Origin: Vibrio cholerae ATCC 14035
GTDB taxonomy: Bacteria > Pseudomonadota > Gammaproteobacteria > Enterobacterales > Vibrionaceae
NCBI RefSeq assembly: GCF_000621645.1
Contig: NZ_KK211323.1
Location: 154,947 to 186,946, forward strand
Reading direction: 5' to 3'
DNA length: 32,000 nucleotides
Part shown: positions 1 through 32,000 of the stretch, piece after piece
Layout of the letters: each line of letters starts with the position of its first letter
How positions within the stretch are numbered: position 1 is the stretch's first letter
Position numbers and translations under genes: made by a program
Notes under the pieces: model-generated
Told to the model about the DNA's origin: nothing
The model's database searches: none
The model's input: the letters and a program-made list of their open reading frames with translations, nothing else

Positions 1-1051
1 TCGCGGAGAATGTTTCCAACTTGTGCAGATATTTACTTAAATCGCCAATGTTGTTTTTGACCCACTCAGAGTTGTAATAGGTATCAAGGTAGCGTTCACC
101 GCTATCGCACAAGAGCGTGACAATCGAACCTTGCTCACCGCGGCGCTTCATTTCGCAGGCGAGTTGCAGCGCGCCATACAGGTTAGTGCCAGTGGAGGCG
201 CCTGCTTTACGGCCAAGAATTTTCTCCAACCAGTAGATGGTCGCTACACTCGCGGCATCAGGGATCGCACGCATTTCATCTACCACATCAGGAATAAAGC
301 TCGGCTCGACTCTTGGGCGGCCAATGCCTTCAATTTTGCTGCCGCAGTCACGGGTTAGCTCGGCATTTCGCGTGCGGTAGTAGTCATAAAAAACCGAGTT
401 TTCCGGGTCAACCACACACAGTTTGGTGTTGTATTGTTGGTAGCGAATAAAGCGGCCGATAGTGGCTGAGGTGCCTCCCGTCCCCGGGCTCATCACAATC
501 CAGCTTGGAACGGGGTGTTGTTCCATCTGCATCTGGCTAAAAATACTGTCAGCGATGTTGCTGTTACCACGCCAGTCGGTGGCTCGTTCAGCGTAAGTAA
601 ACTGATCCATGTAGTGGCCTTTCAGCTCTTTCGCGAGACGATGAGATTCTGCGTAAATTTGATCGGAGCGATCTACAAGATGCGCCTTGCCCCCATAGAA
701 CTGGATCTGTTCGATTTTTTTACGCGCGGTGCACTTTGGCATCACGGCAATAAAGGGTAGGCCAAGCAAGCGAGCAAAGTAAGCTTCCGATACGGCAGTA
801 CTGCCAGATGAGGATTCAATAATGGTAGTTTCTGGGCCAATCCAGCCATTACACAGCCCATATAAAAACAGTGAACGGGCGAGACGGTGTTTGAGAGAAC
901 CGGTGGGGTGGGTACTTTCATCTTTCAGATAGATATCGACGCCAGAGACGCAAGGTAAATCGAGTTTAATCAGATGGGTGTCGGCGGAGCGTTGATAGTC
1001 TGCTTCAATTTTACGAATTGCACTGTTAATCCACTGATGGTCGGTACACAT
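1..1051 (-). CDS. PLP-dependent cysteine synthase-family enzyme, probable L-cysteine desulfhydrase (CdsH-like); C-terminal end lies outside the window
   Basis: Absent from the ORF track because it runs off the window edge. My reverse-strand translation from ATG (1051..1049) stays open for 350 codons to position 2: [32 protein letters not shown]...[16 protein letters not shown] (PLP-lysine motif)...[15 protein letters not shown] (Gly-rich loop)...[19 protein letters not shown]. Confidence 0.85.
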
Positions 1052-1127
1052 AATCCAGTTTCTCCCTTAGGTTACCGAATCAGTTTAGCTAGGCTTGGAG
1101 AGAAAAACTTTGCCATTTTGCCTATGC

Positions 1128-1155
1128 TTTTGTAGTTTTGTAGAAAAATTTTCTC
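1128..1155. promoter_or_regulatory. Candidate Lrp-family operator in the divergent control region
   Basis: Tandem TTTTGTAG x2 (1128..1143) overlaps TAGAAAAATTTTCTC (1141..1155). The latter matches 13/15 positions of the E. coli Lrp consensus YAGHAWATTWTDCTR. It lies 18-32 nt upstream of the regulator start codon. Confidence 0.3.
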
Positions 1156-1172
1156 TAAAAAAGGCAATTTGT

Positions 1173-1631
1173 ATGTTGCTCGACAAAGTTGATCGGCAAA
1201 TCTTGGCCATTTTGCAACAAGACTGCACCGTGTCACTCAATGAATTAGCCGAAGCGGTCAATTTAACCACAACGCCTTGCTGGAAGCGTTTGAAAAAAAT
1301 GGAAGAAGGTGGCGTGATTCGCGAGCGAGTCGCACTGCTTGATGCGCAAGCCCTTGACCTCTCTTTCACGGCCTTTGTCATGGTGACGACCAATAACCAC
1401 TCCCATGAATGGTACTGCCGCTTTGTGACTGCCGTGGAAGAGTTTCCCGAAGTGATGGAGTTTTATCGCATGGCGGGAGAATACGATTACATGATGAAGG
1501 TGCAGGTCAAAGATATGCCGTGTTTTGACCGATTCTATAAAAAACTGGTCAATAGTATCGAAGGGTTGAACAAAGTGACCTCCACCTTTGCGATGGAGTC
1601 ACTTAAATACACGACTCAGTTACCGCTCTAA
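1173..1631 (+). CDS. Lrp/AsnC-family transcriptional regulator, DecR/YbaO-like
   Basis: ORF track 1095..1631. I prefer the internal ATG at 1173 ([29 protein letters not shown]...), which gives the canonical N-terminal HTH of AsnC/Lrp proteins. A C-terminal RAM-type domain follows ([12 protein letters not shown]). Confidence 0.9.
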
Positions 1632-1639
1632 GGGTGAGA

Positions 1640-2500
1640 TCAGCTTAAAAAGCGCATAACGCCTTCTTGGACGGCTGTTGCGACCAAATTGCCTTGGCGA
1701 TCATAAATCTCACCACGCACTAAACCACGTGTATTGCTCGCCGTAGGACTTTCGATGGCAAACAGTAGCCAGTCATCCATCTTAAACGGACGGTGGAACC
1801 AGATAGAGTGGTCAATGGTTGCCACTTGGAATTTTGGTGTCATCAGAGAAACACCGTGTGGATGCAAGGCGGTCACTAAAAAGCCCCAGTCAGACGCATA
1901 GCCAAGCAAATACTGATGGATGAGCTGGTCATCGGGCATATCGCCATTGGCTCGGATCCACAAATACTGCTTAGGCTCCGCTTTTTCTGGCTTCAAGGGG
2001 TTGATGACAGTAACGGGACGCATCTCAATCGGTTTTTCACCACAAAACGCTTTTTGCAGTTTTTCTGGTAAGAAATGCGCAATCTGCGCCGCGAGTTCGG
2101 ATTCGGAAGCAAAGTTCTCTGGCCCTGGAACCACAGGCATGGTTTTTTGGTGCTCAAATCCCGGTGCATCACCATGGTAGGACGCAGTCAGATAAAAAAT
2201 TGGCCGACCATTTTGGATCGCTTTAACACGGCGAGTGCTGAAGCTTTTGCCATCACGAAGATTTTCTACATCGTAAATAATCGGTTTTTCTGGATCGCCA
2301 GGGTAAAGAAAATAGCTATGGAAAGAGTGCACAGTGCGATCTGACTCGACCGTGTAGCGAGCTGCCGACAAGGCTTGGCCAATCACTTGTCCGCCATAGA
2401 CTTGAGGAAGCCCCAAATTTTCGCTGGCACCGCGATACAGCCCCTCTTCCAGTTTCTCCAATTGCAGCAGACTTAATAATTCGTCTAACGGTTTACTCAT
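1640..2500 (-). CDS. tesB: Acyl-CoA thioesterase II
   Basis: 286 aa. [24 protein letters not shown]...[12 protein letters not shown] is the TesB double hot-dog signature. Synteny with ybaY and atl matches E. coli. Confidence 0.93.
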
Positions 2501-2650
2501 GACTTAGGACCCTCTTTTGTAGTTTGATGATTTTGTGATGTTAGTCAGACATTTGTCAATAATCCTGCTGTCCAATGACACAAATACCGTGGTGGCATAT
2601 AATTTGCTGGTTTTCTAATGTGATGTTTCCCAGTTGTGTAGTGAGGCGCT

Positions 2651-3082
2651 ATGAAAAAGGTTCTACTTATTGTTATCTCTATCCTGTTTGGTTCTGTACT
2701 CGTAGGCTGCCAAATGAATGAATCCAACAAGACACAAGATAAAATCCAATCGATTACGGGGAGTGTGGCATACCGTGAACGCATTGCGTTGCCGGATAAT
2801 GCGGTGGTGACAGTTTACCTACAAGACGTTTCCTTGGCTGATGCGCCAGCGACGGTTATCGCAAAACAGAACTTCATCACTAATGGTATGCAAGTACCAC
2901 TTGAATTCAACCTAGCGTATGACAGCCGCAAGATCAAAGCGAGTCACCGTTACAGTGTGAGTGCGCGTATCGAAGTCGACGGTAAGCTACGTTTCATCAC
3001 GGATACTCATTACGGTGTGATCACCGATCCTGAAGCGACTAAACACGTACCTATGATGCTGATTGGTGTGCATGGCGAATAA
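2651..3082 (+). CDS. ybaY: YbaY-family outer-membrane lipoprotein
   Basis: Signal peptide with lipobox LVGC (MKKVLLIVISILFGSVLVGCQ). The YbaY-like repeat GSVAYRERIALPDNAVVTVYLQDVSLADAP is present. Position next to tesB. Confidence 0.85.
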   Translation: MKKVLLIVISILFGSVLVGCQMNESNKTQDKIQSITGSVAYRERIALPDNAVVTVYLQDVSLADAPATVIAKQNFITNGMQVPLEFNLAYDSRKIKASHRYSVSARIEVDGKLRFITDTHYGVITDPEATKHVPMMLIGVHGE

Positions 3083-3123
3083 CTCGCGATAAGGCGTTAT
3101 TCCGTTAAGCTTTTCTGATTGCA

Positions 3124-3150
3124 CAATGGCAGCCATCACGGCTGCCATTG
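3124..3150. terminator. Bidirectional stem-loop between convergent ybaY and atl
   Basis: CAATGGCAGCC (3124..3134) and GGCTGCCATTG (3140..3150) form a perfect 11-bp stem with a 5-nt loop. It overlaps the atl stop codon. Confidence 0.6.
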
Positions 3151-3438
3151 ATATTTACGTAGCGATATTTTCCCAGTGTCACTCACCTCTATCCCTTCGG
3201 CTAACAATAATTGCCGCTGGCGCACAAAATCTTCCCCTTGTAGTGAAATTTTGCCTTGGCTGTTGATGACTCGAAACCAAGGTAACTGACTCCCCTCAGG
3301 TAAATGACCCAGCGCTTTGCCCACATGGCGTGCATAGCCCGGATAACCGGCCATTTTGGCGATAGCGCCGTAAGTCGAAACCCGACCAACCGGAATTTGG
3401 TGAATCACGACAAAGATCTGTTGTAAAAACTGGTCCAT
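3136..3438 (-). CDS. atl: Alkyltransferase-like protein (MGMT/Ada DNA-binding domain lacking the acceptor cysteine)
   Basis: 100 aa. VGRVSTYGAIAKMAGYPGYARHVG helix-turn-helix. The PCHR active site is replaced by PWFRV (Cys to Trp), as in ATL/YbaZ proteins. Confidence 0.85.
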   Translation of the reverse strand: MDQFLQQIFVVIHQIPVGRVSTYGAIAKMAGYPGYARHVGKALGHLPEGSQLPWFRVINSQGKISLQGEDFVRQRQLLLAEGIEVSDTGKISLRKYQWQP

Positions 3439-3488
3439 AATACAAGTGCCCGAAACAAGTTTACCAAGGATAGGTATAGGGAGTTGGC

Positions 3489-4232
3489 ATGATACTGTCT
3501 GCCTTACAATTTCTCATCGCGATTCTGTTTTCCATTGTTGCTGCGTATGTGGCAGGTTTGAGTGAGGGCGATATTCCGATCATCGCATTTCTGATCCCTG
3601 CTCTCTGGCTATTACCTAAATCAGGATTTTCTAGCGTTGTCATGTTGCTCGCGATGGGGATCTTTGGCCTAACCTTACCACTCCAACCGGTGGCGTTGTC
3701 TATCAGTCAGTGGGTGCTTATTCCGCTGTTGATGGTGGCGTTTTCTCCACGTAGTAACTGGGGAGTGATCTTAGTCAGTGCTTTGATTGTACTCACTTTG
3801 CAAGTCGGCATCATGGTAACGCAATCGGCGGGCAAACTGGAAGGCTCACCTATGGTGACTGTGGTGCAGATAGTTATGGTGATGTTGATCTGGTGGGCAG
3901 CTCGAGGTTGGAAACCAAATCATGCTCACAGTTGGTGGGCATTGGCTTTAGTGATTCCGCTCTGGGTGGCCGAGCAATTTTATGCGGTCACCCTAGCGTT
4001 ACTGATAACCGGAATTATTGCTGCATGCGAAAACCTGATCCCCAAAGCAACCCCTTCTTTAAACTGGGGAAGCTTGTTGGGATGGAGCCTACCTTGTGTC
4101 AGTTTTGCTGCGTTAGTCGTTTCACCCGCGACAGAAGTGCCCAATCCGGTCTTTGTGGTATGGATCTGCATTTTGGTCACAGCTTGGACCACAGACTATG
4201 TATTGAAAAGCACAGAGGAAGCGCACGAATAG
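3489..4232 (+). CDS. Polytopic inner-membrane protein of unknown function
   Basis: 247 aa, almost entirely hydrophobic segments (at least 7 predicted TM helices by eye). No recognisable catalytic motif. Confidence 0.7.
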   Translation: MILSALQFLIAILFSIVAAYVAGLSEGDIPIIAFLIPALWLLPKSGFSSVVMLLAMGIFGLTLPLQPVALSISQWVLIPLLMVAFSPRSNWGVILVSALIVLTLQVGIMVTQSAGKLEGSPMVTVVQIVMVMLIWWAARGWKPNHAHSWWALALVIPLWVAEQFYAVTLALLITGIIAACENLIPKATPSLNWGSLLGWSLPCVSFAALVVSPATEVPNPVFVVWICILVTAWTTDYVLKSTEEAHE

Positions 4233-4378
4233 TCCATTGAGTGCATCAAATAGCCAGATGAGAGCCTAATAAAGCATCGGTGGCTCTATGAAATTTATTA
4301 CCTAAAGTTGATAGTGGGGTGGGGGTATTTACGATAAAATGCGCAGCAAAAAATACAACATACCATTATTCAACGTCT

Positions 4379-6400
4379 ATGCTACTTAACGCTTTTTCAC
4401 GCCGAGTCTTCCTTTGGCTAGGTTGGCTATTGATTTCCACCAGCAGTTTAGCCGCTACATCTACGACGTATAAGGTCGCCACCGAAGCGGATGACGTGGT
4501 GACTCGTGTGCTTTTTGATTCGATTGCTCACCACTTCAACCTTGAAATTGAATACGTCAACTACCCCAGTTTTAACGATATTCTGGTGGCGATAGAGACT
4601 GGCAACGCCGATTTTGCTGCCAACATTACTTACACTGATTTGCGTGCTCAACGTTTTGATTTTTCAAGACCAACCAACATCGAGTACACCTATCTCTACA
4701 GTTATGGTGGCCTACGTTTACCCGAGTTGCGCCTCGTGGGTATCCCGAAAGGAACCACCTACGGGACCCTACTAAAAGAACACTATCCCTATATCCAGCA
4801 AGTTGAGTATGAAGGGCATTTAGAAGCGCTCACTTTGCTGGAAAGTGGCCGAGTAGACGGAGTGGTTGATGCGATCAATCAGCTCAAACCTATGCTACTG
4901 AAAGGGCTTGATGTACAACTCCTTAACGACCAATTACCGATTCAGCCTGTTTCTATTGTGACGCCTAAAGGCAAACACTCAGCGCTATTGGGCAAGATTG
5001 AAAAATACGCGCATTCGGCTCACGTACAACGTTTATTGCGTGAATCGATCCAAAAGTATCAATTGGACATCCGTAAGCAAGCTCTGCGTCAATCCGTGGT
5101 TGAGAGCGGACTCAACGTGCAGCGTGTATTGCGTGTTAAGCTAGAGAACAACCCGCAATATGCACTTTATCAGCCAGACGGTTCGGTTCGTGGGATCAGT
5201 GCTGATGTTGTGTTTCAGGCCTGTGAGATGCTACTGCTGAAATGCGAATTGGTCAGTAATGGTCAAGAAACATGGGAGAGCATGTTTGATGATTTACAGG
5301 ATAAAAGCATCGATATTTTGGCTCCTATAACGGTTTCTCAGCAGCGTAAAAACCTCGCTTACTTCAGTGAAAGCTACTACCACCCACAAGCGATTTTGGT
5401 CAAACGTGAACACTATAAAGACGATGTGTATAGCAATGTGTCTGAGTTGGTGGCTGAACGTATTGGCGTCATCAAAGACGATTTTTTTGAAGAGCTGTTA
5501 CAGCAGATGCTGCCGAACAAGATCTTGTTCAGCTACGCAAGTCAGGAAGAGAAAGTTCAAGCCTTACTGAATAAAGAGGTGGACTACATAGTGCTCAATA
5601 GAGCCAATTTTAATCTCTTGCTTCGCGAGTCAACGGAGATGTTACCGATTGTAGAAGACACCATGATTGGCAGTTTCTACCAATATGACATTGCGATAGG
5701 TTTTGCTAAAAATCCACTTGTTGCAACTCTGGCACCTCTTTTCTCTCGGGCAATTAAAATGCTCAATACCGAACAGATCATACATACCTATGATTATCAG
5801 CCAAATTGGCGAGCCACATTACTTGCGGAAAAGAAATATCAGCGCAGTACTCAATGGCTTTTTGCCATGGCTTTCATCGTTTTGTTTATGGTGGCGTTTT
5901 ACCTCCATGGCATATCACATACCGATAACCTTACTAAGTTGCGCAATCGTCGCGCTTTGTATAACCGATACCGCCGCGGGTTATCGCCTCGCCTAAGCTT
6001 GGTTTATCTTGACGTGAATACGTTTAAATCAATCAACGATCAGTATGGACATGAAGTGGGTGACAAAGTCCTTAAGCAGTTGGCTCAGCGCATCGAAGCG
6101 GTATGGCGTGGGCGCAGCTATCGGATTGGTGGGGATGAATTTATTTTAATCGGTGAATGTTCTGCTAAGCGGCTTGAACATGTGGTTGCGCAATGTGAAC
6201 GTTTTATGTTTGTGGATGCAGAGCGCGATGTCAGTTTTGAAGTGAGTGTGGCGATTGGTATTGCTAAGAATCGTGAGCGGACCGAATCACTCAATGAGGT
6301 GATGCACCAAGCGGATATTGCGATGTATCGCGCTAAGGCGGAATCGACGCAATCGCCATTTCAGGCTGCCAGCAAGGTAAAAGGATTACACATCGTTTAA
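4379..6400 (+). CDS. cdgH: Membrane diguanylate cyclase with two tandem periplasmic SBP_bac_3-type domains (CdgH)
   Basis: ORF track starts at GTG 4319. ATG 4379 gives MLLNAFSRRVFLWLGWLLISTSSLAA, a signal/TM segment. Two amino-acid-binding-protein-like domains follow, then TM WLFAMAFIVLFMVAFYL, then GGDEF (LTKLRNRRAL...DVNTFKSINDQYGHEVGD...RIGGDEFILI). Confidence 0.88.
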   Translation: MLLNAFSRRVFLWLGWLLISTSSLAATSTTYKVATEADDVVTRVLFDSIAHHFNLEIEYVNYPSFNDILVAIETGNADFAANITYTDLRAQRFDFSRPTNIEYTYLYSYGGLRLPELRLVGIPKGTTYGTLLKEHYPYIQQVEYEGHLEALTLLESGRVDGVVDAINQLKPMLLKGLDVQLLNDQLPIQPVSIVTPKGKHSALLGKIEKYAHSAHVQRLLRESIQKYQLDIRKQALRQSVVESGLNVQRVLRVKLENNPQYALYQPDGSVRGISADVVFQACEMLLLKCELVSNGQETWESMFDDLQDKSIDILAPITVSQQRKNLAYFSESYYHPQAILVKREHYKDDVYSNVSELVAERIGVIKDDFFEELLQQMLPNKILFSYASQEEKVQALLNKEVDYIVLNRANFNLLLRESTEMLPIVEDTMIGSFYQYDIAIGFAKNPLVATLAPLFSRAIKMLNTEQIIHTYDYQPNWRATLLAEKKYQRSTQWLFAMAFIVLFMVAFYLHGISHTDNLTKLRNRRALYNRYRRGLSPRLSLVYLDVNTFKSINDQYGHEVGDKVLKQLAQRIEAVWRGRSYRIGGDEFILIGECSAKRLEHVVAQCERFMFVDAERDVSFEVSVAIGIAKNRERTESLNEVMHQADIAMYRAKAESTQSPFQAASKVKGLHIV

Positions 6401-6460
6401 TCAAACTGGTGAAATGCTGTTCGGTTGATGAGCAATGTGGGGGTAAATCAGGATTATCGC

Positions 6461-6489
6461 TTGCATTGCCTAAGTCGATGTTTAATAAT
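6461..6489 (+). promoter_or_regulatory. Candidate sigma70 promoter of ffs
   Basis: TTGCAT (6461..6466), 17-nt spacer, AATAAT (6484..6489). This would give a roughly 25-30 nt 5' leader, consistent with 4.5S RNA being matured from a precursor. Confidence 0.35.
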
Positions 6490-6522
6490 CGCACCCGCTT
6501 TGGAGCAATCCAAACTCAAATC

Positions 6523-6636
6523 GATGGGGGCCCTGGTCCTCCCGCAACACTAGTTCGTGAACCTGGTCAGATCCGGAAGGAAGCAGCCACAGCGGATGAT
6601 GTGTGTGCCGGGATGTGGCTGGGGTCTCCGCCCATC
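6523..6636 (+). ncRNA. ffs: Signal recognition particle 4.5S RNA
   Basis: GGGGGCCCTGGTCCTCCCGCAAC...GGTCAGATCCGGAAGGAAGCAGCCACAGCGGATGATGTGTGTGCCGGGATGTGGCTGG aligns with E. coli 4.5S RNA, including the conserved GGAAGCAGCC / domain IV region. Terminal helix GATGGG (6523..6528) pairs with CCCATC (6631..6636). Ends are uncertain by about 5 nt. Confidence 0.93.
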
Positions 6637-6881
6637 TGACGTTCTAAAAATCCAATTCTTCCCCAATAATTCTGTGAGCTTCCTTGTTCAAGGGATAAGT
6701 TGACCTAGTCTAAGCTATTGCTACTTCCTACCCTCGGTTCTACTCATTTTTCTAGTCTGAATGATTTTTTATCCAAGCACAATTTGTCTTACCTCATTGT
6801 TTATTCATGGTTTTATTAATTTTTGATGACAGATGTTGCAGTCATCGTTGATTTATTTTTATCCAATACATCAAACACTGA

Positions 6882-6909
6882 TTGACATCGATTTTTTCCC
6901 CAATAAAAT
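6882..6909 (+). promoter_or_regulatory. Candidate sigma70 promoter of the arsR-gap-phosphatase-arsJ operon
   Basis: TTGACA (6882..6887), 16-nt spacer, TAAAAT (6904..6909). GGAG Shine-Dalgarno at 6931..6934 precedes ATG 6942. Confidence 0.45.
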
Positions 6910-6941
6910 ATCTGCATATCCATATATATTGGAGTTTGATT

Positions 6942-7283
6942 ATGTTACCCCACCAGTTTTTCAAATTACTCGCCGATGAAACGCGGGTGCGCTGCTTACT
7001 GATGATTGCTCGGGAAGAGAAGGTTTGTGTGGCTGAACTTACCGAAGCTTTGAATGAGAGTCAGCCGAAAATTTCTCGCCATTTGGCATTGCTGCGTGCC
7101 AGCGGCGTGGTGGTCGATATCCGTCAGGGGCAGTGGGTGTTTTATCGTATTTCCGATCAACTGCCGGGATGGATGCGCAAGCAGATCCAAGGGTTGGTGG
7201 AATCCAACTGTCTTAAACAAGAATACCAGCAAGATATTCAGCGCCTCGCCGAGATGACTTCTCGTCCTCAGTGCTGTGTGTAA
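6942..7283 (+). CDS. arsR: ArsR/SmtB-family metalloregulatory repressor
   Basis: 113 aa from ATG 6942 (MLPHQFFKLLADETRVRCLLMIAREEKVCVAELTEALNESQPKISRHLALLRASGVV). Winged HTH typical of ArsR. The track start at 6882 is a TTG that coincides with the -35 hexamer and lacks an RBS. Confidence 0.88.
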   Translation: MLPHQFFKLLADETRVRCLLMIAREEKVCVAELTEALNESQPKISRHLALLRASGVVVDIRQGQWVFYRISDQLPGWMRKQIQGLVESNCLKQEYQQDIQRLAEMTSRPQCCV

Positions 7284-7297
7284 AGAACCAAGTTGAG

Positions 7298-7355
7298 TTA
7301 TCCCTCAACGGCTTAGCGTTGTAGCCAAAATGGCTGCTTAGTTGGGAAGGGATAA
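7298..7355 (+). other. Nested inverted repeat (potential RNA structure) between arsR and the GAPDH gene
   Basis: TTATCCCT (7298..7305) pairs with AGGGATAA (7348..7355). CAAC/GTTG extends the stem. An inner AGCCA-AAA-TGGCT hairpin and flanking GCTTAG direct repeats are present. No T-run follows. Confidence 0.35.
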
Positions 7356-7379
7356 AAACAAGTTTAAAGGAAAAGGAAG

Positions 7380-8381
7380 ATGGCAATTAAAGTCGGAATT
7401 AATGGATTTGGTCGTATTGGGCGTTTGGCTTTAAGAGCTTCGTTTGATTGGCCTGAGATTGAGTTTGTACAGATCAACGATGTGGCGGGCGATGCTGCAA
7501 CATTGGCACACCTTTTGGAGTTCGATTCGGTACAAGGTCGTTGGCACCATGCTGTGGGTAGTGAAGCGGATGCTGTCCTGATCAACGGCAAACGCATTCG
7601 CGCAACACAAGAAAAAGCGATTGATGCAGTGGATTGGTCGGGCTGTGATGTGGTGATTGAGGCTACGGGTAAGCACCGTAAAGGCGAGTTCTTGAACCAG
7701 TATTTGGCACAAGGAGTAAAACGCGTCGTCGTTTCAGCACCTGTCAAAGAAGAGGGGATCGCCAATATCGTGGTCGGGGTGAACGATCACATCTTCAACC
7801 CTGAACAACATCGTATTGTCACTGCCGCTTCTTGTACCACTAACTGTATTGCTCCAGTGGTGAAAGTAATCCATGAAAAACTGGGTATCGCGCAAGCCTC
7901 TTTTACTACCATCCATAACCTAACCAATACGCAAACCATTTTGGATGCACCGCATAAAGATTTACGCCGTGCACGTGCTTGCGGTATGAGCCTCATCCCC
8001 ACAACCACCGGCTCTGCTAAAGCGATTATCGAAATTTTCCCGGATCTGAAAGGCAAGATTGATGGACACGCCGTACGTGTACCGTTGGCGAATGCCTCGT
8101 TAACCGACATCATTTTTGATGTGCAGCGTGATACGACGGTGGAAGAGATCAATCAGCTGTTAAAACAAGCCTCAGAAAACGAGCTTAAAGGCATTCTGGG
8201 TTTTGAAGAGCGTCCACTGGTGTCGATTGATTACCAAGGCGATCAACGTTCAACGATTGTGGATGCGCTCTCCACCATGGTGGTTGGTAAGCGAATGGTG
8301 AAGATCTACGCTTGGTATGACAACGAAATGGGTTACGCCACGCGCACCGCAGAATTGGTTCGTAAAGTCGGTTTGGCATAA
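7380..8381 (+). CDS. ArsJ-associated glyceraldehyde-3-phosphate dehydrogenase (type I GAPDH paralogue)
   Basis: 333 aa. [15 protein letters not shown] Rossmann start and catalytic [17 protein letters not shown] near the C-terminus. Sits in the operon with arsR and arsJ. Confidence 0.92.
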
Positions 8382-8394
8382 GGAGTAGTAAAAA

Positions 8395-8892
8395 ATGACG
8401 CATCCTACTTGGGAATTACCGGTAGCCGACAATCTGGCGAGTTTAGTGCTCACACCTTGCCCGGGAACCAAAGGTACACCACTGCCGGAAAGCATTGCCC
8501 AACTCAAAGCGCAAGGGGTTTCGGCAGTAGTCACGGCGCTAAGCCATGAGGAAATGGAGCAGCATGGTGTCGGTGAGCTACCAGCGGAAGTCGAAAAAGC
8601 CGGATTACAGTGGTTTCATGCGCCGATCGAAGATGATTGCGCGCCGGATGCGGCCTTTGCGCAAGATTGGCAGCATTGCTCACCCGCTTTGCATCAGGCA
8701 CTCAGCCGCGGTGAAAAAGTCGCTTTGCATTGCATGGGAGGTTCGGGTCGTACTGGCTTACTGGCCGCGCATCTGCTGCTGGAAAAAGGTTGGCCGCTGG
8801 AAAGCATCATTACTCAGGTGCAAGCATTAAGGCCGGGTGCATTTACCAAAGAAGTGCAAGTGCAGTACGTGCATCAAATCGTCAAACCATAA
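8395..8892 (+). CDS. Cysteine-dependent phosphatase (dual-specificity/PTP-like, HCX5R P-loop)
   Basis: 165 aa. P-loop VALHCMGGSGRTGLLAA (HCxxGxxR). AGGAG RBS lies 8 nt upstream. 13-nt gap after the GAPDH gene. Confidence 0.8.
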   Translation: MTHPTWELPVADNLASLVLTPCPGTKGTPLPESIAQLKAQGVSAVVTALSHEEMEQHGVGELPAEVEKAGLQWFHAPIEDDCAPDAAFAQDWQHCSPALHQALSRGEKVALHCMGGSGRTGLLAAHLLLEKGWPLESIITQVQALRPGAFTKEVQVQYVHQIVKP

Positions 8893-8901
8893 CCCGATCA
8901 A

Positions 8902-8924
8902 GGGCCGCATAAGCGGCTCTTTTT
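8902..8924 (+). terminator. Terminator-like hairpin inside the operon, immediately upstream of arsJ
   Basis: GGGCCGC-ATAA-GCGGCTC forms a 7-bp stem including one G-U (8902..8919). It is followed by TTTTT (8920..8924). It lies between the phosphatase stop (8892) and the arsJ RBS. Confidence 0.45.
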
Positions 8925-8936
8925 AAGAGAGTGTTT

Positions 8937-10166
8937 ATGTTGTCCCAACTGAATGCCCATGTTCGTCAGTACATGCTCGTGACGTTCAACTACTGGAATT
9001 TTACTCTGACTGATGGGGCGCTGCGTATGTTGGTAGTGCTCTATTTCTATGATTTAGGCTATTCCAGCTTAGCTATTGCCTCGCTATTTCTGTTCTATGA
9101 ATTTTTTGGTGTCGTGACCAACTTAATTGGCGGGTGGCTTGGGGCTCGGCTTGGGCTGAATCGCACCATGAACATCGGGCTTGGCTTGCAAATCATCGCA
9201 CTTTTGATGCTGGCAGTGCCAGCAAGCTGGCTGACCATTCCTTGGGTAATGGCCGCGCAAGCCCTGTCGGGCATCGCGAAAGATCTCAATAAGATGAGTG
9301 CCAAAAGCGCCATCAAAACCCTAGTGCCAGAAAATGCACAAGGCGCGTTGTTTAAGTGGATTGCGATCCTGACGGGGTCAAAGAATGCCTTAAAAGGTGC
9401 TGGATTTTTCTTGGGCGGAGCGTTGTTGTCTTTGATCGGTTTCCAGTACGCAGTGGCTGCCATGGCGGCTGTGTTGGTATTGGTTTTCATTGGCAGCGTA
9501 ATGAGTTTGAAATCCGATCTCGGCAAGGCCAAGAACAAGCCGAAGTTTTCCGATATTTTCTCTAAATCGGCGAGTGTGAACATCCTGTCGGCGGCACGGC
9601 TATTTCTGTTTGGCGCGCGCGATGTGTGGTTTGTCATCGCACTGCCTATCTATTTAGGCAGCGTGTTTGGTTGGGATCACAGTGCTGTGGGCGGTTTTCT
9701 GGCGCTTTGGGTGATTGGCTACGGCGTCATTCAAGGATTCGCGCCCAAAATCACAGGCAGCAAATCGGAGCATCCACCAGCAGGGCGAGCCGCTATTGGC
9801 TGGGCATTGGCACTGTCTTTGGTCACGGGGCTGATTGCTTACGGTGTGCAGATACAGTGGCACCCAGAAGTGGTGATCATCGGAGGACTCATGCTGTTTG
9901 GTGCGGTATTTGCGGTGAACTCTTCACTGCATTCATACCTGATTGTCAGCTACGCCAAAGATGATGGCGTATCGCTTGATGTCGGCTTCTACTACATGGC
10001 GAATGCGATGGGGCGCTTAATCAGCACGATATTATCCGGCTGGGTCTTCCAGCTTTGGGGGCTGGCAGCTTGTTTGTGGGTCTCTTTCGGATTTTTAGTG
10101 CTGACGACGCTGATCTCATTTTGGCTGCCGAATCGTGCGTATACGTCACAAGTGAATTTGAAATAA
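8937..10166 (+). CDS. arsJ: MFS transporter ArsJ (organoarsenical / 1-arseno-3-phosphoglycerate efflux permease)
   Basis: About 409 aa, 12 hydrophobic segments. N-terminus YMLVTFNYWNFTLTDGALRMLVVLYF is typical of the ArsJ family. Linked to arsR and GAPDH. I prefer ATG 8937 (GAGAG 5 nt upstream) over the track GTG at 8931. Confidence 0.85.
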   Translation: MLSQLNAHVRQYMLVTFNYWNFTLTDGALRMLVVLYFYDLGYSSLAIASLFLFYEFFGVVTNLIGGWLGARLGLNRTMNIGLGLQIIALLMLAVPASWLTIPWVMAAQALSGIAKDLNKMSAKSAIKTLVPENAQGALFKWIAILTGSKNALKGAGFFLGGALLSLIGFQYAVAAMAAVLVLVFIGSVMSLKSDLGKAKNKPKFSDIFSKSASVNILSAARLFLFGARDVWFVIALPIYLGSVFGWDHSAVGGFLALWVIGYGVIQGFAPKITGSKSEHPPAGRAAIGWALALSLVTGLIAYGVQIQWHPEVVIIGGLMLFGAVFAVNSSLHSYLIVSYAKDDGVSLDVGFYYMANAMGRLISTILSGWVFQLWGLAACLWVSFGFLVLTTLISFWLPNRAYTSQVNLK

Positions 10167-10684
10167 TGAGCTTGGTCGATTTTTTGTAGTCGATATGTAC
10201 CCCTAGTCAATAATTTACCAATCCGCTTTTACGGGAATGCACAGATAATTATTTATTGGAAATGTTTATTGGCGACTTTTTATTGTGTGGGGTTATTCTG
10301 ACTCTTGGGTTAATGACTTGGCGGCTATCTTTATAAAAACATGTTGTTTTTGTATATCAGTATTGTCTGATTTTTTATTTATGATCAAAAATAAAGTGAC
10401 TGACTTATTTGGCGTGAGTGATTATTGACCTGAAATGTAATTAAGTGTGACTGAAATTTGTATTGATTAAGGTTTTGTGCATTGAATTTAAAGGGTTGGC
10501 ATTGATCTTGTGCCTATTTTGTTGTTTGGGTATTTATCTTAATTATGGTTCTTTCTAGCGAGCGATAATTTTATTGAACCGTGATCTCAATGATTTTATG
10601 AATTATTTCTTTCTGATTATTTTCAAGTTCTCAATGAGTTTGTTTAAAATTATGAAAGTGTCGTTACATTTGCTTACATCCGTT

Positions 10685-10717
10685 TGAAACAGACTGAAAC
10701 AGTTTCTTTTCTATAAT
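10685..10717 (+). promoter_or_regulatory. Candidate activator-dependent promoter of the chitinase gene
   Basis: Perfect TATAAT at 10712..10717 with no acceptable -35. The -35 zone is occupied by the direct repeat TGAAACAG-AC-TGAAACAG (10685..10702). Confidence 0.35.
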
Positions 10718-10756
10718 GAGACATAAATTTTGTTCAATAAAATAAGTCTCGAAATA

Positions 10757-11701
10757 ATGAAAAGATCAGCATTAACTTTAATGCCGACCGTTCTTGCATT
10801 AGCAGTGGGAATGGCGATGCCTGCAGTGCAGGCGGCAATCAATAGTGACGCTTCTGTGGTTGGTACGGAAAGCCAGTGGTGGAATACCTACAAAGTGACG
10901 CTCACTAACAACGGCAATCAGCCAGTTGAACTGCGTGATGCGAGCATTGCGTTTGATACCAACCTTTCACTTTCAACACCTTCTTGGTCAGCACAAGGCA
11001 TTTCTTACCCAAGCATGAGCTTTAGCAGCAATGCGCAAGGTTCAGTGTTTAGCAATCGCTTAACTCTGAGCTTTGATCAAGGCAGTTGGGTAAAAACGCA
11101 ACTGCTACCGGGGGCAAGCATTGATCTTACCTTAGGTGTCAGTGGTGTGCTCGAGCTGAGCCTGCTGCAAAGCACGATCGCTCTGGAAACCGATGGTGAA
11201 GTGGAGCCGGGCGAACCAGAAATTTCGCTAGAGCTGGCTTCACCCGTTCAAGGTGCAGAGTTCATTGAAGGCCAGACCGTTGCGATTGTGGCTAACGTTA
11301 CTGCAACCAACACAACAGTAAAAACTGTCACGTTCTTGGTGGATGGTGAGCAGATTGCGTTGCTTGAGCAAGCGCCATTTCAAGCTAGCTGGACTGCGGC
11401 TGGTGAGGGGGCTCACTCCATCAAAGCCATCGTGGAAGATGCTTCTGGTTTGCTGAAAGAGCAAGCGGTACGTATTACCGTCAAAGCCGAAGAAATTGAT
11501 CCACCGGTTGAGCCAGAAGTACCCGTTGCACCTGTGATTGAGTTGACCAATCCACGTAACGGACAAAGCGTATTCTTGGGCAAAGTCACCACACTGGCTG
11601 CGAATGCGACAGACGAAAATAATGATCTCACCGCAGTTGAGTTTTTGGTGAATGGCGAATCGATTGGCCGTGTTACTCAGGCTCCATATCAACTGGCTTA
11701 G
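10757..11701 (+). CDS. 5' fragment ORF: signal peptide + CBM-like domain + Ig-like repeats of the chitinase
   Basis: MKRSALTLMPTVLALAVGMAMPAVQAA signal peptide from ATG 10757 (track TTG 10730 is an alternative). A W/Y-rich beta-sandwich-like module follows (SQWWNTYKVTLTNNGNQPVELRD). Then repeated LVDGEQIALLEQAPFQASW-type Ig-like units. Confidence 0.7.
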   Translation: MKRSALTLMPTVLALAVGMAMPAVQAAINSDASVVGTESQWWNTYKVTLTNNGNQPVELRDASIAFDTNLSLSTPSWSAQGISYPSMSFSSNAQGSVFSNRLTLSFDQGSWVKTQLLPGASIDLTLGVSGVLELSLLQSTIALETDGEVEPGEPEISLELASPVQGAEFIEGQTVAIVANVTATNTTVKTVTFLVDGEQIALLEQAPFQASWTAAGEGAHSIKAIVEDASGLLKEQAVRITVKAEEIDPPVEPEVPVAPVIELTNPRNGQSVFLGKVTTLAANATDENNDLTAVEFLVNGESIGRVTQAPYQLA

Positions 11702-11713
11702 ACTCCGGTAGCT

Positions 11714-13996
11714 TTGGGTCAATACACCATCGAAGCGATCGCTTACGATGCAGCAGGTCATCAAACGCAAACCCCAATGGTGACAGTGAACGCCAAAGAA
11801 ATGGGCACGGGCAACCTAAGTTGTGACATCAAACAGATCTATCGTGAAGATGGCACTGAGTGTATGGGTGACGATCACCCGCGCCGTATCATCGGTTATT
11901 ACACCTCATGGCGTACTGGTAAAAACGGTCTGCCAGCGTACCTCGCCGGCGATCTGCCTTGGGAAAAACTGACCCACATTAACTACGCGTTCGCCAGCAT
12001 CAACAAGTCTGACTTCAGCATGCAAGTGGATGATTCCGCGACCAAGATGACGTGGGAAAATGTACCGGGTGCCGAGATGGATCCTTCACTGCCATACCAA
12101 GGTCACTTCAACCTGCTGAGCAAGTTTAAGAAACAGTACCCCGATGTGAAAACGCTGATTTCTGTCGGTGGTTGGGCGGAAACCGGTGGTTTCTATCCAA
12201 TGACGACCGATCTGGCTTCTTGTTCAGTGAACATGGAAGGCATCAAGGCGTTCAACAAATCGGCGGTCGATTTCATCCGTCAATACGATTTTGATGGCGT
12301 GGATATCGACTACGAATACCCATCATCAATGAAAGATTCCGGTAATCCGGTCGATTTCGAGCAGTCGAACAAGTGTCGTGGCCAGTTGTGGGATAACTAC
12401 ATGGTGATGATGACCGAACTGCGCAAAGCGCTGGATAAAGCGGGCGAAGAAGATGGCCGTCGTTATATGCTGACTATCGCGTCACCTTCATCAGCTTACC
12501 TGCTGCGTGGTATGCAAGACTTCGCGATGCAAGATGTACTGGATTACGTCAACATCATGTCTTACGACCTGCATGGTACGTGGAACGAGTTTGTCGGCCC
12601 ACAAGCCGCACTGTTTGATGATGGTAAAGATGCTGAGCTGGCCAAATGGGGCGTGTACACGACTGCAGAATATCAAGGCATTGGCTACTTAAACCAAGCG
12701 TGGACGCACCACTTCTTCCGTGGCGCCTTTAAACCAAGCCAAATCAACATGGGGATTCCTTACTACACCCGTGGCTGGCAAGGCGTGAGCGGCGGCGATA
12801 AAGGTCTATGGGGTCGTGCGGTTGAGCCAAACCAATCGTCATGTCCAGAAGGCACCACTGTTTGTGGTTGGGGCGCGGAAGGTACCGATAACATCTGGCA
12901 TGATGTGGATGCCAACGGTAACGAAATCAAAGCCGGTGTGGTACCCATGTGGCACGCGATGAACCTGATGCACGCTGAAAAATTGGGTATTGACGGTATG
13001 CCAAGTTACGGCCCAGCGTGGGGTATGGATCCAAACAACCCGAAACACCTGATTGAAGGCAAATACGAGCGTGTGTGGAGTCAAGAGCTGCAAACGGCAT
13101 GGCTTTGGAACGACACCAAAAAAGTATTCCTGAGCATTGAAGATAAAGACTCACTGAAGCCAAAACTGGATTACATCGTCGATAACGGTTTAGGCGGCAT
13201 GATGATTTGGGAGATGGCGGGTGACTACTCGTATGATGCGGTGAAACGCGAATACGTGATCGGTTCTGACATGACTTCTTATGCCCATGAAGTGTTTGCC
13301 GCGGCGAAGCCGATGGATATTCGTCATAACGATCTGCCACAACCAGACTCGGTGATTGACGTTACGGTATCGACCACAGAATGGCCAGAAGGCGATAGCA
13401 ACTACCCAATCAACCCGAAATTGGTGTTTACCAACCACTCAAATGTGGCGATTCCGGGTGGTTCTACGATTGAGTTCCTGATGCCAACGTCAACCGGTGA
13501 TATCGTCAAAGATTGGAGCGGTGCTGGTCTGAAAGTGATTGAAAGCGGTCATACCGGCAGCAACTTCTCGGTGAATGGTGAGAAGAAACTGTTCCACAAA
13601 GTGGCCGTGACACTGCGCTCAACCGAAACGATCCCTGCGGGCGGTGAGTACAGCGTCGATATGGTGTACTACACCCCAGTCTCTGGCGTGGCTAACGGCG
13701 TGCGCTTTATCGTGGGTAACGAAACGGTCGGCTTGAAGAAAGACTTCCCAACATTGCCAGCGTTTGAAGGTGCCACCGATGGCGGCAATGGGAACGAAGG
13801 CGGTGCGGGTCAATCTTGTGCCGATGCCGGCATCAACCCTAATGGCTTGAAAGTGTACCCAGAGTTTCCACGTGGCGACCACGCGGCAGGCGGTGACCAA
13901 CTGATCCACAATGGTTCTGTATGGCAAGCCAACTGGTGGACGAACAGTACACCATCCAGCGCCGATGCATCATGGAAAGCGGTGTGCAAAATCTAA
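11714..13996 (+). CDS. 3' fragment ORF: GH18 catalytic domain + C-terminal CBM5/12 chitin-binding domain (no signal peptide of its own)
   Basis: GH18 motif DFDGVDIDYEYP at 12287..12316. C-terminal GSVWQANWWTNSTPSS chitin-binding motif. The start is uncertain: TTG 11714, ATG 11777 or ATG 11801, none with a convincing RBS. Confidence 0.7.
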   Translation: MGQYTIEAIAYDAAGHQTQTPMVTVNAKEMGTGNLSCDIKQIYREDGTECMGDDHPRRIIGYYTSWRTGKNGLPAYLAGDLPWEKLTHINYAFASINKSDFSMQVDDSATKMTWENVPGAEMDPSLPYQGHFNLLSKFKKQYPDVKTLISVGGWAETGGFYPMTTDLASCSVNMEGIKAFNKSAVDFIRQYDFDGVDIDYEYPSSMKDSGNPVDFEQSNKCRGQLWDNYMVMMTELRKALDKAGEEDGRRYMLTIASPSSAYLLRGMQDFAMQDVLDYVNIMSYDLHGTWNEFVGPQAALFDDGKDAELAKWGVYTTAEYQGIGYLNQAWTHHFFRGAFKPSQINMGIPYYTRGWQGVSGGDKGLWGRAVEPNQSSCPEGTTVCGWGAEGTDNIWHDVDANGNEIKAGVVPMWHAMNLMHAEKLGIDGMPSYGPAWGMDPNNPKHLIEGKYERVWSQELQTAWLWNDTKKVFLSIEDKDSLKPKLDYIVDNGLGGMMIWEMAGDYSYDAVKREYVIGSDMTSYAHEVFAAAKPMDIRHNDLPQPDSVIDVTVSTTEWPEGDSNYPINPKLVFTNHSNVAIPGGSTIEFLMPTSTGDIVKDWSGAGLKVIESGHTGSNFSVNGEKKLFHKVAVTLRSTETIPAGGEYSVDMVYYTPVSGVANGVRFIVGNETVGLKKDFPTLPAFEGATDGGNGNEGGAGQSCADAGINPNGLKVYPEFPRGDHAAGGDQLIHNGSVWQANWWTNSTPSSADASWKAVCKI

Positions 13997-14019
13997 GTTA
14001 ACTACCGTTCATGAAACAT

Positions 14020-14048
14020 AAGCCCAGCCATTTGGCTGGGCTTTTCTA
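14020..14048. terminator. Bidirectional rho-independent terminator between chitinase and CPBP genes
   Basis: AAGCCCAGCC-ATTT-GGCTGGGCTT is a perfect 10-bp stem (14020..14043). It is followed by TTCT and preceded by A-rich sequence. Confidence 0.8.
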
Positions 14049-14085
14049 TGCTTGGAAAAAGGGATAAGAAAAATGGAAAAGGCGT

Positions 14086-14916
14086 TTAACGCGCCAGCAT
14101 GGGATAGGTGAAAAACAGCAAGTGAGCGAAGTTAAATAAGAAATGCACGCCAACACTGACCCAAAGACGCCCGGTAAAATGGAACACCAAACCATAGCCA
14201 AGCCCCGCAAGGGCGGCGAAGATCATTAGTAATGGACCACCCGCAAAATGGGCCATACCAAACAGCGCACTGGCGATCAAAAGTCCGGCAATGGCGCCAA
14301 ACTGCTGCTGAGCTTTTTGCTGAATCAAACCACGAAATAGCGCTTCTTCTGCCACACAAGTAAATAGCAAATTGTTGAGGGCAAAAATCCACCACCACTC
14401 CGGTAGTGACCATTCAAATGCCAGCGCGCCTAACCAAACCGCGATCGGCAAGAGAGCAAATAAAGGCACTAAGGTCAGCAGTGTGGCCTTGATGTTCGCA
14501 GTTTTAGACTGACCCAGTAGTGCTGGAAACGCGAGTAACAGAGCAAAAAACACCAGCGGTTTATCTAAATTCAGATAAAGGCTGAAAGGGGTACTGTGCG
14601 CACTGGCGATCACTTTATCCAGCACTTTGAGGTTAGAAAAACCGGGTAGCCAATGGAGAAATAGCGCTAAACACCACAGCAGCAAAGCAACCCAAGCGGT
14701 CGTGCGCCAGTGTGATTGACCATTCGCAGCCAGATACGCCAGGGCAAAACCAACACAGATGATTCCAGCGCCAACGAAGGTGAGGTAACCACTTCCTAAT
14801 GCACTGAGCAGAGTGATGATCAGTAGTCCCCAACTAACGCGGTGATAACGAGCGAAGCCCGCCATGATCGCTAAGGCCAGCGGTAGCCAAAGCAAAGCGG
14901 ATGCAGAAAGTAACAT
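14086..14916 (-). CDS. CPBP-family (CAAX/Abi) intramembrane glutamic endopeptidase
   Basis: 276 aa polytopic protein. Motif 1 is EEALFRG. Motif 2 is FGMAHF. A third conserved His is in HFLFNF. Confidence 0.85.
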   Translation of the reverse strand: MLLSASALLWLPLALAIMAGFARYHRVSWGLLIITLLSALGSGYLTFVGAGIICVGFALAYLAANGQSHWRTTAWVALLLWCLALFLHWLPGFSNLKVLDKVIASAHSTPFSLYLNLDKPLVFFALLLAFPALLGQSKTANIKATLLTLVPLFALLPIAVWLGALAFEWSLPEWWWIFALNNLLFTCVAEEALFRGLIQQKAQQQFGAIAGLLIASALFGMAHFAGGPLLMIFAALAGLGYGLVFHFTGRLWVSVGVHFLFNFAHLLFFTYPMLAR

Positions 14917-15069
14917 ATTGATATCCTATTTATTTCCTCTTGCTTCAAGAGCTTGAGGTATTTAAGGCAGGGATAATGACGTGCTAAGCGAGCAAGGACA
15001 AGCCACGAAGTCAGGCTTTCTTACTGGTTAAACCTGTTGAACAGCTATACCGTGAGCCTTTTTTGCACG

Positions 15070-15136
15070 TTGACAGTGATTGAATGTAACGATAAAACTC
15101 AAAAGTAACGAATCTTGAGTGTTTTTTGAGTTTTAT
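15070..15136 (+). promoter_or_regulatory. Candidate promoter plus 13-bp perfect inverted repeat (operator or leader structure) upstream of the PEBP-AraC pair
   Basis: TTGACA (15070..15075), 17-nt spacer, TAAAAC (15093..15098). ATAAAACTCAAAA (15092..15104) is the exact reverse complement of TTTTGAGTTTTAT (15124..15136). A competing inner pairing is ACTCAA (15097..15102) with TTGAGT (15115..15120). Confidence 0.35.
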
Positions 15137-15199
15137 TGTTGCTTATTGAGTGATTGAAGAAGGTAAATTATTCACGTCAACTTAACGAGGAGAATCTCA

Positions 15200-15742
15200 A
15201 TGAAAGCACGTCATCTTTTACCTGTACTCGCCGCCGCGATCACTTTTCCTGCGCTGAGCAGCCCTGTCATGACGCTCACTAGCCAAGACATTCAAGAAGG
15301 TTCACGAATGGCGAAGCATTTTGTGTTTAATGGTTTTGGTTGTAGCGGTGATAATTTGTCGCCACAACTGAGCTGGAACAATGCCCCGAAAGGCACCAAA
15401 AGTTTTGCCATTACCGCTTATGACCCCGATGCACCGACTGGCAGTGGTTGGTGGCACTGGGTAGCACTGGATATCGCGGCGGATCAACATAATGTGGCGC
15501 GTGGCGCAGCTAAGCAACTTAAAGGCGTACGTGAACTGAACAACGATTACGGCTTTAGCGGCTTTGGTGGTGCGTGCCCTCCACAAGGTCACGGTATGCA
15601 CCGTTATCAATTTACGGTTTGGGCACTCCCGTTTGAAAAAATGGAGATCCCACAAGGGGCTTCTAATGCTTTAGTGGGTTTTATGCTGCGCGCTAATGCG
15701 CTTGAGCAGGCCACGCTAACCGCAACCTATGTGAATGAATAA
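15200..15742 (+). CDS. Periplasmic YbhB/YbcL-family PEBP (Raf-kinase-inhibitor-like) protein
   Basis: Signal peptide MKARHLLPVLAAAITFPALS. PEBP motifs DPDAPTGSGWWHW and GHGMHRYQFTVWAL. Confidence 0.88.
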   Translation: MKARHLLPVLAAAITFPALSSPVMTLTSQDIQEGSRMAKHFVFNGFGCSGDNLSPQLSWNNAPKGTKSFAITAYDPDAPTGSGWWHWVALDIAADQHNVARGAAKQLKGVRELNNDYGFSGFGGACPPQGHGMHRYQFTVWALPFEKMEIPQGASNALVGFMLRANALEQATLTATYVNE

Positions 15743-15754
15743 TAAGGAAGAGAA

Positions 15755-16543
15755 ATGAGCAAAGTGATCGTGCAGACTGGGCAGTTTAAAGGTTTGCGTA
15801 AACAGCCTCTGCATAATGTCTTGATCTATGCGCCCACCATTATTTGGGTAACACATGGAAATAAACAGCTCTGGTGGCATGACACGACGCTCAATTTTCA
15901 TTCTGCTGATTGGCTGATGTTGCCAGCCAATCAGTATCTTACCTTTGTGAATGTACCGCAGCAGGCGCAGTTTTATTCACGCACCTTGACCTTACATGAA
16001 GCGCCACCTGTAGAGTGGATAACTCAATCAAGTCAATATGAGCGAAATGAACAACCTAGAGTGAGAGTGACGGCTGAGCTGGCCTACTGTTTTGAGCTGC
16101 TTTACGAGATGAACCAACAATCGCTCAGTGAAGAGACACAGCGCCAGTTTGTGCTGGGTTTTTACGCGCAGCTGCGGGATGAGAAAGCGCTACATCTCCT
16201 ATTTCCAAGCGATAATGCCTCAATGCGAGAGCGTTTAGCGCGTTATTTAAGTGTTAATCCCGGTGATGAACACAATATTGAAACGGTTTCGGCGCATTTT
16301 GCGATGAGTCGAGCGACCTTGGCTCGACATTTGGCAGCGGAAGGTACGGGTTTTCGAGAAGTGCTCAGTGAAGTGCGGATGAACTACGCGCTTGCGCTGC
16401 TACAAGAGCTACGTCCTTTGATGGAGGTCGCGGTGGCTTGTGGGTATCAATCATTGACTCGATTTTCGGCGCGCTTTAAGCAGCAGTATCGGCTTACGCC
16501 TTATCAGTATTTACAAACCATTACGGATAAGCCGGAAAAATAA
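15755..16543 (+). CDS. AraC/XylS-family transcriptional regulator
   Basis: 262 aa. C-terminal double HTH (IETVSAHFAMSRATLARHLAAEGTGFREVLSEVRMNYALALLQ...GYQSLTRFSARFKQQYRLTPYQY). 12-nt gap after the PEBP gene. Confidence 0.88.
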   Translation: MSKVIVQTGQFKGLRKQPLHNVLIYAPTIIWVTHGNKQLWWHDTTLNFHSADWLMLPANQYLTFVNVPQQAQFYSRTLTLHEAPPVEWITQSSQYERNEQPRVRVTAELAYCFELLYEMNQQSLSEETQRQFVLGFYAQLRDEKALHLLFPSDNASMRERLARYLSVNPGDEHNIETVSAHFAMSRATLARHLAAEGTGFREVLSEVRMNYALALLQELRPLMEVAVACGYQSLTRFSARFKQQYRLTPYQYLQTITDKPEK

Positions 16544-16545
16544 AA

Positions 16546-16566
16546 AGAGCCACCTTAGGTGGCTCT
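16546..16566. terminator. Bidirectional terminator between AraC gene and convergent membrane-protein gene
   Basis: AGAGCCACC-TTA-GGTGGCTCT is a perfect 9-bp stem. It is preceded by AAAAA and followed by TT. Confidence 0.7.
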
Positions 16567-16591
16567 TGAACTATGGATTGGATTACCGAGA

Positions 16592-17080
16592 TTAAATGCC
16601 CGCGCGCTTTAGAAGGCCTGCCATCAACGCTGAGCTCGATTTCACTTGCTTAGATTTGTTGAGCAGATTTTTCGCTAACGTTTGGTTATCAATGCTTTTG
16701 GCGATGTAAGACATCGCATGATAGAAATCGCTGGCAGATTTAATCTTGGTGGCGTCATTGAGTGGCGCAAGCAATTTCACCATTTCCGTGCCTTTCATTT
16801 TTTTCTCAGTGGCGTACGCTTCAACGGCATCCAGCACAAGATCGAGGTCGTTCATGGCTTCGGCACTTTCCACGCCATTCTTTTTCATCTCTTTTTGGTT
16901 ACGTTTACGCAGTTGCTTGATCATAAACGCAGGTTTGTTAATTTTTCTAAAACCAAAATAACCCGCAGCAATCACGATGACGATCCCGCCGACCACATAA
17001 CCCCAAATGGAGCCGCTTGACTCAACTACAGGTTGTACGGTTTGTGTGGCAAAATCGACGGTGGTAGAAACATCAGACAT
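16592..17080 (-). CDS. Single-pass membrane protein of unknown function
   Basis: 162 aa. One TM (IWGYVVGGIVIVIAAGYFGF) followed by a Lys-rich helical cytoplasmic region. AGGAT RBS 9 nt upstream. No motif I recognise. Confidence 0.6.
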   Translation of the reverse strand: MSDVSTTVDFATQTVQPVVESSGSIWGYVVGGIVIVIAAGYFGFRKINKPAFMIKQLRKRNQKEMKKNGVESAEAMNDLDLVLDAVEAYATEKKMKGTEMVKLLAPLNDATKIKSASDFYHAMSYIAKSIDNQTLAKNLLNKSKQVKSSSALMAGLLKRAGI

Positions 17081-17343
17081 CTTACAAATCCTATCGGTGG
17101 CGCTTCGAAACAGAAGCTATTAATTAATCTGGCTGCCGAGTCGGCGCATTGCGGTGCATCAATCTTTATTGAAAGGGCGATTGAAAAGCACGTTTTTTTC
17201 ACCAGCTTTGTGAACATCAATGGGGATGTACATCGACAAAACCAAGCTGATATCTGCAGACATCTCAGTTTGGTTGTCTAGTTTGCTGCGTGAGCTCACA
17301 AAAATGGTGACCTTTCTTCTCTGTACTCGGCGTGGGTATTGGC

Positions 17344-18333
17344 TTAGCTGGCTGCGCGACGCAGCCGATCATGCACGGCAAGCCACGCTTCACCTTGTGG
17401 TGGACGCTCTAACCAAATTTCATCTACGCCCCATTTATCCACTTCGGCCAGAGAGCGGTACAAGGCTTGGCCGTAGGCTTTGGCTTCTTGCGGCATCGGC
17501 TTGAGTAAACGCTGCTCGCTGGCTTGCAGCGCAGAGAGATTAAGTAGCGCGATGCGAAGCTCATCCGATTGAGTGGCAAGCTCACGGGCTAGGTCATCAA
17601 TCACCCGTAGGCGCGTTTTCGGTTGATAGTGGCTATCGACATTTCCCGGCACCGCAACTTGATGAACTTGTGGCTGCAGTACTTCTTGACCCAATACCGC
17701 GCTAAGTTCACTGGCCGTTATCGGGCCTGCGCGCAGTACACGAAAAGGTTTGCTGGTTAAATCGACAATCGTGGATTCCAAACCGTGTTGGCATTCACCG
17801 CCATCCAAGACTGCGGCGAGTCTGCCATTCAAACCATCAAGCACCTGCTGGGCTGAGGTTGGGCTGAGTTTTTTGTAGGGGTTGGCCGAAGGTGCCGCCA
17901 CCGCTAAGCGATGCGTCTTCAAAATATCCAGCAAGACAGGATGAGCGGGAACACGAATGCCGACCGATTCTAAACCGCCAGTCACAACAGGTGAAACCTG
18001 CTTGGCTTTGGGGAGCAAGAGCGTCAAAGGCCCCGGCCAAAAAGCTTCGGCAAGTTGATACGCTTCTGGCGCAATATCGGTCGCCCATTCAGAGAGTTGT
18101 TCTGCCGACCCGAGATGGACGATCAACGGATGATTCGCTGGGCGACCTTTGGCACTAAAAATCTGCTTCACCGCTTCAGGTTGGGTGGCATCGGCCGCCA
18201 GTCCATAAACGGTTTCGGTCGGTATCGCAACCAGTTGGCCTTGCTTAAGTAACTGAGCTGCGCATTCAATATCAGCAGGTGTCATCGCTGAAAGCTGTTG
18301 GGTATTCAACAAAAAATCTCCGTGGTTCGGCAT
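17344..18333 (-). CDS. L-threonylcarbamoyladenylate synthase, long form (Sua5/YwlC type with C-terminal Sua5 domain)
   Basis: 329 aa. YrdC-fold motifs LVAIPTETVYGLAADA, KGRPANHPLIVH and GIRVPAHP, plus an extra C-terminal domain of about 120 aa. Confidence 0.85.
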   Translation of the reverse strand: MPNHGDFLLNTQQLSAMTPADIECAAQLLKQGQLVAIPTETVYGLAADATQPEAVKQIFSAKGRPANHPLIVHLGSAEQLSEWATDIAPEAYQLAEAFWPGPLTLLLPKAKQVSPVVTGGLESVGIRVPAHPVLLDILKTHRLAVAAPSANPYKKLSPTSAQQVLDGLNGRLAAVLDGGECQHGLESTIVDLTSKPFRVLRAGPITASELSAVLGQEVLQPQVHQVAVPGNVDSHYQPKTRLRVIDDLARELATQSDELRIALLNLSALQASEQRLLKPMPQEAKAYGQALYRSLAEVDKWGVDEIWLERPPQGEAWLAVHDRLRRAAS

Positions 18334-18578
18334 AACTTACTCGCATCATCCATTCACCGATGAAAGGGTGTCCGGTGTTTTGAAGGGCGGCATTCTAACA
18401 AAATTTGACCCAGATCCCTACTCAAGAATGCTTTTGAACGATAAACCTTAGTATGGAGTTTATCGATAACTTTAAAACTAAAAGTGTGCACCGCTACCGT
18501 TTACATATCCGATAATGAACTACACTGAGGTTAAGGTATTGGTTTATATCGCAACCCTAACATTGGAATGAAAAAGAG

Positions 18579-18944
18579 ATGGAGCAGAGTGTCGCATTTA
18601 ACATTTCGACAATCGCCAAAATGGTCGGCAGCGATCTGGTAGAGCCTATGTTGGTGAGCTATCAAGAGAACACGCAAGCTCAGTTGACGAAATTAATCAC
18701 GATTGTTGCAACGCAGTCCGTCAGTGAGCTGCATCGCTTGGCACACAGCATGAAATCCTCGGCAAGGTTCATTGGTAGTGATGCTCTGTCCGAATTCTGT
18801 TTTCAACTTGAGATGAAAACGGCCGCCGACCCAGAGTGGCATAGTGACTATGTGCGGCAAGTGGAAGAATTATGCCAGCGAAGTCGCGATGTCCTTGAAC
18901 AAGTCACCATCTATCTAGAACAGCAAAAAGTGAGTAATCGATGA
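18579..18944 (+). CDS. Stand-alone histidine phosphotransfer (Hpt) protein
   Basis: 121 aa four-helix-type protein. Hpt signature ELHRLAHSMKSSARFIGSDAL (HxxKxxxxxxG; His56, nt 18744..18746). Confidence 0.85.
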   Translation: MEQSVAFNISTIAKMVGSDLVEPMLVSYQENTQAQLTKLITIVATQSVSELHRLAHSMKSSARFIGSDALSEFCFQLEMKTAADPEWHSDYVRQVEELCQRSRDVLEQVTIYLEQQKVSNR

Positions 18945-20083
18945 CAGTAGAAGCGATGAAAGTTGTTTGCGTCGATGACGACGATTTTATGCTCAAAGCG
19001 TTAGGACGTATGATTCGCCGCATGCGACCTGATTGGGAGATTGAGTTAGTTGAAGATGCTAACCATTGGGTGGTGGATGTAGAGCACGCGCCTAGCGTGG
19101 TGATTTCCGATCTGCTGATGCCGGGGAAAAATGGTGAAGCCTTGCTGACGGAATTACGTGCGCGTTGTCCAGAGACTATGCGGGTACTGTTAACCGGAGA
19201 TACGACCCAAGAATTGCCTCGTAAAGCGCACACCTATGCGCAATTTGTGCTTCCTAAACCTTTTACTCACGAAGATTTTGAACATCTTTTCTTATGTGTC
19301 GAACGGCTGTATCGAATGCCGTTCAATATTGAATGCCGCAAGCGACTGGGGGCGTTAGAGGAAATTCCGATCCTGCCTAACTCCGTTCGTAAGTTACAAC
19401 AAGTGATTGCTTCGCCAAATTGCAGTATGGACGCGATTGCGGAAACCATAGTTCATGAGCCTGTATTGGTGGCCAAAATCATTCAAATCGCCAACTCATC
19501 CTACTTTGGTTTTCGGCGTAATACCGATTCGCTGCATGAAGCGGTTGCGCGTTTGGGCGCGGTTTTGGTGGAGTCTATCGCCATCTCTTTGCTCGCAATT
19601 CATCCCAGTAATGTGAACTCAGCGGAAGATCATCAATGGGTGGCAGATTGCGCCTTCAAATCCAGCTCCATTGCCAGAGCATTGGTGAGAGAGTTGGGTT
19701 TTCCGCGTCAGGATCAAGACCGGATTTTTGTGGCGAATTTACTGACCTCAATTGGCAAAATTCTGCTGCTCGAAGATGGTGCAAGTAAAAAAGAGTTTTT
19801 GGATTACTACCACTTACAGCCTGGGTATGCCGATTGTGATGTGATATCGGCATACATACTGATTATGTGGGGCTACGATATTGATATAGGGGATATCATT
19901 CTCAACCAAAGATTGACCTCGTTTAGCGGTGAGCATTTAGAGCAGCTAGGCAGTCTTTCATGTCTGGCGAATAGAATTGAAAATTGCAAGCAAATCAATG
20001 AATACCGACAGCTTGTACAAGAAGCACCAGACTCAATACAAGGTGCGCTCAAGGAACTGGAAACTCAATTTTTTCCAGCTTAG
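18941..20083 (+). CDS. Response regulator, REC + HDOD output domain
   Basis: ATGA start/stop overlap with the Hpt gene. REC has DDDD acidic pocket, VVISDLLMPGKNG (Asp57), LLTGD and PKP. HDOD-like region: LPNSVRKLQQVIASPNCSMDAIAETIVHEPVLVAKIIQIANSSYFG. Confidence 0.85.
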   Translation: MTVEAMKVVCVDDDDFMLKALGRMIRRMRPDWEIELVEDANHWVVDVEHAPSVVISDLLMPGKNGEALLTELRARCPETMRVLLTGDTTQELPRKAHTYAQFVLPKPFTHEDFEHLFLCVERLYRMPFNIECRKRLGALEEIPILPNSVRKLQQVIASPNCSMDAIAETIVHEPVLVAKIIQIANSSYFGFRRNTDSLHEAVARLGAVLVESIAISLLAIHPSNVNSAEDHQWVADCAFKSSSIARALVRELGFPRQDQDRIFVANLLTSIGKILLLEDGASKKEFLDYYHLQPGYADCDVISAYILIMWGYDIDIGDIILNQRLTSFSGEHLEQLGSLSCLANRIENCKQINEYRQLVQEAPDSIQGALKELETQFFPA

Positions 20084-20117
20084 TCAGTGAAATACTGAAT
20101 TTTAAGGGAGTGAGTTT

Positions 20118-20483
20118 ATGGCGATTCGACTAACGGTAGCTGATGATTCAAAGATGTCACGCAAGTCCGTGATTAGGGCGATTCCTGCCGGTTGGGATGT
20201 AGAGATAACCGAGGCTCAAAATGGAAAGGAAGCCGTAGAGAACTATAACAATGGCCTTGCTGATGTGATGTTTCTCGACCTCACCATGCCTGAAATGGAT
20301 GGGATACAAGTCTTGGAACACTTTCACCGCATTGATGCGAAATGCTTAGTTATCGTGATTAGTGCGGATATTCAACCCTTGGTTCAGCAACGAGTTCGAG
20401 AGTTGGGCGCGCTGAACTTTTTGCAAAAGCCACTCGATCCAGCGCAACTGGAACAAACACTTCATGAGGCAGGGTTGCTATGA
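20118..20483 (+). CDS. Single-domain CheY-like response regulator
   Basis: 121 aa. VADDS, MFLDLTMPEMDG (Asp54), VISAD, QKP. No output domain. Confidence 0.9.
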   Translation: MAIRLTVADDSKMSRKSVIRAIPAGWDVEITEAQNGKEAVENYNNGLADVMFLDLTMPEMDGIQVLEHFHRIDAKCLVIVISADIQPLVQQRVRELGALNFLQKPLDPAQLEQTLHEAGLL

Positions 20484-21064
20484 GCATTGTACTTTCCGCA
20501 GATCACAAAGACGCATTGCAGGAATTCATGAACATCTCTATGGGTCGAGCCGCCAGTAAGCTTGCGACCTTGCTTAATTTGCACGTCACCATCTCCGTTC
20601 CCAACATTCGGGTCGCGACAGAGGAAGATATGCGTGCGCTGCAGTCTTATGCCGCTGATTATTATTACACCCGACAATCTTTCTACGGCGGAATGGATGG
20701 AGAGCTGATCACCTTAATGAGCCGTTGCGGTTGTGAGCAAGTGGTCAATGACCTTAACCATTCGAAAGGTATGGCGGATGGATTAGTCAGTATTGAAGAG
20801 AGCATTTTGGATATCTCCAACATCCTTTCTGGGGCGAGTTTAAAAGGTCTATGTCAACAGATTGAATTGAAAACCAAAATTCAACCACCAGTCATCTTTG
20901 ATCCGACCCATCAGCCTTTGCCAATTTTGCAATGGCGTCTGTCTTTGATTATGGAAATCAATTTTCTGGTTGAGAAGGCCTCTTTTTCTGCCAAAACCAT
21001 CATCTGTTTTGCTGATAAAGAGTTAGATAAGGTATTTGCCCATCTCGACGAACTCTTGATGTAA
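20480..21064 (+). CDS. CheC/CheX-family aspartyl-phosphate phosphatase-like protein
   Basis: ATGA overlap with the CheY-like gene. Residues D11-x3-E15-x2-N18-x22-P41 (DALQEFMN...SVP) fit the CheC-family consensus D/S-X3-E-X2-N-X22-P exactly. A second, variant site is E107-x3-D111-x2-N114-x22-P137. Confidence 0.75.
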   Translation: MSIVLSADHKDALQEFMNISMGRAASKLATLLNLHVTISVPNIRVATEEDMRALQSYAADYYYTRQSFYGGMDGELITLMSRCGCEQVVNDLNHSKGMADGLVSIEESILDISNILSGASLKGLCQQIELKTKIQPPVIFDPTHQPLPILQWRLSLIMEINFLVEKASFSAKTIICFADKELDKVFAHLDELLM

Positions 21065-21074
21065 GGATACGAGT

Positions 21075-22394
21075 ATGGCAAAGAGTCGTTTATTGCTCTC
21101 TGAACTACTGGATCAACTCTCTTTTGCGCTCTGTATCGTGCGTAATGACTATGTGATCGTCAAAGTGAATGAATATTTTGAATCACGTGTCATTTTTGAT
21201 GGGGAAACCATGCAAGGGAAGAACATCCTAGAGCTATTTCCTGAATCCGCCGATTATTTAAAGCGCAAAATTGATACGGCGCTGGTGATTGAATCCTCCA
21301 GTTTCAGCAGTTGGGAGCAGAAACCGCATCTTTTGCCTTTCAAAAGTTCTCGCCCAGTGTCGGGCGAAGAAGAGCAGATGTATCAAAACCTCGAAGTGAT
21401 CCCGATCCACAGTGAAGATGGGACGATAGAGCATGTCTGTCTCTGTGTGTATGACGTCACGATTCAAGCGAGCCAGCAACAGGAACTTAAGCGAGTATCG
21501 CAAAAGCTTGAAGAAGAGCATCAATCCCAAAAAGTGTTAATCAAGAAACTGGAAGATGCACAAGGGCAATTAATTCAATCGGAAAAAATGGCCTCAATTG
21601 GTCAACTTTCTGCGGGGATCGCCCATGAAATTAATAACCCAGTAGGCTTTATTACCTCGAACCTACAAACGTTAAGCGACTACTTTAATAGCTTAGAGAA
21701 AGTTCTGAAAAGCATTACCCAGACGATTGGTCAGAGTAAAGACACGGCACTCAATGAAGCTTGTCAGAAGATCCTTAAACAAGGACAAGTAGATTTTATT
21801 TTGGAAGACACGGCGGAGTTGATTACCGAATCTCTCGAAGGCTCTTCACGCGTCATGTCGATTGTAAAAAACCTCAAAGAGTTCTCACACGTTGACCGTT
21901 CAGAGTGGAGTTACGCCAATCTAGAAAACTGTATCGAATCGACGTTGAAAATCATCAATAACGAGATCAAGTACAACATCACGTTGGAGAAACACTACGC
22001 GGCCAATGTGCCCGATGTTTTTTGCCAGCCGATGCAGATCAATCAGGTGTTACTCAACATATTGGTGAATGCCAGCCATGCCATCAAAGGCGAAGGGACG
22101 ATCACCATTACCTTACAATCTGCGGGGGACGACTTTGTTGAAATACACATTCGAGACACGGGATGCGGTATTCCGGAGGAGATCCGCGAGCGTATTTTTG
22201 AACCCTTCTTTACCACAAAACCTGTCGGTTCGGGGACCGGATTAGGTTTATCTGTCTCCTACGGCATTATCAATAAGCACAATGGTACGATCAGCGTCAC
22301 CAGCGAAGTCGGTAAGGGGAGCGAATTCACCATTCGTTTACCGGTGAATCCCAGTGCCGAAGCGGTAGACAATACCGATGCCAAAGCGATGTAA
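21075..22394 (+). CDS. Cytoplasmic PAS-domain sensor histidine kinase
   Basis: 439 aa, no TM segments. N-terminal PAS-like fold, coiled coil, H-box [25 protein letters not shown]-box [11 protein letters not shown]1 DTGCGI, F-box FEPFFTTK, G2 GTGLGLS. Confidence 0.9.
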
Positions 22395-22405
22395 ATGGGG
22401 GCATT

Positions 22406-23710
22406 ATGGTAGACAAACTACGCACTTCTGGCGCAGCTATGCGAGAACAAGAGAATGATTGCCATATTCCTTTTGCTCTGTTGGCCTTTATCAAGGTGCT
22501 GTTTTCCAATGTAAAGCCAAAGCGTAAGTTCGATAGTTTAATGACCACCATCAGCGATTTAGTGCCCGGGTGTCAGATTGCGTTACTTGAACGTCAATCC
22601 GACGAGCACTGGCGTATTATTCAAACCAGTGGCTTGACAGTGGAGACTCGCTTCAAAACCGCATTACCTCCATTTATTGAAGATGAGTGGTACTGCATGC
22701 CGAATGTGCAAGCGGAAATGGTGTGGCGAGAGCATTACGCACACTGTTTTCCTGACTGTCAGAGCGCCTTAGCTGCGAAGTTTCACACCGCCGAAAATCA
22801 TTATCTCCTGCTGATTATGCAGCCGATGTTGGATGGTTTTAATCATTCACAACGCGATGAGTTATATGCGCTATTTGATGTTACCAAAAGTGCGCTTTAC
22901 TCCATGCTGCAATTTCGCAAAACCGTTATCGATAAGCATCAGGTTCAGCAAGAAGAAAAATTGGCGTCTTTAGGTAAGTTAGCCGCTGGCGTCGCCCATG
23001 AAATCAATAACCCGCTTGGGTTTGTGATGAGTAACTTCAGTTTCCTGAATGAATACGTTGCTCAGATAAGGCAGCATCCACAAATTCAACCGATAGCCGA
23101 CCCTAGGCTTCATGAGATGATCGCCGATAGTGAAGCGATCTTGATGGAGAGCTTAGAGGGACTGTCGCGGATCAAAAATATCGTTTCGAGCCTCAATGTG
23201 TACTCACATACGCATGAAAATATGGCAGAAATTGATATGCGTGACGTACTGAGTTCGGCACTGGCTTTGATTATTGGTGATCTGAAATACCGAGCTCAGT
23301 TTGTGTATCCCGCACCAGAAAAGCCTTATTACATTCGTGGCAGCTACAACAAGCTGCAACAAGTGTTTATCAACTTGATTATTAATGCGGTGCAATCCGT
23401 CTCTGCAACCCAAGAAGGGGTCGTGCGTCTTGAGCTCTGTGAAGTCCGTTGGCCGGGAGAAGGCATTCCACGCGTACAAGTGCTGATTGAAGACAATGGC
23501 AAAGGGATCAGTGCAGAGCACCTTGAAAAAGTGTTTGATCCCTTTTTCACAACTAAAAAAGTTGGTGACGGAGCGGGCTTGGGGTTATCCGTGGCACGTG
23601 AAATCATCGAAGAACACCATGGCAAAATAAAGCTCTGTTCGACAGAAGGGGTCGGAACGCGAGTCTTTGTGACACTGCCACAAGCGGTGCGTGCTCAAGG
23701 AGCCTTCTGA
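22406..23710 (+). CDS. Cytoplasmic sensor histidine kinase with uncharacterised (GAF/PAS-like) N-terminal domain
   Basis: 434 aa, no TM segments. H-box QEEKLASLGKLAAGVAHEINNPLGF. N-box NLIINAVQS, DNGKGI, FDPFFTTK, GAGLGLS. Confidence 0.88.
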   Translation: MVDKLRTSGAAMREQENDCHIPFALLAFIKVLFSNVKPKRKFDSLMTTISDLVPGCQIALLERQSDEHWRIIQTSGLTVETRFKTALPPFIEDEWYCMPNVQAEMVWREHYAHCFPDCQSALAAKFHTAENHYLLLIMQPMLDGFNHSQRDELYALFDVTKSALYSMLQFRKTVIDKHQVQQEEKLASLGKLAAGVAHEINNPLGFVMSNFSFLNEYVAQIRQHPQIQPIADPRLHEMIADSEAILMESLEGLSRIKNIVSSLNVYSHTHENMAEIDMRDVLSSALALIIGDLKYRAQFVYPAPEKPYYIRGSYNKLQQVFINLIINAVQSVSATQEGVVRLELCEVRWPGEGIPRVQVLIEDNGKGISAEHLEKVFDPFFTTKKVGDGAGLGLSVAREIIEEHHGKIKLCSTEGVGTRVFVTLPQAVRAQGAF

Positions 23711-25320
23711 TGCAAAGCAACCGTGAAATTCTGCTAGTGGATGATGAACCTGCGGTGTTGAATGCCTTAAAGCGCGAGCTGCGTCCTTATTTCCCCCATC
23801 TACATACCGCCACTTGTGCGCAAGAAGCGTTAGAGCTTTTAAAGCAACATCCAGTACAGATGGTGATTTCCGATTATCGGATGCCGGGCATGAATGGTGC
23901 GGATTTGGTGATAGAGATTAATCGCCGCTATCCGCACATTATGTCGCTTATCCTCTCTGGGCAGGCGGATATGAATGGATTATCGCGAGCCTTGAATGAA
24001 GGCGATCTGTACAAATTTTTGCTCAAGCCTTGGGAGCGAAATTATCTGCTGCAAACAATCTTGCAGTGTTTTAGTGAAAAAGAGCGCCGTGAAGAGTTTG
24101 ATACCGTTTCCGGACTCAAAACATGGCAAGTACTCAACAAACAGATCTCATTATTACAGTCACTGGCTGACCACCCCTATCTTGTGCTGATCATGGAGTG
24201 GACGGCGCCGCTGGAGGACCTGCAAAAACAAGCCATTTCGCAACATGTGATCCAGCAACTTCCAGAAACTGAGCACATCTATCAAGATGGAGCACGTTGG
24301 TTTTGGGTTACTCACCGCTTAACGCCTTGGTATCAAACATTATTTAAGTTAATTGATAGCTTTCAGAACCCAGCACCTTCAGATAATGCGGCCTTTGATA
24401 TTGCTCAGCCGCCGCATTGGTGGATTGCCGATATTGAGTCTTGGCCTGATGTTGAGTTGAAGTTAGTCAATCCGCCATGTGAGAAAAGCGCGTTGGTTGA
24501 TCATTTCCCTATCTTTGGGTTGGGCAATGTGGACGAGACGCTGGAAATTAAACAGCTATTGAATATTTATCGTGACCTCCAACTCGGCCATTTTTGTGCC
24601 TTCTATCAGCCTCAAAAGCACATCGATTCTGGGGGCGTCGTAGCGTTTGAAGCCTTAGCCAGACGAGTGATTGGCAAAGGATTGTATGAAATGCCCGATC
24701 GTTTTTTCCCGATCTTGGAAAAGTACCATTTGATCCCGACGTTAACTGAAGTCATGGTGCGCGACATTTTGACCTTTTTAATGACGGAAGATGCGGTCTT
24801 ACAAGACATCACCATAGGGGTAAATATTCCGGGAAAAATGCTCACTGACGGCAGTTTTTATCGTTTGTTACTGAGCGTCGCGGAGGAGAAGCAAGCACAA
24901 CATGCGTTGCATCGACTCTCTGTTGAGATCACGGAACACGATTTGATTGCGGATTTTGATGCCGCTAAACATGAGATTTATAAGCTAAAATCATTAGGAA
25001 TACGCTGCGCGTTAGATGATTTTGGTACGGGATATTCTGGTTATGAGTACTTGTGTGAAATTCCGTTTGATGTAGTGAAAATTGATGGGCGATACATTCA
25101 AAGTTTGGGCAAGGCGGAATCAAGTACGGTCATTTTACAATCGATGATTTCTAGCATTAAATCCTTGTCTATGCAGGTGATTGCAGAATGGGTCGACTCA
25201 GATCAGCAATATCAAATTTTACAAGAGATGGGATGTGACCTGGTGCAAGGTTATTTAGTTAGCCCGGCTATTTCACCACAACAAGTCCTGAACTATCTCC
25301 ATAACAAACTATCTCCATAA
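23710..25320 (+). CDS. Response regulator, REC + vestigial GGDEF-like region + EAL c-di-GMP phosphodiesterase
   Basis: ATG overlaps the preceding TGA by 1 nt. REC has LLVDDE, MVISDYRMPGMNG (Asp55) and LLKPW. EAL domain has intact signature residues: AFEALARRV, GVNIPG, EITEHD, DDFGTGYSG, KIDG, AEWVD, QGY. Confidence 0.9.
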   Translation: MQSNREILLVDDEPAVLNALKRELRPYFPHLHTATCAQEALELLKQHPVQMVISDYRMPGMNGADLVIEINRRYPHIMSLILSGQADMNGLSRALNEGDLYKFLLKPWERNYLLQTILQCFSEKERREEFDTVSGLKTWQVLNKQISLLQSLADHPYLVLIMEWTAPLEDLQKQAISQHVIQQLPETEHIYQDGARWFWVTHRLTPWYQTLFKLIDSFQNPAPSDNAAFDIAQPPHWWIADIESWPDVELKLVNPPCEKSALVDHFPIFGLGNVDETLEIKQLLNIYRDLQLGHFCAFYQPQKHIDSGGVVAFEALARRVIGKGLYEMPDRFFPILEKYHLIPTLTEVMVRDILTFLMTEDAVLQDITIGVNIPGKMLTDGSFYRLLLSVAEEKQAQHALHRLSVEITEHDLIADFDAAKHEIYKLKSLGIRCALDDFGTGYSGYEYLCEIPFDVVKIDGRYIQSLGKAESSTVILQSMISSIKSLSMQVIAEWVDSDQQYQILQEMGCDLVQGYLVSPAISPQQVLNYLHNKLSP

Positions 25321-25336
25321 AAAATAGGGGAGCGCT

Positions 25337-26680
25337 ATGCAAATGGATAACATGCACGATGAGAAGTTAAACGTCCTGTTACTTGATGATGAAAACGATA
25401 TTTTGAAAGCGCTTAACCGTGTGTTGCGGATGGATTACAACGTAGTGACCTTCGATAACGGCGCTGATGCGTTGGAATATCTGCAGGAAAACCCAATCCA
25501 CATCATCATCTCGGATATGCGTATGCCAGAGATGGATGGTGCAGATTTTCTTGCCAAAGCGCGAGAAATGCAGCCGGATACGGTGCGTTTGCTGCTCACC
25601 GGATATGCGGATATTCAATCGACAGTACGTGCGGTTAACGCAGGAGGGATTCATACCTACATCAGCAAACCTTGGGACAACGAAAACCTCAAGCTCATTG
25701 TAGGAAAAGCCGCCGAGTTTTATCGCTTAAGTCGGGATAAAGAGCGCCTGACTATTGAATTGGAAGAACGCAATAAAGAACTGGAAGTTGCGAATCAGGC
25801 ATTAGCTGAGAATAACCATAAACTTGCGCAATTTAATCAAGAATTGGAGGCGAAAGTACAAGAGCGTACCGTCGCCTTACAAGAGAGTAACAAGCGCTTA
25901 GAATCCTTGCTTGCTTCACGCAATAAAACGTTTAAAGATATTTTGGCTATGGTGACCGCGATTATCCAGCATCGTACGGGGTTCCCTGCGGATCATGCAG
26001 AGCGGATCGCAAATCAGGCCAAATCGGTCGCTCTTAAACTGAAATTATCAGAGGCCGTTGCCAGCCATGTTTATTTATGTGGGCTTATGCATCAAATCGG
26101 CCTGATTGCTGAAACCAGTAATGACTGGAAAGTGGTCAAGGTGCATCAGGATTCGGAGATCCCCATTACCCCGAACGTGAATCCGATTTTGGGTGCAGAA
26201 ATTGTGGGCCGAATTAAGCGCTTTGAACCGCTGATGGAAATTATCCGTCATCAAGATGAGCTGTATGATGGTACAGGGAAGCCGGATCATTTACGTGGTG
26301 AGCAAATTCCGATTGGTGCGCGGATCATAAAAGTCGTCAAAGATTATGACTTCTTAGTTGCGGGGGCGAATAACCCAAGACGCATGCACACCAAAAGTGC
26401 GCAAGGCTATCTGCGTCAGCAGTCCGAAGTCTATTACGATCCTAAAGTCGTGGAAGCCTTTATTACGATTGTGAGTGCAGTGACTCGAATTGAAGAGGGT
26501 ATGGAACTGTGTGTCAGCCTGAGCGAAGTGCGTCCGGGCATGGTTATCAAACGTGATATCTATCTACCCAACGGCAATTTAATGCTGACGGCTGGCAACG
26601 CAATGAGTGAGCCTTTATTACGTAAACTCAAAGAGTTAGAACAAGAGATGAATATGCCGATCCCTGTTTATATAGGATAA
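25337..26680 (+). CDS. Response regulator, REC + coiled coil + degenerate HD-GYP domain + short C-terminal module
   Basis: REC has LLLDDEND, IIISDMRMPEMDG (Asp60) and ISKPWD. The HD-GYP-like region has HQ for HD (LMHQIGL), HQD for HHE and GKP for GYP (RHQDELYDGTGKPDHLRGEQIPIGARI). Confidence 0.88.
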   Translation: MQMDNMHDEKLNVLLLDDENDILKALNRVLRMDYNVVTFDNGADALEYLQENPIHIIISDMRMPEMDGADFLAKAREMQPDTVRLLLTGYADIQSTVRAVNAGGIHTYISKPWDNENLKLIVGKAAEFYRLSRDKERLTIELEERNKELEVANQALAENNHKLAQFNQELEAKVQERTVALQESNKRLESLLASRNKTFKDILAMVTAIIQHRTGFPADHAERIANQAKSVALKLKLSEAVASHVYLCGLMHQIGLIAETSNDWKVVKVHQDSEIPITPNVNPILGAEIVGRIKRFEPLMEIIRHQDELYDGTGKPDHLRGEQIPIGARIIKVVKDYDFLVAGANNPRRMHTKSAQGYLRQQSEVYYDPKVVEAFITIVSAVTRIEEGMELCVSLSEVRPGMVIKRDIYLPNGNLMLTAGNAMSEPLLRKLKELEQEMNMPIPVYIG

Positions 26681-26716
26681 GGGCATAGGATAAAGAGATA
26701 AGAATTAGTCAGGTCG

Positions 26717-28336
26717 TTACGGTTTGTTGGGGGCTAACGGTAGGGGGGCTAACGGTAGAGTAATTAACACTCGGGTGCCTTGTCCTAGTTCACTAAAGAG
26801 TTGTATGTCGCCATCGTATTTTTTGATGCTGCTGTAGGCCTCGGTTAAACCGAGGCCTACGCCTTTACCCACATCATGAGTGGTAAAGAAGGGGTCAAAA
26901 GCGTGCTGTTTTTCTTCGATACTCATACCGCGACCAAAATCGCGCACCTCAATTTCTAACTGTTGATGATCATGACGCAGCGAAAGTTCGATACGGATCA
27001 TTGGGTCATCGGAGGCGTAAGCTTGATAGGCGTTATTTAAAATCGCACTCAACGCGGTCACGAAATCGTTGCTGTAGCAATAAATCAACGGTGGATAGAG
27101 GGTTTGTTCTTTCCAGACTACCCACTCTCGTAATCCGCAAATTTGAATGGCTTGTTCCACTAAGCTGAGTGGAGAAACCCAACTGCTGTCATGGAGCGCG
27201 GGTTCGGCTTGGCAACGCTGAACTTTATCGACAATCGTTTTTATTCGGTCAACACAGTGCAGCGCATCCCTAAGGCTTTCCTCAATCCCTGAAAAACTCT
27301 CTTCGAGATAAAGCGCATTTTTGGTTTGGGTGAACTTGCCATGAAAATCACTTCCGCTTAGCAGAATATCAATCTGTTCAAATCCCACCTTAAGTTGATT
27401 AAAGTCTTGTTGGAGTAGCTGCAAGTGGCTTTTCAGTGCGCCATTAGGGTTGTTAATCTCATGAGCAAAGCCTGCAGCCAGTGTACCAATCGAAATCATT
27501 TTCTCGGTTTCAACCAGCTTATCTTTCATTAAAGTGAGCTTAGTATTCATCTCTTCCAGTTGCTGATTTTTTGCGAGTAGGGTTTCCGTACGCTGGTTAA
27601 CCTTATCTTCAAGCTCCAAATTCCACTGCTCAAGTTGATGTTGGTAATCTCGCATGGTCGCTTCTGAATGGCGCAGCGATTGCACCATTTGTTGAAAAGA
27701 GTGGGCGACGCGACTGATTTCATCATGACCTTGGATTTCAAGCAGGACTTCACGATTGCCGAAGGTGATTTGATCGGTTGCGGTTTTGAGTTCCGTTAAA
27801 CGTCGGGTTAAGGCATTCCCCAACAAGTAAGAGAACAGGGCGACTAAGCCCATTTCCCCTAGCACAATCAGTAGTGTCCATTTACGGGCGTGAGCGAGTT
27901 GTTGCTCGAGATAAGAGAGATCAAAGCCGATAAATACGGTACCAAACAGAGTGCCGCTCACCTCAATAACATCGGTGATGGGATAGATGGATTGGAGTTT
28001 AGAAAAATCTTGATCGTTAATCGTATGGTAAGCCTCGAATAAATCGCGGTTGCCTTTAAAGGTTAAGAGTTTTCCATGGGGATTTTCGACCGCGACATAG
28101 ACGATGTCTTGATTGGACATCATTAACGTGGCGGCAGAATCGATACTGGCCAGATCGTAAGCCAGTACTGGATTTTTCACCATAGTGGCAAATAGAGCAA
28201 TGGTCGTTTGGGCGCGCTTTTGTAATCCATCATAGTTGGTGGACTCAAGATAGCTTAGGGTGAAGGTGATCAAAATCGTCAGCAACAAAGCTTCGATCAA
28301 CGCCACACCAAGCATGGTCTTTAAGCGTATCGACAT
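26717..28336 (-). CDS. Membrane sensor histidine kinase (TM - periplasmic domain - TM - HAMP - coiled coil - HisKA - HATPase)
   Basis: 539 aa. TM1 LGVALIEALLLTILITFTL, periplasmic segment of about 130 aa, TM2 WTLLIVLGEMGLVALFSYLLG, HAMP. H-box TEKMISIGTLAAGFAHEINNPNGA. N-box ILNNAYQAY, DFGRGM, FDPFFTT, GVGLGL. Confidence 0.9.
   Translation of the reverse strand: MSIRLKTMLGVALIEALLLTILITFTLSYLESTNYDGLQKRAQTTIALFATMVKNPVLAYDLASIDSAATLMMSNQDIVYVAVENPHGKLLTFKGNRDLFEAYHTINDQDFSKLQSIYPITDVIEVSGTLFGTVFIGFDLSYLEQQLAHARKWTLLIVLGEMGLVALFSYLLGNALTRRLTELKTATDQITFGNREVLLEIQGHDEISRVAHSFQQMVQSLRHSEATMRDYQHQLEQWNLELEDKVNQRTETLLAKNQQLEEMNTKLTLMKDKLVETEKMISIGTLAAGFAHEINNPNGALKSHLQLLQQDFNQLKVGFEQIDILLSGSDFHGKFTQTKNALYLEESFSGIEESLRDALHCVDRIKTIVDKVQRCQAEPALHDSSWVSPLSLVEQAIQICGLREWVVWKEQTLYPPLIYCYSNDFVTALSAILNNAYQAYASDDPMIRIELSLRHDHQQLEIEVRDFGRGMSIEEKQHAFDPFFTTHDVGKGVGLGLTEAYSSIKKYDGDIQLFSELGQGTRVLITLPLAPLPLAPNKP
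26729..26758. repeat. Perfect 15-bp tandem duplication at the 3' end of the HAMP kinase gene
   Basis: GGGGGCTAACGGTAG (26729..26743) is repeated exactly at 26744..26758. It is in frame and encodes LPLAP-LPLAP in the C-terminal tail ...TLPLAPLPLAPNKP. Confidence 0.95.
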
Positions 28337-28339
28337 CGC

Positions 28340-29152
28340 TTATTCCTTAAGCAGATGAGAGAGGGTTTGGATATCTAATTCACGGATGTCGTCCCAATCA
28401 CTGTCTCGAGCGGCTTCAATGCCGGAAAACCCAATCGCCTTAAGCTGCAAACGGCCTTTCTCGGTCTGATCAAGGTTGACTAATGCATTTTGCACAGCGG
28501 ACACCTGATCTGAGTGCAATCTTGGATGATAGGCGAAAGCGTGCGGCGTAAAGCTGGGGCTTTCCCACAATATTCTGAGTTGGCTGGTGATGGCCTTTGG
28601 GGCATTGTTAAACGTGCGTTTAATACCACCACCTGCGACAAAAAAGCCATTCGCCACATTCAAGTAAACGGAATCGTGTGAGGAGACATATTGAGACTCA
28701 ATATTTATCCCTTCTTTTTTTAACAGCGCTTGAGGAATGATGGTGGCAGCAAAGGCCGCAGGAGAGGGAAAGGCGAGACTTTTTCCATCGAGATCTTGTA
28801 TGGACTTTATCGGGTTCTCTTGGGCAACCACTATGATGCCTTGTAGCTTTTGATCTTTTTGCTTGGCCAGCGCGACATACCCCGGCTGTTGATGAAAGAA
28901 GGTGTAGTGATAAGGATTCATGTACACCAAATCATACTCGCCATTTAGCACTCGCTGTTCAAATTCAGGAATAGTCGACGCGGTATGAAACTCAATAGAG
29001 AAGCCTGTCGTTTCAGAAAGATTTTCCAGAATCGGCACCCAACGCTTCGCTAATTCTTCAGGGGATTGTTGTGGGACGACGCCAAAAGAGAGGGGGGAGG
29101 CCCAAGTAAATGATGAAACACACCAGATGAATATAAACCAACCGTAGCGCAT
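28340..29152 (-). CDS. Orphan periplasmic substrate-binding protein, PhnD (phosphate/phosphonate-binding) family
   Basis: 270 aa. Signal peptide MRYGWFIFIWCVSSFTWA. PhnD-like LSFGVVPQQSPEELAKRWVPILENLSETTG...YDLVYMNPYHY...GKSLAFPSPAAFAATIIP. Its stop is 3 nt from the kinase start. No permease or ATPase genes are nearby. Confidence 0.8.
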   Translation of the reverse strand: MRYGWFIFIWCVSSFTWASPLSFGVVPQQSPEELAKRWVPILENLSETTGFSIEFHTASTIPEFEQRVLNGEYDLVYMNPYHYTFFHQQPGYVALAKQKDQKLQGIIVVAQENPIKSIQDLDGKSLAFPSPAAFAATIIPQALLKKEGINIESQYVSSHDSVYLNVANGFFVAGGGIKRTFNNAPKAITSQLRILWESPSFTPHAFAYHPRLHSDQVSAVQNALVNLDQTEKGRLQLKAIGFSGIEAARDSDWDDIRELDIQTLSHLLKE

Positions 29153-29695
29153 AAAGTTACCTTTGGGTTTCTAATACTAATGGGGTAAGTATAGAAAATG
29201 GTTGATCAGCTTGGTGATTATTTTCTGGTAAAGAAAAGTGATGAATAAGTGTTGCTCTATCTGTTCAGCAAAATTTACGTTTTTACTCAATACAGATTGA
29301 TAGGCTTGAAGGAGGCTCAAAATCCGTCGTCTTATACCAAACGATTGCTTGAAACGTAGGTTTGATATTGCTCACGTTTTTGTGTTGTGAGATAGCGCAT
29401 TGTCATTAAGAGTTGGTGTTTTTGTGTACAAAATGTTAAATAGATCAGAGTTATCTAGCATAATGCGCTGTACATTGAGGGCGCACTAGATAATCTGGCA
29501 CATTGTCTGTTTAGGCCAGCTTCCACGCTCTAATCCGCTAGAGATAATCATGAGTGGTGAAGTTTTTTACTAATGTCTGAGAAAACCAAAGAGGATAGTC
29601 TGTTTTTAAGACATTTTTATGGCAAATTAATTCAATGATTGCTAATGTGTGCCGCAATCCCTGTCAGGTGTAAGTTGTTTTTGTTTAAAACTTAT

Positions 29696-29715
29696 ACGAC
29701 AAACGACAACAATCA
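29696..29715 (+). promoter_or_regulatory. C/A-rich element in the oppA leader (candidate sRNA target / translational enhancer)
   Basis: ACGACAA-ACGACAA tandem heptamer followed by CAATCA (29696..29715), 60-80 nt upstream of the oppA ATG. It is preceded by a complementary GU-rich tract GTTGTTTTTGTTT (29674..29686). Confidence 0.3.
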
Positions 29716-29775
29716 GCCGTTCTGAATACCTGACATGGAAGTCATGGATGCAATACTAAAACTTGGAGTTTATGC

Positions 29776-31407
29776 ATGTATAAGAACAAAATCACCCAGG
29801 CACTGCTGTTAGGTGCTGGTTTAGCGGTGGCTACCACGTCATTCACCTCTTTTGCAGCGAATGTTCCTGCTGGTACCAAACTTGCTCCTGTTCAAGAGCT
29901 GGTTCGTGGTAACGGTACTGAAGTCGCGTCTCTTGATCCGCACAAAACGGAAGGTGTTCCTGAGTCCAACGTGATTCGTGATCTGTTAGAAGGTCTGGTA
30001 AACCAAGACGCTAACGGTAACGTGGTTCCGGGTGTCGCTGAAAGCTGGGAAACGACAGACAACAAAACCTTTACTTTCCATATTCGTAAAGATGCGAAAT
30101 GGTCTAACGGTGACCCTGTTACTGCACACGATTTCGTCTACAGCTTCCAACGTGCTGTCGATCCTGCAACCGCTTCTCCTTACTCTTGGTATATGGAATA
30201 CACCAAGATGAAGAATGCGAAAGAAATCATTGCCGGAGAGAAAGACAAATCAACACTGGGCGCGAAAGCAGTTGATGATCATACTCTGGTTTTTGAGTTG
30301 GAGACTGCCGTTCCTTACTTCGTGATGATGATGGGTCACACAACGGTGAAACCGATTCACAAAGCGACAGTAGAAAAATTTGGTGATCAGTGGACCAAAC
30401 CTGAAAACTTTGTCGGTAACGGTGCTTACGTTCTCGACAAGTGGGTGGTTAACGAGCGTTTAGAGCTCAAGCGTAACCCTCAATACTGGGACGACAAAAA
30501 TACTGTTCTGAATAAAGTGACTTATCTGCCAATCGAAAACCAAGTGGCAGAGATGAACCGTTTCCTATCGGGCGAAATTCAGATCACGAACGAACTGCCA
30601 CTTGAGCACTTCAAACGTCTGAAAAAAGAGCATCCAGAATCTGTTCAAGTGCAAGGCCAACTCTGTACTTATTACTACGGCTTCAATAACAAAAAGCCAC
30701 CATTTGACGATGTTCGCGTACGTAAAGCCCTTTCTTACGCGATTGACCGTGATGTGGTTTCTGATGCGATTCTAGGCCAAGGCCAAAAACCGGCTTACTT
30801 CCTGACTCCGGAAATCACCGCAGGATTTAGCCCAGAAATGCCAGCTTACGGCAAAATGACTCAGAAAGAGCGTATTGCAGAAGCGAAGAAATTGCTGGAA
30901 GAAGCGGGTTACAACAAATCTAACCCTCTGAAATTCACTCTGCTGTACAACACCTCAGAAAACCACAAGAAGATTGCAACTGCGATCCAATCTATGTGGA
31001 AAACTTCTCTGGGCGTTGATATCGCACTGGAAAACCAAGAGTGGAAAACCTACCTAGATACTCGTCGTCAAGGCAACTTTGATGTGACTCGTGCGGGATG
31101 GTGTGGTGACTACAACGAAGCGTCTTCTTTCTTGACTCTGATGTTGTCGAGCAACACTTCAAACGATCCGCAGTACCACAGTGCTGAATACGACGCCGTG
31201 ATTGAAAAAGCGAAAACGTCAACTTCTGAAGAAGAGCGTCAAAAACTCTATGCGGATGCAGAGAAGTTGTTGGCTCGTGATATGCCAATCGCGCCAATCT
31301 ACCAATACGTAAGATCGCGTCTTGTTTCTCCAACCGTCGGTGGCTACCCATCGAATAACGCGGAAGACAAGATCTACGCCAAAGATCTTTACATCAAAGC
31401 TCAATAA
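29776..31407 (+). CDS. oppA: Oligopeptide ABC transporter periplasmic substrate-binding protein
   Basis: 543 aa. Signal peptide MYKNKITQALLLGAGLAVATTSFTSFA. SBP family 5 signature region VAESWETTDNKTFTFHIRKDAKWSNGDPVTAHDFVYSF. Followed by oppB. Confidence 0.93.
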   Translation: MYKNKITQALLLGAGLAVATTSFTSFAANVPAGTKLAPVQELVRGNGTEVASLDPHKTEGVPESNVIRDLLEGLVNQDANGNVVPGVAESWETTDNKTFTFHIRKDAKWSNGDPVTAHDFVYSFQRAVDPATASPYSWYMEYTKMKNAKEIIAGEKDKSTLGAKAVDDHTLVFELETAVPYFVMMMGHTTVKPIHKATVEKFGDQWTKPENFVGNGAYVLDKWVVNERLELKRNPQYWDDKNTVLNKVTYLPIENQVAEMNRFLSGEIQITNELPLEHFKRLKKEHPESVQVQGQLCTYYYGFNNKKPPFDDVRVRKALSYAIDRDVVSDAILGQGQKPAYFLTPEITAGFSPEMPAYGKMTQKERIAEAKKLLEEAGYNKSNPLKFTLLYNTSENHKKIATAIQSMWKTSLGVDIALENQEWKTYLDTRRQGNFDVTRAGWCGDYNEASSFLTLMLSSNTSNDPQYHSAEYDAVIEKAKTSTSEEERQKLYADAEKLLARDMPIAPIYQYVRSRLVSPTVGGYPSNNAEDKIYAKDLYIKAQ

Positions 31408-31430
31408 TAGAGCCATATTCCTAACGAGTT

Positions 31431-31456
31431 GAAGTTGCAGTGATGACTGCAACTTC
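31431..31456 (+). other. Stable hairpin 1 in the oppA-oppB intergenic region
   Basis: GAAGTTGCAG-TGATGA-CTGCAACTTC is a perfect 10-bp stem. No following U-run. Confidence 0.7.
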
Positions 31457-31491
31457 ATTCGTCGGGGACAAAACTATAAATAACGTAGACG

Positions 31492-31514
31492 CTGCATGTG
31501 AAATTCACGTGCAG
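31492..31514 (+). other. Hairpin 2 in the oppA-oppB intergenic region
   Basis: CTGCATGTG-AAATT-CACGTGCAG forms a 9-bp stem with one G-U pair. Confidence 0.6.
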
Positions 31515-31555
31515 GGTCTTTGCATTTCCTTGTCACAGATTGAAAGAGTGAGCTT

Positions 31556-32000
31556 ATGCTTAAATTCATAGCAAAAAGGATATTTGAAGCAATTCCAACG
31601 ATGTTGGTGTTGATTACTATATCTTTCTTTCTTATGCGCTACGCGCCAGGTAACCCATTCTCTTCAGAACGCCCTCTGCCGCCAGAAGTGATGGCCAACA
31701 TCAATGCCAAATATGGCCTAGATAAACCCGTTTCTGAACAGTATTTAACCTATTTGACCAACATTGTTCAGGGTGATTTTGGCCCATCGTTTAAGTACAA
31801 AGACTATACGGTGAATGAGCTTATCGCCAGTGCACTGCCTGTTTCCGTGAAAATTGGTCTCGCCGCATTTGTGTTTACTGTGATCATGGGGGTAACGGTC
31901 GGAACCATTGCCGCCCTGAAGCAGAATACGTGGATAGACTACACCATCATGTCGACCGCCATGTTAGGGGTGGTGATGCCCTCGTTCGTGTTAGCGCCAG
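31556..32000 (+). CDS. oppB: Oligopeptide ABC transporter permease (5' part; continues beyond the window)
   Basis: Not in the ORF track (open at the window end). From ATG 31556 I read MLKFIAKRIFEAIPTMLVLITISFFLMRYAPGNPFSSERPLPPEVMANINAKYGLDKP...GDFGPSFKYKDYTVNELI, the canonical OppB/DppB N-terminus. Confidence 0.9.
   Translation, partial: MLKFIAKRIFEAIPTMLVLITISFFLMRYAPGNPFSSERPLPPEVMANINAKYGLDKPVSEQYLTYLTNIVQGDFGPSFKYKDYTVNELIASALPVSVKIGLAAFVFTVIMGVTVGTIAALKQNTWIDYTIMSTAMLGVVMPSFVLAP

What the first reader, a model, noticed from the sequence alone, without database searches (positions are those of the whole stretch)
18579..29152. Ten-gene phosphorelay / c-di-GMP signalling island with no system-level description that I know of
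Eight genes are packed head to tail: Hpt, REC-HDOD, CheY-like REC, CheC-like phosphatase, PAS kinase, second kinase, REC-EAL, REC-HD-GYP. Junctions are a 4-nt ATGA overlap at 18941, a 34-nt gap, a 4-nt ATGA overlap at 20480, gaps of 10 and 11 nt, a 1-nt overlap at 23710, and a 16-nt gap. They converge on a 2-gene unit encoding a PhnD-like periplasmic binding protein and a HAMP kinase. In total that is 3 kinases, 1 Hpt, 4 receiver domains and 1 receiver phosphatase. The three outputs are all phosphodiesterase-type folds (HDOD, EAL, HD-GYP), and only the EAL looks catalytically intact. This composition matches neither a chemotaxis cluster (no CheA/CheW/MCP/CheB/CheR) nor a classical two-component pair. 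From memory, individual genes here (the EAL and HD-GYP proteins, VC1086/VC1087) have been used as c-di-GMP tools or screened singly. I am not aware of the signal, wiring or physiological role of the module being defined.
Basis: partly seen in the sequence, partly recalled or inferred. Interest (0 to 1): 0.85.

Follow-up and report, generated by a model that had tools for sequence, protein, structure and literature searches.

The report
Extended HnoB/HnoD c-di-GMP signalling island
This ten-gene Vibrio cholerae cluster is real and tightly packed, but its two main output genes are the already-studied nitric-oxide-network regulators HnoB and HnoD; what remains untested is the set of three related sensor kinases and helper proteins around them, which probably feed extra signals into the same biofilm/motility switch.

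Summary
In detail: all ten ORFs, every junction and every domain call are correct. The window is V. cholerae VC1080-VC1089.

The claim of "no system-level description" is only partly right. VC1086 and VC1087 are HnoB and HnoD, the output arm of the published H-NOX/HnoK nitric-oxide c-di-GMP network. VC1080-VC1087 is already called an 8-gene operon in the literature. VC1088 has recently been noted as an adjacent orphan kinase.

I found no paper assigning roles to VC1081-VC1085 or VC1088/89. VC1080 has one overexpression phenotype.

New here:
- All three island kinases are HnoK paralogues with near-identical H-boxes but different sensors: PAS, a cryptic GAF, and a periplasmic PhnD-like binding protein plus HAMP.
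- The island is a mosaic of modules that re-associate in different orders across Vibrio, Granulosicoccaceae and Betaproteobacteria.
- The CheY-like/CheC-like pair is a rare, conserved unit tied to c-di-GMP enzymes, not to chemotaxis.

Best reading: a multi-kinase extension of the Hno network converging on HnoB/HnoD. The wiring is inferred, not shown. Interest is moderate; it is a new variant of a known kind.

The parts
18334..18578 (+). 245-nt intergenic region upstream of VC1080, the presumed operon promoter region; it is divergent from a Sua5/TsaC-family gene (17344-18333, minus strand)
   Evidence: No promoter was mapped here. The sigma-70 consensus scan found nothing above chance. The assignment is an inference.
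18579..18944 (+). VC1080, standalone Hpt phosphotransfer protein (121 aa) with His56 in an HSMKS motif
   Evidence: Pfam Hpt 42.8 bits; weak LuxU/TorS-Hpt similarity; sequence. Overexpression gives formic-acid sensitivity (PMC10631443). Present in V. anguillarum and V. gazogenes at the same position. In V. olivae an Hpt-like ORF sits after hnoD. Absent in V. tritonius and V. penaeicida.
18941..20083 (+). VC1081, REC-HDOD response regulator with a non-catalytic HD-related output
   Evidence: Pfam REC 43.4 bits and HDOD 93.6 bits. Its REC is weakly related to the HnoB/HnoD RECs (43-48 bits). HDOD structures are its closest PDB relatives. A separate HDOD gene accompanies REC-HD-GYP relatives in 34 of 60 long loci.
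20118..20483 (+). VC1082, single-domain CheY-like receiver
   Evidence: Pfam REC 77.5 bits. Belongs to a distinct, strongly conserved receiver family: 203, 132 and 128 bits to the V. anguillarum, Methyloversatilis and Paraburkholderia counterparts. It directly precedes the CheC-like gene in 14 of 14 loci examined.
20480..21064 (+). VC1083, CheC-like receiver phosphatase with a single intact active-site motif
   Evidence: Pfam CheC 49.5 bits and CheX 38.1 bits. One D-x3-E-x2-N-x22-P motif at residues 11-41. PDB relatives are CheC 1xkr, 2f9z and 4hyn. Rare subfamily: 5 representatives at E<=1e-30 among 1.84 billion.
21075..22394 (+). VC1084, cytoplasmic PAS histidine kinase and HnoK paralogue
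   Evidence: Pfam PAS_4, HisKA and HATPase_c. Kinase core is 41-45% identical to true HnoK of V. tubiashii, Thalassomonas and Shewanella. DHp helix 1 matches at 19 of 27 positions. No TM segment. Its PAS domain is the solved structure PDB 3mxq. It was grouped with VCA0719 in 2009 (PMC2709254).
22406..23710 (+). VC1085, cytoplasmic histidine kinase with a cryptic N-terminal GAF-like sensor; HnoK paralogue
   Evidence: Pfam finds only HisKA and HATPase_c. AF2 model of residues 1-185 has pLDDT 76.5 and pTM 0.70. The top 50 Foldseek PDB hits are GAF domains, TM 0.5-0.7, best E 5e-5. DHp helix 1 matches HnoK at 16-21 of 27. Full-length homologues occur only in the V. cholerae, V. anguillarum and V. 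gazogenes clades.
23710..25320 (+). VC1086 = HnoB, REC-(degenerate linker)-EAL c-di-GMP phosphodiesterase
   Evidence: Pfam REC 76.1 bits and EAL 213.8 bits. Catalytic residues are intact. Orthologous to the Thalassomonas HnoB encoded next to hnoD-hnoX-hnoK. The literature identifies it as HnoB. Residues 126-280 have no Pfam match, whereas orthologues hit GGDEF there.
25169..25188 (+). Published AphA ChIP-seq motif inside the 3' end of hnoB, about 150 nt upstream of hnoD
   Evidence: Exact match to the motif listed in PMC6855506. Its functional role was not tested.
25337..26680 (+). VC1087 = HnoD, REC plus catalytically dead HD-GYP; inhibitor of HnoB
   Evidence: NCBIfam NF053512 473.9 bits against a cutoff of 400. 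Degenerate HQ / HQDE / GKP motifs. Inactive in vivo and in vitro (PMC4212101). Orthologues sit directly beside hnoX-hnoK in Shewanella sp. VB17 and Thalassomonas, and near them in V. tubiashii.
26717..28336 (-). VC1088, membrane HAMP histidine kinase (2 TM segments, periplasmic loop of about 120 aa); a more distant HnoK-family member
   Evidence: Pfam HAMP and HATPase_c. TM segments at 3-31 and 153-174. Same AHEINNP H-box, 29-31% core identity to HnoK and 13-14 of 27 in helix 1. Found with its binding-protein partner next to hnoD in V. olivae, V. tritonius, V. tubiashii, V. penaeicida and Granulosicoccaceae. Regulated by LuxT and called an orphan kinase.
28340..29152 (-). VC1089, PhnD-like periplasmic binding protein; presumed ligand-sensing partner of VC1088
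   Evidence: Pfam Phosphonate-bd 226.4 bits, but below the PhnD equivalog cutoff (95.9 against 261). Closest solved relatives are PtxB, HtxB, ArrX, AioX and PhnD. No ABC permease or ATPase lies adjacent in the window.

Best explanation
The island is the V. cholerae output module of the known nitric-oxide/H-NOX c-di-GMP network (hnoB-hnoD), embedded in a lineage-specific multi-kinase extension.

Shown by others: the unlinked kinase HnoK (VCA0719), controlled by H-NOX, phosphorylates HnoB, which activates its EAL phosphodiesterase. HnoK also phosphorylates HnoD, a dead HD-GYP protein that inhibits HnoB until it is phosphorylated.

Shown here: the island's three kinases are paralogues of HnoK with the same H-box. 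Each carries a different sensor: a PAS domain (VC1084), a cryptic GAF domain (VC1085), and a periplasmic PhnD-like binding protein acting through a HAMP kinase (VC1089/VC1088).

Inferred:
- These kinases are additional inputs that converge on HnoB, HnoD and the third receiver with a dead HD-type domain (VC1081). Periplasmic, cytoplasmic and NO/redox cues would then jointly set HnoB activity, and so c-di-GMP and the biofilm/motility choice.
- The CheY-like receiver VC1082, with its dedicated CheC-type phosphatase VC1083, acts as a phosphate sink or timer that drains the kinases.
- The Hpt protein VC1080 lets phosphoryl groups move between receivers.

The island is a mosaic of separable modules, not a fixed 8+2 unit.
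For: Identity of the core:
- NCBIfam NF053512 is above its cutoff for VC1087.
- HnoD and HnoB orthologues lie directly next to hnoX-hnoK in Thalassomonas (hnoC | hnoB hnoD hnoX hnoK) and Shewanella, and nearby in V. tubiashii.
- The literature supports the identification.

Kinase paralogy:
- VC1084 is 41-45% identical to true HnoKs, VC1085 is 33-36% and VC1088 is 29-31%.
- In DHp helix 1, VC1084 matches at 19 of 27 and VC1085 at 16-21 of 27. True HnoKs of different genera share 19-23 of 27.
- An independent 2009 study grouped VC1084, VC1085 and VCA0719.

Sensors: PAS, GAF fold, and a binding protein related to ArrX/AioX plus a 2-TM HAMP kinase.

Linkage:
- Same eight genes in the same order in V. 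anguillarum.
- In V. penaeicida, PhnD, HAMP-HK, an HnoK-like kinase, HnoD, REC-HDOD, CheY, CheC and HK are all co-directional.
- Granulosicoccaceae has the PhnD/HAMP-HK pair divergent from REC-HD-GYP, H-NOX and HnoK.
- Methyloversatilis has HDOD, REC-HD-GYP, CheY, CheC and PAS-HK.
- Among 60 long loci anchored on REC-HD-GYP relatives, 53 have an HnoK-family kinase, 34 a separate HDOD gene and 30 an EAL gene.

Expression: VC1081, VC1082, VC1086 and VC1087 change together in infant mouse.

A gap this model would fill: a hnoXK deletion still disperses with NO while hnoB is NO-induced, and the authors invoke 'alternative pathways involving HnoB'.
Against: - No phosphotransfer or genetic data exist for VC1084, VC1085, VC1088, VC1081, VC1082 or VC1083, so all wiring beyond HnoK to HnoB/HnoD is inference from paralogy and gene neighbourhood.
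- Modules occur apart. hnoD-hnoX-hnoK exists without CheY/CheC/HDOD, and CheY-CheC occurs with a PAS-GGDEF and no HnoB/HnoD in Paraburkholderia.
- VC1088's specificity helix is clearly more divergent (13-14 of 27).
- Hpt is missing in V. tritonius and V. penaeicida although the rest is kept, so it cannot be essential to the core mechanism.
- Deletions of VC1086 and VC1087 give only subtle colonisation phenotypes.
- The loci compared were chosen by homology to HnoD or CheC, so the sample is small and not random.
- The primary 2012 paper could not be read here, so I rely on reviews for its content.
Confidence: 0.55

Rival explanations
1. Insulated neighbours. The island holds two or three separate pathways that are merely adjacent. 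HnoB/HnoD answer only to HnoK. VC1089/VC1088 signal to an unlinked regulator. VC1084/VC1085 signal to VC1081 and/or VC1082, with outputs unrelated to HnoB.
For: The modules are found separately in other genomes. VC1088 is transcribed convergently, is LuxT-regulated on its own and is called an orphan. An AphA site lies inside hnoB just upstream of hnoD, and RpoS binding is reported, which suggests internal regulation. One transcriptome paper guessed that VC1081 is the cognate regulator of VC1085. Paralogous kinases are usually insulated from one another (general knowledge of two-component systems).
Against: The same modules re-associate in different orders and orientations in distant lineages: V. 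penaeicida, Granulosicoccaceae, Methyloversatilis and V. tubiashii. That is hard to explain without functional coupling. VC1084 and VC1085 are about as close to HnoK in the specificity helix as HnoK orthologues are to each other. The published S. oneidensis network already integrates two kinases on the same regulators.
Confidence: 0.25
2. Linear four-step phosphorelay. A non-hybrid kinase (VC1084 or VC1085) phosphorylates the single-domain receiver VC1082. The phosphoryl group then passes to Hpt VC1080 and on to the output receivers VC1081, HnoB and HnoD. The CheC-like VC1083 acts as a checkpoint phosphatase on the intermediate receiver, analogous to Rap/Spo0E in the sporulation relay.
For: All the parts needed are present and none of the three kinases is a hybrid. 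Hpt has its conserved His and VC1082 its Asp. Salinispirillum has a fused HK-REC-Hpt hybrid in the equivalent neighbourhood. Hpt and the VC1085-type kinase co-occur in three clades.
Against: According to the reviews, HnoK phosphorylates HnoB and HnoD directly, without an Hpt. V. tritonius and V. penaeicida keep CheY, CheC, kinase and HnoD but have no Hpt. V. olivae has an Hpt-like ORF without the second kinase. Salinispirillum keeps a separate CheY-CheC pair in addition to its hybrid kinase, so the CheY there is not the relay receiver.
Confidence: 0.12
3. Motility output. VC1082 is a true CheY that binds the flagellar switch, and VC1083 resets it. The island would then control swimming directly as well as through c-di-GMP.
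For: The CheY-like and CheC-like folds fit this. FliY/CheC family members act at the flagellar switch (established knowledge). NO and c-di-GMP signalling affect flagella in V. cholerae.
Against: There is no CheA, CheW, MCP, CheB or CheR anywhere in the island. The pair's conserved neighbours are HnoK-type kinases and c-di-GMP enzymes, including a PAS-GGDEF in Paraburkholderia. VC1083 has only one of the two CheC active sites and no FliN-like domain.
Confidence: 0.06

Closest known systems
H-NOX/HnoK-HnoB-HnoC-HnoD (plus HnoS/NosP-NahK) c-di-GMP network of Shewanella oneidensis, also reported for V. cholerae (Plate & Marletta 2012, via reviews PMC8738867, PMC8846402 and PMC6335343)
   Same: VC1086 and VC1087 are HnoB and HnoD themselves. 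The design is the same: a phosphorylation-activated REC-EAL enzyme with a dead REC-HD-GYP inhibitor. More than one kinase feeds the same regulators. In other genera hnoB, hnoD, hnoX and hnoK are contiguous.
   Different: In V. cholerae, hnoX/hnoK are unlinked; no H-NOX is found in the window, and the review places them on chromosome II. hnoC is absent. No FIST/NosP gene is present. Instead the island carries PAS, GAF and binding-protein/HAMP paralogues of HnoK, a REC-HDOD, a CheY/CheC pair and an Hpt. None of these is part of the published network as far as the held literature shows.
Multi-kinase networks converging on shared phosphotransfer partners, such as V. cholerae quorum sensing (CqsS, LuxQ, VpsS and CqsR to LuxU to LuxO) and the P. 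aeruginosa GacS network
   Same: Several sensor kinases with different inputs, an Hpt protein and a shared downstream regulator. VC1080 shows weak LuxU similarity.
   Different: The island kinases are not hybrids. The outputs are c-di-GMP enzymes or their regulators rather than a transcription factor. Convergence here is inferred, not demonstrated.
Binding-protein-dependent sensor kinases: AioX/AioS, ArrX/ArrS, TorT/TorS and LuxP/LuxQ
   Same: A periplasmic binding-protein gene sits next to a membrane kinase with a periplasmic loop, with no transporter genes alongside. ArrX and AioX are among the closest solved relatives of VC1089.
   Different: Sequence similarity is low (E 1e-6 to 1e-9). The ligand is unknown. 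The partner kinase belongs to the HnoK family, and no dedicated transcription-factor regulator is adjacent.
CheC/CheX/FliY CheY-P phosphatases of chemotaxis systems
   Same: VC1083 has the CheC fold and one D-x3-E-x2-N-x22-P active-site motif. It is always paired with a CheY-like receiver gene.
   Different: No chemotaxis proteins accompany it. It has one active site rather than CheC's two. Its conserved partners are HnoK-type kinases and c-di-GMP enzymes.
Sporulation-type phosphorelay with phosphatase checkpoints (KinA-E to Spo0F to Spo0B to Spo0A, with Rap/Spo0E)
   Same: Several kinases, a single-domain receiver, a histidine phosphotransfer protein, terminal regulators and a phosphatase acting on a receiver.
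   Different: Hpt is dispensable in several species that keep the rest. Direct phosphotransfer from HnoK to HnoB/HnoD is reported. There is no sequence relationship to Spo0B or Rap.

Membership tests
Hno (H-NOX-associated) c-di-GMP network | REC-EAL phosphodiesterase (HnoB) with intact catalytic residues | tested here: met
   Pfam REC and EAL. Catalytic residues are present. 32-35% identical over the full length to the Thalassomonas HnoB encoded beside hnoD-hnoX-hnoK. REC-to-REC score of 131 bits.
Hno (H-NOX-associated) c-di-GMP network | REC plus degenerate HD-GYP regulator (HnoD) | tested here: met
   NCBIfam NF053512 scores 473.9 bits against a curated cutoff of 400. Degenerate HQ / HQDE / GKP motifs are shared by all gammaproteobacterial orthologues. 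Experimentally inactive (PMC4212101).
Hno (H-NOX-associated) c-di-GMP network | H-NOX sensor and HnoK kinase encoded with the regulators | tested here: not met
   tblastn with H-NOX finds nothing in the window. The review places them at VCA0720/VCA0719 on the other chromosome. They are adjacent in Shewanella sp. VB17, Thalassomonas, V. tubiashii and Granulosicoccaceae. Adjacency is not required for network membership.
Hno (H-NOX-associated) c-di-GMP network | Phosphotransfer from HnoK to HnoB and HnoD; inhibition of HnoB by HnoD | not testable with these tools
   Reviews report this for S. oneidensis and V. cholerae. The primary paper is not held in the library.
Hno (H-NOX-associated) c-di-GMP network | HnoC transcription-factor regulator | tested here: not met
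   No REC-HTH ORF lies in or beside the island. The review states that hnoC is absent from V. cholerae. Thalassomonas has it.
HnoK-family histidine kinases (for VC1084, VC1085, VC1088) | Kinase core and DHp helix homologous to H-NOX-associated HnoK | tested here: met
   41-45%, 33-36% and 29-31% identity to three true HnoKs, with a shared AHEINNP H-box. Helix 1 matches at 19, 16-21 and 13-14 of 27 positions. An earlier paralogue grouping agrees.
HnoK-family histidine kinases (for VC1084, VC1085, VC1088) | Regulation by an adjacent H-NOX protein | tested here: not met
   No H-NOX in the window. The sensors are PAS, a GAF-like fold, and a binding protein plus HAMP.
Chemotaxis (Che) signalling cluster | CheA kinase, CheW coupler, MCP receptor, CheB/CheR adaptation enzymes | tested here: not met
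   None of the ten proteins matches these Pfam families. Only a CheY-like receiver and a CheC-like phosphatase are present.
CheC/CheX/FliY phosphatase family (VC1083) | CheC fold with the D/S-x3-E-x2-N-x22-P active site (two copies in CheC, one in CheX) | tested here: met
   Pfam CheC and CheX are both above cutoff. There is one motif at residues 11-41 and no second copy. PDB CheC relatives were found. Catalysis was not tested.
His-Asp-His-Asp phosphorelay | Hybrid kinase or free intermediate receiver, plus an Hpt with a conserved His, upstream of a terminal regulator | tested here: inconclusive
   Hpt with His56 and a free receiver exist, and no kinase is a hybrid. However, Hpt is absent in V. 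tritonius and V. penaeicida, which keep the rest.
Binding-protein-dependent sensor kinase (AioX/AioS type) | Periplasmic binding protein encoded with a membrane kinase and without transporter genes | tested here: met
   Phosphonate-bd protein with a 3-nt gap to a 2-TM HAMP kinase. No permease or ATPase is adjacent. The pair is conserved in five other loci. The ligand and the protein-protein interaction were not tested.

The most novel reading that the evidence does not exclude
Two linked readings remain open.

1. The CheY-like/CheC-like pair, together with an HnoK-type kinase, is an unrecognised and phylogenetically dispersed (Gamma- and Betaproteobacteria) 'phosphatase-gated' module dedicated to c-di-GMP enzymes. 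That would be a non-chemotactic use of a CheC phosphatase.

2. The PhnD-like binding protein with its HAMP kinase is a second, periplasmic input to HnoB/HnoD. It recurs beside hnoX-hnoK in V. tubiashii and Granulosicoccaceae. It might sense an oxyanion related to NO chemistry, such as nitrite or nitrate, which would explain the HnoXK-independent NO responses reported in V. cholerae.
Probability: 0.2. Interest if true: 0.65.

Novelty: new variant of a known kind. Interest (0 to 1): 0.45.

Why it matters
HnoB (VC1086) is one of the most widely used c-di-GMP phosphodiesterases. It is the output of the only mapped NO-to-c-di-GMP phosphorelay in Vibrio. Yet recent work shows that deleting hnoX/hnoK does not abolish NO-induced c-di-GMP decline and biofilm dispersal, while hnoB is induced by NO. 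The authors explicitly invoke unknown alternative pathways through HnoB (PMC12704800).

This analysis names concrete candidates: three HnoK paralogues encoded beside hnoB/hnoD, each with its own sensor, plus a phosphatase-equipped receiver that could set signal lifetime. If confirmed, the Hno system would be a four-input multi-kinase network that integrates periplasmic, cytoplasmic and NO/redox cues at a single phosphodiesterase. It would also show a CheC-type phosphatase working outside chemotaxis. All of this can be tested with standard phosphotransfer profiling and existing V. cholerae genetics.

Tried and rejected
1. Hpt and the VC1085-type kinase as an obligate pair. They looked concordant in 6 of 6 species. 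A translated search then found an Hpt-like ORF after hnoD in V. olivae, which lacks that kinase (Pfam 24.3 bits against a cutoff of 24.6). The idea is downgraded to a weak tendency.

It returned mostly 30-37%-identical betaproteobacterial REC-HD-GYP loci rather than a clean Vibrionaceae/Shewanella sample. These were useful for the deep core statistics but not for counting conservation of the exact island.

3. I could not retrieve the S. oneidensis MR-1 cluster (SO2538-47) to test directly whether VC1084 or VC1085 correspond to HnoS/NahK. NCBIfam gave no NahK-type hit among the top matches, so I do not equate them.

4. The primary papers (Plate & Marletta 2012 and 2013, Nisbett 2019, Waters 2008) are not held. 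I relied on reviews.

5. The promoter and terminator consensus scans gave nothing above chance within the island and no hairpin in the 36-nt convergent gap. This neither supports nor refutes a single transcript.

6. HnoB residues 126-280 gave no Pfam match even at E 0.1. A degenerate GGDEF remnant is inferred only from orthologues.

7. The first literature search for VC1088/VC1089 was swamped by unrelated 'HNOs' hits and was repeated cleanly.

8. No Rfam family lies in the island.

Full report
**What is there.** The window is Vibrio cholerae chromosome I. All ten proteins match V. cholerae database entries exactly, and the UniProt accessions Q9KT25 to Q9KT16 run in order, which implies VC1080 to VC1089. 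The ORFs lie at the stated coordinates. There is a 36-nt gap to the convergent VC1088 and 3 nt between VC1088 and VC1089. Pfam confirms each domain. The flanks are a divergent Sua5/TsaC-family gene and an OppA-like binding-protein gene. G+C content across the island (0.43-0.48) is unremarkable.

**Residue-level checks.** All four receivers keep the acidic pair, the phospho-acceptor Asp, the T/S and the Lys. Hpt has His56 in HSMKS. The EAL domain has its complete catalytic set. The HD-GYP reads HQ, HQDE and GKP where active enzymes have HD, HHE and GYP, and it was inactive in vivo and in vitro (PMC4212101). The HDOD is non-catalytic. The CheC-like protein has one D-x3-E-x2-N-x22-P motif (residues 11-41), not two. 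So the observation, including 'only the EAL looks intact', is confirmed.

**What is already known.**
- NCBIfam places VC1087 above the curated cutoff of a nitric-oxide-network response-regulator family (NF053512, 473.9 against 400 bits).
- Reviews state that H-NOX (VCA0720) controls the kinase HnoK (VCA0719). HnoK phosphorylates HnoB (VC1086), which activates its phosphodiesterase, and also HnoD, a dead HD-GYP that inhibits HnoB. This is reported as demonstrated in S. oneidensis and V. cholerae (PMC8738867, PMC8846402, PMC6335343).
- In S. oneidensis two kinases (HnoK and HnoS) feed three regulators.
- VC1080-VC1087 is called a predicted eight-gene operon. Deletions of VC1086 and VC1087 slightly enhance colonisation, and VC1081, VC1082, VC1086 and VC1087 change expression together in vivo (PMC4441509).
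- HapR, AphA and RpoS have been linked to VC1086/87.
- Overexpressing vc1080 sensitises cells to formic acid.
- I found nothing that assigns function to VC1081-VC1085 or VC1089.

The output pair has a defined signal and pathway; the other eight genes do not.

**The kinases.**
- The three island kinases share an almost identical H-box (A-H-E-I-N-N-P) with genuine HnoK kinases taken from loci where HnoK follows H-NOX.
- Core identity to three such HnoKs is 41-45% for VC1084, 33-36% for VC1085 and 29-31% for VC1088.
- In DHp helix 1, the main partner-specificity element, VC1084 matches at 19 of 27 positions, VC1085 at 16-21 and VC1088 at 13-14. True HnoKs of different genera share 19-23.
- A 2009 study had independently grouped VC1084, VC1085 and VCA0719 as one expanded family.
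- VC1084 carries a PAS domain whose structure is deposited without functional annotation (PDB 3mxq).
- The N-terminal 185 residues of VC1085 have no Pfam match. They model with pTM 0.70 as an alpha/beta domain, and the 50 best PDB matches are all GAF domains.
- VC1088 has two transmembrane segments around a loop of about 120 residues. It is encoded 3 nt from a PhnD-like binding protein whose nearest solved relatives include ArrX and AioX, binding proteins that signal through kinases.

The island therefore encodes three HnoK paralogues with three different sensors.

**Comparative genomics: a mosaic, not a fixed 8+2.**

| Organism (locus) | Gene order |
|---|---|
| V. anguillarum (L084) | Hpt, REC-HDOD, CheY, CheC, PAS-HK, HK, HnoB, HnoD; no PhnD/HAMP pair |
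| V. gazogenes (L088) | Same as above, minus HnoB |
| V. tritonius (L089), V. olivae (L002) | REC-HDOD, CheY, CheC, PAS-HK, HnoB, HnoD, then convergent HAMP-HK and PhnD; V. olivae also has an Hpt-like ORF after hnoD |
| V. penaeicida (L085) | PhnD, HAMP-HK, HnoK-sized kinase, HnoD, REC-HDOD, CheY, CheC, HK; all co-directional |
| V. tubiashii (L083) | HnoD, convergent HAMP-HK and PhnD, then H-NOX and HnoK |
| Thalassomonas (L082) | hnoC divergent from hnoB, hnoD, hnoX, hnoK |
| Shewanella sp. VB17 (L081) | hnoD, hnoX, hnoK |
| Granulosicoccaceae (L003) | PhnD/HAMP-HK pair divergent from an intact REC-HD-GYP, H-NOX and HnoK |
| Methyloversatilis (L055) | HDOD, REC-HD-GYP, CheY, CheC-like, PAS-HK |
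| Paraburkholderia (L087) | CheY, CheC, PAS-GGDEF |
| Salinispirillum (L086) | CheY, CheC beside HDOD, a hybrid HK-REC-Hpt and a REC-GGDEF-EAL |

Among 60 loci of at least 15 kb anchored on REC-HD-GYP relatives, 53 have an HnoK-family kinase, 34 a separate HDOD gene, 30 an EAL gene, 5 the CheY/CheC pair, 4 an H-NOX gene and 1 a PhnD-like gene.

The deep core is therefore kinase + REC-HD-GYP + HDOD, with or without EAL. The degenerate HnoD is a derived gammaproteobacterial clade, because the distant relatives keep HD, HHE and G[FY]P. The remaining parts are accessory modules that re-associate in varying order and orientation. That pattern argues for functional coupling rather than accident.

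**The CheY/CheC pair.**
- In all 14 loci with a VC1083-type gene, a VC1082-type receiver gene directly precedes it. An HnoK-family kinase is adjacent in 12 of them.
- The receiver is more conserved than its partners: 128-203 bits across Gamma- and Betaproteobacteria. It belongs to a different family from the HnoB/HnoD receivers, which group together at 82 bits.
- The phosphatase subfamily is rare, with 5 cluster representatives at E<=1e-30 and 126 at E<=1e-10 among 1.84 billion.
- No chemotaxis gene accompanies the pair anywhere.

**Mechanism.**
- Shown by others: HnoK phosphorylates HnoB (activation) and HnoD (relief of inhibition).
- Shown here: kinase paralogy, the sensor types and the modular linkage.
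- Inferred: VC1084, VC1085 and, less certainly, VC1088/VC1089 are further inputs converging on HnoB, HnoD and REC-HDOD. VC1082/VC1083 form a phosphate sink or timer. VC1080 allows exchange of phosphoryl groups between receivers.

I give this composite 0.55. The identity of the core is about 0.9, and the specific wiring is roughly 0.35-0.4. The rivals are insulated adjacent pathways (0.25), a strict four-step relay with CheC as a checkpoint (0.12) and a direct flagellar output (0.06). The relay is weakened because Hpt is absent in species that keep everything else, and because direct HnoK-to-regulator transfer is reported.

**Caveats.**
- The compared loci were chosen by homology, so the frequencies are descriptive rather than a census.
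- The S. oneidensis cluster and the primary 2012 paper could not be examined.
- Promoter and terminator scans were uninformative.

**Verdict.** The feature is real and accurately described. It is partly already explained, because the hnoB/hnoD core is known. The unexplained remainder is best seen as a new variant of a known kind: a multi-kinase, phosphatase-equipped extension of the Hno network. Interest is moderate (0.45). A specialist would not be greatly surprised. However, the analysis gives concrete candidates for the 'alternative pathways involving HnoB' invoked in recent V. cholerae NO work.

Noticed in passing
window 25169-25188 (+): The exact AphA ChIP-seq motif CTATGCAGGTGATTGCAGAA published by Haycocks et al. 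2019 lies inside the 3' end of hnoB, about 150 nt upstream of the hnoD start. This suggests an internal regulatory site or promoter for hnoD.
   Followed up: partly
window 21075-21500 (VC1084 residues 1-136): The PAS domain of VC1084 already has a deposited crystal structure, PDB 3mxq, labelled only 'Sensor protein' (E 3.8e-87). No ligand or function is attached to it.
   Followed up: no
(proteins P0021, P0036, P0055, P0148, P0289): Records labelled Aeromonas veronii, including one 4.7-Mb contig, carry copies of VC1081, VC1082, VC1083, VC1085 and VC1087. Two have measured identity: P0148 is 89% identical to VC1087 and P0289 is 90% identical to VC1085. The other three belong to the same 90%-identity clusters as the window proteins. 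This points to recent horizontal transfer of the island from the V. cholerae clade, or to mislabelled assemblies.
   Followed up: no
L002 11244-11648 (V. olivae): An Hpt-like ORF (Pfam Hpt 24.3 bits, just under the 24.6 cutoff) sits after hnoD instead of at the 5' end of the operon. The Hpt gene has therefore moved within the cluster during Vibrio evolution.
   Followed up: partly
window 24085-24549 (HnoB residues 126-280): The linker between the REC and EAL domains of V. cholerae HnoB has no Pfam match even at E 0.1. The V. anguillarum and Thalassomonas orthologues hit GGDEF there, so it is probably a decayed GGDEF domain.
   Followed up: partly
L019 (Burkholderiales MAG), whole locus: One 21-kb locus carries at least four or five HnoK-family kinase genes, together with a CheY/CheC pair, an EAL gene and a REC-HD-GYP. 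This is an even larger multi-kinase cluster of the same family.
   Followed up: no
L088 13265-13536 (V. gazogenes): hnoB is missing, and only a gap of about 270 nt separates the second kinase from hnoD. The inhibitor-type HnoD is therefore kept without its known target encoded nearby.
   Followed up: no
window 6531-6627 (+): Bacterial small SRP RNA (Rfam RF00169, 72.7 bits). It is unrelated to the finding.
   Followed up: no
window 10001-11000: A marked G+C dip (0.38, against about 0.46-0.51 around it) lies just upstream of and into a Big_7-domain ORF (10730-11701) that precedes a GH18 chitinase gene (11714-13996).
   Followed up: no
window 29153-29775: An unusually long (623-nt) intergenic region lies between the divergent starts of VC1089 and the OppA-like gene. 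No Rfam match was found and it was not examined further.
   Followed up: no
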